Position numbers and translations under genes: made by a program
Part shown: positions 1 to 64,000 of the stretch, piece by piece
Position numbering within the stretch: the first letter of the stretch is position 1
Layout of the letters: the number at the start of each line of letters is the position of its first letter
The notes under the pieces: generated by a model
Database searches by the model: none
What the model was told of the DNA's origin: nothing
Seen by the model: only the letters and a program-made list of their open reading frames with translations
Assembly: GCA_963775685.1 (NCBI GenBank)
Contig: CAVZJV010000005.1
Coordinates: 95,465-159,464, forward strand
Origin: Candidatus Bathyarchaeota archaeon
GTDB taxonomy: Archaea; Thermoproteota; Bathyarchaeia; Bathyarchaeales; Bathycorpusculaceae
Length of the DNA stretch: 64,000 nucleotides
Direction: 5' to 3'

Positions 1-116
1 TAGCTACTTTTTGAAAACGTCTTTTTGGAAATGGCAAAAAAATTGAAAAATTCCCAGATGGGGGGGGTTATATCTGAAAGGCGTATTTTCTTTTTTCTGG
101 CGTTACATTCTTTTGC

Positions 117-350
117 CTATTTAGTGCGAAGTGTCATACGTCTAAAGAGTAAGCCCATTTGCGAAACAACTTTCTCGTTAGCATAGTATTTTTGGAAGCA
201 TTGTTCACAAATAGCCTTCATTTTCTGTGAATCTGGAATAAACCCTTCAATGTTAGAGTAAACCGTTTCACCTTTTTCAATGGTTCGGTCACACTTACCG
301 CATTTACCAGAGAACAACGCCTTTCCTTTTGTCCAAACCATCTTTACCAC
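117..350 (-). CDS. Small Zn-finger protein
   Basis: CGKC...CEQC Cys pairs, 77 aa. Confidence 0.6.
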   Translation of the reverse strand: MVKMVWTKGKALFSGKCGKCDRTIEKGETVYSNIEGFIPDSQKMKAICEQCFQKYYANEKVVSQMGLLFRRMTLRTK

Positions 351-533
351 CAGAAGTGATGATATTGGTTATGTTAGCTTTTATGTTTTTGCATCTCTCA
401 GCTTTTTCTAAGTCCCATTTGGTTTCCATAATTTAAAGGAAACGTTGAAGGAAGATGAGGCGTTATAAGAAGCAAATAGGTAACCATTAAAATGATAAGT
501 AAACAAACCCAAATTATAAAAGATTTTTTTCTA

Positions 534-1250
534 CTAAATTTCTTGTTCAGAAACGTCTTTTTGGAATAATTTTGAGCGAAGTTTGCATATTTCTTTCTCA
601 ATAGTAGCAAACTCTTCCAGCTCTTTCGAATACAATTCTCCAACCCTTTGATAAAACCATTTGTAAAAATCTTTGATTAAACATTGATATTGATTTAATA
701 CAACCTTCAAGTCAACCTCTTGATTGACACGGATGTACCTTTTAGAACCAGCACTCAATTTCTTTGAAGGTAACCTTTGCTTTTCCAACAGTATGCTTTG
801 TTTAATTTGCTGCTCTTCTCTGGAAAAATGTGTTAACAAGTAGGGAAATTCAATATGTTGGGTAATATTTCGCAAGTCTTTTATAAAAACGTAACAATCG
901 TTAGGCTCTAAAGCGTTGACTCTTGCATCATATTCTTCTTTTAGTTTTGAGTATTTCTCACAAAATCTTGAATTATGTCTAATCAAACTGAAAGTACTGG
1001 AAAGATAATTATGCAGTAGTCTTGAAAGTTCTCTAAAAAAGAGAGTACGTTCTTTTCCACTATTCCACAATGCTGAGTTGCCTTCGTAATTTGCCATTGC
1101 TAAGGATAATTCTTGATAGTTTCTGTTTACTGCATAATGAGTACTTTTAAATTGTCTAAGCATTATAACGATTTTTGTGCCTTCTAACGTTTCTTGCTTG
1201 TCAGTAAGTTCATTTAATCTTTCAACAATTTCAAATTGTTCTTGACTCAT
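534..1250 (-). CDS. Alpha-helical protein with HEPN-like RxxxxH motif
   Basis: 238-aa ORF with LHNYLSS and LRNITQH (R-x4-H) motifs. Confidence 0.6.
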   Translation of the reverse strand: MSQEQFEIVERLNELTDKQETLEGTKIVIMLRQFKSTHYAVNRNYQELSLAMANYEGNSALWNSGKERTLFFRELSRLLHNYLSSTFSLIRHNSRFCEKYSKLKEEYDARVNALEPNDCYVFIKDLRNITQHIEFPYLLTHFSREEQQIKQSILLEKQRLPSKKLSAGSKRYIRVNQEVDLKVVLNQYQCLIKDFYKWFYQRVGELYSKELEEFATIEKEICKLRSKLFQKDVSEQEI

Positions 1251-1384
1251 TATTTTTCAACATATCCTTAGTCTGTCTGACATTTAGGAACGCGCTAATA
1301 TTCAGTTTTAAGTTTTTTGGCTATTTCTACGCTGTTACAAATTTAAGACTTATTACGTTTTCAAAAAACAAAATGAGGAAAGGG

Positions 1385-2101
1385 CTATTTCTTGGCTTTT
1401 CTCCTTTTGATAAATACAATTGACAATAATGATGCAACTACGAGTATTGGCAGAATTAACCACGATGGAAACTCTGGAACTGTAGGTGTAGGAGTTGGGT
1501 TCTGGGAAGAATAAGGCGTAGCTGTCGGGTCTTGTGTTGGTGTTGCTGTCGGAGTTGCTGTAGGTGTTGGGGCAACTGTTGATGTTGGACTTGGACTTGG
1601 AGTGGTGTTATCCACGGAAGGTGACACATAAAGCACCCAATCATCAACGTTGGTAGTGAGGAAATAAATCTTGTAGCCTTGGCTACCTATCTGTGAATTC
1701 TTTAGACTGTAAGGATAAGGGTTGATTAAATCAATGCCAGTTGTGCCTGCGTTGGCGTAGCCATCATTGCCGCTGTCGCCTACCATAACATTGGTAGCTA
1801 CATCATAAATACTGTATTTTACCCATGTATATTCATAGTAACCGCTGGTGTAGTTGCAGTCCCATTGCATCCACCACATACCATTAGGGTTGGTCGCCGT
1901 CTTAGGTATGAAAACTGTAGGCACAGCATAATCTGTATTTTTGAAAGTATAGGTCGGCGAGGTCAGCGGGGAATCGGGTTGTGGATTTATCCATGGAAGA
2001 AGAGGAAAAGCATCTGCAGGTGCAATCATACAAACCGCAAAAAAGACTAATACGACAGTTACCAAACTACAAATAACCAATACTTTGTTTGCTAAACGCA
2101 T
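1385..2101 (-). CDS. Secreted surface protein with Pro/Thr linker and PEF-CTERM sorting signal
   Basis: Signal peptide, PT-rich stalk, VPEF + TM helix + KRRKAKK tail. Confidence 0.85.
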   Translation of the reverse strand: MRLANKVLVICSLVTVVLVFFAVCMIAPADAFPLLPWINPQPDSPLTSPTYTFKNTDYAVPTVFIPKTATNPNGMWWMQWDCNYTSGYYEYTWVKYSIYDVATNVMVGDSGNDGYANAGTTGIDLINPYPYSLKNSQIGSQGYKIYFLTTNVDDWVLYVSPSVDNTTPSPSPTSTVAPTPTATPTATPTQDPTATPYSSQNPTPTPTVPEFPSWLILPILVVASLLSIVFIKRRKAKK

Positions 2102-2130
2102 AACTACCGCTTCTCCCCAGTTGTAGTGTT

Positions 2131-2340
2131 ATGTTTTTAGCTATTAATAATTTTAGTAATAGTACTCACAATATACTCTACGATTCATTCTCAAATAGTA
2201 CTATGAACTTACCGAAAGAAATGAAGGAAACTTTAGGCATAACTGAGATAAAAGGCAAAATATTGTTTATCTTAGAAGGCTCTCAAGTCATAGTGCAAAA
2301 AGCCTATTTTTATCTGTCAATTTTGACCATTAAAAAATGA
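2131..2340 (+). pseudogene. AbrB/MazE-like DNA-binding protein, possibly degenerate
   Basis: MNLPKEMKETLGI...KILFILEGSQVIVQKA resembles the AbrB swapped-hairpin pattern; start uncertain. Confidence 0.45.
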
Positions 2341-2384
2341 CAGAGAGATATCGGTTTTCTCCATAAAAAAATATATATATGCAC

Positions 2385-2942
2385 TTATCCAGCGTACAAT
2401 TCCCTTAACCTTTTGCTCTCTTCACACTTAACAATCTTGGAATATTCAACAATAAACTCTCTAATTTCACTATAATTAAGAGAGGTTACACGTTCCTTAT
2501 TGTTAATATCACTATTATGAGTAGTAGTATATTGAGAGGTTAATAGTAATTGTATTAATTGTTCTAATTGTGAAAAACCGCAAATTTGAATTTTGTCGGC
2601 TTGAGCAAGGTCTATAACGCTGTTATAGTTTTGTGGTCTATTGGTTAATAATACGTGGATGTGAAATTTATCGGCTATGTGGCAATCTTGGAATCTGGGT
2701 TTAACGCTGTCTAAATACCATTGCGTTCTTATGGGATAATCTGCTTCGCAATGTTTGTTTTCCACGTAAATTTTATATGAGCCAACAGTAAAAATAAAAT
2801 CTACTCCGACCCCTCTTTCCCTTTTCCATAGGTGTGGAATCCAAGAATTGTGATAAGTTAAATATTTGCTTAGTTTTTTGGCTTGAGTTTTTTTGAAAAT
2901 AGAGTACTCTTGGTTTATGCCTATCGTGTCGAATTTGCTCAA
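2385..2942 (-). CDS. PD-(D/E)XK nuclease-fold protein
   Basis: GVDFIF...IYVENKH (D...ExK) motif. Confidence 0.65.
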   Translation of the reverse strand: MSKFDTIGINQEYSIFKKTQAKKLSKYLTYHNSWIPHLWKRERGVGVDFIFTVGSYKIYVENKHCEADYPIRTQWYLDSVKPRFQDCHIADKFHIHVLLTNRPQNYNSVIDLAQADKIQICGFSQLEQLIQLLLTSQYTTTHNSDINNKERVTSLNYSEIREFIVEYSKIVKCEESKRLRELYAG

Positions 2943-2999
2943 GTATTGGCTTGTTATCGTTTTTTAGCACTCTCCCTTTTTAGGGTGTCACACTACTAT

Positions 3000-3182
3000 A
3001 TAAACTTTACGTTTGTAAATGTTTTGGTTGTCATATGTAAAGGTTCAGCATCCATCCACTTTTTAATCAAGTGATTAAAAAACGAACCCTAAAAGCCTTT
3101 ACATATGTAAAAGGTTTAGTTTACATAAAACCATAACATTTATATATTAGTGTATGCATTATAGTGCATAGAGGTTTACACT
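3000..3182. promoter_or_regulatory. Divergent control region with several palindromic operators and a TATA box
   Basis: TTTAC-N4-GTAAA at 3006-3019 and 3098-3111; TTTTTAATCA-AG-TGATTAAAAA at 3060-3081; ATTTATATA near 3138; near-palindrome TATGCATTATAGTGCATA before the RHH gene. Confidence 0.7.
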
Positions 3183-3527
3183 ATGTCAAGTAAAACTAAT
3201 CAAACAGTTTATGTTCGTAAAGGCTCTCAAGCAGTTTTGAAACAATTAAGTGAAAAGACCCGATTAAGTCAGAGTGAAATTTTGGCTAATTGGCTCTCTG
3301 CTATAGAGGTAGTTATGAACCGTTTTTCAGACTTGTCATATGACCGTTTAAGTTTTGCTTCATATCCGACAGAGAGAAAAGAAGTCAAAACGCTGTTAGC
3401 ACCTATAATTAGTGGTGAAGTTCAATTCCAGCTTGATAACACAAGCGAATCTGTAAATGAGGCGAGAGCAGACCACGCAGTGACTAAAGACCTTGAAAGA
3501 ATAGCTCAAAAGGCAAAGGTGAACTAA
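3183..3527 (+). CDS. Ribbon-helix-helix (CopG-like) protein with C-terminal extension
   Basis: QTVYVRKGSQAVLKQLSEKTRLSQSEIL pattern. Confidence 0.7.
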   Translation: MSSKTNQTVYVRKGSQAVLKQLSEKTRLSQSEILANWLSAIEVVMNRFSDLSYDRLSFASYPTERKEVKTLLAPIISGEVQFQLDNTSESVNEARADHAVTKDLERIAQKAKVN

Positions 3528-3528
3528 A

Positions 3529-4203
3529 ATGACCCCTGAAGAAATTGCAGAACAATGGAAAAAAGAAGGCGAAGCACGAATTAACGGTCAACAGCGAACC
3601 GAAGTTATAAAAATTAACGTTGATAATCAAGCCATTACCGATACAATCAACGAAAACAAGAAACTTAAAGCAGAAATTGAAGAGGGAAAGGATGCAACAG
3701 ACTTATTTACTGAATTAAAAGAAAAAGCAAGCGTAGAATTAACGTCTCTCGGTGTGAATACTGAGGTCTCAGATTTAAAGAGCAAAAACGATTTAGATAG
3801 AGCAATAACGACAATTCAGAAATTAAAGGCTGGAAAAGGCTCAAATTCTAATTATCCAAGCATCCCAAGTGGAACAGTGCCGTTATCAAGCCAAACGCCT
3901 GCTAAAAAGTCTGGATATTCAAACGTTGAACAAATGGTGGATGACGCAAACCAGAACAAGGAAATAAGAAACGCATTGCTCTCTAAATGCTTAAAAGGCG
4001 TAAAAGAAGGGCATTTAATTCTCAAAAGCTATGAGTTGCCACTACCAGAAACTCAAACCTCAGATTTAATTGAGAATGGGAAATTATCAAAAAAACCTGA
4101 CGTTCTCGGAATTCAACATATGCACCGAACTAAGAAACTAAGGGAACGTGCTGAAAAAGGCGACTCTCAAGCAATTGACCTTTTGAACAGTGGAAATTAT
4201 TAA
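3529..4203 (+). CDS. Hypothetical coiled-coil protein of the element
   Basis: 224-aa ORF tightly coupled to neighbours, AGGTGA RBS. Confidence 0.75.
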   Translation: MTPEEIAEQWKKEGEARINGQQRTEVIKINVDNQAITDTINENKKLKAEIEEGKDATDLFTELKEKASVELTSLGVNTEVSDLKSKNDLDRAITTIQKLKAGKGSNSNYPSIPSGTVPLSSQTPAKKSGYSNVEQMVDDANQNKEIRNALLSKCLKGVKEGHLILKSYELPLPETQTSDLIENGKLSKKPDVLGIQHMHRTKKLRERAEKGDSQAIDLLNSGNY

Positions 4204-4206
4204 AAG

Positions 4207-4698
4207 GTGTTATGTATGGGTAAAAGACAAAAAATAGCATTTAACGAAAATAGCGAAGTGGTTTTTCTAACCATTGACACAAACACAAACGAAACCATTG
4301 AGACGAAAACCCCTTTAGAAATGGGTCTCTGGAAAAGCAGAGAATTCTATTACATTTTTAAGAGATGTGCCTTAAATCCAGTTTCACTTCAAAACATAGA
4401 AGGATTTTTCATTCAAAAAGTGCTTTTTCGTTGTCCTAATAAAGACGGTCTCGAATTCCATTACTTTTACTTCGAAAAAGGGTTTAGTTTGCCTTGTTGT
4501 AGAATCTTAGACCCACGGTTAAACAATTTGTGCGGTTTAACTTTCCAAGTTTCGACAAATGACCCAACATTCACTAAAAATATAGGTAAACCTAAACGTT
4601 TGTCTAATACAATCGTTAAAAAAGCGATAATTGACAAAAAATATAATGGCATTGATGTTTTAGGATGCTATAGTGAAGACGGCTCGGAGAGGGTTTAA
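4207..4698 (+). CDS. Hypothetical protein
   Basis: 163-aa ORF in the operon; start probably ATG near 4216. Confidence 0.65.
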   Translation: MLCMGKRQKIAFNENSEVVFLTIDTNTNETIETKTPLEMGLWKSREFYYIFKRCALNPVSLQNIEGFFIQKVLFRCPNKDGLEFHYFYFEKGFSLPCCRILDPRLNNLCGLTFQVSTNDPTFTKNIGKPKRLSNTIVKKAIIDKKYNGIDVLGCYSEDGSERV

Positions 4699-4699
4699 A

Positions 4700-4782
4700 G
4701 TGACTGTGTTTAGCTGTGTCTCTTTGGTTTCTTTGAGTCATATCGGGTTTCACCTATTTCACTACACGGCTAAGCACTTCAC
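4700..4782 (+). other. Intergenic stem-loop, 14-bp stem with two G-U pairs
   Basis: GTGTTTAGCTGTGT (4706-4719) pairs with ACACGGCTAAGCAC (4764-4777). Confidence 0.55.
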
Positions 4783-4807
4783 AATTTAAAATTAAGGTGA
4801 TTAGTCT

Positions 4808-5176
4808 ATGCCTTTAAAAAATTGCAAAAAGTGCGGAAAGCCATTTCGGGCTAATACTGGTCAAACGCATTGCCATAATCCTTGTTACCCAGAGAGTGAA
4901 AAAACTTTCAATCATTGCAGTGAGTGCGGTAGAAAACTAATTAATGGTTTTTGGTCTCGAAAACCTGAAAGTGAAAGGATATGCAGTTTTTGCGATGACC
5001 GACATAAAAAATTAAGGGTAACTCAAAAAGAAGACGCACGGAAAAAAACGCTTAGAAAATGCTCAGAATGTGGTGAATATTCGTATTTAGTGCTTAAAGA
5101 ATCGCTTTGCCGTGCTTGTTTCAGAAAAAAAGAGAATCCCAGAATTATATCAATAAAAGAGGTTAAAAATTTATGA
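4808..5176 (+). CDS. Multi-Zn-finger protein
   Basis: Six CxxC-type motifs, basic, AGGTGA RBS. Confidence 0.75.
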   Translation: MPLKNCKKCGKPFRANTGQTHCHNPCYPESEKTFNHCSECGRKLINGFWSRKPESERICSFCDDRHKKLRVTQKEDARKKTLRKCSECGEYSYLVLKESLCRACFRKKENPRIISIKEVKNL

Positions 5177-5298
5177 GTGAAATTCAAAAAGAAAAATGCG
5201 TTTGTGGTTACTCTGAGACCACTTTAAAACTAACTGAATGCACTCAATTAGAAGTTTGCAGTTATTGCGGCTCTATTAGAAGGAAATTTCAGTTTTGA
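5173..5298 (+). CDS. 41-aa Zn-ribbon microprotein (not in ORF track)
   Basis: MSEIQKEKCVCGY...VCSYCGSIRRKFQF; ATGA overlap with the upstream stop, GAGGT RBS. Confidence 0.6.
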   Translation: MSEIQKEKCVCGYSETTLKLTECTQLEVCSYCGSIRRKFQF

Positions 5299-5309
5299 GA
5301 GTGGTAAAT

Positions 5310-5459
5310 ATGGAAGACATAAACAATTTAGAACCTAAAAAACAGAAAAAAGCTAAAACGTTTGAAGAGTGGGAAGCATCTCACAACTTTAAAGACGTTG
5401 ACCCCAAATTAGTTTCTAAGGCAATTTTAGCTGAATATGATAATCGAGAGCAGTCTTGA
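5310..5459 (+). CDS. 49-aa microprotein (not in ORF track)
   Basis: MEDINNLEPKKQKKAKTFEEWE...; GAGTGG RBS, continues the operon. Confidence 0.55.
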   Translation: MEDINNLEPKKQKKAKTFEEWEASHNFKDVDPKLVSKAILAEYDNREQS

Positions 5460-5519
5460 AAAATTTCACGTATATTTTGACGTAGGGCTTTATAAGTGAC
5501 TGTTAAGAGTCAAGATATT

Positions 5520-5588
5520 TAGTGGTTGACTAATCGCCTCAAGGTTTCTGTAAAACTTTAGTCAATTGTGAAGGTTAGTCAACCACTA
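5520..5588. repeat. Perfect 14-bp inverted repeat with 41-bp spacer
   Basis: TAGTGGTTGACTAA (5520-5533) / TTAGTCAACCACTA (5575-5588); extra TTAGTCAA at 5558-5565. Confidence 0.9.
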
Positions 5589-5614
5589 TATTATTGAATT
5601 AAACAAAAAGTGAG

Positions 5615-5839
5615 GTGAAAACTATGCAAAAAATACAAAGTTTCGAATTTGTCTCCGTTAATCACACAAGAAAAACCGTGACCTTAGTTCTCACTCACAT
5701 CTATAACCCTCAATGCAAAGGTTGCAGAGAGAATTTAGTTGAAGCAAAACAGATTGCGAAAGATTACGGTTATACATTCATTCTGAAAGAGCCAAAAGAA
5801 GATTTGCCTTTTCTCAGAAGTGATTTCAATGAACGTTAA
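5615..5839 (+). CDS. Small CxxC protein
   Basis: GAGGTG RBS before ATG at 5624; CKGC motif. Confidence 0.6.
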   Translation: MKTMQKIQSFEFVSVNHTRKTVTLVLTHIYNPQCKGCRENLVEAKQIAKDYGYTFILKEPKEDLPFLRSDFNER

Positions 5840-5849
5840 CTCTTAGTTT

Positions 5850-6346
5850 TTTAACATCCACTCTAATTTTTTTTGCCAAACTAAAACCCCATTTCATTAA
5901 GTATTAATCCATAAACACATATTGTGAAATTAAACCCAAAATAATCCCTATTACGATATTAGACCTAATTATGTACCTATGGACTACTGAACTCTCGAAT
6001 TCAAGTCGAATCTAATTGGCGGGGGGGTATTTAGCCTTTTTTCAACCAATAGACCCCAAATTACAAATACTTTTCTCTTGAAGTTTAAATATTTTACTTC
6101 GAAACCTTTGTTTAATGTCCCTCTACTAAGAGAGACCCTCATTAAATAGTAGTTTTCTACAGTTTATGACACGCGGAATATTATTTAACATCCATCATAA
6201 GAGACCATTAACAGAGACATACACGGCTCTTTTTATGGTAACAATTAGAAACTTAACGGTCTTAGACTGTAGTTAATAGGGGTTTAATGAATGGTCTCGG
6301 CTCTGTTTGGGGTCAACCTTAGCCAAAAAAATTAATTTAACATCCA
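5850..6346. repeat. Non-coding region with direct repeats and nested inverted repeats
   Basis: TTTAACATCCA at 5850, 6184 and 6336; nested pairings 6052-6060/6306-6314, 6132-6146/6283-6298, 6157-6166/6263-6272. Confidence 0.75.
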
Positions 6347-6396
6347 CTTGAGAAACTTGGACAAATAAGAAGAGAAAAGAGAGCCTAAAAAAAGGC

Positions 6397-7638
6397 TTAA
6401 TCAATCTTCACTTTTTCGTTTTGCTGTTCTTTCAGTGCTTCTAAGACTATTCTCTTTATCGTGTTTGGGTCTGTTGCTGTGTTGTTTCTTATGAAGTCTT
6501 CAAGTTTAGCGATTCTTTCCAAGTCGGCTTTTCTCTCGGCTTTTCGTGTTTCTATTTCGACTTGCTGAGAGCCTATCAGGTTGTTTAGGTTTTCCTTGAT
6601 TTTTACTAAGTCTTCTCTGCTCTGCATTCCGTTGATTGAGACGAATTCAAAAGCCTTAGTGTAAGCGTCTTTTATGGTTTGTTCGTCATAGCCATAGTGA
6701 CCCCTTGAGCCTAAACGCTGGTGACCCATCATAAGGTCTTTAACTTCGCTTTTTATGTCGGCTCTGAGCAATGCCGAATTATAGAGACTTCTTAGATGCT
6801 TAGTTTTGAATTCTTTTGCTCTCTCTGAGCCTAAAGCCTTCTCTGCTAAGTTTTTCATTGATTCGTGAATTCGTCTAACCTCAATAGGTGCGTCAATTTC
6901 TGTTTTCTCTTTTGTCTCTGGGTCTATGTCTTCAATTTTTGCGTTTTTGGTTTGAGAAGTGAAGATAAAGCCTTTTTTCGGATTGCCTTTTTCGGCTAAT
7001 AGGTCTCTTAAATCGTGTACTGCTTCGAAACTTAAACAAGTGGCTTGTATTTCGCCAGTTTTTTCTCTGGGTTTCTCTAAAAAGTAGTGTGTGCTTATTG
7101 GGGTTTCATAGAATCCTTTCAAGTCTTCAATGCGAAACTCTGTTACGTCAACCTCAGAAAAACCCGACTGACTGAGAGCCAACAATAAGCAACGGTCTCT
7201 TAATGAGCCGTGGCTATACATTGCTTTAACATCATCCAGCTTTAGAGTCAATTTGTTTTTTATTCTGGTTGACTGAGTGCTGTTCCAGTCTCCACGTCTT
7301 AAATTTAGTTTTCCAGTGGTACGACCAAAAAAAGACGCTATTGTTCTTAGCTCTGATTTTATGCTTAGTGGTGCTAAAGTGGTTTCTGTCTCTCGTTTCT
7401 GTTTGTATTCTCTGAATTTCGACTCAAAAAAAGACCGTGCGGCTAAGTCTTTTGAATTCAAGTCTTCAATGCGTCTTTTTATTTGCTCTGTTGGGGTCAT
7501 TTCGATAAAGTCATTCCAGCTTAAAATCCCTCTTAAATAATTGCCTTTTGACTTTTCAGTGAGACCGTTAAGCCACTGGTTAACGTATTGGTCTTTTAGC
7601 AGTTCTGCAATTTTTGCCTTTATTTCAGTGTTGACCAT
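6397..7638 (-). CDS. Tyrosine recombinase/integrase
   Basis: N-terminal SAM-like core-binding region; LRDRCLL..SQSG, REKT, KHLR, MMGH and Tyr motifs; C-terminal coiled coil. Confidence 0.92.
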   Translation of the reverse strand: MVNTEIKAKIAELLKDQYVNQWLNGLTEKSKGNYLRGILSWNDFIEMTPTEQIKRRIEDLNSKDLAARSFFESKFREYKQKRETETTLAPLSIKSELRTIASFFGRTTGKLNLRRGDWNSTQSTRIKNKLTLKLDDVKAMYSHGSLRDRCLLLALSQSGFSEVDVTEFRIEDLKGFYETPISTHYFLEKPREKTGEIQATCLSFEAVHDLRDLLAEKGNPKKGFIFTSQTKNAKIEDIDPETKEKTEIDAPIEVRRIHESMKNLAEKALGSERAKEFKTKHLRSLYNSALLRADIKSEVKDLMMGHQRLGSRGHYGYDEQTIKDAYTKAFEFVSINGMQSREDLVKIKENLNNLIGSQQVEIETRKAERKADLERIAKLEDFIRNNTATDPNTIKRIVLEALKEQQNEKVKID

Positions 7639-7803
7639 CTAAGCCACTCCGAGAGCCTTTAGAAATTTGGCTTTATTGAATTTCTTATTATCTATTTCGA
7701 AATGTAGCATTAAATCTTTTGTGAATTCTTGCTTAGTGTTTGCAGTGGTTGACTTTAGGAATTCGGCAAAAAAGCAATAGTGTCTTTTTGTGAAATAGGT
7801 CAT
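7639..7803 (-). CDS. 54-aa virus-like microprotein coupled to the integrase (not in ORF track)
   Basis: MTYFTKRHYCFFAEFLK...HFEIDNKKFNKAKFLKALGVA; GGAGTGG RBS; stop abuts the integrase ATG. Confidence 0.7.
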   Translation of the reverse strand: MTYFTKRHYCFFAEFLKSTTANTKQEFTKDLMLHFEIDNKKFNKAKFLKALGVA

Positions 7804-7804
7804 T

Positions 7805-7870
7805 TTAAGCCACTCCATAAGCCTTTAAAACTGCTTTTCTTGTTTTGGGGTCTAATTGGTAACGGCTCAA
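7805..7870 (-). CDS. Possible 21-aa leader peptide
   Basis: TTG start, MSRYQLDPKTRKAVLKAYGVA; its 3' end duplicates that of the next ORF. Confidence 0.35.
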   Translation of the reverse strand: MSRYQLDPKTRKAVLKAYGVA

Positions 7871-7979
7871 TTTAACTCTAAAATCTATAGAATTAGAGAG
7901 ACGTTGATTTAATAGCAAAAAACTATTAAGAGTTTTAGCGATTAAATAGGCTGTTCCATATATGAAAGAAAAAAAGGGG

Positions 7980-8393
7980 TTATCCTTGCGTTTTCAGTTT
8001 TTTCCAGTCAAGATACGAAATAACAACCAATATTACTGTCCAGATTGCCCAGAAGGCGAAGGCGGGACTGATAAAATACAGTGGCAAAGCTATTACGCGG
8101 TTAGCAATTGAAGCAGCTATTACCAGCAGAGGAGCCCAAGCAAGTTTCTTTAGCAGCCCAAACAAAGCCACACCATACACGGCTGAAACTAATAGCAGAA
8201 TCACAGTTCCCGCAATCAACGCACTATAATTGCCTATAACAGTTGCGATATAGCCTGTGTTTAGTGAAGAGTCTCGAGAAGCAGCGTTAACCCACCAGAA
8301 TGCTACGTTGCCGATGTCACCGATTATGTTGATGGCAACAAAAATGATCAAGACTGTGTGCAATTTATCTAATTTTTCAATCTTTGTTTTCAT
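7980..8393 (-). CDS. Four-TM membrane protein
   Basis: Hydrophobic helices, 137 aa. Confidence 0.8.
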   Translation of the reverse strand: MKTKIEKLDKLHTVLIIFVAINIIGDIGNVAFWWVNAASRDSSLNTGYIATVIGNYSALIAGTVILLLVSAVYGVALFGLLKKLAWAPLLVIAASIANRVIALPLYFISPAFAFWAIWTVILVVISYLDWKKLKTQG

Positions 8394-8440
8394 AGATTAC
8401 CGTTTCGCCCTCTTCTATATTTAAAACTTGCTAGCAGATG

Positions 8441-10294
8441 CTAACTTCCCATCATGGAGTAGTCCACTTGGTAGATGCGCAGGTTGCTATCAGAGTAGAC
8501 AGTTGTCAAAAACCCCACAGAGTCAAAATGCGATATACAATTTGATGTGTAGTAGCTGATTTCTTCGTTACCGACATACACATAAGACACGTTGAATTCT
8601 CGAATTACCGACGCTAATTCTGTTATAGTACCATTGTAAGCTGAGTCGATTTCTTTTTCGCGCTGCCACACTTGATCCAAAGGTATTCCATGACCATATG
8701 GCCAATAAATATACGACGACACTCGCACCCGACCCGCAATCATAGTTGGAGGCTCATGAATACCATAATAAGTCAAAAACACCGAGTTCTGCGGCGTGTT
8801 GTCCCGAACCCACAAACCAAGTTGGTATTCACTCCAACTAACACCTGTGTAGTCGGTCCCAACATTGTATACTATAACGCTCGATGTTGTGATGACTGAA
8901 AACAAAACCAACGCCACCACCAAAATACGCCTGGTTTTAGCCAACATGATGCCGCTAAGCACTGCGATGAGTACCCAGGCAAACATGAAGAACTTGTACA
9001 TGTCCCAGCTCCAAGGCGTCAACAAAAGCATATTTGGAATTAAGAAAAGTATCAACAGAGTGATTTTGAGGTATTGGTGTCCGCGTTTGAAGAAAGAGAT
9101 GATTGCCAAGGCAAAGGGGATTCCTAGATTTAGTGGGTAAAAAACAAAGGGATTATTATGAACATAGGTGGCAAAAAAGTCCAGGTTAAAACTAATCGAG
9201 AACGATGACCCGCTAAAAAGGATGAAAGGCAAGGCAAAGATAGTGGGTAACAAAAAATACAGGTAACTAAGTTTGATTTTGCGTAGGTTAATCAGCAGAC
9301 AAATGGCGTAGACGACGTAGCAACAGAAGAACGCAACATTGTGGAATTCATACGCTAAACCTGTCAAGACTCCTGCGAGAATTAAGCGATTTCTGTCATC
9401 CATATCCCGTAGCAAAGCCAGAACCAAAGCAAACGCTGGCAACCCAATAAGCAAGGGGCGCTGCTGCAAGAGATTATCAAACATTGAGGGCAACCCAAAG
9501 GTTTGGCCAAACTGATAGATGTAATTCTGCGTTGGAGTAAACGTGCCATTGAGAAGGGCTGAGAACAAACCTAAATAGCTCAATCCCCAACCGAAAACGC
9601 TGATAACTGTAGCAACAACTGCCGCCCGCCGACCATAAGGTCGCGCCAACGCGTAAACCGCAAAACCAAAAAACAGAATGAACAAAGCATTAAGGACAGG
9701 CATCAAGGTAGGCAGGTATCCGTAGACTTTTTCAAGGATAGCCGTATGGAAGTCGACAAAGTAGTGGTAGCTAAGAGGTGTACCCAAATAGTTTGGGTTT
9801 TGAGGTGGGAAGTTGCCGTTGTTTAAGCTTTCGATAATTTCGTAATGGAAAGGTGTGTCCTGCCAGTTAGAGCCCGTGACGACTATGCCGTACTGGTCGC
9901 CCCGCCAAACACTGAGACCCAACAAGGCAATTGAAACAAGAAATATAACTGCGAAGAGAAGCAAGCTGGTTTTCTTAATCTGTCTCACTTTAAAAAACAT
10001 CTGGGGTTTTAGTGGTTCGCCCTTCTTGTAAACTACCCAAGCATACAACGTTGTTAAAGCCAGAAAACAAACGAGTATAGTTTGGCTTGAGTAACCTGCT
10101 GCCAACGACGCGTAATAGATGAGTTGGACGGACACTAAAACACTAAAGAGAGGTATAAAAGCCCATGTTTCATAGGATTTCAAGCGGAAAAAACGGATAC
10201 CAATTAGACCTGGAACCAGAAAAGTGAAGAGAAAGGCGGCCACAAGACCAACGATGAATGAACCAAACCCCGCAGAAGTCAACACTAAAAACAC
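8441..10294 (-). CDS. Polytopic GT-C-like membrane protein (YYY/DUF2298-like putative glycosyltransferase)
   Basis: Many TM helices; D.PFH...FPPQNP..G.PLSYHYF loop; soluble C-terminus with WVRDNTP and YVYVG..E. Confidence 0.75.
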   Translation of the reverse strand: MFLVLTSAGFGSFIVGLVAAFLFTFLVPGLIGIRFFRLKSYETWAFIPLFSVLVSVQLIYYASLAAGYSSQTILVCFLALTTLYAWVVYKKGEPLKPQMFFKVRQIKKTSLLLFAVIFLVSIALLGLSVWRGDQYGIVVTGSNWQDTPFHYEIIESLNNGNFPPQNPNYLGTPLSYHYFVDFHTAILEKVYGYLPTLMPVLNALFILFFGFAVYALARPYGRRAAVVATVISVFGWGLSYLGLFSALLNGTFTPTQNYIYQFGQTFGLPSMFDNLLQQRPLLIGLPAFALVLALLRDMDDRNRLILAGVLTGLAYEFHNVAFFCCYVVYAICLLINLRKIKLSYLYFLLPTIFALPFILFSGSSFSISFNLDFFATYVHNNPFVFYPLNLGIPFALAIISFFKRGHQYLKITLLILFLIPNMLLLTPWSWDMYKFFMFAWVLIAVLSGIMLAKTRRILVVALVLFSVITTSSVIVYNVGTDYTGVSWSEYQLGLWVRDNTPQNSVFLTYYGIHEPPTMIAGRVRVSSYIYWPYGHGIPLDQVWQREKEIDSAYNGTITELASVIREFNVSYVYVGNEEISYYTSNCISHFDSVGFLTTVYSDSNLRIYQVDYSMMGS

Positions 10295-10527
10295 TAAAAC
10301 AAGCCAATATTTTTTCAGAAACGCTGAGTAAGGTGCTTTCGCAGTGATTTTCCTGTTCCCCTTCGCCTCGAATTGGTAACAGTTAATTGTTTACTGAAAT
10401 GTATTAAGATTGCCGCAGAATTATTTTTCGCTCTGGCTTCTTTATCGTCTTAGAGCTACTTGTTCATTGCAAAATCCGAGAAAGCTTAATTAACTGAATT
10501 ATCGTGTATGTGTTGCGGCGCTTAGTT

Positions 10528-10605
10528 GCCCAGGTAGTATAGTTAGGTCTAGTATATGCGGCTGTCGCCCGCAGGACCCGGGTCCAAATCCCGGCCTGGG
10601 CGCCA
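10528..10605 (+). tRNA. tRNA-Asp(GTC)
   Basis: GCCCAGG/CCTGGGC acceptor stem, anticodon arm TGCGG-CTGTCGC-CCGCA, encoded CCA; T-loop reads TCCAAAT. Confidence 0.95.
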
Positions 10606-10715
10606 TCTCTTCTTCACTTCTAACCACAGACGTTTACTTGGGGGATTTTTAATACAAATAATTACTCAATATTTCCTTTTCACAAATGATAAATCAAGCT
10701 TGAAACAACGAGTAT

Positions 10716-10916
10716 ATGATTGTCATGGAACATCAAGTAGAAATTCCCTGTGCCTCCTGTCAATCATGGAACGGCAAACATAAAAAATTTTTCTGCAATC
10801 CTAACTCCTGCAAAGAACTGGCTGCATGGCTACTTGAACATGGTCATCAACCAAGCACGACTACGGCGCAAATACAGGTACGACTACCAGAAAACGCACT
10901 TCAATATCTGGTCTAG
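10716..10916 (+). CDS. Small Cys-containing hypothetical protein
   Basis: PCASC...CNPNSC..L..WL. Confidence 0.6.
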   Translation: MIVMEHQVEIPCASCQSWNGKHKKFFCNPNSCKELAAWLLEHGHQPSTTTAQIQVRLPENALQYLV

Positions 10917-11124
10917 TCACAAATCGAATCTCAACTCAGTTATAGTTGAGCGCCTTTCTTCAAGTATAATTTAAAGATTAGAGTTTCTTTATACACTCAC
11001 AGGTCTTGTTTTGCCCTACACCTTTAGGAGTAACTAATCATTGATTTTAGCTAAACTAATTAAATTATTGAGTGCAATTTTACATTTTGAATTTTCTTTT
11101 TTAGAAAACTTTTTATGAATACAA

Positions 11125-11712
11125 ATGCCCAGAACAAAAGAAGCAAACCAACAAATCCACGAACAACAACAAACAAAAATCCTCCAAGCAGCCACAAAAG
11201 TTTTCGCAGAAAAAGGCAAAGCAGCCACCATGGCTGACGTAGTCGCTCAAGCACAAGTCAGCCAGGGCTTAGCTTATCGGTACTTTGAAAGCCATGGTAA
11301 AACAAGCAGCCAAACGGGTGGTGGACCAGCCCACCGCATAAAGCAAATTCACGGAACCCCCGGCACCCGCCTATCAATTCTAGTTTCACACATCTTAAAG
11401 GACAGACAAGAAAAACCTGGACACTACCAACTCTTTAATCAAGTTTTGGCTGATGACTCAACACCTTATGGGCTACGGCAACTCATACTAAAAAATAATC
11501 ATATTATCCAAGACATAATTCGTCAGCTAATAGTAGAAGGTCAAGAATCAGGTGAAATCGCCAAAGATGACCCAGACCAGTTGACGGCAGCATTGATGGC
11601 ATGTTTCGAGTGGTTGCTCAAAAGAAACAGCCGGCTTGACCCCACACGTGCAAAAGAATATTTTCCCGACGCTAAAATTATTCTACGAATGCTTAAGCCA
11701 GATCTAAAGTAA
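11125..11712 (+). CDS. TetR/AcrR family regulator (apparent short internal deletion after the HTH)
   Basis: ILQAATKVFAEKG..ATMADVVAQAQVSQGLAYRYF. Confidence 0.85.
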   Translation: MPRTKEANQQIHEQQQTKILQAATKVFAEKGKAATMADVVAQAQVSQGLAYRYFESHGKTSSQTGGGPAHRIKQIHGTPGTRLSILVSHILKDRQEKPGHYQLFNQVLADDSTPYGLRQLILKNNHIIQDIIRQLIVEGQESGEIAKDDPDQLTAALMACFEWLLKRNSRLDPTRAKEYFPDAKIILRMLKPDLK

Positions 11713-11723
11713 GGTGTAAAGCA

Positions 11724-12763
11724 ATGATTCGAAGGGGAGTAAGCTACGATGTGGGTCGTGTTTACTATTTCAATTGGCGCCCAGTTTTTGAGCCAAAGGT
11801 TGTGCATCGTGAGCTTGAAATCACCAAAAACGATTTGCATTGTAATGCCATCAGAATCTGCAGTTTCAGCATTGACCGGTTGGTGATTGCTGCCGAGGAT
11901 GCTTTGAGGCAGGGACTGGAAATTTGGTTGTCGCCTGAGATGTGGGATAAAAGACCCCAGCAAACAATTGATTATCTAATTAAAGCGGCTTTAGCAGCAG
12001 AAAAACTGCGCCTGTCATGGCCTGACAAAATAGTATTCAGCGTAGGTTCAGAGCTAACGCTTTTTTTGCGAGGCATCATAGAAGGCAAGAACGTTGGGAA
12101 GCGAATTGGGAACCTAAGAACTGGGCAAAAATCAAGGAGGGAGAATACAACAAGCAGCTCAACGAATTCTTGGCAAAAGCAACCACAGCGGTAAGGAAAT
12201 AATTTCACGGAAACTCACTTACACGTCGCTGATTTGGGAAGCTGTTGATTGGAGACTCTTTGATTTGTAGGCGTAGACCATACCGAGTCGCCCAAATTAA
12301 AGATAGGTATATACAGATGCTAAAACCCCTGTTTGCGTTTGGCAAGCCAATTGTCATCACCGAATTTGGGTAAACCTACCAAGAAGCAGCAATCACTCCC
12401 GAGGGCATAGGCGGAGACATAGTCGATCATAAATCAGAGTTCCTTCACCATCTACCGTTGTTGGGACGATTTGTTCGCCCAAAAATAAAAGGCACTATAT
12501 ACGCGACGAGGAATCACAAGCACTAGAACTTGTCGACCAACTCAGCGTACTGGATAAAGCAGCAGGTGTGAATGAGCTTTCATCATGACCTTTGTCTCAA
12601 CGCTCTCCACTTTCGACGACAACCCCAAATATGACCTTGACATGGCAAGCTACAGCATAGTCAAAAGCTATGGCGGCAATAGACATGGCCTAACTTACCC
12701 TAATATGACCTGAGAACCCAAAGAATCTTTCAAGGCAGCAGCCGAATACTATGCAAACATTAG
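11724..12763 (+). pseudogene. Frameshifted TIM-barrel/glycoside-hydrolase-like protein (family often labelled abortive infection protein)
   Basis: RGVSYDVG...RELE....DLHCNAIRI...GLEIWLSP; downstream GKPIVITEFG and EPKESF fragments in shifted frames, with an in-frame stop. Confidence 0.65.
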
Positions 12764-12969
12764 AAAAAGAGAAGACGTCAGTTTTAAATCAGGCAACAGT
12801 TAAGTTCTGATTTTGTTTTAGGTCTACTATTATCGACACTACCAAATCATTCCACTAAAAATGATTCAACAAAATCGAGACTTTGAAAAAACACAGAAAA
12901 GCAACCGTTTTTGGCATTTTCATGTAGAAAAAACCATATGAGACAACAGTTACATTAATCCAAGCATAC

Positions 12970-14313
12970 ATGATGCTAATCCAAAAACCACAAAATTTAA
13001 CAAACCCAAACAACTGGCTAGTCGATATTATAAATAAAGTCAACAGCAATGCCATCGACCAGCAGCAAATAACAATGCGTGCCAGAAACGACAGTCTCTG
13101 TGTCCTTTGCAAAGGCGCACGAGCACTGTGTGGTAAAACCCGATGCCCGATAATGGTCAAAGTAAACTATTTCCTCAAAAGCGCCCCATTAATGGCAACT
13201 GAAGATATCGATGGCAGCTCACCGCCAAGCGTTTTTATCGGAAGAATCGGATACCCTAACGTTTACGTTGGGCCCCTTGTACCACCCGTTCATGAGGATA
13301 CAAGCATTTACGATTTGCCCGAGCAGTGGTTTGGAAAATCCATGGATGAGATCGTGGGTTTCCGCAGTTTACTTATTCGCGGAAAGCATCGGGTTAATGT
13401 CCAGAAGTTTATAGGTGAAGGCAAGATTTTGGATCAGACATGTGAATTAGCCCTGGCTGACAGCAGCGTAGACATCGAACTTAACCTCACAAAAAAACCC
13501 AAAGGCTCTATTTTTCTTGATGACAACGTACAACCTTTCGGTCCCTCAGCACCCATTCGCGACCTTCACGTTGGCAACGCACGCTACGACGACAAAATAG
13601 AGAAAGCATATTATGACACTGATTTGCGAGCGACACAAGCAGTAATAGACCTCTACAATAGAGGCGTCTTAGTATCCAAAATTCAGAAAGCCTTCAGCGT
13701 AGGTGCATTTGGAATAGAAAAGAAGCGGCGCCTTGTTCCAACGCGATGGAGCATAACGGCGGTCGACGACATCTTATCTAAGAACCTTAAAGAAAAAGTC
13801 AAAACGTTCCCAGAAATTAATGAGTACCGCGTCTATGAATCCATCTATATGGACAATGTTTTTGAGATTTTAATGATCCCCCAGCAGTGGAGCTACGAGT
13901 CCATGGAAGCATGGTACCCAGGCACAGTTTGGAACCCAGCAGGAACCAACATCGCAATCTTCTCCGATTGGGAAGGCAACAGTGGACGCACAACCTATGC
14001 TCAAATCGGTGGCTGCTACTACTCCGCGCGCTTAGCCGTCTGCGAACAACTAATAAGAGAAAGACGACAAGCGACGGCAATAGTACTCAGAGAAGCCCGC
14101 CCAGGGTACATAATGCCAATCGGCGTATGGCAAGTCCGCGAAAACGTACGAAATGCCATGCACCAAAAACCCTACATGTTCAAAAACCTCGCAGAATCAC
14201 TACAATTTATCAGCAGCAGGTTCGAGATTCCAATGCAGCAATGGATATCGCAAAGCGAATTGTTAAAGAGAGCATTATTTCAGAAAAAAATAACCGATTT
14301 CTTTAAGAGCTGA
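12970..14313 (+). CDS. nreA: Archaeal DNA repair protein Nre
   Basis: LCVLCKG...CGKTRCP, GSSPPSVFIGRIGYP, RRLVPTRWSITAVD; C-terminal PIP box QKKITDFF. Confidence 0.93.
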   Translation: MMLIQKPQNLTNPNNWLVDIINKVNSNAIDQQQITMRARNDSLCVLCKGARALCGKTRCPIMVKVNYFLKSAPLMATEDIDGSSPPSVFIGRIGYPNVYVGPLVPPVHEDTSIYDLPEQWFGKSMDEIVGFRSLLIRGKHRVNVQKFIGEGKILDQTCELALADSSVDIELNLTKKPKGSIFLDDNVQPFGPSAPIRDLHVGNARYDDKIEKAYYDTDLRATQAVIDLYNRGVLVSKIQKAFSVGAFGIEKKRRLVPTRWSITAVDDILSKNLKEKVKTFPEINEYRVYESIYMDNVFEILMIPQQWSYESMEAWYPGTVWNPAGTNIAIFSDWEGNSGRTTYAQIGGCYYSARLAVCEQLIRERRQATAIVLREARPGYIMPIGVWQVRENVRNAMHQKPYMFKNLAESLQFISSRFEIPMQQWISQSELLKRALFQKKITDFFKS

Positions 14314-14364
14314 CCGATGGCAACTTTTAAAAAAAGCATTAAGTCTATACCTTGACAGACAGTT

Positions 14365-15978
14365 ATGTTAACCTCTGCAACAAAACGGTTCATTCTTCCC
14401 TTCTCAAACCAAAAGCAAAATCTGCCCGAGACCGAGGCAGCAGCCGTTTTTGCCGTTGCAGATTTTGAAAGAAGCAAACGCGGAGGCTTTTTAAATAAGC
14501 AACTTGAAGAAAAATTGGTTTTTATATCGATGATTTTCTATCCCATATGGCTGTTTCCTGAAAACACTATGGGATTTGTTTTCGACGGTTTTGGCGATTC
14601 CAGCTATCGCGTGTCTTATGTTGAACTCCCACCTGTTAAACAATTCATAGAAAGCTTTGAAGCAAATTCTATACCTATAGAAAATTATGCAGCATTCCTC
14701 TCAGATCACACCAACTACTTCCAACAATCCATTAAAGAGAAACAGTATGTGTTTAGGGGCTTAATCGCTGATTTGGATTTTAAGAATGAGTTTAATGTTT
14801 ACCGCAAGGAAGCAACAGAAATAATTTCACAGCCAGGAGCAATACTTTCATTAACCCTTGAAGAAACGACAATTTACTCTATGCTATCAGAATTTGACAA
14901 ATTGCGGCTATCTTTTAGGGAAGAAGATGAAAAACTTTTAGAATACACAAGGCGCATAAACAAAACAACAAAGCAATACCTAACCGAACTCGACTATGAA
15001 ACAGCTGCCGCAAAAGAAGAAGCCGACGCTAAAATCAAAGCACAAGAAGAACTCGTTAATCCCCAAGTAGCTAAATTGAACAAGGAGTACAACCGCAAAA
15101 TCAAGGATTTGACCGAAAGCTTCTATGAGGAAATGGAGAGTCTAAAAAAAAGCAGGACAAAAACTTTAAAATCCATAGAAATCTGTGAACTAAAAATTAA
15201 GAGCTACGAACGCGAGGCAAAAGCTCAAGCTATAAAAAAACATGCAATTTATGAGAAAAGATGGAAGGAAAAAATCAAGCAAACAAAAAAGGACCTGAAA
15301 AGCCTCAGAAAAGAAATAAAGAATATAGAGAGACCCCTTAAAAAAATAAGCAAACAAAAAACACAGGGGATTTACGAATTAGATGTTGAACTTGATGCTG
15401 AAATCAAGTTAGTTCGACAACCACTGCAACAACTTGAGGTCACCCTTAAAGACAAAATACTTTTCTTCAAACAGGAAACCGAAAAACTTCTCAAAAAAGA
15501 AAAACCTGTCCTTGAAAGTCTCAGCAAAAGCATCAAATTAAGGGAAGACAACAAAGCCATGTTTGAAGGGTTGGGAATTCAGAGTGTAGACTTGAAGGGT
15601 CCAGCTCTGTTTTACGTTCCATTTTATGTGGCAGGCTATGAAACTGGCCTGACAAGGCGCTACTATATGCTGCCGCCTTCAACGATTGCAGCACTAGATT
15701 TTTCGGCCAAGCTCAAAGGAGCCTTTGGTTTGTCAAAAATCAGAGAGCTTTTTGTGCCACGCTACAAATCAATTTCTAGCTTAATTAGCAATGTTCAAGT
15801 TTTAACCAGGCAAAACAGCATGTTTGAAAGCCAGATGTATAATTTATGTTATAGAAACAATCTATTGAACAACAGTTTGTTCATGGAAAATGTTCAGAAA
15901 GGGTTGGTTTACCTGAATCATCTGGGAAGGCTCTCAGACAAGGACCAGAAGGTTTTAAGCAACCGATCAACAGCATAA
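14365..15978 (+). CDS. Hypothetical long coiled-coil protein
   Basis: 537-aa ORF with central heptads; YPIW and YVPFY motifs. Confidence 0.85.
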   Translation: MLTSATKRFILPFSNQKQNLPETEAAAVFAVADFERSKRGGFLNKQLEEKLVFISMIFYPIWLFPENTMGFVFDGFGDSSYRVSYVELPPVKQFIESFEANSIPIENYAAFLSDHTNYFQQSIKEKQYVFRGLIADLDFKNEFNVYRKEATEIISQPGAILSLTLEETTIYSMLSEFDKLRLSFREEDEKLLEYTRRINKTTKQYLTELDYETAAAKEEADAKIKAQEELVNPQVAKLNKEYNRKIKDLTESFYEEMESLKKSRTKTLKSIEICELKIKSYEREAKAQAIKKHAIYEKRWKEKIKQTKKDLKSLRKEIKNIERPLKKISKQKTQGIYELDVELDAEIKLVRQPLQQLEVTLKDKILFFKQETEKLLKKEKPVLESLSKSIKLREDNKAMFEGLGIQSVDLKGPALFYVPFYVAGYETGLTRRYYMLPPSTIAALDFSAKLKGAFGLSKIRELFVPRYKSISSLISNVQVLTRQNSMFESQMYNLCYRNNLLNNSLFMENVQKGLVYLNHLGRLSDKDQKVLSNRSTA

Positions 15979-16059
15979 TGCTTGTATGTTCAAAAAACTT
16001 ATTGTACTCCTCATAGAAGATATTACATGCGTTAACGTGCCATTTATTGCAGTTGAAAG

Positions 16060-16764
16060 GTGATTATTGTGGCGGAAAGCAAAGACTATATATTGAAAGT
16101 TTCGAACCTTGGCGTAAAACTACAAAATCAAATCTTACTAGACCATATCACCTTCAACGTTAAGAAGGGAACAACATTAGCTATCCTTGGACCCAACGGG
16201 GCGGGGAAAACAATCTTGCTCAAAACACTTCTAAACCTTGTTTCCCACACTGGATCCATGGAGTGGACTGAAAAAGTTAAAATCGGCTACGTGCCCCAAT
16301 ACGTCGCTGTTTCGGATATTCCAATGTCGGTTAGAGAGTTTCTTTCAATCGGAAATGGGGCTGATGTAGAAAACGCGCTAAAAAAGGTAAGATTAAACGA
16401 CAATAGCATCTTGAACAAACGTTTAGGAGTACTCTCGGGCGGGCAGTTGAGACGAGTTTTGATTGCTTGGGCATTAAACGACAACCCCAACGTGCTGCTT
16501 TTGGATGAACCCACAACCGGCGTGGACATGGATAGTGAAGAACCAATCTATCTAATGCTTAACGAAATCAAGAAATTCCAGAAAATAACGATTTTCCTAA
16601 TAACGCACAACATCCACATCGTCCAAGAATACGCGGATGCTTTACTGGCGATAAATAAATGCGTAACCTTCTGTGGAGCAGCATCAGAAATAGCTAAACC
16701 AGACATTCAAAGACAGATTTATGGCGAAACAGTCTGCGTGGAAACAGAAAGAGGAGAAAACTAA
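16060..16764 (+). CDS. znuC: Zn/Mn ABC transporter ATP-binding protein
   Basis: GPNGAGKT, GYVPQ, LSGGQ, LLDEP, ITH. Confidence 0.9.
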   Translation: MIIVAESKDYILKVSNLGVKLQNQILLDHITFNVKKGTTLAILGPNGAGKTILLKTLLNLVSHTGSMEWTEKVKIGYVPQYVAVSDIPMSVREFLSIGNGADVENALKKVRLNDNSILNKRLGVLSGGQLRRVLIAWALNDNPNVLLLDEPTTGVDMDSEEPIYLMLNEIKKFQKITIFLITHNIHIVQEYADALLAINKCVTFCGAASEIAKPDIQRQIYGETVCVETERGEN

Positions 16765-16768
16765 GCGC

Positions 16769-17575
16769 ATGCTCGACACCACACTCTACAGCCTGTTTCT
16801 ATCAATTTTCGTCGGCGTCGCCACAGGCTACTTGGGGTCACTGATGGTTCTCGAGAAGATGGCGCTAGTTGGCGATGCACTCTCACACGTTGCCCTTCCA
16901 GGCTTAGCTATTGGGATTACGTTTCATTTTGACCCGTTCCTTGGCGCTTTTGCCTTTTTGTTTGTTTCAGCAGCTATAATTTGGCAAATTCAAAGGACAA
17001 CAAAAATCTCTTTCGAAGCGCTCGTCGGCGCAATGTTTACTTTGGCATTGGCAATCGGTATTCTGATCTACGGGGATAATTTAGATGCGCTTGAGGCAGC
17101 TCTTTTCGGCGACATCTCCCAAGTTACCCTACAAAGCACTACGATCGCTGTAGCAGTTTGTGTTGTAGCCATCATCCTCACTAAATTAATCTATGACAAA
17201 CTTGTTTTGGCAATGATTTCCGAGGACCTTGCAATCTCAAAAGGCATCAAAGTTGCAAGAGTAAACCTACTTTACCTTTTCCTTGTCTCCGTGGTCGTCG
17301 CCATCGGCATCCAAATAGTTGGAACATTGCTTGTTGGATTTCTAGTTATAGTGCCTGCGATAGCAGCTAAAAACTTGAGCTCCCACATGCGAAGATACTC
17401 GATGCTCAGCGCAGTTTTCGGTGCCGCCGCAGGGTTCTCAGGTGTATTTTTCTGGAGCGTCTTTTTTGGTCCAGGGACATCTATTCCATTCTCGGGTCCG
17501 CTGGTTGTTTTCTCAGGCATCATAATCTTCTCCGTAAGTATAGTTATTAACTGGAGATACAAGTTAACGACTTAG
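16769..17575 (+). CDS. znuB: Zn/Mn ABC transporter permease
   Basis: ALVGDALSHVALPG, LFGDI, VGTLLV; start at ATG 16769. Confidence 0.9.
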   Translation: MLDTTLYSLFLSIFVGVATGYLGSLMVLEKMALVGDALSHVALPGLAIGITFHFDPFLGAFAFLFVSAAIIWQIQRTTKISFEALVGAMFTLALAIGILIYGDNLDALEAALFGDISQVTLQSTTIAVAVCVVAIILTKLIYDKLVLAMISEDLAISKGIKVARVNLLYLFLVSVVVAIGIQIVGTLLVGFLVIVPAIAAKNLSSHMRRYSMLSAVFGAAAGFSGVFFWSVFFGPGTSIPFSGPLVVFSGIIIFSVSIVINWRYKLTT

Positions 17576-17586
17576 GAGCGGAAAAA

Positions 17587-18000
17587 ATGAAGAAGTACAC
17601 GGGTAAAACCTCAACCGCCATAATACCCTACATAGGCAATAAGATTTTGCTGATTAAACGTAACACGATTCCATTTAAGGGGTACTGGGCGTTGCCTGGC
17701 GGCAGAATGGATCCTGGCGAAACCATCGAGCAAACCATAGTTAGGGAAGTAAAGGAGGAAACAGGACTCGACACCGTTATTGTAAGCAAATTGGGCGAGT
17801 ATGTTGAGAAAGGTGTTAAAGATGATGTTGAATACGAGTATTACCCGACGTGTTTTGTAGTTAAGCCTGTGAGCGGAGAAATCAAGAAGCAGGACAGCGA
17901 AATCCAGGAAATCAAGCTCTTCCACCTAAACGAGTTGCCTAAACCGTTGGCCTTTGAACATGACCAGATGATTAAGGATTACCTGCATCCATCAAAGTAA
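17587..18000 (+). CDS. NUDIX hydrolase
   Basis: Nudix box GGRMDPGETIEQTIVREVKEETG; LAFEH. Confidence 0.93.
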   Translation: MKKYTGKTSTAIIPYIGNKILLIKRNTIPFKGYWALPGGRMDPGETIEQTIVREVKEETGLDTVIVSKLGEYVEKGVKDDVEYEYYPTCFVVKPVSGEIKKQDSEIQEIKLFHLNELPKPLAFEHDQMIKDYLHPSK

Positions 18001-18004
18001 TGCC

Positions 18005-19492
18005 TCAAATCTTTTTGTCGTCGACTCTTGGCGCCTCTTTGGGTATTTTGGAGTTAGCCAGGGCATCCTCGATGGTTTTTCCTTCGCTTATCTTCATGTC
18101 GTAAGCTGAGGCATAATTTCGGGCATTTTCAGTCAGACCGGGTATAACAAATATCAGCGAATCACATTCAATATCATTTATCATGCCGTAGATTCGGGTC
18201 ATTTCTCGCACATCAAGGGGTTTGCTGGAAATTAAAACTTCAATGACGGTGTTGCCATTATCTTTCCGCAATGCAGATTTTCTTATAATCGGGTTAAAGG
18301 GCTCTATCCACCCAACTCTGCCTAACACAAGAATATCAAACAAGTGCTGAGTGCCAGACCTTCCGCTCACAAACGCCGGAGTAACAATAGTATATCCTAA
18401 AGACTTGAAGAAATTAGCACAGACTTCAATGGGTTTTATCTGCTGTAGTTCCTGCATGGTCAATTCAGAGTTTGCAGTATACTCGTAGAGGAGCACTTCA
18501 GGTTCTTCATCGAGTTGAGCTGTTGATCCACAGTCGTCGCATTTAACCACCAGCAAAGGTTCCTTGCTTCGAACGTTACAATTAAGACATGTGTACGCAG
18601 TAGGCAACACTCGGTAATCTGAGCCAACAAGCTGTAATTTGTCTTTGCATTTGGGACACACAAGGTCTTTATTTGCAGTTTCAAATACAGTTTGTGTATC
18701 TATAGTTCCGCAAGAGAGGTGTTCTATGATTCCTTCTTTGCGTAACCTCAACGATAAACATTCAGGACACAACTTCTTGATTCTAACGCTTGCAGAGGCA
18801 CATGCCACGCAAACGACAACTTTGTCTATGAGCTCTGCTTTTAGGAACCCCTTTCGAACAAGGGAGTTAAGTGTCTGTCTTGCCCTTTTAGTATCCCAAT
18901 CCAACTGGGGAAAACCATCATAGAAATAGCCCTCGGGTCTTGACGAGTCGGCGATAGGCACAATTTCTTTAACCTTTCCGTAGAGGAAAAGCTCCATTAG
19001 GTTCTGTTCATCTTTCCGCAATCCTTGCTCATCAACAAAATCTGTGATTTCTTGATTTTTTGGCAACATCGATGTCGAGGTCCCGCCATTCATAAAGGTA
19101 ACCTCGTTACCGTTATTGCTGAATCCATTGCTTGGTTTTTTGGAACTTTTTAACTCAGGAATTTTCAACTTATTTTTGCGTTTACTACGTAATTCATCTA
19201 TCCTCAATGCCACTACAAAGCCTACGGATAAAGAAGTCTCTAGAATCAATATCAATATTATTGCTACCATAAATGGGGCGTTTGACCCAAGGCCGGTCAA
19301 GGACGTTAATGCATAGTAGAAACTGTCAAAGAAATAGATGGAAACTATACTTGCACTATAATAAAATGCGGGTATGGAAAGTCCAATTCCTGAAATAATT
19401 GAAAAAACGTATAAGGCCAAAACTTTTCTTTTCAAAGTCTTAATCGGAACTACCTTAAATACGAACCCTAGAAGGAGTCCTATAAGAAGCAT
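18005..19492 (-). CDS. Membrane-anchored TackOD1-like multi-Zn-ribbon protein with C-terminal nuclease-like domain
   Basis: N-terminal TMs; GYFY + wHTH; repeated CxxC, IEHLSCG, CPKC...GSDYR; GRSG..HLFD motif. Confidence 0.75.
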   Translation of the reverse strand: MLLIGLLLGFVFKVVPIKTLKRKVLALYVFSIISGIGLSIPAFYYSASIVSIYFFDSFYYALTSLTGLGSNAPFMVAIILILILETSLSVGFVVALRIDELRSKRKNKLKIPELKSSKKPSNGFSNNGNEVTFMNGGTSTSMLPKNQEITDFVDEQGLRKDEQNLMELFLYGKVKEIVPIADSSRPEGYFYDGFPQLDWDTKRARQTLNSLVRKGFLKAELIDKVVVCVACASASVRIKKLCPECLSLRLRKEGIIEHLSCGTIDTQTVFETANKDLVCPKCKDKLQLVGSDYRVLPTAYTCLNCNVRSKEPLLVVKCDDCGSTAQLDEEPEVLLYEYTANSELTMQELQQIKPIEVCANFFKSLGYTIVTPAFVSGRSGTQHLFDILVLGRVGWIEPFNPIIRKSALRKDNGNTVIEVLISSKPLDVREMTRIYGMINDIECDSLIFVIPGLTENARNYASAYDMKISEGKTIEDALANSKIPKEAPRVDDKKI

Positions 19493-19810
19493 GAATAGGG
19501 GTGCAACAGGAAAGAGAATATTTGCTATTCTTGGTCACCTTTCAAACTTTATCCATTAGGGCTTGCTTCTAAGATAAGCATTTTTGAGAAACAGAATTTA
19601 CCTATTTTTCCAATTTTAATTCAGCCAAGAAGATTCAGATAAAATGAATGCGAAATTACCTTATCTAAATTAGAAAAGTATAATTCTCATATAAATAAAA
19701 AAGTTGATGGCTAGAAAAATCAATATGAAAAACACCAAGCGGATTTACTCTATTTTAGCTCTAAAATAAGTCTTAGTTACAGTCATATTGCATCATGTTT
19801 ATCCTTACAT

Positions 19811-20210
19811 CTATTTGATGGTTTTCTGAGTCGGCGGAGGAGGTACAGGTAGCACGGTCGCTTTTGAAAGGTTTTCTTGCTCATTAAGGATTAGCGAAAT
19901 TGCCTTGCCTTCAGGTACAATTATCTTAGTGTTGTTCTGCAGTGATGCTGAAATCGTATCCAGTTGCTTAAAGGTGATGGCGCTGTCTTTGAAGTACGTG
20001 GTTAGTGCCTCATTTCTCAACTTGGTGGCTTGCGCGTCCCCTTCAGCTATGGCAATAGTTGCGGTTTTCTGACCCTCGGCTTGCAAGATGGCGGCTTGTT
20101 TTTGGCCTTCAGCAACTTGAATCGCAGCGTTTTTCTGTCCACTTGCCAACGTGGCCTGAGCTATAGCTGTTTTTTCCGCAGCTTGTCTTTCGTTGTCCCG
20201 AACAACTCAT
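19811..20210 (-). pseudogene. C-terminal fragment of an SPFH/band-7 protein
   Basis: AEGQKQAAILQAEG repeats and NNTKIIVP; SPFH domain missing. Confidence 0.75.
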
Positions 20211-20494
20211 GTTGCTGAAGAATTTTGAACTTCACGACAAACACAAATCCAGATGGACACGTAAAATCATACCAGAAAACAAAGCATAATTCTCAAAGGC
20301 AACCACATAGTCATAACCCGAGTAATAGAGTTGTTCGAGTCAACCATGCCTGGAGCATTAATGCTAGATGAACTCGAAGCATGGTTCTTCAAATTTGATT
20401 TCCATAATTTCTGGGCGCAGAGGATAGAGTGCCAAAAAAACTTGAAGAAAAGGAAATAAAGAAAGGCAAACTTAAACATTAAGAGAAGGCCGCT

Positions 20495-20695
20495 TTGAAC
20501 TCAAAAATTGGATTTTTAGTTACCATAATCGTCACAATCATCATTGGAGTTTATGGCATAGAATTGGGTATTCGTGTTGCAACAGGCAGCGGACAACCAG
20601 AATACTTAACTGTGGTTTTGATAGTGTTGGCATTACTGACGCTTACCGACATTATACTTTATCGACGTTTGCACAGCATCAAAACCGATCTTTAG
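20495..20695 (+). CDS. Small two-TM protein
   Basis: Two hydrophobic helices and a basic tail. Confidence 0.55.
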   Translation: MNSKIGFLVTIIVTIIIGVYGIELGIRVATGSGQPEYLTVVLIVLALLTLTDIILYRRLHSIKTDL

Positions 20696-20798
20696 TATTT
20701 GAAACAGAGTTTGTTGCCTATATAATAAGGAGCAGTCCGAGACAAACACACATAACCGTTTCATGCAGTACATTTCAACCTAAACTATTATTGATTGC

Positions 20799-21218
20799 AT
20801 GAAGCTTATATCGGCAGATTACAAAAGTAATATGATTGCAATGTGTCCATTTCAAATAGAAAAGTGCCAAGTTGTTTGGTCTAAAGATTCTCCTTCAGAA
20901 AATGATAGACAATCAATAATCAAAGAATTAAGAGATATGTCTTTTGAAATCCAAGAAGCGGTTAATTTCACTAAAGAATTAAGCGAAGTCAAAATGAATG
21001 AAGTCAAGTTTTGGCTAAGTACAGAAGGTGAAATTGGCTATACTTTATCGATTTACTATGATGTTCATGCTAGAGCATGGGGTATGATGCTTGAAGAAAA
21101 TGAAGCAAAAGATAATTCCCCTAAAGTCTTGGGTGAAATTGCCTGTACAGATCCTATGACCTTAAGCTTTATTACACCTGAAAATATTCTAAAAACGGAA
21201 CCTCTTTCCAATATTTAG
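20799..21218 (+). CDS. Hypothetical protein
   Basis: 139-aa AT-rich ORF with protein-like composition; start uncertain. Confidence 0.55.
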   Translation: MKLISADYKSNMIAMCPFQIEKCQVVWSKDSPSENDRQSIIKELRDMSFEIQEAVNFTKELSEVKMNEVKFWLSTEGEIGYTLSIYYDVHARAWGMMLEENEAKDNSPKVLGEIACTDPMTLSFITPENILKTEPLSNI

Positions 21219-21406
21219 AATACTTATTGTCTTTAACTTTATTTTTGGGTTAACGCCTAAAATTTTTCAAGCGTTTTCTCATCGATCTTTTCAGCTGAGG
21301 ACAGATTTCAAGCAGCCGCATAAATAATGAGATAAGGGATAGTCTGAGCCGAAACCGAATAAGCATTTCTATGCAATACGTTTCTGTGAATCCTCAAATT
21401 TAGAAA

Positions 21407-21763
21407 TTAACCAATCCTAGCATTAAATGCAACTAAACCGTCTTCCGTTTTGCTGGAAACAAAAAATGGAATAACAGCTTTTAACTCAACGAAATATGCC
21501 CTCAGCAGACTCTGCCCTTTCTTTGTAATTCGGTATTGCTTGCGGGCTTTTCCTAAGAGCGAACTCCCAGTTTGAACCTATGAGTCCATGTTTCTCTAAA
21601 CGTTTAAGTTCAGGGTATATTGTCGATGCGCCCAAACGTATTCCGAATTTTTTATGCACTGCCGTTAAGATTGCGTAGCCGTAAGTCCGCGGTCGGAAGT
21701 GTCGTTTATGAGGTTTAGCAGGATGCTTTCGAGAATAGCGCCATGAAAGATTTTTTTGATCAT
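21407..21763 (-). pseudogene. PadR family regulator with two frameshifts
   Basis: GYAIL...GASTIYPELKRLEKHGLI...RKQYRITKKG reconstructed across frames. Confidence 0.8.
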
Positions 21764-21839
21764 AATTCTTGCTCCTTAAATCGTTTCAAAACTCGAACTA
21801 ACTGATATATTTAGAGTGAAGATTAAATATATAAAACCA

Positions 21840-21863
21840 TGTTGTAGCAAAGCAACTACAACA
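21840..21863. promoter_or_regulatory. Palindromic operator upstream of the PadR gene
   Basis: TGTTGTAG-N8-CTACAACA. Confidence 0.5.
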
Positions 21864-22338
21864 ACCTGCAAGGGCTTCCTGCGGTTGACGAAATAATGAA
21901 ATCGATGATTTCTGACCTAAGAAAAGACATTTACCGCCAATGATAAAAAAAGGCAGGAGTTAGAGCGACTGCTTGATGGAGCATGAGAGTTCAAAGCAAA
22001 TATCGTAAACCTCATGTGTGTTTGAGAGTAAGCTTGACCCATGCTGCACTGTAATTACCTAATGTGACTTTAACAAGCGTTGCTCCACATCTTGGCAAAT
22101 TCCCTGTCGTATTGCTGCCTGTTTTTTCTGTGAGACTTTTTCTCCGTACTCTGTAGATTTTTTAGCGGAAAATGTTTCTTAAAATACCAAACAAAGAATA
22201 GAACGCCATTCCCAGCATTATTTGCCTTCTGAAACAGGAATCTAAAAGCTACATTTTTAATTTTGGGAAAAAATTTTGTGCAAAAAAATTAGTGCGAATC
22301 AAAAAATGCTAAACGTATTCAGACTATTTCATTTCAAT

Positions 22339-24092
22339 TTAATTAAACATCCGAACTTGCGGGAACTCACTTCTTGGAAGCTTGATAGGCAAGTTAATAG
22401 TGATAGTTGTTCCTATACCAACCGCGCTTTTTACAGCAATCTTTCCGCCATGGGCTTCCACAATCCGCTTGCATATTGCCAGGCCCATTCCCATTCCTTT
22501 TGCCTTGGTGGTTACAAGGGGGGAGAAAATCTTTGGCAAAATGTCCGCAGGTATGCCTCTACCCGAATCAGTGAAAGCTATTTCGATATCTTTTTCCTTC
22601 AATACATTTTGTATTTTTATTATTCCTTTTTCCGGTTGAGCGTCTACGGCGTTTTTTATAATGCTAGTGAAAACTTTCTCTATTCTTTGCGCATCAAGAA
22701 ACATTTTGTTTTCACTCGTTGCGTCGTTTATTATGTTAATGCGATCTGGAACTTGAATAGCTGATAGGGAATGCAGTACAAGCGAATTAGGTGTGCACTG
22801 CTCCGGCTGCAAAAATAGTTCGCTCGCTAATCTACTAAACTGCTGATGATTCTATTCGAGTCTTCAATTGCGATGTCCATAGTTGCCAAAGTCGCATGCA
22901 TTTCAGTTTCCGTGAGTCGCCCGCTTTTCTTTCTCAGAATGTATACGGAGTTTTTGAGTCCTGCTAATGGGTTACGTAGGTCATGTCCAACCTGCCCTGC
23001 TAGTTCGCCAATGGATGCAAGCCTTTCAGCTTTAACGAGCATTTCCTCCATCTTTTTGTGTTCAGTAATGTCGTGAATGATGCATGCCATCCCGATGGCT
23101 CGTCCCGTTTTGCTATGGACGATGGAGCCAGAAAAAAGTACATGCCGTTTCTCTCCTGATTTAGTTTGGAAAATTAGTTCATGGTTTCGGATGATTTCTT
23201 TTTCCGAAAACACTTTCAAAACTTTCTTACAGGATGTTGCTTGGGTTTCGTCACACAACTGCACGATTGATTTGTCGATCAATTCTTTATCTGAATAACC
23301 CAAGAAATCCATTAACCGTTCATTCACTCTAAGAATTTTTGACTCCGTATCCGCTAAGATTAGAGAGTCAGGTATCGTTGAAAGAATGTTGTCTGCTGCT
23401 AATGCCGCGTCAAAAGTAAATAAGTCATACTTAACAACCGCGTATCCAACAAAACAGCTAAAAAACAAGGTAGCTATGAACCCAAGATTTGGAATATCCA
23501 TGTCAATCATTCGCGCCACCATGTTGGTACTTATGAATGCGGCAATAGGGATAGCGAAGCCTATCGTAACATATTTTCTCCGCTGCCTTTGAAGGGTGTC
23601 ATTTGCCTGACGATAGTATCTGAAACATAAAACAAAGGCCAAAATTGGCAGCGCTATGGTCCAAATAATGGAACCATAATAAATCCAACTTCCTGAAGCA
23701 ACGTCATTATACCCCCAATACTCCATGACTGGAGATCTATTTATTAGGCTAGTGGAAAAATCGATAAGCCAAAATGCCACAGCGGGTAAAAATAAGATTA
23801 GGTAGTTTAGCTTGTTTTTTATCCATTTGTTTTCTGTGAAAACCAGTCCTAAAGTAGCTACTAGAGCTACGAAAAAAGGCCATATGGTGCCCATCTTGTT
23901 CCAGAAAGACGCACTTGCTAAGTCGGTTGCTGTCCACATCATAACTGTCGTGAATGAATAGAAAAAAGCAGCTAAAGCTGTCAAAAGGAAGATTTTGTTG
24001 AGAATTGATTTTCTGTTAAATGAGTATACGATTATGCCTAGAAACAAGCAACTAATGCTTGCGAATAACGAAAGCGCAGCAAATATGTTCAC
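22339..24092 (-). pseudogene. 7TM-PAS sensor histidine kinase, split by a 1-bp frameshift near 22827
   Basis: TM region, PAS, HDLRNPL H-box; HATPase motifs (KNAVDA, DSGRG, GMGLAI) in the next frame. Confidence 0.88.
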
Positions 24093-24748
24093 CGATTGTT
24101 TATCTCCTACAGTTTAATCAAATTTTCACATCAATGACTCATCATACGTTCGATCTTGATTTTGACTCTTTTTCACAGAATATAAATAGGCTATAAAATT
24201 GGATTTAAAACATATGAATTACTAATTAATATCCGGTGCTTCAAAGCAATCTTGGGCTCAAGAAACAATCCCTTCCTTCCCCTACTGCACAACCACCCCA
24301 TTTTGTTTCCCTACGCGTTTGTCAACTCTGGAGCCTTTTCAAATCGTGGCTGTCGTCACCGTTTCAGGAGCATTGATTTGCGATGATGGTATGTTGGCCT
24401 AACTCAATAAAAAAGAAGCTAACCGAGGCATTCCAAAATCTGGGTCCCATAGAAGGAGAAGCTTTTCAGGTTTTATCTTATCATCAGAAATTAAAAATCA
24501 AATAAATAAAATCTAACATATCTACTCTTTACCCGGCAGTTTCCGGCAGACCTTTGCCCTTACAATGTACCTGGTATGGCGACATTGGCGAAACTATATT
24601 TTGATAAAAAAGATGGATTTGAACGTACGCAGCGACTCAAGAATAAACAACTAAATATAAGACAACCTTAGCAGAAAACGCATTACCTTCTTAGTACAGT
24701 ATATTTAAACTACGCATTAAAACTAATTCAGAAGCATAAAAAACTGTT

Positions 24749-24901
24749 TTACTTCTTTGAATTATCGGCTTGGGTCTGTCTCGAACGATTATCGTTGGCT
24801 TGCTTCTGCCTCGAACTATTGGCAGCATTTGCTCTTCTTGCTATACTGCTCCTATTTGGAGAAGAGGTTGTCGATCCTTCTGGTCTGTGTTGTTTACGCA
24901 A
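24749..24901 (-). CDS. 50-aa basic, internally repetitive microprotein (not in ORF track)
   Basis: AGGTGA RBS + TTG; MRKQHRPEGSTTSSPNRSSIARRANAANSSRQKQANDNRSRQTQADNSKK. Confidence 0.5.
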   Translation of the reverse strand: MRKQHRPEGSTTSSPNRSSIARRANAANSSRQKQANDNRSRQTQADNSKK

Positions 24902-25349
24902 AAATATTCACCTAAATTATATAGCACTTTGTTCTTAATTTGTCTTACATTGAAACCCGAAACGTGTAATTTTGATTTTTTTTTACTTAATGCAGCCAAT
25001 ATTTGACCGGAAATAGCTGATCATACTGCAAGAATATTTACAATAAGACTGCAGATAAGTGTCCCCATTGCGGAGCAAAAGTCTAATTCTATTCCGCCCA
25101 CTAGGAATAACTAAGAATATCATTGTTGATTCTTGGTTGATTGGGTCCAATTGACCTAATGATCTGAATAAAAACTAAATTTTCCGTAATGATGCCTGTC
25201 TTTCAAATGAGCCAGTTGGTATAGCTACAACATATTCTAAGAAATGTTAGCTCTTCAGCCTTCCTTTTTTAACTGTCTCTCCATTACGGGTGTTAGTCGT
25301 TTAAACGTTTTGCTTTTTAAAGTCGTCAGGAAATAGCCATGTGAGTTTT

Positions 25350-25520
25350 ATGGTTGATTGTCTAGAGCCTTGTGATGCTTTCGGCAAATACATAGGCGGC
25401 GGGTTCCATTGTTGCAGAAAATGCAAGATTTACTTCTGTTTCTACTGCTCGCTCTAACTTCCAACAATTCAAAATACAATAAAGAGAAAATGTCCTATGT
25501 GTGGTGAAAAATTCAAGTAG
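25350..25520 (+). pseudogene. Small RING-like Zn-finger gene with in-frame TAA
   Basis: CRKCKIYFCFYC...KCPMCGEKF; stop at 25455. Confidence 0.6.
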
Positions 25521-25944
25521 CTGCCACACTCCATATGCAAGTTAAATACTTCCCAAACAAAAAGCCCTTCTTCATGTTAAAGAGCAACCCTCAGATTATG
25601 TAGGGCAACATGAAAAATTGGAAGATAACGCGCTATGGACACACGGGCAAAGCAAAAGAGAACACAAGAATAAACTCTGAAATCAAAAGGCAGCCTTAGC
25701 CGAAAAAGGATAACTGTCTCTATGCAGTTTGTTCCGACAAAAAGAGGTTTACTCCATTAAGAAAGCCTTGCAATCCAAAGTGTTAAATACCCCATAACAT
25801 TTATGTACTTAAGCACATATGCTTATAAGCATGTATACACATATATGTTTATATAAATAAGCGAACTCAAGCGAATGAAAAATGGTAAAAACCTGCAATT
25901 GTAAATAACTCGCTTATTTCAAAAATAGTGACACGTGACTAAAA

Positions 25945-26088
25945 ATGGGCCGAATTAACGTTGACATTCAAGATGAATTAGAAAGACAGCTAAGACTAAA
26001 AACTGTGGAGAAATTCGGCGGCAAAAAAGGCGACTTATCCAAAGCAGTCCAAGAAGCAGTAAGAACATGGATTAACATCAAACAATAA
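25945..26088 (+). CDS. 47-aa ribbon-helix-helix protein (not in ORF track)
   Basis: MGRINVDIQDELERQLR...FGGKKGDLSKAVQEAVRTWI. Confidence 0.8.
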   Translation: MGRINVDIQDELERQLRLKTVEKFGGKKGDLSKAVQEAVRTWINIKQ

Positions 26089-26298
26089 AGTCGCCTCCTC
26101 AAAATACTGATAACTATATTATAAGAAGCCTATGTAAAAGCCTGGGCAATCCAGTTAGCCTGGAACATCCTCGTATGAGGGTTATGGGCAATATATCTGG
26201 AAAGTTCCCATTGCAAAATAGTTCAAAGCAAAGCTACAACATTATTGTTAGCCCGCTCAGAAAGAAAATTCGAGAATATTCTCGCAGATTAATATTAA

Positions 26299-27291
26299 TT
26301 GAATGGAGTCAGAAAAATGAGTATAACCCAAATGAGTATAACTAAAGAAGTTCCATTAATTCATTCGCACTCAGTTGATAAGTGCCCTGAATGCATAAGC
26401 AAAAATCTCGTTCACGACAACGACTCCGGCGAAACTATCTGTGGTGACTGCGGCTTAGTTGTCTATGAACAAATGATGGATAAAGGTCCTGAGTGGCGCG
26501 CTTTTACTTCAGAAGAAAAAGCGTCAAGAAGCCGCGTCGGCATGCCAACATCATATTCGATTCATGATAAAGGATTATCAACAGTCATAAGCCAAGTTGA
26601 CAGAGACGCATTTGGAAGAAAATTGCCGATGTCTACTAGATTGCAGATGTGGCGTCTTAGGAAATGGCAAATACGCAGCCGGGTACATTCATCCACCGAC
26701 CGAAATCTCGCACAAGCAATGTCTGAACTTGAACGTTTATCAAGCAAAGTAAACATTTCAGCACCAATCAAAGAAAAAGCCGCCGTCGCTTACAGAAAAG
26801 CACTTGAAAAAGGCTTAGTCCGAGGAAGATCAATCAACGCAATCGCCGCAGCAGCACTATATGCCGCATGCCGCAAAAGCGGATCACCCAAAACCCTTAG
26901 CGAAATCTCGCAAGCAAGTCTAGTGAACAAGAAAGATGTAGCCAGATGCTATCGACTGCTGCTGCAAAAACTCGATTTTCACATGCCAATTTCCGACCCC
27001 CTAACATACGTTTCAAAAATTGCAGAAAAAACAGGAATCTCAGGCAAAACACAAGGCGCAGCTATAGCAATACTCAGAGAGGCTAGACAAAAACGATTTT
27101 CAGCAGGAAAAGATCCAATGGGATTAGCTGCAGCCGCACTCTATATCGCATGCCTACAGAACGCCGAAAAAAACACACAAGAAAACATCGCAAAAGCATC
27201 CGGAGTCACCGAAGTTACAGTCAGAAACAGATACAAGAACCTAATAAAGCAGCTTCACATAGAAATACCCGACCGAAAAACTTGTTTCTAG
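26299..27291 (+). CDS. tfb: Transcription initiation factor IIB
   Basis: Zn ribbon CPEC..CGDC, GPEWRAF B-reader, two cyclin repeats, VTEVTVRNRY. Confidence 0.96.
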   Translation: MNGVRKMSITQMSITKEVPLIHSHSVDKCPECISKNLVHDNDSGETICGDCGLVVYEQMMDKGPEWRAFTSEEKASRSRVGMPTSYSIHDKGLSTVISQVDRDAFGRKLPMSTRLQMWRLRKWQIRSRVHSSTDRNLAQAMSELERLSSKVNISAPIKEKAAVAYRKALEKGLVRGRSINAIAAAALYAACRKSGSPKTLSEISQASLVNKKDVARCYRLLLQKLDFHMPISDPLTYVSKIAEKTGISGKTQGAAIAILREARQKRFSAGKDPMGLAAAALYIACLQNAEKNTQENIAKASGVTEVTVRNRYKNLIKQLHIEIPDRKTCF

Positions 27292-27414
27292 TTTTCTTTG
27301 CATTTTCTTATTATTTTCAACAGAAACAGGTTCCAACACAAGCTCAAATGTCCAATATTAAAGTTGAAAAGAAAAAATTCATAACACCGAATCAATTTCT
27401 TATGTGTAGAGAAA

Positions 27415-28384
27415 ATGAATTTTTATAAGCCAATGCTTGGTAAACCAATTTCTAAGCCTTTTTCTGGAAAGAGATTGGATTTTTGAGACTAAATGGGATG
27501 GTTTTCGAGCCATTGCTTACGTGAAAGATAATTTGTTTACAATTCAAAGTAGAAATGGCAACGAGTTTAAACGTAATTTTCCCGAGATTGAAGAAATCAC
27601 TCAGTTAGCTAAAAATGTGGTTATTGACGGCGAAATCGTTGTAATGAAACAGAGCAAGGTTGATTTTCATTCACTCCAGGAGAGAGGTCATCTTATTTCG
27701 GGCAAAGATATTAAGAAGTTACAGCGCGCCTTCCCTGCAACCTATATTGTGCTTGATTTTTTAGAAAAAGATGGCAAAACCTTTCGTTGACTTGTCGGTA
27801 TTAGAAGAAAAGCTATTCTAAAAGAGTCAGTTAGAGAAGGCTCCCATTTAATCCTCAATGATTATGTCGAGGAGAAAGGCGAAAAATTCTACATAGCGAT
27901 TTTGCAGCATGATCTTGAAGGGATGGTTGCCAAACGCAAGGACAGCACCTATGAGCAAGGGTTAAGAACCGGCAGCTGGTTGAAAGTCAAGAATTTGAAA
28001 ACCTGCGACCGCGTAATTTTTGGCTATTCAAGAGGGTAAGGTGCAAGAGAATCAACTTTGGGCGCTCTAATAGTGGGAGTATACGATAATCAAGGAAAAC
28101 CAGTTTACGTTGTTCATGTCGGCACCGGTTTCACCCAGCAATTGCTTGACTCTCTACTGGTTGAGTTTAAGAAAATCAAAACTAATGTTGCACCTTTTAG
28201 CGTTCGTGGAATGGAAGGGGTGACGTGGCTTGAGCCTAAGCTTGTTTGCGAAGTAATCTATCAGGTTGTGACAAAGGATTGCAGGTTAAGGATGCCACGC
28301 CTGCATACGTTAAGATTTGATAAAAATCCTGAGGAGTTCTCCATTGATCAAATTGAAGGAAAGGGTAAATGCTTCATAAAATAA
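27415..28384 (+). pseudogene. LigD-type ATP-dependent DNA ligase domain, disrupted
   Basis: YKPML, FETKWDGFR, IDGEIV, EGMVAKR, WLKVK, VGTGF, RMP motifs spread over frames, with an in-frame stop. Confidence 0.85.
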
Positions 28385-28448
28385 TTCAAGGACAAATAAA
28401 AAAAAACCAGCTCTTAGCCTTCCACTTTTAACTATCCCTACACTATGG

Positions 28449-28565
28449 GTGTTATGTTGTTTGAAATGTAAGATTTATTTTTGTTTCTTTTGTTCAATTC
28501 AACTTTCAGCGATGCAAAAGAAACCAAAGAAAGAATGCCCTATGTGAGGTGGAAAATTCGAGTAA
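28449..28565 (+). pseudogene. Second degraded copy of the small Zn-finger gene
   Basis: CLKCKIYFCFFC...ECPM*GGKFE; TGA at 28545. Confidence 0.55.
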
Positions 28566-28689
28566 TACCCTTGTTCTTTCTATAGCTTGATTTAGTTATT
28601 TGGGAATTTGAAGTTGTAGTAAAGTAGAATAAATAAAGGAAAAAAATAGTGAACAAAAATAAATCACTGAAAAGAAGAAGAATTGTTGA

Positions 28690-28771
28690 TTGCTGAGGCT
28701 CTGGAAGGGATTAAAGGGGAAAGGAAGAAAACTGCAAAACTTAACTATGACAATCCAGAGCCTTTTCAGCC
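28690..28771 (+). ncRNA. Candidate structured RNA or dispersed repeat, copy 1
   Basis: GCTGAGGCTCTGGA pairs with TCCAGAGCC-TTT-TCAGC; homologous to 53934-54036 (-). Confidence 0.45.
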
Positions 28772-29058
28772 ATCTTTCCCAGTTCTCCCTGTGCCTTATT
28801 GGACTCTTTTGTAAATAAATTCTGTTAATTTCGAATATGAATCTAAATCAAGCAAAGCAAAAAAGAAAAAATTGGTTTATTCGATGCTTAAGTTCTTTTT
28901 AGTAGATGCTCTGTTGCGGGGTGCAAGTTTAACTCAGCGATCCCTACGTCAATTAGTCAAGTCAAATTTCATGCGAGAATTTGAGGGCGCTAGGAATATA
29001 AGTTGAATTTTAGATAGTAAAAACCATAAAGACTGCAAAAGATGGAGAGATGTTTTAG

Positions 29059-29373
29059 TTGAGTTCGACACCAAGTGAGTCTGAAAAGAAAGAGCAAGAA
29101 CCAAGTCCAGTTGACATATCTTCTTTAGACATATACCAGCTTATAGAAGTGTTTATCATGCTATTGAGCGAAAAAGCATGGCGTTATATAGGATTAAGGG
29201 TTGATCCGCGCACTAACAAAATAGATAAAGATCTCGCAAAAGCTAACGTTGCCATAGATTGTATAATCTCACTTGTCGACAAAATTGAGCCTAACCTAGT
29301 TAATGTAGAGATAGAACGTTTGCGAAGACTAATAACAGATCTACAATTAAACTACGCTGAACAGCTGAAATAA
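29059..29373 (+). CDS. DUF1844 family protein
   Basis: AWRYIGL..DP....DLAKA..AID...L...E...L...ITDLQLNY. Confidence 0.8.
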   Translation: MSSTPSESEKKEQEPSPVDISSLDIYQLIEVFIMLLSEKAWRYIGLRVDPRTNKIDKDLAKANVAIDCIISLVDKIEPNLVNVEIERLRRLITDLQLNYAEQLK

Positions 29374-29640
29374 TTAGCTAAGGACCTAAACAAGAAAAGT
29401 CATAATGGCTGTTTGCGCCAATTTGTTGGGCGCATTCTGGTTTTTTTCCCATTCTGAATAGCCAAGGATGACTCTGTTGAGTTCTTGTTTGCGTTGATCC
29501 CATTGAGGCATGTATGATTTAGTAAGCAGCTCAAATTGTTAGTTATGGTGCTTATCTTTTAGATGAGTCATTTCATTGACTATCACGTATTCTAAACAAC
29601 GGGGCGATTCCTTGGCAAGCCCAAGACTGATCTGAGTACA

Positions 29641-29676
29641 AAAACTGTTTCATAAACTGTTTCAGTTTTGTTTCAG
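29641..29676. promoter_or_regulatory. Three direct TGTTTCA repeats upstream of a secreted peptide gene
   Basis: TGTTTCA x3 at 11-12 bp spacing. Confidence 0.5.
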
Positions 29677-29725
29677 CCAACTGCCATAAGCCTCCATGCA
29701 CATATGGTAATATGGTGATAAACAC

Positions 29726-30031
29726 ATGCAAAAAACAAAAATCACAATCTCCCTGGTCGCTGTGGCGGCGTTGACCTTGGTGCTCGTTGGGTTGGCTTCA
29801 GCCCAAATCGCAGCTAACCAAACCTACACTGAAACAAGTGCAGACCCGAGTACTCCAACACCTAACAATGGCTTTTGGGGATGGATTGGCAACTGTTTTG
29901 GCTACGGAGCAAACCAAGCCTACGGTAACGGTTATGCAGCGCCTCAAGCGCCAACAGACGGCTCAACTCCTGCACCCAATCAAGGCAGCTATGGCTACGG
30001 ATACGGCTATGGACCCTGCTGGGCAAGATAA
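29726..30031 (+). CDS. Small secreted Gly/Tyr-rich protein
   Basis: Signal peptide; GFWGWIGNCFG and GYGYGYGPCW motifs. Confidence 0.8.
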   Translation: MQKTKITISLVAVAALTLVLVGLASAQIAANQTYTETSADPSTPTPNNGFWGWIGNCFGYGANQAYGNGYAAPQAPTDGSTPAPNQGSYGYGYGYGPCWAR

Positions 30032-30244
30032 ATAAAACTAAAACTCTTGCTCTGTGTTTTCCCCTTTTTTAGTTTTAATTTGGTTGTAATAGAATAATCA
30101 TCTTACTAAAGACGCTTTCAGCGACTGTGCAATCACCTGCAAAAACAAGAAAGACTTTGAAAATCCCAGCTGCAGAATCTGGGCAGTTAACTTAAACAGC
30201 TAATTCGACAGGAGGATTCAGTGTAAAATGCTCTTCTGGAAAAA

Positions 30245-30320
30245 CGGGTCCGGAGGGATTTGAACCCTCGATCTCCGGCTCCGAAGGCCGACACCTTAAT
30301 CCGTGCTAGGCTACGAACCC
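30245..30320 (-). tRNA. tRNA-Arg(TCG)
   Basis: Reverse complement GGGTTCGTAGCCTAG...TCGGC-CTTCGGA-GCCGG...GGTTCAAATCC...CGGACCCG; no encoded CCA. Confidence 0.95.
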
Positions 30321-30419
30321 AACTTAAACCTAACAACTCATTAATGGGGTTGCATTAAAAGATTTACGGCAATTCTTATAAACCCACATAATATTAGATT
30401 TGTGTCATCTCAAAAATGG

Positions 30420-30497
30420 GGGCCGGTAGCTCAGCTTGGCTGGAGCGTTCGACTGATAATCGAAAGGTCGGCAGTTCAAATCCGCCTCGGCCCACCA
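30420..30497 (+). tRNA. tRNA-Ile(GAT)
   Basis: Anticodon arm TTCGA-CTGATAA-TCGAA, TTCAAAT T-loop, CCA; one A-C mismatch in the T stem. Confidence 0.95.
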
Positions 30498-30675
30498 TTT
30501 CCCAATCTTCTGAAACACCAAAGAGTTGTATGTGACTGCGATCAGCCTACCACAAACGTTTATGTTGAAACCACTCTAATAAATAGAGTAAATACTTTCT
30601 CACAAGTCATCCGATGGAAGATTTAGATTATGAAGAAAATTCAAGATTCTAAGTTGAAAAGTCATAAAGAAAAAG

Positions 30676-30873
30676 ATGCAATATAATAAAGTATCTTGTT
30701 CAAGAATGCCCATCATCAAATGTGATTGTGGAGCAAGAATCTTGGTGGTTCCTGACTTAGCTGCGATGGATAGAGCAATAAAAGCCCATCTTTCTGAGCA
30801 TAAAGGCGCTGACGAACATTTCTTAGTTAAGCAAATTCTTAGTATTGCAAGCAAACAAACGATATTAATTTAA
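30676..30873 (+). CDS. Small C2H2-like Zn-binding protein
   Basis: IKCDCGARILVVPDL..M..AI..H...H; start probably ATG near 30706. Confidence 0.7.
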   Translation: MQYNKVSCSRMPIIKCDCGARILVVPDLAAMDRAIKAHLSEHKGADEHFLVKQILSIASKQTILI

Positions 30874-30918
30874 GAACTAGATCCATACAATAATCTTTCA
30901 TATCGTTAATTAAATTGA

Positions 30919-31290
30919 GTGAATAATATTTGTTGGGTGCTTGACTTGACTGAGAAAAAACCTAAACCTCAAGAAAACCATGATGCTTGTGTTAGAGCTG
31001 TTGCCGAAGAATTGAAGCGAGATAATTGGACAGTTAAGGCGGATTTAGAGGGCTATCAGAAACCTTCTGTTTTGGTTAAAGGTTACATGCCTGATGTTCA
31101 GGCTGAAAAGAAAGGGTGCATCACCCGAATTTGCGAAATAGCAACCCCCGAAATGTTTGAAGGCAACACACAAAAATACATTGAATTCAAGAACTACTGT
31201 AACGAATACGATTTCCAAATGTACGTTGTGGATAAAGATGGAAAACGCAAGCGGATTGATCCTCAGACTTTTGGAAAAAATAGCCCTTAA
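30919..31290 (+). CDS. Hypothetical protein, PD-(D/E)XK-like fold
   Basis: HD..V...A......W.V.AD...PDV.A......EI.T. Confidence 0.7.
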   Translation: MNNICWVLDLTEKKPKPQENHDACVRAVAEELKRDNWTVKADLEGYQKPSVLVKGYMPDVQAEKKGCITRICEIATPEMFEGNTQKYIEFKNYCNEYDFQMYVVDKDGKRKRIDPQTFGKNSP

Positions 31291-31425
31291 ATATAAGCAC
31301 CATTCATCAATAAATATTGACTAAAAATATTTTTTTGTAAGATCTTTAAGAAAAATGGTATTTTTATCTTACGTGAGAACAGTCTTAAATCGAAAGGCTT
31401 AATAGTTAAAAATGTTCAATCTACC

Positions 31426-31725
31426 ATGAAAGGAAGCGAACAGTTGGCGCTGTCTAGAATGGAAATGTACCTCGCCATAATCAGGGTCTTAGACCGCGGG
31501 GACTCTATTACGCAGCAACAAGTTACACGTAAAGCAGGTCTTGGATTTGCCTTATCAAAAGAATTCTTCAACTTTCTAGTTAATTTGAACATAATAGTAG
31601 AAAAGACTGCGGGGTCAAAAATAGTCTACACCCTCACTGACAAGGGACAAAGATTATGCACCTATTTTGGTTTAGACGACGACAACCCAATTTTTCGCGG
31701 AACTGGAATATTTCGAATTGACTAA
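31426..31725 (+). CDS. Winged-helix regulator (HTH_45-like)
   Basis: SRMEMYLAII...YTLTDKG. Confidence 0.8.
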   Translation: MKGSEQLALSRMEMYLAIIRVLDRGDSITQQQVTRKAGLGFALSKEFFNFLVNLNIIVEKTAGSKIVYTLTDKGQRLCTYFGLDDDNPIFRGTGIFRID

Positions 31726-31747
31726 AAAGAGAACTTTACGAATAAAT

Positions 31748-32077
31748 TTAGAGGAGGTTTTCCTCAATAGAAACTGGCAAGAATTTGCTTTCTTCTTTTA
31801 CGGGAAGTTTTTTGTCTTCGCCAAAGAACCGGATAACCGCTGATCCTCGATTGGTGTTTCCGTAAGCAATATTTTTTTTCTCCAGTGATATCTCTTCAAT
31901 TAATCCTTGTTTTATCAGAAAGCCAATGTTTTCTAAGAGAATGTTGCAAGTTAAGTTTGTTTCATGCATGATATTTGGAAGCTGCAAAGGTCCTTTTTGT
32001 GCTAAAACCTTCATTATTTCAACCTGCATTTCTAGTTTAGAGCGTCTCATATTGAACCCTTCATAGAGGGTAGACAC
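31748..32077 (-). CDS. Winged-helix regulator (HTH_45-like)
   Basis: MRRSKLEM..EIMKVL...FLIKQGLI...TNRG; start probably ATG at 32050. Confidence 0.8.
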   Translation of the reverse strand: MSTLYEGFNMRRSKLEMQVEIMKVLAQKGPLQLPNIMHETNLTCNILLENIGFLIKQGLIEEISLEKKNIAYGNTNRGSAVIRFFGEDKKLPVKEESKFLPVSIEENLL

Positions 32078-32197
32078 AATTCCGTATTAACAATTTGTGT
32101 GTAGAAAATATATACTCAATTCAAAGCCACATTCAACTAAACAGCTTCTGGACAAATCCCCATTTTCCCTAAACTCAATCTTTGAGATCTTATTCGT

Positions 32198-33163
32198 CTA
32201 CTTTTTCTTATTGGGTGTCTCATCGGTTTCAAATTCATCCTTTGTCGCTTCCTCTATTATCTCAGCAACTTTCTGGAGAGGATGAATGATTCTGTCGACA
32301 GACGCAGGCAAATGGTGAATTGCATGGTGCTTAACGGTGATGGCATAAACTTTAGAGACTTCTGATCCGAAGAGAACAATCAGGTTTAAAACAAAGATCC
32401 AAATCAAAATAATCAGCAACACACCTGCCGCCCCGACGATTGTTGTGACGATGAATATTTGAATATACGTTCCAAAAATATAGTTTGCTACAGTGAATGC
32501 AGTACCAGTCACTATGGATGCTACTTTAACGTCTTGCCAGTGAACTTTCGATTCAGGGATCATTTTATAAATTATAGCTAAAAGCAATGTTGCAACACCA
32601 AAGGATAATATGATTTGAGCTAAGGCAATTGCAATCGCGGTTAGAGTTCCATTTATCAAGTTCAACCTTATCAAACTAAACAAGCTGCTTGCAAATGCTG
32701 TCCATACAATGACGATTAATCCGAGCGAAGAAACAAGTATAAACGGACCAATTCTTTGCCGTGTCCTCTTTGACTTTTAAGGGTCTTCCTTTAGGCAGCC
32801 TAACCTCCCAAATACAATCCATAGCGTCACGCAAAACAGAGAAAGCGCCAATTGCACCACCAACCGAAAAACCAACCACAACAATTGCAGTCAAAACTGA
32901 TGTAAACGGAGAACCTGCGTTTGAAAGAAGTTGCCTGAATAAATCTGCGACTGCAGGTCCTGTAACAGCTGATATTTGCGGGACAAGTATTTGGATTGCT
33001 TGGGCTTGGCCGAAAAACTGAGCGAAAAACTCATTACAATAGCAACATGCTAGGTAGAGGAAGGATAATAAAAAAAGTTAGAGCTTGCTCGAAAGGTAGC
33101 ATTATCTTCCAGCCAATTCTGGAAAGAGGTTTTGAAAATTCCATAAAGTTCCTTTCAATTCAT
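32198..33163 (-). pseudogene. YihY/BrkB family membrane protein, frameshifted
   Basis: WLEDNA N-terminus, LRDAMDCIWEV, IYKMIP..KVHW, IVLFGSEV in separate frames. Confidence 0.8.
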
Positions 33164-33326
33164 GACTTGAACTCATTTTTGGTAGGATACTTGTGGTTAA
33201 AGTTCTCAATCTTTAAGTCAGGTATATGGTTTTGTGGGGAGTAAGCAAGCAATCACAAACCAGGTAAGAAGCTGGAAGCGATAATTTTTTAAACTAAGCG
33301 TTGAGACTTATAGTTGAGGCTTTTGT

Positions 33327-33707
33327 TTGAGTAAAGAAGATGAAATGTTAGCAGAGTTAAGGAAAATTAGAGAAGCCGTTGAGAAAGCACCGCCACCGGC
33401 ACCACCCAAAGGTTTTGTAAACGAGTTCAAAGACTTCCTATCAAAATATAAAATTCTCGGCTTGGCTGTCGCATTCATCCTAGCTTTGTACGCTGGAATC
33501 TTGGTTCAGGCACTTGTAAAAGACTTCATTATTCCCCTCTTAGGCTTAGCAATACCCGGGATGTCAAACCTATCTACCTATGCGGTTGACATTTTAAGCC
33601 AGTCATTTGGCGTCGGCGAGTTCTTAGTAGCTCTAATAACCTTCATAGTAGTGGCACTTATAGTGTTCATTATTGTGAAAGCAGCCAAAAGACTCAAAAT
33701 AGAATAA
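33327..33707 (+). CDS. mscL: Large-conductance mechanosensitive channel
   Basis: EFKDFL...GLAVAFIL...LVKDFIIP...GEFL.ALITF. Confidence 0.9.
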   Translation: MSKEDEMLAELRKIREAVEKAPPPAPPKGFVNEFKDFLSKYKILGLAVAFILALYAGILVQALVKDFIIPLLGLAIPGMSNLSTYAVDILSQSFGVGEFLVALITFIVVALIVFIIVKAAKRLKIE

Positions 33708-34289
33708 ATCTCCAACTTTCCTTTTTTTTCTTATGAGAGTTTCTCGGTTCAAGACTGATATTGTGCTTATGGTGTAACCCTTGCACTTTGAATATTGATA
33801 AACTGAATAGGATATCCGAAAACGTACATCAAAAAGTAACCTCAATGTGAGACGAAACTACCGCACAGCCATGAATGCCAAACCTTTATACAATAAGCAT
33901 AAGGTTTCCCTACGGTGAGTACTATATTGTCGTCAGGAATTCCTTTTGCAACTAAAGGTTCGTTCAATTTGCGGAGGAGGCACCTGAGGGATATTTACGG
34001 TTGCACTGGTCTCAATGGTCGGTGTTGCCCCGTTTTTCACGGTGACCCCCAACCTACGATGGTGTGGGGACTGGATGCTTTCTGGTCCAAGTTGTATATA
34101 TGAATTAGCAGTGTAACTAACGGTTACGCCACTAACTGTTCACACAAAAAATATCTTCAATGAAAAGTGAAGATACAAGCAAGGTCAGTATGAATGACTA
34201 TAGCCCTTTTCAACTTGAACCTTCAAAAAAGCTAACCAACAAGCTAATACACTTTCCACAAAAGCCAACAATAAAAGCTAAAGAAAAAG

Positions 34290-34967
34290 TCAGAGTCGGA
34301 TTACAACTTTTTCGGTAAACGGTTGTATTATTTTTGCGAAGCCTTCGATTGTTTCTGGTGCATAGGGCTTGATCATCTGGTAATGTTTATCCAATGCATC
34401 AGTGGGTACGAATTGTTGGAGGGCATGAGTTTTTGAGCCTTTCACCATTTCAGCTATGCATGTGGCGTCTTGTGTTGTGACGAGTTCTGGAACTGCGGTT
34501 GTGCGGAATTCGTAGGGAACCTTGCCTGTTTTTAAGATTTCCATTGTGTGCATCAAACCCGCGGTTTCTTTGGCGCCAAGCAACTTGTACTTATCCATAC
34601 AGGTCTTAATGTCCATTGCAACAAAGTCCACGCTGCCCAAGCATTCTTCTAGAACCGTTGGGAAGAAACCGTTCGTGTCTAGCTTCACCAGAAAACCGCG
34701 CTCCTTGAGTTTTGTCAGAAATTTGGGAAGTTCCTTGTGCATACACGGCTCGCCCCCGGTAACTACAACTGCATCAACGTATTTTTTGCGGCTCTCCAAA
34801 ATCTCCAACGCCACGCCTTCCTGCAGAAACGGCGGTTGTGGGTCAACGGCAATTCGCCAGTTATGGCAAAACGGGCAGCGAAGGTTGCAGCCGGGCGTAA
34901 ACAGCACTGAGGCTACCTTATCTGGGTAATCTACGAGGCTTACTTTTTGTAATCCGCTAAACTTCAT
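34290..34967 (-). CDS. nrdG: Anaerobic ribonucleotide reductase activating enzyme (radical SAM)
   Basis: SLVDYP, GCNLRCPFCHN, TGGEP, KLDTNG; start at ATG 34967. Confidence 0.93.
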   Translation of the reverse strand: MKFSGLQKVSLVDYPDKVASVLFTPGCNLRCPFCHNWRIAVDPQPPFLQEGVALEILESRKKYVDAVVVTGGEPCMHKELPKFLTKLKERGFLVKLDTNGFFPTVLEECLGSVDFVAMDIKTCMDKYKLLGAKETAGLMHTMEILKTGKVPYEFRTTAVPELVTTQDATCIAEMVKGSKTHALQQFVPTDALDKHYQMIKPYAPETIEGFAKIIQPFTEKVVIRL

Positions 34968-34983
34968 TCGTCCATATTTCTCC

Positions 34984-37110
34984 TTAAACTGTAATGGGCG
35001 CCGAAGACACGACACTTGATCGGTCAAAGGTTTTGCGTATATTGAATTCGGCTTGTTTGCCATCGTTCCACTGGTCCACTGGTCGCAGATAGCCGACAAC
35101 TCGAGAGTAAACTTCGCTTGATGCTCCGCAGACTGGGCATTGCTTATGTTCGCCGCTTGTGTAGCCATGGGTTGGACAAACACTAAATGTTGGTGTTAAG
35201 GTGAAGTAGGGTAGCTTTGAGTTCCAGGAAACTTTCTTGATCAGTTCAGCAGCTGACTTCCAAGATTGCAGGCGTTCTCCGAGGAATATGTGGAACACGG
35301 TGCCTCCAGTGTAGAGTGACTGCAAGGTTTCTTGGTGTTCGAGTGCGTCAAATAAGTCACCTGAAAAGTCCACTGGCAATTGAGAAGAGTTGGTGTAGAA
35401 TGGTTCGGCGTGCTCAGAGTTTATTTGTTTTTGGTTGGCGAATAAAATGTCTCTGTATCGTTTTTTGTCTAGGCGTGCCAAGCGGTATGATGTGCCCTCG
35501 GCGGGGGTGGCTTCAAGGTTGTAGATGCAACCTGTTTCCTCTTGGTAGTCTGCAAGGCGATCACGCATGAAGGTGAGCATTTTCAGGGCAAAAGCTTGTC
35601 CATCACGCGAGGCAATGTTTTCTCCCAGTAGGTTTAGGATTGCTTCGTTAACACCCACTATACCGATGGTGGAGAAGTGGTTCTTCCAGTATTTGTCGTA
35701 GCCATCTTTAACATGCCGCAGATAACGCCTTGAATACGGGTATAAACCGTTATCCGTGAACGCTTCTAAGACTTTGCGCTTTATCTCAAGACTGGATTTA
35801 GCTGTTTCCATCAAATTTTCTATACGCTCAAAGAATTCGTCTTCATTTTTGGACAGATAGCCGATTCTTGGAAGGTTCAAAGTGACTACGCCGATGCTAC
35901 CGGTTAAGGGGTTGGCGCCAAAGAAACCGCCTCCACGTTTGCGCAGTTCCCGATTGTCAATTCGGAGTCTACAGCACATGCTACGAACATCTTCGGGCTT
36001 CATGTCACTGTTTACAAAGTTGCTGAAGTATGGGACACCGTATTTTGCTGTTACTTCAAAAATTGCCTGCGAAACTGGCGAGTCCCAGTCGAAGTCTTTG
36101 GTTATGTTATATGTTGGAATTGGGAATGTGAAGACTCTACCTTTTGAATCGCCTTGGCGCATGCCTTCGGCGAAGGCTAAGTTGAACATTTCCATTTCTT
36201 TAGTCATATCGCCGTAGGTATCTTGAGTAACTTTGCCGTTGTAGAGCACTGCTTCATTCTTCATAAAGTCTGGAACTGTTAAATCCAGGGTTAGGTTAGT
36301 GAAGGGTGTTTGGAAGCCCACGCGGGTTGGCACGTTCATGTTGAAGAAGAATTCCTGTAGCGCCTGCTCGACTTCTTTTTGGTTTAAGTGATCGTAGCGT
36401 ATGAAAGGTGCAAGGTATGTGTCAAAGTTGCTAAACGCCTGTGCCCCTGCTGCTTCACCCTGCAGCGTGTAGAAAAAGTTTACCACTTGCCCTAGTGCTG
36501 TGCGGAAGTGTTTTGCTGGTTTGCTCTCGATTTTGCCTGCAACTCCGCCAAAGCCTGATAGTAACAGGTCGCTTACATCCCAACCGACACAGTAAGGTCC
36601 AAGCACACCTAAATCGTGAATGTGCAGGTCGCCTGAGAAATGGGCTTCCGCGATCTTTTGTGGGTAGATGCGGGCAATCCAGTACTTGGCGATGACAGTG
36701 GATGAGAGGTAATTATTGAGACCTTGGAGAGAGTAACTCATGTTACTATTTTCTTTAACCCTCCAATCCTCAACCTCAAGGTATTGGTCAACCATGTCTG
36801 AAGAACTTAAAAGCGAAGCTAACTCACGCATGTCGGTGTGCTGTTTGCGGTAGAGGATGTAGGCTTTCGCTGTTGAAGCGTGGCCATTTTCGATTAACCG
36901 TTTTTCCACAAGGTCTTGGACTTCCTCAACCGTGGGCACGCCGTCGTCGCCGTATTGCTTGTTTAGCAAAGCCATGACTTCGTCGCTTATGCGTTTAGCT
37001 TGTTCTTTGTCTTTTCCGCCTACTGCTTTTGCGGCTTTCCAAATTGCTATTGTAATTCTTTCTTGATCGAAGGGTTCTAATTTACTATCACGTTTTAGGA
37101 CAAACTTCAT
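34984..37110 (-). CDS. nrdD: Class III ribonucleoside-triphosphate reductase with ATP cone
   Basis: VLKRD ATP cone, HIHDL, SMCCRL, EATPAE, YSRVVGYLRP glycyl-radical loop. Confidence 0.97.
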   Translation of the reverse strand: MKFVLKRDSKLEPFDQERITIAIWKAAKAVGGKDKEQAKRISDEVMALLNKQYGDDGVPTVEEVQDLVEKRLIENGHASTAKAYILYRKQHTDMRELASLLSSSDMVDQYLEVEDWRVKENSNMSYSLQGLNNYLSSTVIAKYWIARIYPQKIAEAHFSGDLHIHDLGVLGPYCVGWDVSDLLLSGFGGVAGKIESKPAKHFRTALGQVVNFFYTLQGEAAGAQAFSNFDTYLAPFIRYDHLNQKEVEQALQEFFFNMNVPTRVGFQTPFTNLTLDLTVPDFMKNEAVLYNGKVTQDTYGDMTKEMEMFNLAFAEGMRQGDSKGRVFTFPIPTYNITKDFDWDSPVSQAIFEVTAKYGVPYFSNFVNSDMKPEDVRSMCCRLRIDNRELRKRGGGFFGANPLTGSIGVVTLNLPRIGYLSKNEDEFFERIENLMETAKSSLEIKRKVLEAFTDNGLYPYSRRYLRHVKDGYDKYWKNHFSTIGIVGVNEAILNLLGENIASRDGQAFALKMLTFMRDRLADYQEETGCIYNLEATPAEGTSYRLARLDKKRYRDILFANQKQINSEHAEPFYTNSSQLPVDFSGDLFDALEHQETLQSLYTGGTVFHIFLGERLQSWKSAAELIKKVSWNSKLPYFTLTPTFSVCPTHGYTSGEHKQCPVCGASSEVYSRVVGYLRPVDQWNDGKQAEFNIRKTFDRSSVVSSAPITV

Positions 37111-37556
37111 TGTTTTTTCACTTCCAACAATAACCGCCTGAAATCTTCAGGTTCTTCAAACTGCTTGTAAACTGAAGCAAACCGAATGTAGGCGATGCGG
37201 TCAACGCCTTTTAGGTGTTTCATGATTGAATCACCGATTTCTCTGGATGCAATTTCCTCGGTGCCTTTAAGCATGAGGTCTTGGCGTACTTTCCCTGCTA
37301 ACTCGTTGATTTGGCTCATGGTAACTGGGCGCTTTTCGCATGATTTCTGTAGACCGCGGATGATTTTGTTTGCATCAAAGCGTTCTAGTTGCCCGTCCTT
37401 TTTTCGTACCATGAGTTCGATGGTTTCGAGGTATTCGTAGGTGGTGTAACGTTTGCCGCAGCTTATGCATTCTTTGCGGCGCCGTGTAGTATTCTCTATT
37501 GAGTCGCGTGTTTCCAAGGTTTTGGATTCTTCGGAGTTGCAGTAGGGACATCTCAT
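37107..37556 (-). CDS. nrdR: Transcriptional repressor NrdR
   Basis: MRCPYC...RRRKEC..CGKRYTTYE Zn ribbon + ATP cone + AYIRFASVY. Confidence 0.96.
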   Translation of the reverse strand: MRCPYCNSEESKTLETRDSIENTTRRRKECISCGKRYTTYEYLETIELMVRKKDGQLERFDANKIIRGLQKSCEKRPVTMSQINELAGKVRQDLMLKGTEEIASREIGDSIMKHLKGVDRIAYIRFASVYKQFEEPEDFRRLLLEVKKQ

Positions 37557-37578
37557 GCTTAACAATACTCATTGCTAC

Positions 37579-37626
37579 GGTATATGTATAGTGTTAGGGA
37601 GCTAATCTATACACTACAGTTAGCGC
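37579..37626. promoter_or_regulatory. Tandem NrdR-like boxes
   Basis: GGTATATGTATAGTGT (37579-37594) and ACACTACAGTTAGCGC (37611-37626); each matches ACACTATATATAGTGT at 11/16; 32 bp apart; adjacent to a minus-strand TATA. Confidence 0.7.
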
Positions 37627-37867
37627 ATATATAAGGTATTTTCACATTAAACATGCAATACAACAAAAAAATCCAAAACCAACTCCATATAAAATAAACA
37701 AAAAACCCAAAATAAAAAAATCGAAAACAAGCCCTTTTCAGCCAAAATACCCTAATTCAAGCAAAAACTTCTCTGGTTAAGCCTTGCGCAAACAATATAA
37801 TTAAAAATACCCATACTCAATAGTTACCTTCTATCTCACTACCAAATACAAGAAAAACGGTGAAACT

Positions 37868-38239
37868 TTGAACCCAAAAATCGTAAAAGGCAGTTCGCCA
37901 AACGAGTATTTAACCCCTGAACACTGCTACATAGCCGAAAACTACAGCGGCAAAGACGTTTCGGTAGCCCGCGCCACCGTGAAGCCAGGAGTTACAACCT
38001 TGGCGCACCATCTTGTTGGCGTTCAGGAAATTTACCTAATAACTAATGGCCAAGGGAGAGTAAACATCGGAGACTTAGAGCCAACAGATGTAACCCCAGG
38101 TGATGTTGTTATAATTCCTCCTGAAACATCCCAAAAAGCAACCAACACAGGCAAAACAGATCTGGTCTTTTATTGCATCTGCACTCCAAGGTTCACTCAA
38201 GCCTGCTATGTAAACGAGGAACCAGAAAAGCTGCCCTAG
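37868..38239 (+). CDS. Cupin domain protein
   Basis: PG..T..H.....EIY....G.G; GDVVIIPP. Confidence 0.88.
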   Translation: MNPKIVKGSSPNEYLTPEHCYIAENYSGKDVSVARATVKPGVTTLAHHLVGVQEIYLITNGQGRVNIGDLEPTDVTPGDVVIIPPETSQKATNTGKTDLVFYCICTPRFTQACYVNEEPEKLP

Positions 38240-38337
38240 TGATATATGTCGGTATCCGAAATAGTGACTTATAAGCTGTAATAGCGATATGTGCTTTGAG
38301 GAGAAAGGAGAAGCTCCTTACGTTCCTTTTATTCAAG

Positions 38338-41222
<2,885 letters not shown>

Positions 41223-41258
41223 TTTGTCTCACACTGAAAATTTTTTTGTTTGACGGAA

Positions 41259-41396
41259 TTATCCGCCGCCAGTTGCTTTATCGTGTCCGATGCAGCAGGT
41301 GCATTTTGCGGTTTCGCCACAGTAGGGGCAAACGCAGTTGCAGTCGTCGATAAAGTTTCCGCAGTTTAAGCAACGAGGCTGATTTTCTTCGCTCAA
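41259..41396 (-). CDS. 45-aa Cys-rich microprotein (not in ORF track)
   Basis: MSEENQPRCLNCGNFIDDCNCVCPYCGETAKCTCCIGHDKATGGG, 9 Cys; GAGG RBS + TTG. Confidence 0.75.
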   Translation of the reverse strand: MSEENQPRCLNCGNFIDDCNCVCPYCGETAKCTCCIGHDKATGGG

Positions 41397-41577
41397 TCCT
41401 CTTTCGCCTCTGCTAAATTATTCTGTGTAGCTCAAAGGATTTTAAGTTTTCCCAAAATTCTGAGCGAGATAAGTCTTTAATTGGCGTTATTTTAGGACAT
41501 TAATATATTCAAAACAGTCTTGTTAAAAGACTGAATGAAAATTAAAACCCCTAAAAAATAGGGAAAGAAGATTTGTT

Positions 41578-42560
41578 TTATCTTACGAAGTCGTCGAAGG
41601 TCCAGAAGTGGTTTTCTTCTTGGATGATAATGTCTTCGAACATGCGTCTTGTGGTTGTGTCGCCGCGTTTGAGTGCTTCAGCAATGATTTGGCGGTAGAG
41701 TGTGATAGTGCTGCTTTCAAGTGCGTGGTCTAAGACCAGGAAGTCTTGGGCTGTGTTGCCGACGACTGGAAGTGGATCGGGTTTGAATGTTGCTTCTCCT
41801 TCGAGGAGGTAGATGCGTTCGCTGATTTTTTCGAGGTGATCCATTTCCTGCATGAAGACTTCTTTGAGGATTTTGCTTACGACTGCGGCTTTGTTGGTTT
41901 CCGTGATTGCTTCTAGTGCAGTGTTTTTCATTCTGAGTTCAAGGAACGCCATTTTCTCATGCTGGTTAGTGTACTGGATAATTCCTGTGATTTCCGCGGA
42001 AACAGCTTTGTTTAGAAGTGTAAAGTAGTCGTCGGTGTAGATTTTGCGCCATTCAGGAAGAGGCACTTTGCTTGGTTCATTCTTTTTCGTCTTGGAACTT
42101 TGTGTATTCTTGGAATTTGAAGAGGTGTGCTTCTTCTTCGCCGTAGATTTTTTCGAAGACTTCCCGTGTTTCCCAATCACCCATTTTCGCCAGCGGTCTC
42201 GATGATTTGGCGGTAGAGCATTAAGGCTTCTTCCTCTGCTTTTACGCCAAGTTTAGCGAATTCGCTTAAGCTATCGCCAATGGTGACTTTAGCTGATTTG
42301 GTTGATGCTTGTCCACCAAGATAGTAGATGCGCTCAATTATCGAGGCGGCATGTTTCATTTCTTGGATGGAGATTTCTTTTAGGAATTTTCCAACCGCGT
42401 CATATGTTGTTTTATCTAAAAGGATGTTTTCAGGGATGGTTCTGCGGACTAACTTCTCCATTTTTGCATGCTGAAGAATATACTGGAGAGAAACTTGAAT
42501 TTCGCGTTCGACTGCCTTGTTTAAAAGGTCAATATAGTCTGGTGAAATTTTGACTGCCAT
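41578..42560 (-). pseudogene. Tandem two-domain ferritin/bacterioferritin-like protein, two apparent frameshifts
   Basis: Two repeats of LLNKAV..EI....QY..QH, EMxH...ERIY.L.G and EExH; the last helix of domain 1 (GDWETREVFEKIYGEEEAH) lies in a third frame. Confidence 0.82.
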
Positions 42561-42625
42561 ATAATCACAACTTGTGTTTAAAAGGAGAAGGCACTGGGAT
42601 ATAAAATTTTTTATAAAAAGCAAAT

Positions 42626-43445
42626 TTAAATATGGAAAAAGCCATTACTTGCTTGATTAGTTACTCTATTATTGTAGGGTTTTACCGCAGGTGCGGCAGT
42701 AAGAGGCAGCATCATAGTTTTCCGTGCCACAATTTGGGCAACGTTTTGCTTGTGTAAAGTGTTGGGGTGGCTGTAGCAGGATAAGAGATGGGAGATGTTT
42801 GGGTTGGCTGGAGCCTTTGGAATCCTATGGCCGCAAAAATCCAGCCGATCCAAGCGATTAAAGGTATGATCATGCCGATTAAGTAAAGAATCCCTGCGGT
42901 GCCAAAAGAGTCCACTCCCGATTTTTCTTTCAGTTTGTTGAAAGCTCGCATGTAAAGAAACCCGTTAACTAAAACTAAAACTATCAACACCGCTATAACC
43001 ACGACGTAACTTAGCATTGCTTGAACAAAAGCGGTTGGGGGATTTTGGGCTGTTTGCGGGATGTTTGCTATCGATAAGAAAAAACTCGCCAGATAAATCC
43101 CGAAAATAACTACAACTTCTGCAATCGTGAGGAAAAAAGCGTAAAGTACATTCTTGAAAATGCCCGGTTCGTTGTAGTAGTGCGACAGGTTATACATAGC
43201 CACCATAAACAGGACAAAGCCGACAATTCCCAAAACCGCGATTGCAACGATGAAAACTATGACGCCGATGGAAAAACCAAAAAGCCAGGTATCAATGCGC
43301 CTCTTCCGATTTCGGCTGCAACCGCAGAAATAACAGACAGAACAATAGCTGCAAATCCAATTATCGCTACAACTGGCAAGATAACACTGATTAAGCTGGC
43401 GGTTAAGCCTAATTTCTTCCCTAATTCCAAGAGGTTGGTTGAAAG
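42626..43445 (-). pseudogene. DUF996-like membrane protein with C-terminal Zn ribbon, frameshifted
   Basis: LSHYYNEPGIF and SGVDSFGTAG motifs; CPNCG in another frame. Confidence 0.7.
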
Positions 43446-43459
43446 TCCACGCTCTCTTT

Positions 43460-43925
43460 TACTCGTTTTGTTGCATACCAAGCCACCGCAACTGAAAGCA
43501 CGGACAAACCAAAAAACACAGCCACAAAGGAAACAAGTGCATTTGGCAAAGGGCACCAGAAAATCAACAAACCCATGGGCAAAGCAATCAAAACAAACCT
43601 ACTCTTTTCGGTAAATGAGCCATCACGCAGGTAACCTCATACAAAATGAATCAAAATCAAAGAAACCTCTCGGAGTGCCCAAAGCCACTCACCGCGAAAC
43701 CTCAGATGTGGATGCAAAAATTCCATGAGCACTTTCACTCAGCTGGGTGTAGAGAGTTTGTGGAAGGGCACTATTGTTGAGAGAATAAAACAATAGGCAA
43801 CTAAATTGACCAGCGAGAGGGCACTTGTGAAAGCGGCGGTTAAGATACCAATTCACCCTCAGGGCAGTCGCTATGATAATTACGGCAACTGGATGAACAA
43901 TAAAGATGGGATCGATATTTTGCAT
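43460..43925 (-). pseudogene. Degraded membrane protein remnant (YhfC-like)
   Basis: MQNIDP N-terminus and ALPMG..DFLVPF fragment with deletions. Confidence 0.4.
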
Positions 43926-44077
43926 TACAACCGTTACTAAGTTTAATTTTAACAGAAGTCACAATTTTTTCTGCATCTCTGTAGCTCTGCCAGATACTTT
44001 TATGGCAGCTAGAAGCCTCAGAAATGTGTCGTTTTGTTTATAGGGAAAAAATGAGTTTAACTATGGTTTAGTTTTAG

Positions 44078-44509
44078 TTATTTTTTCCAGTTTCCTTGAC
44101 TCCACTTGTTGAAGTCTGTCGGCGTTACCTTGATTATGGGTATGTCGCCTTCTTTCCAGCTGCCTTCGGGGCTCGCGTACTCTGGGTACTTTTCTTTGAG
44201 CAGGTCATGGGCGTAGCGGTATTCTTTGCCGTTCCACATAACCTCCGCTTCGCCTTGAACCCGGATTCCTTTAAAAATTGACCAATTTTTTTCGTCGTAG
44301 TCATCAAAAACCAGCGATACCTGAGGGTTTGCCTCTATGTGCTCCAACTTGGGTGTGTCAGGGTCAGAGGCTATGTAGATGTTTGCGCCGTCAAAGATAG
44401 CCCAAACCGGTCTCACTACAGGCTCGCATTCTTCGGTTGCGGTTGCAAGGCGGCAAACTGGTAACTGTTTAATAAACGCAATATCGGATTTTGAAAGTTT
44501 AATCCCCAT
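44078..44509 (-). CDS. Pyridoxamine 5'-phosphate oxidase-like (split-barrel) protein
   Basis: RLAT....P.V.PV, KLEHIEANPQVSLVFD.Y, GEAE, KYPEY. Confidence 0.88.
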   Translation of the reverse strand: MGIKLSKSDIAFIKQLPVCRLATATEECEPVVRPVWAIFDGANIYIASDPDTPKLEHIEANPQVSLVFDDYDEKNWSIFKGIRVQGEAEVMWNGKEYRYAHDLLKEKYPEYASPEGSWKEGDIPIIKVTPTDFNKWSQGNWKK

Positions 44510-44642
44510 TTAGGCACCAACACGACATCATTTTTGCAGAAAAACCTGCAAGACAATAGTTAACAAGGTCAACCTTTTAAACTATATTGAAACAGCTAAA
44601 CCAAATCCTTCTAAAAAATCTATCTCCATTAGCCTACATAAA

Positions 44643-45005
44643 TTAGCGTTTACCCAAATTTTCCTTCACGCGAAACGTCACTATCTTCTTCACCAAATCG
44701 AGCGGAAGTGGCTTATCCAAAGGAAACCTGACTGTTCCTTTGCTCACTACATAACCAGACAATTCCTCTTTAAACTCCTCAACACCTAAAGCAGTCGGAA
44801 AAAAACCAATATGATCTTTGAACGCGGCAAACCATACCAGAACACCGTTCTGTTTGAATGCAGGCATCTGATAACTAATCACCTCTTCCGCTTCGGGCGC
44901 AGCTACTCTAATCGCTTGCCGCATCTCTTCTAAAATAATTTGGATATCCTTAGGAAAAGTTGAGATATATCCCTCTATGTTTTGAAATTGTTTCTTAGGC
45001 GCCAT
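44643..45005 (-). CDS. DUF1801/YdhG-like protein
   Basis: APEAEEVISYQMPAF, AFKDHIGFFP, SKGTVRFP. Confidence 0.9.
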   Translation of the reverse strand: MAPKKQFQNIEGYISTFPKDIQIILEEMRQAIRVAAPEAEEVISYQMPAFKQNGVLVWFAAFKDHIGFFPTALGVEEFKEELSGYVVSKGTVRFPLDKPLPLDLVKKIVTFRVKENLGKR

Positions 45006-45170
45006 GCTTCCCCACGCAGAATAAGGGTTGTTATCCTCTGTTTATTTTTGGTACACCCTGATTTAGATTTAGTGGTAAGTATGGGTGAGAAATGTTTTTG
45101 GAGTCCACTAGTTTTAATTTCCAGAAAGGTTTAATTGAAATACAGCATAATGGATTGGCTGAACTGGCGT

Positions 45171-45257
45171 GCGGGATTCCCCAAGCCTGGTATGGGGCAG
45201 GCCTGCTAAGTCTGTGGTCGAAAGGCCGCGTGGGTTCAATTCCCACATCCCGCGCCA
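45171..45257 (+). tRNA. tRNA-Ser(GCT)
   Basis: GCGGGAT/ATCCCGC acceptor, CAGGC-CTGCTAA-GTCTG anticodon arm, long variable arm, CCA. Confidence 0.96.
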
Positions 45258-45573
45258 AGCTCATTTTTAAAAATAGAGCTTGATTATTGGTTAATTTAGC
45301 GAATAAATCCAAAAACACTCCAATAATTCTTGCAGTTTTGTCGCTAATTCATCTAAATTGACTTCTCACTTAAATCACACACCAATCAGAGAAGACTTGA
45401 ACCCATCTCAGTCTATGCTCCATAAATACCTATAACCAGCAAGGTTCAGGTCCGACGGGGGTCAAGCACGCAGGTGATTACTCACTCACGCTTTTTCTTT
45501 TTGCCTCAATGGAATCTTGTTCCTCGTTTTAGTAATGAATATGGAACTAAAACCATTTTTTGCCATTCCATTA

Positions 45574-45885
45574 CTATACATTCAAGCTGTGAATTTTTCT
45601 AAGTAGCGACCTGCAATCTTCCAACCCCTTCTCAGTTATCTCCACAACCTGATGTACGCCGCCCCAAGACCTAACAGAGCGGACTCTGATCAGACCAGAA
45701 GCTTCCATCTTTACCAAGTGATTCTCCAAACTACCCTTTCCCAACCCTACGAAAGAACGCAAATCCACAGAAGTCAACTTCTTGTTCATGGCAAGCAGAA
45801 TCAAAATCAGTATTCTGGTTGATGATTTGAAGGTAGGGTCGTTTAGCTGCTCGTTTAATGATTTAATTATGTCTGTGCTGGGCAT
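45574..45885 (-). CDS. Winged-helix regulator (ArsR/HTH_34-like)
   Basis: R..IL..L...GSLENHL.KME.SGLI...ITEKG; start at ATG 45885. Confidence 0.85.
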   Translation of the reverse strand: MPSTDIIKSLNEQLNDPTFKSSTRILILILLAMNKKLTSVDLRSFVGLGKGSLENHLVKMEASGLIRVRSVRSWGGVHQVVEITEKGLEDCRSLLRKIHSLNV

Positions 45886-45907
45886 TTGAAGTTGGGTTGT
45901 TGGTAGG

Positions 45908-46578
45908 TTACCAATTTGGGGGATCCTCCAGAGAGATGGGAGGTTTGCGTCTGCGCGCATGTGCAGAAGCTAAGATAAGAACGACAAGAAAGATTACCCA
46001 AAGAATCAGGTAAAAGCCCACATTGGCTTTTAGGAGAGAAACAACAAGACCCCCTAACGTGTAAATAGTTAATGCCGACACAACGGCTATACTTTCTCGT
46101 GGCAGCCGCTCAGGGAACGACCCTTTAAGCGCAAAGAATAAAGGAAACACTGTTGTGGCCAAAAGTCCGAATCTAAAACCAAAAAGTCGTGGTGCAGCAA
46201 GAAAATTGCGGCAAGAATCGGTAAAAAGTAGGCCGTCCAAATTAATGTTATCCACGAAGGCCTCAGCAATTTTGTCCATATTGAATCCACAATTTCTCTG
46301 CGTACAAGCATGGAGTTATAAGCCTTCTTGAAAATCCAAGCAATCATGGCAGCGCCCACAATGCTCAACGCTGTGTTAACCAAGATTGCAGCAACGAGAA
46401 AATAGCCAGCTGAAAGCCCAAGGAATAGGACAATCAAGGGCAGAAAAGGTATGAGGACAATTTCAGCGGCGACTGCAGCATAACAGAGGCCCCAAGCTCT
46501 CTATAGTATGTACAGTTCTATAACTAGGGCTTTTTATGCGACCCGCTTAATTTGCTCTGGTGAAACGCCCTCGACCAT
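45908..46578 (-). pseudogene. Multi-TM membrane protein, frameshifted
   Basis: Hydrophobic ORF fragments in successive frames upstream of the wHTH gene. Confidence 0.6.
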
Positions 46579-46638
46579 TATTTATCTCCTTAATTTCTAT
46601 ATCTGAGTGCTATGGCTCTTTTGACCTTTGTCTTTTTG

Positions 46639-46653
46639 GTACAAATTTTGTAC
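46639..46653. promoter_or_regulatory. Palindrome between divergent operons
   Basis: GTACAAA-T-TTTGTAC. Confidence 0.45.
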
Positions 46654-46727
46654 TCATGCAACATTATTTGTGAAACATAAGCCCTATTAGCAGACAATAG
46701 GTAACATTTAATCCAAAGGGATCATGC

Positions 46728-47646
46728 TTGATTGATACAGAAAATCTTACCAAAAAATTCGGGGAACTAACAGCCGTAGACAACCTCACCCTACATGTTA
46801 ATGACGGCGAAGTTTTCGGTTTTCTTGGACCAAATGGCGCTGGAAAAACTACTACCATTAGAATGCTTTGCTGCCTAATATCAAAGACCAGCGGAAGCGC
46901 CAAAATAGGCGGGTATGAAATAGGCAATAAGGAAGATTCACTCAAAATCCGCAAAATCATCGGATTGGTTCCTGATAATGTGGGATTATCTGAAAATTTA
47001 ACCGCTTACGATAACCTCGACTTTTACGGAAAAATATACGATTGCTCGGACCGCTCAAAGGAAAGAGAACATCCAACGTTTTCTTGAGATGTTGGGGCTT
47101 TGGGATAAGAGAAACGTTTTAGCAGGGACCTTTTCCAAGGGCATGAAACAAAAACTCGCCATAGCCCGCGCCCTCATACATGACCCACAAGTACTTTTCA
47201 TGGACGAGCCTACTGCAAATTTAGATCCAGAGGCTTCGAAAACAGTCCGAGATTTCATTCTTCAACTAAAAAAAGAGAAGAAGACAATCTTTCTAAACAC
47301 TCACAACCTCGACGAGGCGCAAAGAATCTGCGACAAGGTAGCAATAATGAATACGAGTCTTAGGGCAATCGGTACTCCGCAGGACCTTGAAAGGTCCGTT
47401 AGCGGCAAGAAGACAGTTATCGGATTGGAACAGCAAGTGAACGATGCCGTTTTGGCGGCACTGAAAAAACTGGCGCTCAAAAACCTGTCCACCGGCGGCG
47501 ACACGATAACATTTGACGTGGAAAACCCAGACAAGGAAAATTCACCTGTTATAGAGGCTATAGTCCTGGCGGGCGGTCATGTCAAATCAATCAATGTGGT
47601 GGGCTCAACTTTGGAAGATACCTATCTAAAACTTGTGAGGAAATAA
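46728..47646 (+). pseudogene. ABC-2 type exporter ATPase, frameshift near 47050-47090
   Basis: GPNGAGKTT in the first frame; FSKGMKQK, FMDEP and NTH in the second. Confidence 0.88.
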
Positions 47647-47648
47647 AT

Positions 47649-48392
47649 ATGAGACTCTCAAAGGCGTGGATTATAGCAGCTAGGGACTTCAAGATATTTA
47701 GGCGAGTAAAAAACGTCTGGTATTCAATTATCATCTTCCCAGTTGTTATCTCGGTTCTGTTTCCGGTGATACTGGAGTATTTAGCAATAAGGGGGAACCA
47801 CGGACTCGCAGCGCCGGGTGTGCTTCCAAATTTGCTTAACTCCTTTTCCTTCTTTTTAGTTATAGGAGCAGCGTACGTTCCCTTAGGGATTGCCTCCTAC
47901 AGTATAGTTGGGGAGAAAGTGGAGAAGAGTCTGGAACCGCTTCTAGCCACGCCCCTTACTGATGGAGAAATATTGCTTGGAAAAGCCATTTCCGCAATTA
48001 TTCCAACTTTAGTAGCAATGTATGCGGCTGCAGTAGTCTTCATGGTGGGCATTGATGAGGTTACTTTCAGTACGCTTGGCTACTATTATTTTCCAAACTG
48101 GAACATCGCCACTTTGCTGTTAGTTCTGATGCCGGTCGCCATTGTTATGAGTGTTCTGTTCAGCGTGATTGTTTCATCAAGAGTTAATGATGTGCGCAGC
48201 GCTAACAGTTTTGGAATTTTTATTCTCTTTCCACTTCTTGGCATATACCTTGCCAGCGAGACAAGCATAATAACTCTTGACGTAAACGGTCTGCTCATAA
48301 TTTCAGGTATACTTTTAGCGGTTGATGTGGCGCTTTTCTTTGTCAGCACAAAGACTTTTCGAAGGGAGGAAATACTGACAAAATGGAAGTAA
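47649..48392 (+). CDS. ABC-2 type permease
   Basis: SIVGEKVEKSLEPLLATP...ILLGK; six TMs. Confidence 0.9.
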   Translation: MRLSKAWIIAARDFKIFRRVKNVWYSIIIFPVVISVLFPVILEYLAIRGNHGLAAPGVLPNLLNSFSFFLVIGAAYVPLGIASYSIVGEKVEKSLEPLLATPLTDGEILLGKAISAIIPTLVAMYAAAVVFMVGIDEVTFSTLGYYYFPNWNIATLLLVLMPVAIVMSVLFSVIVSSRVNDVRSANSFGIFILFPLLGIYLASETSIITLDVNGLLIISGILLAVDVALFFVSTKTFRREEILTKWK

Positions 48393-48448
48393 AGAGTCTT
48401 TATGCTTGCCTAGATACAGAACAACATGTTGAAACGGGGTGGTGGTAA

Positions 48449-48556
48449 ATGACTACTGAGGTACTTTACATCGTCATTGCTGTAACCGTTGTAATTATGG
48501 TATTAGGATATCTTTTCAAGTATCGTTTCAAGAAGAACACGAAAACAACGCAATAA
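48449..48556 (+). CDS. 35-aa single-TM microprotein (not in ORF track)
   Basis: GGTGG RBS; MTTEVLYIVIAVTVVIMVLGYLFKYRFKKNTKTTQ. Confidence 0.55.
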   Translation: MTTEVLYIVIAVTVVIMVLGYLFKYRFKKNTKTTQ

Positions 48557-48616
48557 ATCAGGAGAGAATGCTAACAAAGTGGAAGCAGCAAAGTTAGAGG
48601 AGGGAGGTTCAAAAAA

Positions 48617-48868
48617 ATGACAAAAGCCAAGTTTGAAATAGGCGAGACTGAAAAACATACCATTATTGTTAATGCGAGCGCGCTTCTAAAATACATCAAG
48701 ATAGAAGTGGATGGCGAAAAAGTCGTTAATGAAGCAAACTTTCAGCCATTGGCAAAGAAGTTCCAGTTGGACGTGGGAAATTCCGAAAAGCATCATTTGG
48801 AAATCAGCGCTGGACCGTTCTCGCCTATCAAACTATTCGTGGACGGAAAAGAAGCTCAAAAAACCTGA
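48617..48868 (+). CDS. Small beta-rich hypothetical protein with internal duplication
   Basis: Two repeats of F.(I/V)G..EKH...I.....VDG; strong GGAGG RBS. Confidence 0.8.
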   Translation: MTKAKFEIGETEKHTIIVNASALLKYIKIEVDGEKVVNEANFQPLAKKFQLDVGNSEKHHLEISAGPFSPIKLFVDGKEAQKT

Positions 48869-49006
48869 AACTGCATCGATAGCCCAAAAATTTGAAATTT
48901 AGCCAAACTAACCGATAATCTTTTCCGGTGTAGATATCGAAAAAAGGCAGCGCGTGCTAAAGTGGAAGCAACCAAGTTGGAAGAGATGAGGGAGGAGGTG
49001 GGAAAA

Positions 49007-49196
49007 GTGGTGGACTGGAAAGATTATTATCAAACACACAAACAAAGGGCGACTCCTTGGAATTGGGGGAATATTAATTGTTGTGGGCCTTGTCCTCTAT
49101 TTTGCAAGAGTCCAAGAAGCAGTGCTCGTATTACCCATCGTTGGGATTGTGTTGTTCATTGCAGGTGTTATTTGTAAGCCGCGCAAGAAGAAATAA
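49007..49196 (+). pseudogene. Small two-TM protein, frameshift in a G run
   Basis: GILIVVGLVLYF...IVGIVLFIAGVICKPRKKK after the shift near 49065. Confidence 0.5.
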
Positions 49197-49636
49197 AATG
49201 TTACCAGCGACGCGCAATAGCCAGTAATCCTCGACCGCTTGGATATCTGTCCACTCGGTCCATCTTTTTTAATATTTTGAGTTCAAAGCAATAGAATCGG
49301 TATTTTTTTCAGGTAGATGTTATATCTTCTGCGTCCGATATTTGGACGAGCACCTGCTCCGCGGCTATTTCAATTTCGCACCCTTTGACAAAAGGCTGGG
49401 CGCGCATGCGATTGTCTCATAGGTTCCGAACCCATTTCAGACTGTGTGAAAACCTCCAATCGAGCTCAGAAAATTGCTGTAAATGTGTATTGTATCCTTT
49501 CTTAATCAAACACTATTTACATAAAACTATCAATTTCATGAAATTAAAATTAGTTTCTACACAGTCTCTGTAGGGGATAAGTCCGGTACGACCTACCACT
49601 GTTTTTAGATAATTTTGTAACGACGACTTAAACGAC

Positions 49637-49661
49637 GGTTTCAATCTAGCCCTCGGCACCA
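49637..49661 (+). other. tRNA 3'-end remnant (att-like scar)
   Basis: GGTTTCAATCTAGCCCTCGGCACCA resembles a T-loop + acceptor 3' strand + ACCA. Confidence 0.55.
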
Positions 49662-50016
49662 CCAATTAACATAAAACAATCTAATTGATATGGAGCGCAT
49701 TGGCGTAAATCAGGCTTAATTTAATTTATTTTGGCTATAAATGATTTTTCGGGTCCAGGCATTCCCAAAGAGCGTTTAAATCTTACAGCAAGATTTGAAA
49801 AAGTCATAAAATTATTAAAAAGTTCCAACCCCTTTTGGGCGCAGAGATATCACTCGCACAAACCATTTTTAGTCTATTTTTCTCATTCTATATGTTCCAT
49901 TAGCAGGATAAAAATGCAAGGCTTAGCCAACATAAATTGCAATCGAAAACCCTGATTATCCAAGTATCAGGTTATAGACTAAAAGGACCGGAATTGGTTC
50001 ATCTATTGCGTACAGT

Positions 50017-50295
50017 CTATCGGTAGGCTATGCCCATGCGTTTCATAAAATCAAGAACTTTCCCGTACTCTACGATATACTGTTTACCCTTTTCTGTAAG
50101 CTTAAGCGATGTCTGATCTTGAATCAGGCCTAAATCATTGAGTTCTGATATGTACGTTTTTAACCTATCAAAAGGGACTTTAAGTTGTACTTGAACATGC
50201 GTTAACACAATATTTTCTTCTCTACTTTCGGCATAGAGTAGTGATAAAAGGTCACCGTAGATTTTCAATCTGTCCCTACGCGCGATTTGTTTCAT
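50017..50295 (-). CDS. Winged-helix regulator (HTH_45-like)
   Basis: RRDRLKIYGDLL...LTEKG. Confidence 0.88.
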   Translation of the reverse strand: MKQIARRDRLKIYGDLLSLLYAESREENIVLTHVQVQLKVPFDRLKTYISELNDLGLIQDQTSLKLTEKGKQYIVEYGKVLDFMKRMGIAYR

Positions 50296-50969
50296 TTAGT
50301 CTCTCCTTTTTTTATTCTGTAAAAAGACTCGTATGAAACAAAAAAGAACAAGGCTAGACCCGCCCAACGAATTGCCAGAGCCCCCCACCAAGCAGACATA
50401 CTATTATCGATAGCATAAATGATCAGGGAGTACTGACTTATTCCAAAAAGAATATAGCCCAATGGAATCCATAGCGTTTCTGGATCAGGCTTTTCTAAAT
50501 GGCTTCTGAGTGTATGGGCACAAAGATAAACAATGAAAATTAGATTGAGGCCTCTGGTAAAGGTACTTGTAAGTTGATAACTGGGCAGAGCAATATCGGG
50601 AATGATAAGGAGCAGAAATGAAACTAGAACAGCTGTAATTAATAAAGCCAAAGTAGTATTCCAGAGCCTTCTACTTCCTCCACTTTTTCTTGAAAAATAA
50701 TATGTGACACATAGAAAAGCAAATGCGAGAGTTCTTACTACGAGTTGAAAATATATTGTTCCTCTGCCAAAAAAATGTGGTTGGAAGTAAACAAAGGCAG
50801 ATAAAGCGTAGGTTGCTCCAAGAAACCCAAATCCGAGTGGTAGTCCAAGGTACCTGCTTTCTCCAGTCACCTGGTAGGGTTTAATCATGAATCTTACGAG
50901 AATGAAGCAAAAAATGGCGGAGGCAACTTCGTAGACAACTCGAAATGTTTGGTAAGAGTAAGGGTCCAT
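50292..50969 (-). CDS. Seven-TM membrane protein, putative sensor
   Basis: About 7 hydrophobic helices with duplicated PLG(F/Y) motif; stop overlaps the wHTH start. Confidence 0.8.
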   Translation of the reverse strand: MDPYSYQTFRVVYEVASAIFCFILVRFMIKPYQVTGESRYLGLPLGFGFLGATYALSAFVYFQPHFFGRGTIYFQLVVRTLAFAFLCVTYYFSRKSGGSRRLWNTTLALLITAVLVSFLLLIIPDIALPSYQLTSTFTRGLNLIFIVYLCAHTLRSHLEKPDPETLWIPLGYILFGISQYSLIIYAIDNSMSAWWGALAIRWAGLALFFFVSYESFYRIKKGETK

Positions 50970-51033
50970 CGTAAATTCACCGTGTTTTAGTGCTTTTTTT
51001 AACAATCTTGTATGTTTCCCCAATAATATTTTT

Positions 51034-51158
51034 CACTCACGATAGGTGAGTGTGACTTGTTGGCATCCTCTCTTTGACGGCAGTTACGAAAAGGTGTTGA
51101 CAATATACTTGGTGAAGATTAACCAATAAGCGTTTTTTGGGCTCACAATAGGTGAGTG
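51034..51158. promoter_or_regulatory. Pair of palindromic operators CTCAC-N5-GTGAG
   Basis: CACTCACGATAGGTGAGTG (51034-51052) and CTCACAATAGGTGAGTG (51142-51158). Confidence 0.75.
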
Positions 51159-51214
51159 AGGCTTATTAGCACTTAAGTTGCGAATAAGGAACTACAAAAA
51201 GGAGAAAAATATAC

Positions 51215-53866
51215 ATGAATCTGCAAAAAAAACTTTTATCGAAAAAAACATTATCTATTATTGCATTGTTTCTGATGCTATCACTAGCTATTCCTATGAC
51301 TACTTTATCGTCTGCTAGTGCACACACACCCGCATGGGACATCGTCTCATACGCATATGTAACTGCTGCTCCGAACCCTGTGGGAGTTGGTCAGGAAGTG
51401 TACGTTTACATGTGGGTTGATATACCCTTAAATGGCGCGTTGGTAACCAACGATGTTCGTCGACATGATTACACGTTGACTATTACCCAACCGGACGGGA
51501 CAAACAAGACTGAAACTTGGGCTTTAGTTCAAGATACAACAGGTATACAATCATACTCGTTTATCCCTGACACAGTAGGAAACTATACAATGACCTTCAA
51601 CTATGCTGGACAAACACACACTTGGAGCGGTATCTACCAAAACGATGTTTATCAACCTGCGCAAGCAGTAACAAAACTAACCGTGCAAGAAGAACCAACT
51701 GAAGGTATATCCCCAAGTGCTGCTCTTCCAAGCGAATACTGGAGTAGACCAATAAATGGTGAAAACTCTGATTGGTTCTCAATTTCCTCCAACTGGCTAA
51801 ACGGACCCTATATCCGCTCAGGTGCTACCGCTACGGGTGGTTCAGGGTACGGTAGATACCAGCAAGATGGATCAGGACCTGAAACTTCACACATTATGTG
51901 GACTAAACCACTTCAATTTGGTGGAGTTGTCGGAGGGACTTCAACCACAAACCTAGGCCAAGGATATTACACAGGCAGCTCATACAATCCCCGATTCAGT
52001 AACGCTATCGTCATGCAAGGAAACCTCTTCTATCAAGAACCATATGGCAACTCAGGCAGCGGCGGAGACTACGTTTCAGTAGACCTGCAAACAGGCAAAG
52101 AAAACTGGCGCATTAACACAACTGCAACAGGCGTATCTATAGTACCAAGTTTCGGTTACCTGTACGCCTACGAAGACGGAAACCAACACGGTGTATTACC
52201 CAACGGTCTACTAATAGCAACGACAACAGTTTCGGGTCTCGGTACAGTCTGGCGAGCATATGATGCTCGAACAGGCATACTAACCGGAATGAGCCTAACC
52301 AACGTTCCTTCAGGATCTGCCGCATCCGCCACTTTAGCAGCAAATTCAGCGAACGGCGCATCAGCAGCAGGTCCAAACGGCGAATACCTCATTTACTCAT
52401 TAACCAACCTCGGTACGACAACAAACCCGCAGTATTACTTAAGCCAATGGAACTCATCAAAATATACTCAACTAGCAGCCGGCCAGATTGGCGCAGGTAA
52501 CTGGTACCCAACATCCTCTTTCAATTCAACCGATTCTCGTATGTACGATTGGAATGTTTCTGTGCCATCACTTACGGGACAAGGCTGGACTATATACAGA
52601 GATGTACTTGTCGGTGACAGATTACTCCTCCTCCAAGGTAACTTGGGCGCTGGTCCAAGAGCAGAAAGCTTCGGCGCAAACATGACCTTAGTAAAAATAG
52701 ATCCCGCCAACGCAGGAAACGTTCTATGGACTAAGTATTATGCACCAGCCGACGGCAACGTAACCAGAGTACTTGTAGCAGTTGATTCAATTGCAAACAC
52801 CTTTGTCACAGAAGATAAAGAAACCCTAGAATTCAACGGCTTCAGTCTTGACAACGGAAACCACATCTGGACTGCAAACACACCAGTAGTAGAATGGGAT
52901 ACTTTACGAAGAGACACGCTTAGTGCATACGGCAATCTCTATGCTGCGGGCTACGATGGTATAGTCTACTGCTTTAACGACGCAACCGGTGACTTACTTT
53001 GGGCTTATGGCAGAGGCGGAGAAGGTAACAGTACGTACTCAGGCGAAAATACAGTCTACAGCCATTATCCCTTATTCATAGACGTTATCGCTGATGGAAA
53101 AGTTTACGTTGGAACAACAGAACACTCACCAAACCAACCGCTTTATAAAGACGCACAATACAGATGCCTAAACGCCACCACGGGCGAAGAAATCTGGACC
53201 CTCACCGGAATGGGAACAGGCATGTACGTAGGTCAATACGACATTGTTGCAGACGGATACTTCGCATACCTAAACATCTATGACATGCAAGTCTACTCAG
53301 TTGGCAAAGGCGCTAGCAAACTAACCGTTGATGCACCATTAGCTTCAGTCACTCAAGGTCAAAGCTTAGTAATACGAGGCACAGTCACGGACCTCGCTTC
53401 AGGAACCACACAAGAAGAGCAAGCGGTAAGATTCCCCAACGGCGTACCATGCGTATCTGACACAAGCATGAAGCTATGGATGGAATACTTGTATATGCAG
53501 CAAGATAAACCGACAAACACAACAGGTGTTCCAATCAGTGTCACAGTTGTCGATGCAAACGGTAACTACCGCAGTATTGGAAACACAGTCAGTGACTCAA
53601 GCGGAACCTACAGCCTACAATGGACACCTGATATCACCGGTAAATACACTGTCATAGCAACCTTCGCAGGCTCAAACGCCTATTATGGATCATCTGCAGA
53701 AACATCGTTTGCAGTAGACGCGGCAACAGCAACCCCAGCACCAACTCAAGAAACAACTCAATCGATGGCTGACGCATACCTACTACCTAGCGTAGTGGCA
53801 ATTATTGTTGCAATCGCAGTAGTCGGCGCAATTCTCGCATTGCTGGTTATAAAGAAACGACAATAG
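51215..53866 (+). CDS. Large surface protein with PQQ-like beta-propeller repeats and Ig-like domains
   Basis: Signal peptide, PNPVGVGQ Ig-like start, D..TG...W repeats, C-terminal TM + KKRQ. Confidence 0.9.
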   Translation: MNLQKKLLSKKTLSIIALFLMLSLAIPMTTLSSASAHTPAWDIVSYAYVTAAPNPVGVGQEVYVYMWVDIPLNGALVTNDVRRHDYTLTITQPDGTNKTETWALVQDTTGIQSYSFIPDTVGNYTMTFNYAGQTHTWSGIYQNDVYQPAQAVTKLTVQEEPTEGISPSAALPSEYWSRPINGENSDWFSISSNWLNGPYIRSGATATGGSGYGRYQQDGSGPETSHIMWTKPLQFGGVVGGTSTTNLGQGYYTGSSYNPRFSNAIVMQGNLFYQEPYGNSGSGGDYVSVDLQTGKENWRINTTATGVSIVPSFGYLYAYEDGNQHGVLPNGLLIATTTVSGLGTVWRAYDARTGILTGMSLTNVPSGSAASATLAANSANGASAAGPNGEYLIYSLTNLGTTTNPQYYLSQWNSSKYTQLAAGQIGAGNWYPTSSFNSTDSRMYDWNVSVPSLTGQGWTIYRDVLVGDRLLLLQGNLGAGPRAESFGANMTLVKIDPANAGNVLWTKYYAPADGNVTRVLVAVDSIANTFVTEDKETLEFNGFSLDNGNHIWTANTPVVEWDTLRRDTLSAYGNLYAAGYDGIVYCFNDATGDLLWAYGRGGEGNSTYSGENTVYSHYPLFIDVIADGKVYVGTTEHSPNQPLYKDAQYRCLNATTGEEIWTLTGMGTGMYVGQYDIVADGYFAYLNIYDMQVYSVGKGASKLTVDAPLASVTQGQSLVIRGTVTDLASGTTQEEQAVRFPNGVPCVSDTSMKLWMEYLYMQQDKPTNTTGVPISVTVVDANGNYRSIGNTVSDSSGTYSLQWTPDITGKYTVIATFAGSNAYYGSSAETSFAVDAATATPAPTQETTQSMADAYLLPSVVAIIVAIAVVGAILALLVIKKRQ

Positions 53867-53933
53867 ATAAAAGCAACCAAACAACAAACACCTTTCCCTT
53901 TTTTTAGTTTTAAAATAAATGGAAATACAAATG

Positions 53934-54036
53934 GGCTGAGTAGACTCTGGATATTAACTGTTCGATTGAAGCTGCAAAAAAGAGGTTTAGCATTTTTCCT
54001 CTTTCTTCCTTTAATTAGGTTCCAGAACCTCAGCAA
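53934..54036 (-). ncRNA. Candidate structured RNA or dispersed repeat, copy 2
   Basis: Minus strand GCTGAGGTTCTGGA ... TCCAGAGTC-TAC-TCAGC; same stem as copy 1, with G-U substitutions. Confidence 0.45.
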
Positions 54037-54332
54037 CCCCTTGTTCCTATTAAATTGATTCGGCATGATTGCTTAATTTTGGTTTGCCCATGAATGTTGG
54101 CATGTTTTAATTTAAACCCCGGTCCCATTTTAACCCTGGATGGACTTGAACCCTATCACCCATGGCAATATCACACCATATAACCCCTTTTTTCTATTCA
54201 GATAATCATGGCGTAAATTACTGTTTGGTAAAATAGACCCATGATTCGAAATATTTGCTATTTGAACTTGAGGTGTGCGCTAATTTTACAACACACTAAA
54301 CTTCACTTCAACACCATCACACTGGATTATCA

Positions 54333-55133
54333 CTAAAACGCGATAGCTACCTTCCGTTTATTTCTATAGCGATATGCTGAGATTGCTGCGATCAGACCAA
54401 CAATGATAACGCACACTACTACTGCTATTGACATCTGTTCCAAACCTATGAATTGTTGACCTACGGTCTGTTGACTAAGTGTTGGTTCAACTTCAGTATT
54501 GTTTGCTGGAAGGACCGTTGGACTTGGGGTAAGGATGGCTGTTGTAGGTTTTTGCTCAGGTATAGCGGAAGGTTTTGAGGGAGAAACTGTTGGCGTTGGA
54601 ATAGTCATCTTGCCATAGTCATTAAGCACACTCTGTGGTATGCCACCAACCGATATAGAGGGTGGGGCAGCAACGACATTATAGCTCGTGGAGATGGAAA
54701 CAATTTGGGAAATCCAAGCAGCCCCATTGTAATCCGGTAGGATTAATCGGAGCCCTTCGGGTAGGGGTTGGCCATTTATTTGATAAGCTATTATGGTTTG
54801 AGGCGACTGTGCCAATTGTATGGGTATAGCCGTCGTATATCCGTCTGAGGCTATAAATTGTATTGAGTTTACATCAGCGCTGGCATTCAGTTGGTTTAGT
54901 AGATAGCTGATTTGTACGCCACTCCAATCGGCAGCAGTTAATAGAAAGCCGTCGCAATAGAGTTCGGCGTATACGGTTGTTTTGGGCATTTCTGCAAGCT
55001 GCTGATAAGTAAAGTCGTAGATACCGTTTGATAAGATTGTTAATTTCACAGGCTCAGCAACGGCTGATGTTGGAATGATCGTTATTGCAAGCAATGTAAC
55101 GATAATGAATGTTAAACTGAATTTTTTGTTCAT
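54333..55133 (-). CDS. Surface-anchored protein with sulfite-oxidase-type molybdopterin-binding domain
   Basis: LYC.G...WSGV, F.ASDGY, IAY..NGQPL...LRL..P...G..W; signal peptide, PT stalk, C-terminal TM. Confidence 0.8.
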   Translation of the reverse strand: MNKKFSLTFIIVTLLAITIIPTSAVAEPVKLTILSNGIYDFTYQQLAEMPKTTVYAELYCDGFLLTAADWSGVQISYLLNQLNASADVNSIQFIASDGYTTAIPIQLAQSPQTIIAYQINGQPLPEGLRLILPDYNGAAWISQIVSISTSYNVVAAPPSISVGGIPQSVLNDYGKMTIPTPTVSPSKPSAIPEQKPTTAILTPSPTVLPANNTEVEPTLSQQTVGQQFIGLEQMSIAVVVCVIIVGLIAAISAYRYRNKRKVAIAF

Positions 55134-55231
55134 TTAGAGCCTCCCACCTAAAGTATGACGCGTGTCATATCTTTAAACGTTCCGCGAATAATCTTTTGAT
55201 CACATCACAGTAATTTGGAGCAAACAAAACA

Positions 55232-55854
55232 GTGAAGAAGCAGACAGATGCCTCTGCGAGAGATAATTTCTATACAATAGAATATGGATCGGATCGCATT
55301 GCTCAAGAAGAAACTTACCTGCAAATAAAGAGCAACAACCCAATACCTGATTACAATACCGCAGCAAATCTCTTTATAGCCAAAACCAAAGGACCCATAG
55401 ATGACTTGAGAAATCAATGTAACATAAGTAATGGGGATTTTCCAATTTTTACGTCTGATTATGGTCTTTACTGGTGGGATTACAAGAGCGGATACGACGT
55501 GGTTCTTGCGCAGTTAGGTTGGAACAATTCGGTTGCCCAAGAAATCGCCTTAGTGCGCGGCGCTGCAAATCTGCAGGGCAAAAGCTTGGGAACCATCTTG
55601 AATGGAAATACACCCAAGCCCCATATCTTGCGGATGGAAACGAAATTTTTAACCAAATGAAGACTTCCTATGAAAACGGAGCCCAATACGTAATACTATT
55701 TAACAATGCAGATAGCATGTCAGGACCATACGGAACCCTAAAAGAGGAACATTTCCAAGCATTAGAACGCTTCTGGAATGAAGTAGTCCAAAACCCCACT
55801 GTAATTCATGGTGGCGTTAAAGCTCAAGCAGCGTTGGTTTTGCCCCAAACTTAG
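55232..55854 (+). pseudogene. Internal fragment of a hypothetical secreted protein
   Basis: FTSDYGLYWWDY.SGYDVVLAQLGWN; frameshifted and truncated at both ends. Confidence 0.6.
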
Positions 55855-56270
55855 GAAATGCAGCGGTTTTTCTGTGAATTCTGTCATCCCAACGGTTTTG
55901 AGCGCATCTTCCACCAGTTGTTTATGACAAGGTCAGTAGCGTAATCAAAGTTCAATGGTCCAAAAGCTACATCTTGCTTTACGGTTGAAGCGAAAAGTTG
56001 GTCGTTTGGGTCTTGAAAAACAAAACCCACCCTTTTCCTCAGGCACAAAAGAGATTTCGTGTCGTATTCTAACGGTTTGTCTTCGAGTATATTTTACCTG
56101 AAGTTGGTTTCAGGATACCGTTTAAGTGGTTTAGCAGAGTGGTTTTTCCTGAACCATTAGTGCCTAAGAGCGCGCGATTCCATCGCCTTTTGCAAAGTTC
56201 ATGGAGATTTCATCCAAAGCAATGGTTCCATCTGAATATCGGTTGAGAGATTTTCTAACTTAAACAGCAT
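55855..56270 (-). pseudogene. cbiO: ECF cobalt/nickel transporter ATPase, frameshifted and 3'-truncated
   Basis: [34 protein letters not shown]; no signature or Walker B motif. Confidence 0.8.
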
Positions 56271-56274
56271 TTTA

Positions 56275-57084
56275 TTACGCAACTCCAATATTTGTCGTCA
56301 AAACAATTGCTATAACGAATATAATGTCGAAGAGTAATATGCCCAATATCGCAGTTATTTTGGGTTGAGAAAGGTCTTCGAGGATGCGCATGTTTCCATC
56401 GTATCCTCTGGCGTTCATAGCAACAAAAGTGCGCTCGCCCTGCTCTAAGGTTCTAATAAAAAGGTTCCCCGCAACCAAAGCAACGGATTTCATTCGCTTT
56501 ATGAATCCTGAATTTCCTAGCCGCAGTTTCTGGGCAGTGTTCATTTTCGCGGATACTTCCAAGAAAACGAATATGTAACGGTAAATTAGCATAGACAATT
56601 CAACTACAACTCTTGGAAACTTTAATCGGCGAAGCGTAATGAAAATATCAGTTATTGAGGTTGTTAAAACTAAGAAATATAAGCAAGAGAGCGCGGCTTC
56701 CACTCGGAAGAACGTGTTAACGCTAATTGTGATTCCATTTTTAAAAATAGACCATGTAAAACAAGGCAAATTAACTTGGGTGAGAGCCTGGCCGTAACCG
56801 AAGAAAAGAGCTATAAACAGACAACTCGATGCAGCCAGAGCGGTGGGGTAAATGAGCAGATCAAAGTATAAATGGGCTTTTATCTTCGCGAAGCCCAAAA
56901 GCAGAACCGTGGTTATTGTAAAAATAATAGTGGGTACCACTACTGATTGTGAAGAAACGCTTAAGATTAGGGCTGATAGAGCAAAGAAACCTTTTGTTAT
57001 AGGACTTTTTTTTGCCAAAAGGTTACTGTAAGCAGACCTATCTATGTGCGCGTATATATCGCCATGAGCCAATAGGCTTGTCAC
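56275..57084 (-). CDS. cbiQ: ECF transporter T component
   Basis: LIYRYIFV, AQKLRLG, AMNARGYDG. Confidence 0.92.
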   Translation of the reverse strand: MTSLLAHGDIYAHIDRSAYSNLLAKKSPITKGFFALSALILSVSSQSVVVPTIIFTITTVLLLGFAKIKAHLYFDLLIYPTALAASSCLFIALFFGYGQALTQVNLPCFTWSIFKNGITISVNTFFRVEAALSCLYFLVLTTSITDIFITLRRLKFPRVVVELSMLIYRYIFVFLEVSAKMNTAQKLRLGNSGFIKRMKSVALVAGNLFIRTLEQGERTFVAMNARGYDGNMRILEDLSQPKITAILGILLFDIIFVIAIVLTTNIGVA

Positions 57085-57389
57085 CCTATTTTGGCAATGG
57101 TTTGTGCTTTGTATTTCTTTTCTGCCGCTCTCTTTCCACGCTCATTTCCGACGAAGTAGCCTATTATCATTGCACCTATGGCGGCTTGAACTGAGAACAG
57201 TAGAGTTTCTATCTCACTGCTAGGCGGCGTCCAAATAGAGCTAAACCATGGTACGTAGCCTGAATCGGATATTGCTTGTTCAGCCCCACTATCCGCTCCT
57301 CCAAATTCGGCGCCAGGCAAAAGAATTAAAGGGGCAGCAAAAAGAACAACCACTGCAATGATTAAGATAGCGTAGTGTTTGGCGTTCAA
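57081..57389 (-). CDS. cbiN: Cobalt transport protein CbiN
   Basis: EFGGAD, YVPWF...PPSSEIETLLFSVQAAIGA. Confidence 0.93.
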   Translation of the reverse strand: MNAKHYAILIIAVVVLFAAPLILLPGAEFGGADSGAEQAISDSGYVPWFSSIWTPPSSEIETLLFSVQAAIGAMIIGYFVGNERGKRAAEKKYKAQTIAKIG

Positions 57390-57403
57390 GATTTTAGTTC
57401 CCC

Positions 57404-58082
57404 CTATGCACTTGGAACACCTGGCAACTTAATTACCTTCAAGGTTGCTAAAAGTTGCCCCTTATACTTTGCCAAGAAGTCAAAGAGAATTACTGCCAAG
57501 ATACCTTCGCCGATAGCTAGTGGAACCTGTGTGATTGCAAATATGGTTCCAAACCTTAAGAACGCATCAAAAAAACCTGCCGACGTTGGAAATACTAAGG
57601 CAAGCTGAACTGATGTTGTAACGTATGTAAATAAATCGCCAAACGTTGCAGCTAAGAAATATTCCCGCAGCGGTTGGAAGCCTTGCCTTCTTTGACGCAA
57701 TCCATATTCCGTAAGCTACTAAAGGTCCCACTATTCCCATGGAAAAGACGTTTGCGCCTAGGGTAGTTATGCCACCGTGCGCCAGCAACAAAGCTTGAAA
57801 CACTAAAACAATGATTGAAAGAACTGAAGTGATTCCGGGTCCAACTACAACTGCAGATAAGCCTGCACCTGTGGGATGCGATGTGCTCCCTGTAACTGAG
57901 GGCAGCTTTAAGGATGAGAGCACAAAGATGAATGCACCCATCAATGCGAGAAGCGGAAGCGCTTCGGGGATTTTTTTTGTAACCTTCGAGAGTCTGTAGA
58001 TGCCATAAGCCACAAATGGCATGGCCATTGCAAACCAAATCTCCCACCAAGGGTTAGGTAAAAAACCTTCCATTATGTGCAT
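57404..58082 (-). pseudogene. cbiM: ECF S component CbiM, one frameshift
   Basis: MHIMEGFL, SHPTG, AHGGITTLGAN; DLFTY and [10 protein letters not shown] in the next frame. Confidence 0.9.
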
Positions 58083-58785
58083 TTTTTTTATCACCGTGTG
58101 CGTTTATCAACGTTTTGATTTATAAACTTTGGTTTAACTAAAGTTAATGTGAGGTTGATTAACTGTGGTTGGTAACTTGCTTTGAGATGAGGCACTTCAC
58201 TATTTGAGCGTTGATTATTCTTTAATCCCAGGCTCTTCAGTTAAAAAACGATCTAACTAACACATTAAGAAAAACCTATCAACACCAATTTCTCAAGAAG
58301 TGAATTGTTTGGAAAAACGTAAAATCCGCCACCAGTTAATTTTGAAACAATTTTGAAACCTTTTTGAACGTTGCCTGGCAGCTTTAAACCTATTTTAACA
58401 TTTACGAAATACTACTTAGAGATGTTATGACAAGGAGGTTAGAGCGTTTAGGGGGTAGGCCTGGTTCGGATTACATTCACCAACGATGGGAGACTTGTAC
58501 CTTTTTTCAAAATATTTCATGTGAAATTTAAACGTGAATATAAATCTAACATCTCGCGCTTTGCTCCTTTTGGCAAATCAGGCTTTACCACAAGCTATTT
58601 TAGCAAATAAGCCATAAATAATATCGATTTATAATTCAGCTCACGCAATAATTAAGATGACGCCGCCGCAACCTCCAAACATTCCAGACAGCGCGCGGTG
58701 TAAAAGGATTATCTTAATTTTGTGTTTATTCTTAGAAAAAAGAAAAAGTATCGTTGATAGTTAAGATGAGGGAAGTTGCAAAGTT

Positions 58786-59067
58786 TTATGCGAATTTCGC
58801 TAGAACTTGCCTTCCAAAGTCGGAAATTTCGACGATATTGAAATCGTAGGGGCCATGTCTTTTTTCCGGGTCAGGTATATCGATGAGCTTGGATTTTGAC
58901 AGGTGCCGAACAGCGTCGTTTAGGGCTTCAGGCATCAAACCAGTTTTTCTGTGTAAGAGGTCTACCGTCACCAAGAGACCTTTCTCAAATTGAGAAAGGG
59001 CTACAAGAACTCTTTTGGCTGTCGGGTCAATCATGTCGAAATCGTCTTGTTCAAAATCTTCAACCAT
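58786..59067 (-). CDS. Small winged-helix-like protein
   Basis: LHRKTGL.PEALNDAV..L....LI...ISDFGR. Confidence 0.7.
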   Translation of the reverse strand: MVEDFEQDDFDMIDPTAKRVLVALSQFEKGLLVTVDLLHRKTGLMPEALNDAVRHLSKSKLIDIPDPEKRHGPYDFNIVEISDFGRQVLAKFA

Positions 59068-59723
59068 TCCAAAACACCACTCGTAACTAGGACAGCCTCA
59101 CATAAAAACCATTTGAAAAAGCCCAACGGAAAATAGCAGACAAAAAATGGAAAAGAGTTTACTATGCCGCGTCCGCTGTGCAGGGTTATGGCGGGTTCTT
59201 TCCTAAGTGTATCGCCGATTTCAGCTGCTCGAACAAGAACCTGTTCAGCTAAATATTCGCTTATGCAGGGTGCATTAGGGTGCTATATGGGGTCTTGTTT
59301 TAATCATCCAGCGGTTCCACCAAATTCCAATTATCCATGCTTTTCGTGTGGAATTCAACTGTGGGTGTAAATCTAACATCCCGCGCCGCAACTTCCACAC
59401 ACCGCTTTTTGAATACACCTTTTGCATAAATACCTAAAGGAAAATATTCCAGAGGTCAGGGCTATTACTTATTGCAAAAGGTTGGAACTCCTCAGCAAAT
59501 TGTAGACTTAGATAAAACTGACAATATCAAAACATTAATTGCTCCTACCATTGATCTGAAGCCTTCAAAGAGTTACTAACAAATTCCTATGAATACTATG
59601 TTAATTTCAAGGACTTAGCTGGAATAAACCAAGATTTACAATGAAGACAACTCTTTCACTTTAAATAAATGATTGAGTTCAGCACTTAGACGTCACGTGG
59701 TTTCATTTTCAGAGTTAACTCAA

Positions 59724-60983
59724 TTACCGGGTTTTTTCAGAGATTTTTCTAAAGTGTATAACCAGGGGCACCGTTCCAAGTGAAATTAAGGCTGAAATCG
59801 CAAATGTCAAGCCGACAAATCCCACTGATGCGCCGAAAGAAAAAGCAGTTGCTGCTAAAATAGGAGCTATAGTCTGCGCAAGACCTGCAATCGCCCATGC
59901 AACGCCGAGTGCGCCGCCCTGAGCGTTTTCGGGTGTGTTCGTGGATATCAACGTGTTGAGTGTAACGATTTGGATTCCGAAGCCAAAAGAAAACGCAACT
60001 GAAACAATCACCAAAACCGCGAGACCAGGTGTCACTGACAAAGCCACCAGCCCAACAACAAAAAAAATGATGCCTAGCAAAGTCAAATTCAACCGGTTAA
60101 ACCTCTTGCCCAGCGCGGGCAACAAAACCGCCTGGGTAAATACGCTGACGCCGCCAATGAAGAAGAAAACCAGCCCCGTCTCAAACGAGCTAAACCCAAA
60201 AACCGCTTGCAACCAGGGAGAGAGAGCTGACTGCAGAAAAACAAACGAAACAAAAAACAAAAAATAAATTCCCAACAACAAAGCAACCTTCTGCTTCCTA
60301 AGAACACCCAGAAGAGCGCTAAAGGAAATCATTGTTCTTTTTATGTTAAAACTTGCAGGTTCAGGTAAGAAAAAATATGTTACAATCAAGTTTATAAGCG
60401 CTAAAGCCGCCGCCAAGAAAGAGGGCTCACCATAGCCAAATAGGGTGCTTAGTGTTCCGCCGATTGCTGGACCGAAAATGAACGCCAAACCCGCCGCTGC
60501 ACCTAAAAGCCCCAAGTACCGTAATCTTGCGTCGCGGGTAGTAACGTCGGCAACATAGGCTTGCGCAACAGGAACAGTGGCAGCGGTTGTTCCAGACAAC
60601 ATCCTGCCCAAGAAAAGCAGCCAAATTGCCTGCGCCGCCCCAAACAAGAAATAGCTAAAGCTCGCCACCGCCAACGCTACAAGAAGAATTTTTCTTCTGC
60701 CATAACGATCGCTAAAGCGCGCAACCAGCGGCGTAAAAATAAACGACATCAAACTATAGGAAGCTAAGAGCACGCCATAGACGAGGGTAGAGCCGCCGAG
60801 GGCAAGCACATAGAAGAATAAGTAGGGCACGACGATAGCGAAGCCCAAGTTGTCGAGGAAAACAACGGAAAAAAGGATCCCGAAAGTTGACCGACTAGCT
60901 AAAACGCCGCTGGTTTTCTGATTGTCATTGACCAAAAGGTTCCCTAACAAGTTTACAGAGACTAGGCAAATAAGCATTCTCAA
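59724..60983 (-). CDS. MFS efflux transporter (TetA/DHA1-like)
   Basis: SDRYGRR motif A, GPAIGG motif C, about 12 TMs; true start probably downstream of the ORF start. Confidence 0.92.
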   Translation of the reverse strand: MRMLICLVSVNLLGNLLVNDNQKTSGVLASRSTFGILFSVVFLDNLGFAIVVPYLFFYVLALGGSTLVYGVLLASYSLMSFIFTPLVARFSDRYGRRKILLVALAVASFSYFLFGAAQAIWLLFLGRMLSGTTAATVPVAQAYVADVTTRDARLRYLGLLGAAAGLAFIFGPAIGGTLSTLFGYGEPSFLAAALALINLIVTYFFLPEPASFNIKRTMISFSALLGVLRKQKVALLLGIYFLFFVSFVFLQSALSPWLQAVFGFSSFETGLVFFFIGGVSVFTQAVLLPALGKRFNRLNLTLLGIIFFVVGLVALSVTPGLAVLVIVSVAFSFGFGIQIVTLNTLISTNTPENAQGGALGVAWAIAGLAQTIAPILAATAFSFGASVGFVGLTFAISALISLGTVPLVIHFRKISEKTR

Positions 60984-61161
60984 GCTGAAAATCCAGGTAT
61001 TGTAAAGAAAAAAGCTAAAAAGCTATTCTCCGGGTATTGGAAATACGGAATGATGCCAGATTTAGGTTACAAACGCTCAATTCAAAATTAATAATGTATT
61101 AATTGTAGCAGGAACATGTTTTTAGAATAAAGCCTTATAACAGGTTTATGGGGCTGGATTT

Positions 61162-62859
61162 ATGGATACGAGGGGAAAACACGACTCTAACAAGCTGAAT
61201 CCTTCTGAAAGCGCAATTTTGAAACGCTACCGCTCTTTTGTTGAGGTTTCAGGAGAACTTGGATGGGTTACAAACGCCGACGGAGAAGTCGAGGAAGACA
61301 TACCATCATGGAGAAAGTTTACCGGCCAGACTTGTGAAGAAGTTAAGGGATGGGGCTGGTCCAACGCTATACATCCTACCGACTTGGAACATACAAAGCA
61401 AATCTGGAACCAAGCCGTCAAAACAAAAAACAAATATGAGGTTGGATACCGAATTCGAAGACACGACAGCGTTTACCGTCTTTTTGCTGTACGTGGAGTT
61501 CCGGTGTTCAATCAAGACGGAGGTGTCCTTGAATGGGTTGGCACCTGCATAGACATCACTGAAAGCAGAAATATGGAGCAGGAATTAACTATCTCTTTTG
61601 AAAAATCACGTCGCCGAGAAACCGAGATTTCAGCGCTATTAAAAGCATCAAGATCAGTTTTGCAAAACAAAGAATTTCCAGATTCCGCTCGAGCAATATT
61701 CAATTCTTGTAAAGAACTACTCGGAGCAACAGCAGGATACGTTGCACTCTTAAGTGACGACGGAAAAGAAAATGAAGTCTTATTTTTGGATTCAGGGAAT
61801 CTGCCCTGCACCGTTGACCCTTCGCTTCCGATGCCTATTCGTGGACTCCGCGCGCAGGCATATAATTCGGGGCAAGTGTCAGTTGAAAATGATTTTAATC
61901 AAAGCGAATGGATTAGATTTATGCCTAAAGGTCATGTTCATCTCAAAAACGTATTGTTTGCGCCATTGTTAATTGAACAAACAACTGTCGGCGTAATTGG
62001 TTTGGCTAATAAAACAGGTGGCTTCACTAAACGTGATGCTGAAATGGCTTTGGCATTTGGAGAAATCGCTTCCGTCGCTTTAGCCAACAGCCAAATGCTG
62101 GAAATGTTGGAAGCAAGTGAAAAAAAGTTGAAGGCGCACACAGAAGATTTGGAGGCACTGGTTGAAGAACGAACCAAGAAGCTTAGGGACTCTGAACGTC
62201 TGGCAGCAATCGGCGAGACAGCAGGAATGGTTGGACATGACATCCGCAATCCTCTCCAATCAATAGTAGGCGAACTCTACTTGGCAAGAAATAGCCTTGC
62301 AGCTTTGCCTAATAGCCACGCTAAAGAAGAGGTAAGAGATAGCATCAGCTACATTGAAGAACAACTTGCCTACGTGAACAAAATCGTGCAAGACCTCCAA
62401 GACTACGCAAAAATGCCAAAGCCCCAATTGCAAGAAACTGACCTTGAAAAAACCGTTCAAAATGTTTTAGCATCGATGAATATTCAAGACAACATAGCTA
62501 TTTCTTACTCCCTTGAAGCAGACTTTCCAAAAATCATCACAGACCAGCTATACCTAAAGAGAATACTGACAAACCTAACATCTAATGCGGTACAAGCCAT
62601 GCTTAACGGAGGCAAACTCGATATAGCTTCGAAATGCAAAGAAAATAATGTATGCATCATTGTGGAAGATACAGGCGAAGGCATGTCTGACGAAGTGAAA
62701 GAAAAGCTATTCAAGCCATTGTTTACCACCAAAGCTAAAGGTCAAGGGTTCGGCTTAGCTGTTGTAAAGAAGCTCACTGAAGCGTTGGGCGGCAAAATAA
62801 TTGTTGAAAGCGTAGTTGGAAAGGGCACACGGTTTACTTTAGAGTTCCCTCTGACTTAG
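61162..62859 (+). CDS. PAS-GAF sensor histidine kinase
   Basis: PAS (IHPTD, WVGTCIDITE), GAF, HDIRNPL, NAVQA, DTGEG, GFGLAV. Confidence 0.94.
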   Translation: MDTRGKHDSNKLNPSESAILKRYRSFVEVSGELGWVTNADGEVEEDIPSWRKFTGQTCEEVKGWGWSNAIHPTDLEHTKQIWNQAVKTKNKYEVGYRIRRHDSVYRLFAVRGVPVFNQDGGVLEWVGTCIDITESRNMEQELTISFEKSRRRETEISALLKASRSVLQNKEFPDSARAIFNSCKELLGATAGYVALLSDDGKENEVLFLDSGNLPCTVDPSLPMPIRGLRAQAYNSGQVSVENDFNQSEWIRFMPKGHVHLKNVLFAPLLIEQTTVGVIGLANKTGGFTKRDAEMALAFGEIASVALANSQMLEMLEASEKKLKAHTEDLEALVEERTKKLRDSERLAAIGETAGMVGHDIRNPLQSIVGELYLARNSLAALPNSHAKEEVRDSISYIEEQLAYVNKIVQDLQDYAKMPKPQLQETDLEKTVQNVLASMNIQDNIAISYSLEADFPKIITDQLYLKRILTNLTSNAVQAMLNGGKLDIASKCKENNVCIIVEDTGEGMSDEVKEKLFKPLFTTKAKGQGFGLAVVKKLTEALGGKIIVESVVGKGTRFTLEFPLT

Positions 62860-63166
62860 AATACGCGGGACCCTTTACCGTAAGCGTTGAAACCCTAACG
62901 CAAGGAGGAACTGCTCAATCATTCTTTACATGATGAAGTGAAGGGAACTGACAAGAAAACTTTCATTTTTTAAAAATAGGACATTTGCGTTAATCCGAGT
63001 TAAAAAAGAGGTTATAGATTTTGAGTGGACAGTGAAACTTTTCAATTTAGAATCCAAACTATACCGTTGCCCACACATGAGATAACCGAAAAAATAGAGC
63101 AGTATAGAAAAATGGTCGCGAGAATCCATGTAACCTTTTGACTACCAAAATTTTGCCACGCAAAAA

Positions 63167-63670
63167 TTAAGATTGGTGCTGTTTGATGAATTTGGCAAGG
63201 TTTATAATTTCTAGGTCGCCTCGGCATCGTGGGCAGACATTTTGAATTTGAGGTGTTTTTGCGCCTATTTTCAACGGAGCTCCACAGTGGCAACAGTAGT
63301 ATGTTAGGTTTTGTCCTTTTTCTGCAAGCTTTTTGACAAGTTCAATTGCTTCTTTTTGTTCCTCAGACAAGTTATCTTTCTTTTTTGAACTTACTTTTTG
63401 TTCAGTTGAATAGTCTCGGCAGGTTTCTGCTTCAACGAAATACATGTTAAATCCTGCTTTCACAGGAACTATCGCTTTCCTACGCTTACCGCATGATTCC
63501 TCATCGAAGTAGCCGCAGTCTTCACAGCTTTTCTTCTGAGCATATTCCTTCTGAAGCTTCCAAAGACAATCCGCACAGTACGTCTGCTCTTTACCATTTA
63601 TATTGACAATTAAACCTGAGCCGGAGAAGGATTTCTTGCAACTAAAACATTCAGACCGCATAATGTTCAC
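63167..63670 (-). CDS. Multi-Zn-ribbon protein
   Basis: CFSC, CADC, CEDC, CCHCG, CPRC motifs. Confidence 0.8.
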   Translation of the reverse strand: MNIMRSECFSCKKSFSGSGLIVNINGKEQTYCADCLWKLQKEYAQKKSCEDCGYFDEESCGKRRKAIVPVKAGFNMYFVEAETCRDYSTEQKVSSKKKDNLSEEQKEAIELVKKLAEKGQNLTYYCCHCGAPLKIGAKTPQIQNVCPRCRGDLEIINLAKFIKQHQS

Positions 63671-64000
63671 TTTGGAAATTACATTCGGTAAGCTTTTATT
63701 TATTGTTTGACTGCAAAGGATAGAAAATGCTTGTTTCTGAAATAAGAGACAATGGCCTTCAAAATTACTGAGGCGCCAGAAAATGTTAAGTCAGTCAACA
63801 TTTATTGGCATATTAGTGCAATAAGCAACGACTTAACTCTGGCTATGAGTAAATGCCTGTTTTCCTTAAAACTCGAATATTTTGCTTAAGCAACAAATTT
63901 CATCCGCAACTTCAAAAATATAAATGGACAAAAACAAAAAAACCAAATCTCCTGCCCAAGAACTCAAGAACAAGAAGCAAAACAAAACCCACCAGGGTTG

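Follow-up and report, generated by a model that had tools for sequence, protein, structure and literature searches.

An integrated Bathyarchaeia element free of GATC, CTAG, GGCC and CCGG, probably through restriction-site avoidance

Results

The integrated element and its genes

The window is a stretch of 64,000 nucleotides from Candidatus Bathyarchaeota archaeon (GCA_963775685.1 CAVZJV010000005.1:95465-159464), a Bathyarchaeia MAG that is 96.9% complete. The features found in its first part, and just to the left of it, are collected in Table 1. When the locus was compared with same-genus genomes, an empty site was recognized in which both flanking genes adjoin (505 bp apart in G012, for example). 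By this comparison, the inserted DNA is bounded by L001 2829 and L001 12444, and its right end lies at window 7979/7980. The GC content is 0.356 in the inserted DNA and about 0.42 in the flanks and the host. Window 1-7979 holds most of a ~9.6-kb integrative element, which is either a provirus or an integrative plasmid. A repeat search gave no clear att direct repeat at the element ends, and no excised or circular copy was found when one was looked for. A 10-nt word read by eye, GCGATTAAAT, is common to the vicinity of both ends.

Table 1. Features of the element and its right-hand border (window coordinates unless a contig or locus is named).
Feature	Coordinates	Strand	Remarks
Integrated element, ~9.6 kb	C5:~93837-103443 = window -1627 to 7979		Empty-site comparison with same-genus genomes
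Right-hand 7979 bp of the element	1..7979	.	Counts and empty site
HerA/FtsK-type ATPase gene	L001 2988-4205, just left of the window		357-aa model; structure matches
80-aa gene, 5' end in the window	1..37, part of L001 4260-4502	-	94% identity over 50 aa to second-element counterpart
77-aa ORF	117..350	-	Looks cysteine-rich by eye; no family match
238-aa ORF	534..1250	-	No family match; no counterpart in second element
238-aa predicted secreted protein	1385..2101	-	No NCBIfam or Pfam match
185-aa probable PD-(D/E)XK nuclease	2385..2942	-	D...ExK motif by eye; 89-91% identity to second-element copy
114-aa protein, likely regulator	3183..3527	+	First gene of plus-strand module; weak ribbon-helix-helix match
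224-aa ORF	3529..4203	+	No family match; conserved in L002, L003 and L005 (29-40% identity)
163-aa protein	4207..4698	+	Confident predicted fold (pLDDT 92.8), mostly beta
122-aa protein	4808..5176	+	Several CxxC pairs by eye; 51% identity to second-element counterpart
54-aa ORF	5295..5459	+	75% identity to second-element counterpart
74-aa ORF	5615..5839	+	Homologue in L003 (60% identity)
Non-coding region, 557 bp	5840..6396	.	Three copies of TTTA[AG][AC]ATCCA[CT]
413-aa putative tyrosine-recombinase-type integrase	6397..7638	-	Weak matches to PF00589 and phrog_216
59-aa ORF upstream of integrase gene	7639..7818	-	Homologues in L010, L012 and L014
137-aa membrane protein, first host gene to the right	7980..8393	-	Contains the first GATC (8346)

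The predicted secreted protein has a hydrophobic segment at its N-terminus and, beyond a Thr/Pro-rich linker, a C-terminal PEF motif followed by a hydrophobic stretch and a basic tail; this end, judged by eye, we take to resemble the archaeal PEF-CTERM sorting signal. The ribbon-helix-helix match of the likely regulator (PF12651, E 0.006) is below the cut-off. The putative integrase matched PF00589 weakly and below the cut-off (E 1.3e-4; 22.3 bits against 27.1) and, also weakly, the integrase family phrog_216 (E 8.9e-7). In L010, L012 and L014, the homologue of the 59-aa ORF lies beyond the ATPase gene, at the opposite end of the integrated element. The non-coding region, a possible replication origin or binding region, matched no Rfam family; its core of ~65 nt (window 6183-6247) has a counterpart of 86% identity in the second element of this genome.

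The ATPase was modelled with a pLDDT of 84, and its model resembled STIV2 B204 (PDB 4kfr; Foldseek E 1.9e-7, target TM 0.58-0.63) and the ATPase of Haloarcula hispanica virus PH1 (BFVD; E 2.5e-9, target TM 0.65). Cellular HerA was an equally good match (8woc, E 5.3e-8), and in the Atlas the protein leads to DUF87/HerA_C. Since the fold is common to cellular HerA, it is not diagnostic of a virus, and the element may be a plasmid. Membrane-containing icosahedral proviruses combine a packaging ATPase with a jelly-roll major capsid protein. No capsid protein was found; the sole ORF folded as a candidate, the 163-aa protein, showed neither a jelly-roll nor any other convincing match among solved structures (Foldseek, none at E <= 0.001; best VIA Z 3.5).

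Absence of four palindromes

By exact counting, GATC, CTAG, GGCC and CCGG are each absent from window 1-8345, and they occur for the first time at 8346, 8431, 8700 and 10578, respectively. The original prediction, which had come from a manual scan, reported none of the four words in 1-7980 and gave the same first positions for GATC, CTAG and GGCC; both statements were reproduced exactly. Its estimate of about 25 GATC in 8 kb agrees with the zero-order expectation for window 1-7979 (GC 0.356; GATC 26.2, CTAG 26.2, GGCC 8.0, CCGG 8.0) but not with the maximal-order Markov expectation, which is only about 10 for this word (GATC 9.6, CTAG 23.2, GGCC 10.8, CCGG 5.8). Summed over the four words, 0 sites are observed against ~49 expected by the Markov model. 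When the 7380 coding bases of the element were shuffled among synonymous codons (n=1000), 42 sites were obtained on average and never fewer than 23; dinucleotide-preserving shuffles of the whole 9607-bp element (n=500) averaged 68 sites, with 48 as the lowest count.

On the full contig, the stretch without sites extends over C5:93749-103810 (10,061 bp) and starts 1.7 kb to the left of the window. It reaches past the element ends by ~90 bp (left) and 366 bp (right), and the proposal that the purge marks the element boundary is thus borne out. Genome-wide, only two gaps of at least 10 kb are free of the four words, both being copies of one element family, and the next longest measures 4198 bp; under a Poisson model with the genome-wide density of 5.1 sites per kb, ~1e-18 gaps of at least 10 kb are expected. 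The loss is confined to particular palindromes, as TCGA, ACGT, GTAC and TGCA are at expectation in the element. Window 1-7979 is also without CCWGG, GGWCC and CGWCG, and CATG is found twice in the window part of the element and three times in the whole of it.

A second copy and related elements

The same genome contains a second, diverged copy of the element, in which all four words are likewise absent. The proteins of the two copies are 25-94% identical and their integrases 25%; judged by sequence, the copies are old and separate. Both are nearly free of CATG, and the genome's three longest CATG-free stretches lie in them.

The comparison was extended to 14 distinct full-length elements (127,526 bp) from other Bathyarchaeia genomes and metagenomes. 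In this set, GGCC and CCGG are absent (155.7 and 84.0 expected), GATC is found 8 times against 223.5 expected, with none in 12 of the 14 elements, and CTAG 41 times against 323.3, with none in 10. The control words TCGA (296 observed, 318 expected), ACGT (260, 301), GTAC (169, 157) and TGCA (500, 553) have observed-to-expected ratios (O/E) of 0.86-1.07. Longer words are affected as well: CCWGG 0 against 35, GCWGC 7 against 101, CGWCG 5 against 51, GGWCC 5 against 48 and CAGCTG 0 against 15. Set against these elements, only the two copies of the present genome are purged of CATG.

Of the 60 other genomes of the genus, just 6 have the ATPase family. Among 92 distinct sequences of its orthologues, GGCC occurs in 3, CCGG in 3, GATC in 5 and CTAG in 34. 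In a quickly built tree of 52 ATPases, at least 9 changes in CTAG status are required (shuffled mean 17.4), at least 5 of them being forced by well-supported branches.

Word usage of the host

Out of 256 tetramers, the host's four lowest by the Markov model are GGCC (O/E 0.39), CTAG (0.52), GATC (0.55) and CCGG (0.62), and its lowest pentamer is CCWGG (O/E 0.68). The same depletion pattern was seen in the flanks of 11 related loci (O/E 0.36-0.53). The four words recur through the host region, as had been claimed, but the host is itself depleted in them. The depletion of the host, however, agrees with that of the element in direction and not in degree, being about half: the host retains 15,619 sites of the four words, whereas the element has none in 9.6 kb. 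Other words avoided by the element are not avoided by the host, namely CATG (10,243 sites, O/E 0.89), GCWGC (0.91), GGWCC (1.13) and CGWCG (1.15).

Restriction systems in the host and its genus

Among the 60 other genomes of the genus, 24 have C5 methylases, 12 have D12 (Dam-class) methylases, and 7, 2 and 1 have enzymes of the MjaI, NgoPII and DpnII families, respectively; these recognized enzymes are rare in the genus. In the same-genus genomes concerned, the DpnII-family enzyme adjoins a D12 methylase, and an NgoPII-family enzyme adjoins a C5 methylase and a Vsr gene. We take the DpnII, NgoPII and MjaI families to be GATC-, GGCC- and CTAG-type enzymes, respectively. Of 5 hosts of CTAG-free elements, 1 had a gene of the MjaI family, as against 0 of 4 hosts of CTAG-bearing ones; this sample is too small to link the enzyme to the absence of CTAG. 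No enzyme family for CCGG was detected in 61 genomes, a result that is uninformative because the MspI model matched no control genome either.

In the host MAG, neither C5 nor D12 methylases were found, nor any match to the DpnII, NgoPII, MjaI, HpaII or MspI families, and a recognizable 4-cutter is absent. It contains one beta-class DNA methylase without a nuclease-sized neighbour and one Eco57I/Type ISP-like system. The selecting enzymes are thus not seen where the element now sits, although, at 96.9% completeness, variable islands of the host may be missing from the assembly.

Discussion

Origin of the purge

Most probably, the lineage of the element was selected to lose the recognition sites of Type II restriction enzymes that circulate in host populations. 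Restriction-site avoidance, as put forward in the original prediction, is supported by a purge that is word-specific and common to the diverged second copy and to 14 relatives. The suggested history of transfer among hosts with 4-cutter systems is made plausible by the methylases and the DpnII-, NgoPII- and MjaI-family enzymes of same-genus genomes. Unmethylated element DNA entering a new cell would be cut at any site for a resident enzyme, and variants without sites would survive entry. Provided that the enzymes are distributed patchily over the host strains and that the element passes from one strain to another, the exposures taken together could have cleared essentially the entire family of GGCC, CCGG, GATC and CCWGG and almost cleared it of GCWGC, GGWCC and CGWCG; some clades would also have lost CTAG, and the two copies of this genome CATG. 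We infer that restriction is the selecting agent, and in the same way which enzyme selects which word and that the element is still mobile.

The possibility that the element simply adopted the tetranucleotide signature of its host, so that no separate selection is needed, takes its force from the fact that the four missing words are the host's four lowest tetramers and CCWGG its lowest pentamer, and from the similar pattern in the flanks of related loci. However, a chromosome with 5.1 sites per kb and a GC content of 0.42 is unlike an element with no sites and 0.36, and the avoidance of CATG, GCWGC, GGWCC and CGWCG is not shared by the host. The differences in degree and in words largely refute this explanation, which we regard as quite improbable. 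It is very improbable that the sites decayed by mutation and not by selection, C5-methylated GGCC, CCGG, CCWGG and GCWGC being eroded by deamination. C5 methylases typically target several of the missing words, these enzymes occur in 24 of the 60 other genomes, and the NgoPII system with a Vsr repair gene is a sign of deamination pressure. Nevertheless, CTAG is purged too, and GATC and CATG are usually adenine-methylated. Moreover, this host has no C5 methylase, and its chromosome, on which methylation would be continuous, retains thousands of sites while the occasional visitor keeps none. As for chance or low GC, the AT-rich composition of the element lowers the expectation of GGCC and CCGG to ~6-11 each, but the lowest counts were 23 in 1000 codon shuffles and 48 in 500 dinucleotide shuffles, and 14 independent relatives show the same zeros. 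This cause was refuted by the shuffles and has a probability close to nil.

A different kind of selection would be at work if part of the purge, that of CATG especially, protected the element from its own PD-(D/E)XK-like nuclease (2385-2942). Such 'restriction without modification', in which the element would be immune through the absence of the putative target CATG, is quite improbable. The two elements with near-identical (89-91%) nuclease-like genes, the rest of whose genes are mostly 25-59% identical, are the only ones to lack CATG; in five elements whose homologues are 28-36% identical, CATG occurs at 2.0-5.7 per kb. No methylase gene was found in the element, and none stands beside the nuclease-like gene. 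The family assignment, made from sequence, is weak: PDDEXK_4 was hit by 2 of 8 members, at best with E 5.4e-4, and the Atlas feature score was 0.90, with 23 of 30 hits in the PD-(D/E)XK set. In the alignment, E is invariant and D is kept in the 7 of 7 rows covering it, but the ExK lysine is lost in 2 distant homologues. On the other hand, only two cases are available, both in one host; a host with 10,243 CATG sites would be cut; and restriction in the host population explains the pattern equally well. If the idea were true, the targets of a methylase-less nuclease would be rival elements or, after induction, the chromosome of the host.

Comparison with known systems

Palindromes are reportedly under-represented in prokaryotic chromosomes, and the present host is alike in its depletion of GGCC, CTAG, GATC, CCGG and CCWGG. 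This depletion is partial (O/E 0.39-0.68), whereas that of the element is total and concerns more words.

With small archaeal proviruses that have a HerA/FtsK-type packaging ATPase (STIV2, PH1), the element shares the ATPase, a size of ~10 kb and a putative integrase; it differs in having no recognized capsid protein, and its ATPase is fitted equally well by cellular HerA. Viruses of the same host class have been described as 'Fuxiviridae', 'Kunpengviridae', 'Chiyouviridae' and 'Huangdiviridae' (PMC10848311). According to the portions of that report cited here, they are head-tailed, filamentous or spindle-shaped with recognizable structural genes, some integrate by a tyrosine recombinase, and two encode their own methylases, presumed to be anti-restriction. 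Compared with these by description only, the element has no methylase and would rely on the absence of sites; some overlap with them may exist.

Restriction-site avoidance is documented for phages, archaeal viruses and plasmids in the parts of Rusinov et al. 2018 (PMC6286503) and Shaw et al. 2023 (PMC10359461) considered here. In the former, temperate phages are stated to show near-complete site elimination notably less often than non-temperate ones; complete elimination, reported there as typical of non-temperate and not of temperate phages, counts against the restriction-avoidance reading here. With respect to what these portions of the two reports (PMC6286503, PMC10359461) describe, the present case differs in that the present host is without matching systems, that the avoidance concerns an integrating element of uncultivated Bathyarchaeia, and that at least 8 words are purged together, family-wide across 14 elements. 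The phenomenon itself is the well-known evasion of host defence, and the case is unusually complete for an integrating element.

A site-free stretch that is an insertion

Exact counting returned no GATC, CTAG, GGCC or CCGG in positions 1-8345 of the window, and the first GATC, CTAG and GGCC were located at 8346, 8431 and 8700, exactly as had been predicted; the first CCGG lay at 10578. At the GC content of window 1-7979 (0.356), a zero-order model predicts 26 GATC, 26 CTAG, 8 GGCC and 8 CCGG. With a maximal-order Markov model the expectations were 9.6, 23.2, 10.8 and 5.8, respectively, and z-scores of -2.9 to -6.0 bore out the depletion. When 14 element ORFs (7380 bp) were shuffled among synonymous codons, a mean of 42 four-word sites and a minimum of 23 were obtained in 1000 runs, while 500 shuffles of the complete element that preserved its dinucleotides averaged 68 sites, with a minimum of 48.

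The window corresponds to C5:95465-159464 of the host genome. On this contig the site-free stretch begins at C5:93749 and measures 10,061 bp, so that its left 1.7 kb falls outside the window. The flanking genes, the left one of which encodes a pyridoxamine-phosphate-oxidase-like protein (Pfam PF12900), are adjacent in genomes of the same genus, for instance 505 bp apart in G012, which represents the empty site. Homology between the host genome, G000, and the empty sites breaks at position 2828 of the locus holding the element (L001) and picks up again at 12445. This limits the insert to 9616 bp, with its right end at window 7979, which places the element boundary exactly where it had been predicted, at 7980. 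The site-free stretch is this insertion, and it reaches about 90 bp past the left end of the element and 366 bp past the right end.

Besides a P-loop ATPase encoded to the left of the window, the element encodes a probable tyrosine-recombinase-type integrase of 413 aa, which matches PF00589 (E 1.3e-4) and phrog_216 (E 8.9e-7) weakly, and possibly a ribbon-helix-helix protein; about ten ORFs had no family match in Pfam, PHROGs or NCBIfam. A repeat search of the element gave no convincing terminal direct repeats (att), neither end carries a tRNA gene, and no circular or excised copies appeared as terminal-repeat contigs among the loci of at least 5 kb. Neither of the two G000 elements matched Rfam at E <= 0.1. 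Words of the element were found in only four sequencing runs, all from soil metagenomes, and a fraction of 0.06-0.07 of those sampled was present in each; no RNA run was among those listed.

Features of the element and of other regions of G000 (window coordinates unless a contig is named)
Feature	Coordinates	Strand	Remarks
185-aa PD-(D/E)XK-like gene	2385-2942	-	weak PD-(D/E)XK leads
163-aa protein	4207-4698	+	confident predicted fold, pLDDT 92.8
Non-coding region	5840-6396		557 bp, between a 74-aa gene and the integrase gene
Core of non-coding region	6183-6247		~65 nt
59-aa gene	7639-7818	-	adjoins the integrase gene
Site-free stretch	C5:93749-103810		10,061 bp
Second 10-kb gap	C14:1357172-1367425		10,253 bp
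Second element copy	C14:~1357400-1366900		L002 ~3421-12950
Integrase island	C14:~1259400-1271600		L119; integrase-like gene at L119 7755-8909
Start of a 21.9-kb contig	C2:1-12234		GC 0.385
Eco57I/N6_Mtase locus	C4:6505-9252		L122 601-3348

The non-coding region contains three copies of TTTA[AG][AC]ATCCA[CT], and its core is 86% identical in the second element, where the flanking genes are far more diverged; the region may serve as an origin or for protein binding. At three related loci a homologue of the 59-aa gene was located past the ATPase gene, at the opposite end (L010 11071-11220, L012 11122-11280, L014 11058-11210). Such a shift is expected if free elements are circular and integrate via different points of the circle.

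A second copy and a family with the same purge

G000 (3.06 Mb) has 15,619 copies of the four words, or 5.1 per kb, with a mean of 30.4 sites per 6-kb window and a first percentile of 8.8. The Poisson expectation for 10-kb gaps in the genome is about 1e-18, and two were observed; the gap ranked third measures 4198 bp. The second element copy of G000 is syntenic with the first and is old, its proteins being 25-94% identical to those of the first (25% for the integrase, 59% for the ATPase, 29-51% for most others and 75-94% for three short genes). It contains no GATC, CTAG, GGCC, CCGG or CATG.

The ATPase had 178 unnamed homologues. A profile made from 38 of them recovered 19 loci in genome records, all titled as Bathyarchaeia or Bathyarchaeota MAGs, together with one IMG/VR contig and 76 metagenome loci. 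In a sample of the genus, the ATPase family was present in 6 of 60 other genomes, in two of these as stop-containing fragments, and in two copies in G000. Two protein alignments omit the copies of L005 and L012, whose translations contain a stop codon. Fourteen distinct loci share one architecture, in which the ATPase gene is preceded, at a distance of 8.1-10.4 kb, by an integrase gene.

Tetranucleotide palindromes in 14 full-length elements (127,526 bp), with Markov expectations
Word	Observed	Expected	Distribution
GGCC	0	155.7	zero in 14/14
CCGG	0	84.0	zero in 14/14
GATC	8	223.5	zero in 12/14; all 8 in L012 and L068
CTAG	41	323.3	zero in 10/14
TCGA	296	318	near expectation
ACGT	260	301	near expectation
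GTAC	169	157	near expectation
TGCA	500	553	near expectation

The purge is family-wide and word-specific. Longer words were also lost from the full-length elements: CCWGG (0 vs 35 expected), GCWGC (7 vs 101), CGWCG (5 vs 51), GGWCC (5 vs 48), CAGCTG (0 vs 15) and CTGCAG (2 vs 15). In the ATPase gene alone, among 92 distinct sequences (77.4 kb), GGCC was found in 3, CCGG in 3, GATC in 5 and CTAG in 34. At some loci where no integrase was detected (for example L009, L020, L021, L039, L087), sites are present within the 9.3 kb that precede the ATPase gene; the counted span at these loci probably includes host DNA.

Words lost in particular lineages

CTAG is either absent or frequent: among 52 ATPases, 28 came from CTAG-free and 24 from CTAG-bearing sequences. 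On a quick tree, for which 52 of 98 ATPase loci were taken (single in-frame, stop-free and distinct hits of at least 250 aa), CTAG status changed at least nine times, of which at least five changes are forced by well-supported branches; the mean for shuffled states was 17.4. One ATPase clade of 15 members is wholly CTAG-bearing. In the CTAG-bearing clade (metagenome loci L037, L042, L044, L064) the word is frequent, with 12 in 1.5 kb of L037, and it is absent from the sister clades.

Twelve of the 14 elements have CATG at the expected frequency, and the word is nearly absent only from the two G000 copies, where 3 were counted for 22.7 expected and 0 for 21.0 over the whole length. All three of the genome's longest runs without CATG (10,211, 6461 and 3435 bp) fall within these two elements, the mean CATG spacing in G000 being 299 bp. 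Some relatives from metagenomes (L045, L050, L052, L090) are poor in AGCT, L045 having 6 in 9.45 kb where most have 13-68; this scarcity hints at further lineage-specific avoided words.

Restriction systems in the host and its genus

In G000 (completeness 96.9%) no match to PF00145 (C5 methylase) or PF02086 (D12 methylase) was found. One true PF01555 DNA methylase adjoins an integrase-like gene, and two RNA methylases also match this family. The only restriction-like system recognised in the genome consists of a 702-aa Eco57I/N6_Mtase protein and, after it, an ORF that carries a Type ISP C-terminal specificity domain. As regards the predicted passage through hosts with four-cutter enzymes, methylase and restriction-like genes exist in G000; none of them is a four-cutter system.

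The host population was sampled through 60 other genomes of the genus, of which 24 encode C5 methylases and 12 D12 methylases. Inspection of 12 loci showed a DpnII-family nuclease adjoining a D12 methylase in G017, an NgoPII-family nuclease adjoining a C5 methylase and Vsr in G060, and NgoFVII-family nucleases adjoining C5 methylases in G064 and G065. By family search, DpnII was found in one, NgoPII in two and MjaI in seven of the 60 genomes. DpnII cuts GATC, NgoPII GGCC and MjaI CTAG. HpaII-family genes were found in 0 of 61 genomes, as were MspI-family genes, but the MspI model matched no control genome either, so that its zero carries no information. Five of the seven MjaI matches are full-length and open, one is a fragment and one, at G032:C50:14661-15149, has five in-frame stops. 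The last looks like a decayed restriction gene, which would be consistent with turnover of restriction systems in the genus. MjaI genes occur in 1 of 5 hosts of CTAG-free elements and in 0 of 4 hosts of CTAG-bearing ones, too few cases for a comparison.

Weighing the explanations

Classical restriction-site avoidance, accumulated against Type II systems that are patchily distributed across the host population, is the best explanation of the purge, and on this reading the host chromosome bears a weaker footprint of the same history. The rivals fit worse: a signature shared with the host, decay by deamination, a nuclease encoded by the element, and chance. The original prediction would have failed had the host shown the same depletion. 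In direction it does, as the lowest 4 of 256 host tetramers are the same four words (observed/expected 0.39 for GGCC, 0.52 for CTAG, 0.55 for GATC and 0.62 for CCGG), and the lowest pentamer pair is CCWGG (0.68). In degree it does not, since the host retains 5.1 sites per kb. Moreover, the host does not avoid CATG (0.89), GCWGC (0.91), GGWCC (1.13) or CGWCG (1.15), whereas its elements avoid all four.

A more speculative reading ties the loss of CATG to the putative nuclease of the element itself, the 185-aa protein. In its favor, CATG is lacking only in the two G000 elements, these share a 185-aa protein 89-91% identical between them, and the gene has no methylase partner. There are just two cases in one host, so that the pattern is inseparable from restriction in the host population. 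Between the two elements this gene is 88% identical in DNA and 89-91% in protein, the other large genes giving 25-59%, which suggests, from sequence identity, a recent exchange between co-resident elements.

Significance and relation to known systems

The Bathyarchaeia are abundant and very little cultivated, which makes direct assay of their defence systems hard. The lost words offer a sequence-only record of the restriction specificities used by host populations. The list, GGCC, CCGG, GATC, CCWGG, GCWGC, GGWCC and CGWCG family-wide, plus CTAG for certain clades and CATG for the present population, constitutes concrete predictions testable by methylome data and cloned enzymes.

Site-free stretches are also a cheap marker of mobile DNA in Bathyarchaeia genomes. 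In G000 the two longest correspond to the two family members, and a third island, with an integrase, is likewise conspicuous. In this island (L119), which has seven ORFs without Pfam match, overlapping stretches are free of GGCC (12.2 kb), CTAG (10.9 kb), CCGG (9.9 kb) and CCWGG (12.1 kb); the few four-word sites that it keeps were taken to be GATC. The first 10-12 kb of contig C2, whose ORFs almost all lack Pfam matches, are CCGG-free over 10,252 bp and GATC-free over 9128 bp, and could represent a further mobile element that avoids a word set of its own.

Restriction-site avoidance is a textbook kind of feature; what is new here is the host group, the number of purged words, their consistency across the family, the lineage-specific words and the element family. 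Modelled with AlphaFold (pLDDT 84.1), the ATPase matched HerA (8woc, E 5.3e-8), and the Atlas lead for a homologue, P0053, was likewise DUF87/HerA; PDB sequences gave no match to the family profile at E <= 1. The model also matched the packaging NTPase B204 of STIV2 (4kfr, E 1.9e-7, target TM 0.58-0.63) and, among viral models, the ATPase of Haloarcula hispanica virus PH1 (E 2.5e-9, target TM 0.65). The 163-aa protein, with 44 representatives in a library of 1.84 billion proteins, was tried as a capsid candidate and had no structural match (best VIA Z 3.5, Foldseek E 0.07). No capsid protein was identified in the element by family searches or by folding this candidate, and the element may be either a provirus or an integrative plasmid.

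As far as the papers compared go, this integrating family of ~9-10 kb with its virus-like packaging ATPase is undescribed; it was not met among the four virus families of Bathyarchaeia in PMC10848311, whose descriptions set them apart from it. Temperate phages are reported to show near-complete site elimination markedly less often than non-temperate ones (PMC6286503). Here, in contrast, many words have been eliminated completely from an element that integrates, which suggests that selection on the family is dominated by horizontal transfer and not by residence.

Follow-up and report, generated by a model that had tools for sequence, protein, structure and literature searches.

Cryptic integrated elements (CIE) of Thaumarchaeota have been presented as an operational class without a signature gene, and the att repeats given in that study are as short as 8 bp (PMC6563490). 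ArcVen-P3, which is related to sphaerolipoviruses, is described as a putative provirus of 9.5 kb in Archaeoglobus veneficus (PMC4158269). In Bathyarchaeia, the virus families 'Fuxiviridae', 'Kunpengviridae', 'Chiyouviridae' and 'Huangdiviridae' are reported as head-tailed, filamentous or spindle-shaped (PMC10848311). Here, an integrated element of a Bathyarchaeia chromosome, named E1, is compared with these systems.

Extent and insertion site of E1

E1 comprises 9,572 bp, from 93862 to 103433 of contig C5, which corresponds to positions -1602 to 7969 of the window (the whole stretch of 64,000 nucleotides that was analysed). The preliminary description had placed the element at 1..7900, which covers approximately 82% of E1 since the element starts at -1602. 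The part inside the window (1..7969) is delimited by the empty sites of congeners, the located repeats, the length and the GC content, which is 0.357 in E1 versus 0.424 in the genome and 0.419 and 0.423 in the flanks.

On one side, E1 is bordered by a gene encoding a PNPOx-like protein and, on the other side, by a gene encoding a small membrane protein (137 aa). In seven genomes of the same genus in which the site was aligned base by base (G001, G002, G010, G012, G022, G023 and G038), both genes are neighbours and the 9.6 kb is missing, and the same adjacency was observed in further congener rows beyond these seven. E1 was present at this site in none of the 40 congeners searched. The reading of its genes as syntenic core genes therefore fails.

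The element is flanked by imperfect 14-bp direct repeats, the att cores, with 11 of 14 positions identical, and has two inverted arms of 13 bp each. The attL core (C5:93848-93861) and the left arm (C5:93863-93875) are located to the left of the window, and the right junction (7938..7969) contains the other arm (7938-7950) and the attR core (7956-7969). In a rejoined attP, the core would sit between the two arms. A second copy, E2 (9,365 bp), is found on contig C14 of the same genome, where relatives also show empty sites. Its attB is conserved in four congeners, and its att layout follows the same design, with a 10-bp core (one mismatch) and inverted arms of 8 bp. Likewise, a third element (L023) faces an empty site in L018. 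These results indicate that E1 is very probably a mobile element inserted site-specifically by a tyrosine recombinase into an intergenic spacer, being one of two diverged copies of a family that we found described nowhere.

Gene content of E1

The end opposite the integrase is occupied, outside the window, by the hallmark gene of the element (C5:93987-95060, minus strand, as the integrase), found in the 1.6 kb that precede the window. It encodes an ATPase of 357 aa and always adjoins att and the gene of a small protein, p59. The preliminary description had considered that replicase or capsid genes, or a well-known virus or plasmid family, might lie in this left flank; an ATPase of the FtsK/HerA type was found there instead, and its family has no match of its own in Pfam, PHROG, NCBIfam or PADLOC. 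The family retains the lysine, glycine and lysine (K/G/K) of Walker A as well as the acidic residues of Walker B, and no transmembrane segment was found. The structural neighbours of the ATPase model (pLDDT 79) are HerA (4d2i, Z 19.1), VirB4 (Z 16.4), TrwB (Z 16.1), TcpA (Z 14.1) and FtsK (Z 13.4); with the packaging ATPase B204 of Sulfolobus turreted icosahedral virus 2 (STIV2), Z is 15.7 and 188 of the 204 B204 residues are aligned. Upstream of the gene, a 427-nt stretch located mostly to the left of the window is 89.9% identical to E2.

The closest solved structures of the ATPase also include HerA complexes from defence systems (8woc, 8wiv and 9c1m). It could be argued that the locus is an immobile defence island or a decaying remnant, in which the HerA-like ATPase and the PD-(D/E)xK-like protein would act as an anti-virus system like HerA-DUF4297 and SIR2-HerA. 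This second protein is a putative nuclease of 185 aa (2385..2942, minus strand) with 89% protein identity to its E2 copy. The protein, called a nuclease in the preliminary description, has a motif resembling D...E.K, but the family gave stray weak matches only, each in one of six members (NERD, E 0.064; DUF4143, E 0.025). Its gene recurs, in seven loci, and E2 carries the defence candidate PDC-S32 (PADLOC, E 1e-108) in its cargo slot. However, the nuclease-like gene is not beside the ATPase gene and is missing from most loci, PADLOC did not recognise the ATPase, the genes are intact, and the insertions are strain-specific, at different sites and with matching att repeats, the ATPase always being at the element end beside att and p59. 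A defence island or remnant is thus very improbable.

The integrase announced in the preliminary description (6397..7638, minus strand, 413 aa) is a tyrosine integrase and is intact in the integrated state. Matches of the single sequence were weak, PF00589 of Pfam (E 1.3e-4) not reaching the curated cut-off and PHROG 216 'integrase' having E 8.9e-7, and the profile of 15 family members matched the archaeal XerA structures 4a8e (E 2.6e-16) and 5hxy (E 2.5e-12). The gene is directly preceded by that of p59 (7639..7818, minus strand), a helical protein of 59 aa. In six relatives, the p59 homologue comes directly after the ATPase gene; in E1 it is at the other end, before the integrase, as would be expected if the position of att on a shared circle varied.

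A co-directional operon with Zn-finger genes extends from 3183 to 5459 on the plus strand, as had been proposed. Its first gene (3183..3527) encodes a protein of 114 aa for which the ribbon-helix-helix (RHH) assignment is tentative: Pfam RHH_3 matched below the cut-off (E 0.0062) and hhalign matched residues 1-50 to the syntenic family of relatives at E 1.2e-4, but the family profile matched no solved RHH structure. The next gene (3529..4203) encodes p224 (224 aa), a coiled-coil protein that is helical in its C-terminal half and has a conserved G-x-x-P-L motif; its family was found in 14 loci. No Pfam, PHROG or PDB match was obtained for p224, and its language-model neighbours are phage scaffolding-protein clusters (0.86-0.89, below the tool's reliability line of 0.9; a lead only).

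The beta-rich protein p163 (4207..4698; called product of 160 aa) belongs to a superfamily always located after the coiled-coil gene, with 257 representatives at E <= 1e-3; p163, c19 and c68 are homologous (hhalign 93-94%). The AlphaFold2 model (pLDDT 92.0, pTM 0.79) had no fold match in Foldseek against PDB (best E 0.15) and BFVD (best E 0.054) or in VIA-align (48,161 chains, best Z 3.5), and p163 was rejected as a known capsid fold, its model being unlike jelly-roll, HK97 or others in these searches.

Downstream, the operon encodes a triple Zn-ribbon protein (4808-5176, 122 aa, three CxxC pairs), a Cys-rich product (5173-5298, 41 aa) and a small one (5295-5459, 54 aa), with tblastn identities to E2 of 51%, 71% and 75%, respectively. 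A CxxC ORF (5615..5839, plus strand, 74 aa) shows 60% identity to one relative (L011). It is followed by a non-coding stretch of 557 bp (5840..6396, GC 0.334), in which an 11-nt motif occurs three times without mismatch (5850-5860, 6184-6194 and 6336-6346), where 0.73 matches are expected per 18 kb. At the corresponding place in E2, a variant of the motif occurs in three copies, and 65 nt of this region are 86% identical to E2. These repeats are candidate iterons and could mark an origin or regulator sites. The several hairpins of the preliminary description did not hold, as six terminator-like sites are not above chance (4.7 +/- 2.3 in shuffles).

The cargo slot of E1 carries two genes on the minus strand. 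The product of 1385..2101 (238 aa) has an N-terminal hydrophobic segment, a Thr/Pro-rich linker, a PEF motif, a C-terminal helix and a basic tail (hydrophobic segments 1-38 and 208-226), in agreement with the PEF-CTERM type previously noted, and it may be secreted or anchored. It has no NCBIfam match at E <= 0.01 and is not conserved in E2. The other protein (534..1250, 238 aa, 47 homologues) had been called HEPN-like. Its Rx4H motif is indeed conserved in 20 aligned homologues (R127 invariant, H132 nearly so), but no HEPN family or structure matched, and it is left as a cargo protein of unknown family. A Zn-ribbon ORF (117..350, minus strand, 77 aa, two CxxC pairs) with weak PHROG matches only (E 0.004-0.006) is located in the variable region.

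In line with the preliminary description, searches of Pfam (16 proteins), PHROGs (18) and NCBIfam (18) gave neither a polymerase, primase or Rep family nor one of terminases or capsids. Moreover, the core has no conserved membrane protein and E1 has no two-helix hydrophobic capsid protein. With neither syntenic core genes nor a well-known virus or plasmid family at the locus, the preliminary description was fair in speaking of a poorly described integrative plasmid, satellite or provirus.

Family distribution and possible life cycle

The ATPase has 178 homologues at E <= 1e-3. Loci with its relatives number 20 in GTDB species genomes, whose titles all give Bathyarchaeia or Bathyarchaeota, and 76 in metagenomes. 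The spread is patchy: among 301 genomes of the class, four have the ATPase and five have p163, with three in common. Among the 24 loci whose sequence extends 9 kb or more upstream of the ATPase, 18 have a full-length integrase upstream, on the same strand, and the span between both genes is 8.6-10.5 kb in 17 of these 18 (mean 9.32, SD 0.52; a single sequence accounts for three of the rows). The conserved core consists of the integrase, the RHH-like, coiled-coil and beta-rich (160-200 aa) proteins, the soluble ATPase (~350 aa) and the small helical p59. To these are added a cargo slot of variable content and, frequently, the PD-(D/E)xK-like gene. No relatives were found in IMG/VR, INPHARED or PLSDB, and no published description in the literature searched. 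Excision was not seen, and the public sequencing runs that were found contained just small fragments, from relatives. We consider the family to be undescribed cryptic integrative elements. Since the core genes other than integrase and ATPase match nothing known, these elements may represent small archaeal viruses or plasmids of a new type.

E1 would leave the chromosome as a circle, with ATPase, p59 and integrase as one co-directional unit across attP, whose core (10-14 bp) would lie between inverted arms, the probable binding sites of the integrase. Tentatively, and at somewhat less than an even chance, a small temperate virus-like agent could have this circle as its genome. In such an agent, the ATPase would pump the ~9.3-kb dsDNA into a particle, p224 and p163 would be the assembly module (a scaffold-like protein and a shell protein), and the repeat-bearing non-coding stretch would serve replication by host enzymes. 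The narrow size, despite middle genes diverged beyond recognition, is consistent with a virus, as are the small and soluble ATPase, which resembles viral packaging ATPases in this, and the position of p224, with its scaffold-like neighbours, immediately ahead of a small beta-rich protein. The published provirus ArcVen-P3 also combines, as described, RHH, Zn-binding and coiled-coil proteins with a FtsK-like ATPase (PMC4158269). Nevertheless, no capsid protein was recognised, the scaffold likeness gets no support from Pfam or PHROGs, a conserved membrane protein is lacking in the core, the viral databases IMG/VR and INPHARED hold no relative, and the ATPase is structurally nearer to cellular or defence HerA, DndH, VirB4 and TrwB than to viral B204. 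Furthermore, no terminal repeat marking a circular free genome was found in the fetched loci of at least 4 kb. Mobile element, excised circle and virus-like agent, taken as a single account, stand at an even balance.

In small actinomycete integrative elements, DNA transfer is served by the FtsK-like TraB. E1 could similarly be an integrative plasmid or mobilisable element, its circle replicating as a plasmid, the ATPase acting in transfer, segregation or replication (as a helicase) and the RHH-led operon being a copy-control or partition module. The conjugation ATPases VirB4, TrwB and TcpA are among the top neighbours of the ATPase, the non-coding repeats could be an iteron origin, a cargo slot holds PDC-S32, and the lack of a recognised capsid would also fit. 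In addition, one relative (L012) encodes a 531-aa replicase of the DUF5906 SF3-helicase type (E 4.5e-21), a plasmid-like trait that argues against a virus. However, a replicase is not recognisable in E1 or E2, the ATPase lacks transmembrane segments and no conserved membrane protein could form the pore, neither PLSDB relatives nor circular contigs were found, and such a narrow size is unexpected for plasmids with variable cargo. This explanation is only slightly less probable than the virus-like agent.

In Sulfolobus, pSSVx and pSSVi are satellites mobilised by a helper virus. A satellite without capsid genes of its own, mobilised by an unknown Bathyarchaeia helper virus, would agree with the small size, the integrase, the unrecognised structural genes and the mostly integrated state. 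Nevertheless, the dedicated DNA-pumping ATPase and the conserved three-gene operon are, to our knowledge, more than known archaeal satellites carry. No helper virus was identified, and no gene is shared with the Bathyarchaeia virus families as described (PMC10848311). A satellite is hence unlikely.

Comparison with known systems

E1 shares with the four Bathyarchaeia virus families the host class and, with some of them, integration by a tyrosine integrase; by their description, these viruses have recognisable capsid proteins (PMC10848311), whereas E1 has none of their hallmark genes. The ATPase core is structurally closest to Sulfolobus HerA, followed by the HerA proteins of two defence systems, SIR2-HerA and DUF4297-HerA (Z 17.9-17.8). 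Nevertheless, residues 11-272 of the model align to HerA 107-466, the N-terminal barrel of HerA having no counterpart, and a NurA, SIR2 or DUF4297 partner is not adjacent. The ATPase is also similar to STIV2 B204 (PDB 4kfr and 4kft) as a soluble P-loop protein of FtsK/HerA fold (rmsd 3.1; Foldseek E ~5e-7), but with 11% identity, 150 additional residues, a C-terminal extension formed by helices and a conserved acidic tail, and E1 has no double jelly-roll capsid gene beside it.

Compared by description, E1 and ArcVen-P3 coincide in a size of ~9.5 kb, a terminal integrase, RHH, Zn-binding and coiled-coil proteins and a divergent FtsK-like ATPase (PMC4158269). By its description, ArcVen-P3 has an SSV-type integrase that integration splits, an att of 55 bp located within a tRNA gene and, one gene after the ATPase, a VP16-like capsid protein of the jelly-roll type (PMC4158269), whereas the E1 family presents a whole integrase, intergenic att of 10-14 bp and no jelly-roll found. 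Finally, E1 resembles the CIE, as reported, in its integrase, a size below 20 kb, short att, mostly genes of unknown function and no viral or conjugative signature genes (PMC6563490). The E1 family differs from them in its fixed architecture, the hallmark ATPase together with p163, its narrow size and another host class.

Insertion of the element into the host chromosome

The AT-rich region entered by the left edge of the window is a mobile element that has integrated site-specifically; its family keeps a fixed architecture and has been found so far only in Bathyarchaeia. This element, here called E1, spans window positions -1602 to 7969 (positions below 1 lie left of the window on contig C5), with a length of 9,572 bp and a GC content of 0.357. 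The source assembly comprises 3.06 Mb in 14 contigs, and 95 kb of C5 lies left of the window. GC content is 0.33-0.39 over about C5:92000-104000 and 0.42-0.46 on both sides.

The preliminary description took positions 1 to 7900 for an integrated archaeal element without a recognisable replicase or capsid gene and proposed empty sites in relatives as a check. The 18-kb region was compared with 40 congeneric genomes. In many of these congeners, the host gene for a 137-aa membrane protein, which forms the right flank of E1 (window 7980-8393, minus strand), comes within 32-110 bp after the PNPOx-like gene of the left flank. Empty sites were aligned in seven of them (G001, G002, G010, G012, G022, G023 and G038), which confirms the integration; their homology ends at C5:~93848 on the left of E1 and restarts at C5:~103433 on the right. 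The junctions carry imperfect direct repeats of 14 bp (C5:93848-93861 and C5:103420-103433, the latter at window 7956-7969), identical at 11 of 14 positions. Just inside them are inverted-repeat arms of 13 bp (C5:93863-93875 and C5:103402-103414), complementary at 12 of 13 positions as read off the two located strings, which would flank the core in a rejoined attP with a spacing of 20 bp. A search for direct repeats of at least 14 nt flanking E1 found none, and the short cores emerged only from the empty-site alignment. A tRNA gene as the target was rejected because neither junction has one, the nearest being tRNA-Asp at window 10528-10605; an Rfam scan of E1 gave nothing near a gathering score.

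The integrase gene named in the preliminary description was borne out by the family profile (15 members), which matched archaeal XerA in the PDB (4a8e, E 2.6e-16; 5hxy, E 2.5e-12) and XerD (1a0p, E 3.7e-8). As a single sequence, the E1 integrase matched Pfam PF00589 below its curated cut-off (E 1.3e-4) and the PHROG phrog_216, annotated as 'integrase' (E 8.9e-7). The catalytic residues of tyrosine recombinases are R, K, H-x-x-R, H/W and Y; in the alignment of the 15 members, three residues (K193, R283 and Y315) are invariant, and a G-H pair contains the nearly invariant G310. An integrase of the SSV type (type I) was discarded, since the 413-aa gene is whole when integrated and the att core lies outside it.

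Comparison of E1 with the genome by blastn revealed a diverged collinear copy, E2, on contig C14 (C14:1357457-1366821, locus L010:5457-14821; 9,365 bp, GC 0.352). The genes on its two sides, one ferredoxin-like and the other for an MFS transporter, are adjacent in congeners, and its attB is conserved across four aligned empty sites in these genomes. Its junctions have a 10-bp core (9/10 identical) and inverted arms of 8 bp. A further element of ~9.4 kb, at the related locus L023, lies between two genes that are only 66 bp apart in locus L018, and its ends repeat a core of about 10 bp. E1, E2 and the L023 element are thus three independent insertions at three intergenic sites with the same att architecture, which establishes site-specific integration by the element's own recombinase.

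The nucleotide identity between E1 and E2 is uneven: 72% for the ATPase gene, 68% for the Zn-ribbon gene and 88% for the nuclease-like gene (window 2384-2951 versus C14:1361324-1361891, against 68-72% elsewhere). In front of the ATPase gene, a stretch of 427 nt (window -377 to 49, C5:95087-95513, versus C14:1358630-1359055) reaches 89.9% identity. The high values of this stretch and of the nuclease-like gene suggest recent recombination or gene conversion between the resident copies. The stretch was also considered as a conserved RNA or cis element, and this was rejected because other loci match it by pieces of 23-66 nt only.

Several features of the surrounding host DNA should be mentioned. 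The 137-aa gene and the neighbouring gene for a 617-aa polytopic membrane protein (window 8441-10294, minus strand) are conserved across the genus, and neither product has a Pfam or NCBIfam match. In two relatives, the PNPOx-like and 617-aa genes seen beside E1 have fragments of a family ATPase no more than a few kb away: at L029:6930-10384, and in genome G027 (contig C19:293-11688), where a p163 gene (p163 being a beta-rich core protein) is also present. Elements of the family may insert repeatedly in this neighbourhood. To the left of E1, a phenylalanyl-tRNA synthetase beta-subunit-like gene appears as overlapping ORFs of 436 and 184 aa (L008:7450-9160, C5:87450-89160), and an ABC-transporter ATPase gene as overlapping ORFs of 231 and 141 aa (L008:10737-11754, C5:90737-91754), which may reflect frameshifts or assembly errors. 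Farther right, GC dips at window 14501-15500 (0.357) and 19001-20000 (0.359), compared with about 0.42-0.45 around them, may mark other foreign segments. No CRISPR array was found in the source genome by a simple k-mer scan.

Distribution, gene order and cargo of the family

Searches for relatives of the E1 ATPase gave 76 metagenome loci and 20 loci in GTDB species genomes, every one of the 20 bearing a Bathyarchaeia or Bathyarchaeota label. IMG/VR, INPHARED and PLSDB contained no ATPase relatives and IMG/VR no p163 relatives. Of 301 genomes sampled across the class, four (including the source genome) have the ATPase, five have p163 and three have both, a patchy presence as expected of a mobile element.

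Of the 24 loci in which at least 9 kb of sequence precedes the ATPase gene, 18 have a full-length integrase gene upstream of it in the same orientation; three of the rows are one sequence from three collections. The distance from the integrase start to the ATPase end is 8.6-10.5 kb (mean 9.32, SD 0.52) in 17 of the 18; one locus has a 4.1-kb arrangement, and the other six have no integrase in reach. Clustering of ORFs over 43 loci gave as core families the integrase (27 loci), the coiled-coil protein p224 (14), the RHH-like protein (12), the small helical protein p59 (11), and the nuclease-like protein and p163 (7 each). In other loci, the p163 position is occupied by families c19, c68 and c240; profile-profile comparison linked p163 with c19 (94%) and c19 with c68 (93%) as homologous families.

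In six loci (L018, L019, L023, L036, L054 and L073), p59 is encoded immediately after the ATPase, but in E1 its gene directly precedes the integrase gene, at the element's other end from the ATPase. These positions correspond to one circular order, ATPase-p59-integrase, opened at different points, from which we infer a circular intermediate, and they show that the att sites have shifted inside this unit. A terminal repeat marking a circular free form was absent from every fetched locus of at least 4 kb. In public reads, four soil-metagenome runs, all kept as contigs, contained only 0.06-0.07 of the sampled words. Their contigs cover chiefly the E1 cargo genes with 90-99% likeness and are fragments from relatives; none bridges an attP or attB junction, no RNA run is listed among the matches, and such fragments are uninformative on excision or expression.

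The ORFs named in the preliminary description are present in the translated sequence, its Zn-finger ORFs proving to be Zn-ribbon ORFs. The RHH assignment (3183-3527) is plausible, with a match to Pfam RHH_3 below the curated cut-off (E 0.0062) and nothing significant for the family profile against PDB sequences. Similarly plausible is the nuclease, putatively of PD-(D/E)xK type (2385-2942), in which D48 is invariant and family matches are weak: NERD (E 0.064) and DUF4143 (E 0.025) each appear as stray matches in one of six members, and the profile had no significant match in the PDB, the best being an uncharacterised SPbeta protein (E 0.0011). The E1 protein has an E-x-K motif where its relatives have E-x-S...S-K.

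Between the nuclease-like gene and the ATPase gene there is a variable cargo slot. In E1, it holds two genes. The product of 534-1250 (p238), previously described as HEPN-like, has 47 homologues and a conserved Rx4H motif in which R127 is invariant and H132 nearly so, which keeps that description plausible; Pfam assigned a HEPN family to none of 20 members, and the family profile found nothing significant among PDB sequences. The product of 1385-2101 carries a PEF-CTERM-type sorting signal, its translation showing the PEF motif, a hydrophobic helix at 208-226 and a basic tail as proposed, with no NCBIfam model matching at E <= 0.01. In E2, the slot has three genes. One encodes a 287-aa protein that matches a defence candidate of PADLOC, PDC-S32 (E 1.2e-108); another encodes a membrane-anchored Zn-ribbon protein; and the third, a 56-aa ORF not shared with E1, specifies two hydrophobic helices. 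A relationship between p238 and the E2 PDC-S32 protein was rejected (E 5). It is highly improbable that E1 is a defence island or a remnant, a reading less likely than a virus or a plasmid.

Non-coding features were also inspected. The several hairpins of the preliminary description did not hold up as a feature, with six terminator-like sites compared with 4.7 +/- 2.3 in shuffled sequence. The 557 non-coding bp that separate the last small ORF from the stop codon of the integrase gene (window 5840-6396) contain three exact copies of an 11-nt motif, for which 0.73 matches are expected per 18 kb. E2 has three copies of a variant motif in the same place. These repeats are candidate iterons or regulator sites.

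ATPase, core proteins and search for capsid or replication genes

Replicase or capsid genes had been thought to lie perhaps left of the window. This part, now read, contains instead a gene for a 357-aa ATPase of FtsK-HerA type (C5:93987-95060, minus strand), which adjoins the p59 gene and a non-coding stretch. It has a Walker A motif (A-x4-G-K-T) and an acidic Walker B; in the alignment, K42, G45 and K46 are invariant and E171 and E172 nearly invariant. According to the alignment and the model, the last 80 residues comprise a long helix and then an acidic tail, which is conserved. No match was found in Pfam, PHROG, NCBIfam or PADLOC, and the family profile had nothing significant against PDB sequences (best E 0.094). 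A word-index search gave 178 homologues at E <= 1e-3 among 4,011 candidates; none of the 120 homologues listed had an informative name, and only one of them matched Pfam PF01935.

Structure models cover two proteins, the ATPase and p163. The AlphaFold2 model of the ATPase, from 28 sequences (pLDDT 79.3, pTM 0.71), retrieved SIR2-HerA, STIV2 B204, HerA and VirB4 in Foldseek with E about 1e-7 (2.5e-7 and weaker). In VIA-align, Z was 19.1 for HerA, 17.6 for DndH-C, 16.4 for VirB4, 16.1 for TrwB and 13.4 for FtsK, and the STIV2 packaging ATPase B204 reached 15.7 with 188 of its 204 residues aligned. As judged from this predicted structure, the ATPase is a member of the FtsK-HerA superfamily. HerA proper was rejected, since ATPase residues 11-272 align to HerA 107-466 and the N-terminal barrel domain has no counterpart; Pfam and PHROG scans recognised no NurA-like neighbour. 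A conjugative or TraB-type translocase (VirB4, VirD4, FtsK-like TraB) was disfavoured as well: the ATPase lacks a hydrophobic segment for membrane anchoring, and a Kyte-Doolittle scan of E1 found such segments, among the products of real genes, only in the PEF-CTERM cargo protein, with no accompanying pore or membrane protein.

Regarding p163, an exhaustive profile search gave 257 representatives at E <= 1e-3, of which 112 also passed E <= 1e-10, and the model built from 111 sequences had pLDDT 92.0 and pTM 0.79. Foldseek found no structural neighbour (best E 0.15 in the PDB and 0.054 in BFVD), VIA-align against 48,161 chains reached a best Z of 3.5, where models without a clear match typically reach 7-8, and Protein Atlas gave no usable match. 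As modelled, p163 has no recognisable jelly-roll, HK97, Rep or primase fold, because neither Foldseek nor VIA-align returned a structural neighbour. Another core protein, p224, combines a coiled coil in its N-terminal part with a conserved G-x-x-P-L motif and is helical in its C-terminal half; it matched nothing in PDB, Pfam or PHROGs. By language model, it lies closest to clusters of phage scaffolding proteins (0.86-0.89, under the 0.9 line), a likeness that is a lead only.

Pfam matched three of 16 E1 proteins, all under curated cut-offs, the third match being DUF5382 (E 0.0086). PHROGs gave nothing of note beyond the integrase on 18 proteins, and NCBIfam and PADLOC gave nothing on the E1 proteins. 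Capsid families were not found by Pfam and PHROGs in the proteins scanned, nor did the p163 model match a jelly-roll; the hallmarks of head-tailed viruses (Caudoviricetes), namely terminase large subunit, portal and HK97-fold capsid protein, had no match among E1 and E2 proteins or the 130 ORFs of 17 loci (E <= 1e-4). Spindle-shaped viruses (Fuselloviridae, 'Huangdiviridae') were set aside because E1 has no small ORF with two hydrophobic helices.

Among the 130 additional ORFs of these 17 related loci, Pfam (E <= 1e-4) recognised HNH endonucleases in L018 and L073 and a DUF4365 protein in L025; apart from the L012 protein below, the remaining matches were host genes past the element ends, and no Rep was recognised in this set. 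The sole recognisable replication protein seen in the family is a 531-aa DUF5906 protein, a replicase of SF3-helicase type (L012:4926-6521, minus strand; Pfam E 4.5e-21), without counterpart in E1 or E2.

Lifestyle and comparison with known systems

Concerning the lifestyle of E1, a small temperate virus-like agent is our tentative preference. In known cases, archaeal elements of this size that encode a small soluble FtsK/HerA ATPase use it as a packaging motor; element size stays within narrow limits even though the middle genes are no longer recognisably related; and a scaffold-like coiled-coil gene sits directly before a small beta-rich gene. Against this reading, no capsid fold was recognised, the core lacks membrane proteins, no contig proved to be a free circle, the virus collections searched contain no member of the family, and cellular, defence and conjugative ATPases outscore viral B204. 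An integrative plasmid or mobilisable element is nearly as likely, and would be a candidate backbone for genetic tools in Bathyarchaeia. A virus satellite is improbable and less likely than a virus or a plasmid.

A more specific form of the virus-like reading is rather unlikely, namely a new lineage of small temperate archaeal viruses in which p163 forms the shell, the coiled-coil protein acts like a scaffold and the HerA-like ATPase fills the particle. If true, this would be the first FtsK/HerA packaging motor paired with a non-jelly-roll capsid protein and a candidate new high-rank virus taxon in Bathyarchaeia. In any case, the family allows one to ask whether non-jelly-roll capsids are also served by FtsK/HerA motors, and it provides in p163 a conserved protein that is modelled with very high confidence and has no fold relative.

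In sediments, peat and soils, few archaea are as abundant as Bathyarchaeia. The family is common in public data, as the numbers of ATPase homologues (178) and p163 representatives (257) indicate, and standard virus or plasmid detection would miss it because the integrase alone matches a named family. Moreover, the mapped att sites provide a defined system for gene flow and for the carriage of defence candidates in an uncultured class.

No description of such an element family was found among the titles and abstracts returned by full-text literature searches; supplements may list such elements unnamed. The known mobilome of Bathyarchaeia is limited to a few dozen virus genomes from metagenomes, all of classical types, and none of the four virus families proposed so far resembles E1 (PMC10848311). 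According to the scheme for cryptic integrated elements from work on Thaumarchaeota, E1 is a 'cryptic integrated element', with an integrase and att sites and without viral, casposon or conjugative signature genes (PMC6563490). ArcVen-P3, a published 9.5-kb provirus, has a gene repertoire similar to that of E1 (PMC4158269), and this adds to the lean towards a virus-like agent.

Follow-up and report, generated by a model that had tools for sequence, protein, structure and literature searches.

A small virus-like element inserted into an archaeal genome has its main non-coding control region in the intergenic stretch at 5840-6396 of the window (the window being the whole 64 kb of archaeal DNA analysed here). 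The working parts of this region would be three element-specific 12-nt boxes, a block of ~110 nt ending in a run of seven G (G7) and a 36-nt hairpin located 20 nt past the middle box. On the basis of sequence comparison, the region is tentatively read as a cis-acting protein-binding region, foremost a replication origin or priming site, or otherwise a maintenance or regulatory site. The nested foldback of ~260 nt which dominated the initial annotation is eye-catching and specific to the copy in the window, with the conserved signal being the 36-nt hairpin within it. Small integrated elements of uncultured archaea are almost wholly unannotated, and a covarying hairpin combined with element-specific boxes provides a direct handle on the replication and integration control of such elements.

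The features discussed below are the following (window coordinates, strand, description):

1-7960, no strand: part of the ~9.6-kb provirus-like element that lies in the window, supported by low G+C, synteny with the paralog, empty sites and the predicted ATPase fold
5615-5839, plus: 74-aa ORF, last of the plus-strand gene set, absent from the paralog
5847-5861, plus: box R1, TTTTTTAACATCCAC, 8 nt past the stop codon of the 74-aa ORF
5906-6045, no strand: conserved block 1 (TATTACG ... TCGAATT ... G7 run ... GCC plus T run), aligning with the paralog
6052-6314, no strand: nested foldback, specific to the window copy, seen in folds of 6040-6330 and absent in the paralog
6181-6195, plus: box R2, TTATTTAACATCCAT, its TTTA exactly 20 nt before the hairpin ACC
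6204-6239, no strand: conserved two-stem hairpin ACCAT-TAAC-AGAG-loop-CTCT-TTTT-ATGGT, from folds of the window and paralog copies and from relatives
6333-6347, plus: box R3, TAATTTAACATCCAC, 50 nt beyond the integrase stop codon
6397-7638, minus: tyrosine integrase, 413 aa (PF00589 E 1.3e-4, below the curated cut-off; PHROG 216 'integrase' E 8.9e-7)
7905-7960, no strand: right end of the element and host junction, with GCGATTAAAT-type motifs, from empty sites and end motifs

The integrated element and its gene content

The first 8 kb of the window have a G+C content below that of the remaining DNA, and a second element of the same genome (G000:C14:1357517-1366600, hereafter the paralog) is syntenic with the one in the window in tblastx comparison, from a 359-405-aa gene at the left end to the integrase at the right end. 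Empty sites were sampled from 29 loci of related genomes, which were fetched via a PNPOx-like gene to the left of the element. The host genes that flank the element here adjoin each other in 27 of these 29 loci, and this fixes the element ends; the PNPOx-like gene is followed by a 137-aa host gene (window 7980-8393) in 17 loci and by a 617-aa host gene in 10, with neither within reach in the other 2. Host genes at the right of the element occupy window 7980-10294. Alignment of the empty sites places the junctions of the integrated, ~9.6-kb, provirus-like element ~1612 bases before the window on the left and near window 7960 on the right. Copies of a near-palindromic GCGATTAAAT motif are present at both element ends, and 7905-7960 is likely to be an attachment-site arm. 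Because the empty sites put the junction near 7960, the attachment site of the circular form lies ~320 nt upstream of the integrase start codon, outside the region 5850-6346.

The 405-aa protein of the element carries a Walker A motif, and its structural model (six homologs, mean pLDDT 69.7) resembles the STIV2 B204 packaging NTPase, HerA and the ATPase of Haloarcula virus PH1 (Foldseek E 1e-7 to 3e-9). The fold predicted by this model is like that of FtsK/HerA-type viral packaging ATPases, which makes the element provirus-like. A profile search of the PDB with the ATPase returned nothing below E 0.68, and phage and plasmid collections held no match for either the ATPase or the non-coding region. 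The best-conserved element protein is one of 185 aa with a D...ExK motif, whose family comprises five clusters among 5.8 billion; its family alignment gave 116 pattern matches in JGI metagenomes and 17 in IMG/VR, 0 of which were confirmed in either case. Of the four other family members, one is encoded on an 8.9-kb and one on a 19-kb contig. With the 122-aa zinc-finger ORF as an anchor, the only convincing matches in the genus were the two copies of this genome. In addition, the element encodes a 114-aa ribbon-helix-helix protein (weak match) and a small protein of 59 aa. No known replication initiator was found among the element proteins by Pfam and PHROG. The tRNAs in the window are of archaeal type; mcrA gave no match in the genome and neither did archaeal amoA, although the amoA control matched nowhere.

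The control region itself is an intergenic stretch of 557 nt. On one side it is bounded by the 74-aa ORF, for which neither Pfam nor PHROG gave a match, and on the other by the stop codon of the 413-aa ORF, the two genes being convergent. Its initial description as lying directly downstream of an integrase is correct, with the minus-strand 413-aa ORF stopping at the 6397 edge and matching PF00589 and PHROG 216. As the region sits inside the element and the genes on either side converge on it, no promoter for these genes is needed there. Homologs of the integrase occur in 20 of 120 genomes of the genus. The integrases of the window and the paralog are 25% identical and share the last ~45 residues alone.

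DNA similarity to the region among 100 relatives amounted to two chance-level short matches, and two of six distant relatives have merely 37-50 nt after the integrase. A dispersed repeat or MITE was rejected, the sole other match in the 3.06-Mb genome being the paralogous element, as were small conserved ORFs (36 aa and 25 aa, overlapping), whose start and length differ between copies and whose differences are all non-synonymous. ARAGORN and Rfam recognised no known RNA gene in the region. The Rfam gathering score was reached by four tRNAs elsewhere in the window and by nothing in the region, the best match within 5440-6420 being a plant microRNA model on another hairpin (E 0.38); seven related loci likewise gave nothing in Rfam.

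The three boxes and block 1

The sequence TTTAACATCCA starts at 5850, 6184 and 6336, each time on the plus strand and with spacings of 334 and 152 nt. This threefold repeat, pointed out in the initial annotation, exceeds chance as judged by shuffles: allowing at most one mismatch, the window contains the 12-mer 4 times where 0.53 occurrences would be expected, and 0 of 100 shuffles reach 4. Within the element the boxes, all in the same orientation, are 12/12, 11/12 and 12/12 identical, the difference being confined to the last base. Three TTTAGAATCCA boxes occupy matching places in the paralog: one immediately follows the final gene of the plus-strand set, one precedes the hairpin and one lies ~50 nt past the stop codon of the integrase. 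The boxes of the two elements differ at the same two positions (AC to GA), which sets a TTTAACATCCAC apart from a TTTAGAATCCAC version of the 12-nt box. A fourth TTTAGAATCCAC near the left end of the paralog lies inside a host ferredoxin-like ORF and was taken as chance.

Concerted, element-specific change of this kind is, by analogy, suggestive of iterons and other specificity sites. As in iteron origins, several replicon-specific direct repeats are found in the main non-coding region, with three boxes per element. The triple-box layout occurs in 2 of 23 integrase flanks, which are those of the two elements of this genome; five of the six distant elements scanned lack it and the sixth, L099, has no room for it (related loci carry L numbers here). 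Two distant relatives of the element, L100 (27 nt x 2) and L101 (23 nt x 2, 16 nt x 2), have tandem direct repeats of their own between the corresponding genes, which fit the reading of the region as an origin. An ORB site (TCCAnTGGAAA-type dyad with a G string) was rejected for the boxes, which share only GTGGA with ORB-like genomic sequences; the sole genomic site joining a GTGGA-type box with ORB features lies within a gene.

Alignment of the two elements from this genome is confined to parts of the region. Block 1 is made up, in order, of TATTACG, GGACTA, TCGAATT, the G7 run and GCC plus a T run, while the 65-nt core formed by the middle box and the hairpin is 86% identical between window and paralog. 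L101 and L034, like the window copy and the paralog, have a G-run block on the upstream side of the hairpin. Among public sequencing runs, small shares were listed for eleven DNA runs and for no RNA run; in the four examined no contig extends over 6100-6380, a gap to which no meaning is attached, and environmental contigs from two runs cover 5572-6094 and 5847-6063 at ~92% identity. Within 5906-6012 (107 nt) these contigs have 0 substitutions and one inserted base, beside ~7% differences in the neighbouring ORF, and block 1 is therefore considered to be under constraint. Four of the 12 core positions of R1 are changed in the same environmental variants, and the comparison suggests that box sequence changes fast, while block 1 is constrained. 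Block 1 contains neither a conserved ORF nor a stable local fold (z about 0 to +1.4). In six distant elements nhmmer found nothing with profiles made from block 1, from block 2 or from the entire region, and a gapped block-1 pattern had 0 matches in JGI metagenomes.

The region could also be thought of as having no dedicated function, being a mosaic junction of exchanged modules, with gene conversion maintaining the similarity of the boxes as brief stretches of homology. The boxes do sit where inserted genes differ, with the 74-aa ORF before R1 in the window and a 64-aa ORF before R3 in the paralog, and the confinement of integrase similarity to the last ~45 residues suggests a crossover there. 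This explanation is nevertheless unlikely, since 107 nt free of substitutions lie next to a coding region with ~7% differences, and since compensating changes in the hairpin across genera, together with its exact 20-nt spacing from the box, point to selection.

The large foldback and the 36-nt hairpin

The complementary segments that were initially proposed to form a nested foldback of ~260 nt are present in the sequence. Pairing is perfect between 6052-6060 and 6306-6314 (9/9), as it is in the alternatives 6201-6209/6290-6298 (9/9) and 6210-6216/6301-6307 (7/7), which cross and are therefore mutually exclusive; 6132-6146/6283-6298 pairs with one indel, 6157-6166/6263-6272 with one G-T and 6203-6211/6253-6261 with one A-C mismatch. 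The nested helices are recovered in minimum-energy folds of 6040-6330. Using RNA parameters, z is -2.97 on the plus strand (1 of 200 shuffles as good) and -3.69 on the minus strand (0 of 200), and using DNA parameters it is -1.96 (6/200) and -2.12 (3/200). When 426 segments of 291 nt from all along the 64 kb are ranked after regression against G+C, the foldback is 22nd on the plus and 2nd on the minus strand. The fold is real, somewhat unusual and modestly better than chance, yet not extreme for a spot picked by eye in 64 kb. The homologous stretch of the paralog folds like its shuffles, with z of -0.18 (82/200) and -0.34 (72/200). When 13 integrase 3' flanks were folded at the same offset, 11 fell within the shuffled range (z -2.4 to +2.0, 40 shuffles each) and z below -3 was confined to the window copy and L015, which is unrelated and G+C-rich. 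The large foldback is an accident or embellishment of the window copy: its segments and its advantage over shuffles hold up, the latter at modest z, while conservation in the paralog does not.

Collection of the 3' flanks of homologous integrases, as had been suggested, led instead to a small two-stem hairpin around 6204-6239, in the inner part of the proposed foldback. In the window it reads ACCAU-UAAC-AGAG-(10-nt loop)-CUCU-UUUU-AUGGU (-8.8 kcal/mol, z -3.87), and in the paralog ACCGU...ACGGU (-10.6 kcal/mol, z -2.27), with one A-U to G-C compensation between the two. The pattern GA[AG]ACC[AG]TTA...A[CT]GGTA has two occurrences in the 3.06-Mb genome, which fall in the two elements, and is found otherwise among the fetched loci in L101 alone, a distant syntenic element of another genus, at the same relative place. 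In the window copy, the paralog and L101 alike, the TTTA of the box stands exactly 20 nt before the hairpin ACC. The hairpins of L034 and L019 came to light in a less strict scan of integrase 3' flanks. In L101, L034 and L019 the outer stem is ACCGU/ACGGU and the inner stem UCCCC/GGGGA, CUCUC/GAGAG or UCUC/GAGA, compared with AGAG/CUCU in the window; all three fold as the same two-stem hairpin at -12 to -16 kcal/mol, and 37 of 37 cells pair.

A covariance model built from L101, L034 and L019 found matches in 12 of 151 sampled genomes of the family, the three best at E about 1e-6; each genome has between 0 and 3 copies, and the host genes of the present genome have none. Two of the matched loci, L107 and L110, have the hairpin ~180-250 nt 3' of integrase genes (PF00589 3e-12 and 1.3e-8), L106 has it 3' of a 429-aa P-loop gene, and L101 contains a second copy at 2948-3010, 3' of its ATPase gene. 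The remaining matches have no integrase within 1.5 kb and the weaker of them may be false. Over ten rows aligned to the model, 84 of 89 cells pair and the four inner pairs all alternate between C-G and U-A, in an alignment which is fitted to the model and in which weak matches may be false. The modelled strand has 6 U-G cells against 1 C-A, a weak hint of RNA or of a strand-specific single strand rather than recognition in duplex DNA; the hairpin is nearly palindromic, so that either strand, as RNA or DNA, fits. This model does not recover the window or paralog hairpin at E <= 1, and no additional copy was turned up by a model based on the copies of the window and the paralog; the two would belong to the family by pattern, spacing, G-run block, position and reading by eye. 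The loops share only CATAC or TATC, and no known nick motif was recognised in them. An exact 18-mer of the loop had 0 matches in IMG/VR, and its five matches in GTDB genomes, all in Alistipes/Rikenellaceae, were taken as chance.

Overall, at least five other elements (L101, L034, L019, L107 and L110) have a hairpin with the outer stem ACCRT/AYGGT and a compensating inner stem, located 100-470 nt to the 3' side of an integrase homolog. The proposal of a structured element associated with the integrase is thus borne out in part: such an element travels with some integrase modules, and at 36 nt it is far smaller than the ~260 nt proposed. The integrases of L101, L034/L104 and L019/L105, which are 76-81% identical to each other, all have the hairpin beside them; L104 shares the integrase alone with L101, and L105 has in addition a short match to the 122-aa zinc-finger ORF of the window element. 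The integrase of L012 is 65-70% identical to that of the window and its flank has no box, hairpin or DNA similarity. The hairpin is thus a frequent but not constant neighbour of the integrase 3' end, and modules have been exchanged.

These observations bear on the initial interpretation of the foldback as a folded recombination site, single-stranded as in integron attC or CTX attP, or as a single-strand origin, here taken to be of the rolling-circle kind; the adjacent integrase or a Rep protein would act on it. The foldback of the window copy is better than its shuffles and the small hairpin does recur beside integrase homologs. The recombination site was not borne out, however, as the host junctions lie elsewhere (near 7960 and ~1612 bases before the window) and the element ends carry the different motif GCGATTAAAT. 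Near-identical boxes and hairpin accompany integrases of 25% identity while the much closer L012 has neither, and the foldback, with a z of only about -2 in DNA parameters, is absent from the paralog. An attP, attL or attR was rejected on the grounds that the region is not at an element/host junction (27 of 29 empty sites) and that the motif does not track integrase type, and an integron attC-type site on the grounds that there is no conserved long foldback. A single-strand (rolling-circle) origin needs an HUH-type Rep. No Rep family was found among the element ORFs by Pfam and PHROG matches, which leave room for remote homologs, and the rolling-circle origin was set aside. The attachment-site reading of the region is largely refuted, and we consider a recombination site or single-strand origin here to be highly improbable.

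A second view of the hairpin, together with the T and A runs, is that of a transcription stop or RNA 3'-end signal of the convergent genes, the rest of the region being spacer kept by recent exchange between elements. Convergent genes have their 3' ends at the region, related hairpins are seen on the 3' side not only of integrase genes but of ATPase-type genes too (the second copy of L101, and L106), and several are flanked by runs of 4-6 T. The T runs, on the other hand, are on inconsistent sides and strands, and archaeal transcription termination is known to depend on oligo-T rather than on hairpins. Furthermore, an invariant outer stem across integrases of only 25-45% identity would be unexpected of a simple terminator, copies number 0 to 3 per genome by the model with none in the host genes of this genome, and the three element-specific boxes are left unexplained. 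A terminator is thus an improbable account of the region.

The main rival is that the region encodes one or more small non-coding RNAs, with the boxes as shared promoter or operator elements. The candidates are a transcript that spans block 1 and stops at the T6 run (6038-6043), one that includes the hairpin, and a short one that is antisense to the integrase gene around its stop codon. Each box has a TATA-like TTTAAC or TTTAGA after A/T-rich DNA, and the distance from R1 to the conserved GCC plus T run is about equal in the two elements (193 and 198 nt). The inner stem covaries through U-G intermediates on the modelled strand, and RNAalifold pairs R2 with a downstream GGGGTTTAAT or GGGTTCTTAGT through two compensated pairs, a prediction which is circular in being drawn from the same two-sequence alignment. 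Against a promoter, a 16-position matrix for BRE plus TATA, learnt from the upstream regions of 41 host tRNAs, gave the six boxes only 0.8-6.4 bits, where most of the tRNA sites score 8-15, and the purine-rich BRE is absent; an archaeal BRE/TATA promoter was rejected on this basis. A transcript starting ~25 nt after R2 would begin inside the 5' arm of the hairpin, an RNA from block 1 would have no stable fold, the hairpin varies in its sense with respect to the integrase (the same in L107, opposite in the others) and Rfam is without a match. Small RNAs at this site are accordingly regarded as possible but rather doubtful.

Proposed function and comparison with known systems

Under the reading as a cis-acting protein-binding region, the boxes would be bound by a protein of the element that recognises their sequence. 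The hairpin, which could arise by extrusion from duplex DNA or by folding of a single strand, may then be the site of action for the box protein or for a host factor. Its most likely action would be to start or prime replication of the excised circle, with packaging or control of the convergent transcripts being less likely. Since Pfam and PHROG turned up no known replication initiator in the element, a host-dependent or novel origin is plausible. No protein stood out as a candidate for binding the boxes; the ribbon-helix-helix proteins of the two elements are only 35% identical over 48 residues. As to their arrangement, the boxes are not the tight phased arrays of classical iterons, which goes against this reading, as do the confinement of the triple-box layout to the two elements of this genome and the short 37-50-nt flanks of two distant relatives.

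More broadly, and with considerable reserve, the TTTAAC box and the two-stem hairpin could represent an undescribed class of cis-element of tyrosine-integrase modules, found also 3' of a packaging-ATPase gene, in uncharacterised proviruses of one archaeal family. Such an element might be a strand-specific priming or origin hairpin, serving elements in which no replication protein is recognisable, or a small RNA governing integrase expression, with the boxes setting which element responds. The region constitutes a defined fragment for an origin or transcript assay, and the hairpin a searchable signature for further elements.

Among known systems, the iteron-plus-hairpin origins of small replicons are the closest, including the bind and nic loci in the double-strand origin of pMV158, the geminivirus iterons next to the origin stem-loop and the stem-loop origin of the archaeal plasmid pRN1. 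They resemble the region in having short, replicon-specific direct repeats beside a conserved hairpin, and in placing both in the main non-coding part of a small circular element. The boxes here differ in being dispersed, 334 and 152 nt apart rather than tandem, and they come without a recognisable Rep gene, primase gene or conserved nick-site sequence. The R sites of lambda cosB, and further repeated packaging signals, have in common with this region three short protein-binding boxes (predicted here) in one orientation, and the element encodes a packaging-type ATPase; there is, however, no evident protein like a terminase small subunit, nor a cos or pac site, and the ATPase is of FtsK/HerA type rather than a terminase. 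The operator sites of F55, the lysogeny regulator of the archaeal virus SSV1, occur in several promoters and are likewise identical short boxes at several places of a provirus, and a ribbon-helix-helix gene is present here (weak match), whereas the boxes of the window lie off good promoters by the host matrix and between convergent genes instead of upstream of them. Integron attC and CTX attP share imperfect inverted repeats beside a tyrosine recombinase gene. The present region is away from the recombination junction, its conserved part is a hairpin of 30-36 nt in place of the bulged 60-140-nt attC, and the integrase, as judged by PF00589, would not be of the IntI type.

Paired integrated elements in one genome

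The genome that holds the window (G000) contains two paralogous integrated elements, one reaching into the window on contig C5 and the other on contig C14.
L041 (a fetched locus) 16388 to window ~7960 (G000:C5): integrated element 1, ~9-10 kb
G000:C14:1357517-1366600: integrated element 2, the paralog, ~9-10 kb

At one end of each lies an FtsK/HerA-type packaging-like ATPase, with a tyrosine integrase at the opposite end; their gene order recurs in related elements of genomes G131, G020, G413 (two elements), G001 and G344. Neither the two G000 elements nor any of these relatives matched known phages or plasmids.

At window 63046 (G000:C5:158510) the sequence context is identical, in opposite orientation, to that at G000:C11:80103, and the same holds at the tRNA-Ser (C5:140635 and C11:84771). 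These identical, inverted contexts suggest that part of C11 and the end of C5 represent the same DNA or duplicates of it, owing to redundancy in the assembly or to a large repeat.

The integrase gene and its upstream neighbor

The integrases of the window element and of its paralog (locus L002) are only 25% identical overall, versus about 60% in their last ~45 residues.
Window 6397-6540 and L002 2026-2170: shared integrase tail, ...FIRN..DPNTIK...EKVKI
Window 7639-7818, minus strand: 59-aa ORF whose end coincides exactly with the integrase start

The same tail is also present in loci L012 and L017. Comparison of the sequences suggests a recombination point within the 3' end of the gene. The 59-aa ORF has no family match, and it is kept upstream of the integrases in L098, L099, L100 and L102 at 34-43% identity (tblastx); it is a candidate small integrase partner, perhaps excisionase-like.

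Inverted repeats and hairpins of the elements

Two other elements carrying relatives of the two-stem hairpin found 3' of integrases (outer stem ACCRT/AYGGT) each contain a second, weaker copy of the motif ACGGT-N3-ACCGT ... ACGGT.
L101 2948-3010, minus strand: second motif copy within the L101 element
L034 2901-2960, minus strand: second motif copy within the L034 element
L015 and L031 (G049:C3 and C17): very long perfect hairpins in G+C-rich DNA, 180-450 nt beyond the 3' end of integrase homologs

One of the two second copies sits on the 3' side of the ATPase gene, at the opposite end of the element; once the element is circular, the attachment site and the integrase would lie between the two motif copies. 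The G+C-rich hairpin DNA, with z of about -6 and a folding energy of -154 kcal/mol for 450 nt, lies in an A+T-rich genome, contains no tRNA and matches no Rfam family; the L015 and L031 copies have their first ~200 nt in common and then diverge.

In the window itself, an inverted repeat (5517-5591; 26-nt arms, 81% complementary, 23-nt spacer) immediately precedes the 74-aa ORF. Its local fold (z -4.7 to -5.6) is the strongest local structure near the 557-nt region, and the ~390-nt segment comprising this palindrome and the ORF is missing entirely from the paralogous element.

The best-conserved protein

The best-conserved gene of the element, with 89% identity between the two G000 copies, encodes a protein that falls into only five clusters among 5.8 billion proteins.
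Window 2385-2942, minus strand: 185-aa protein, motif D...E-x-K (VENKHC)

This motif is of the kind seen in PD-(D/E)xK nucleases.
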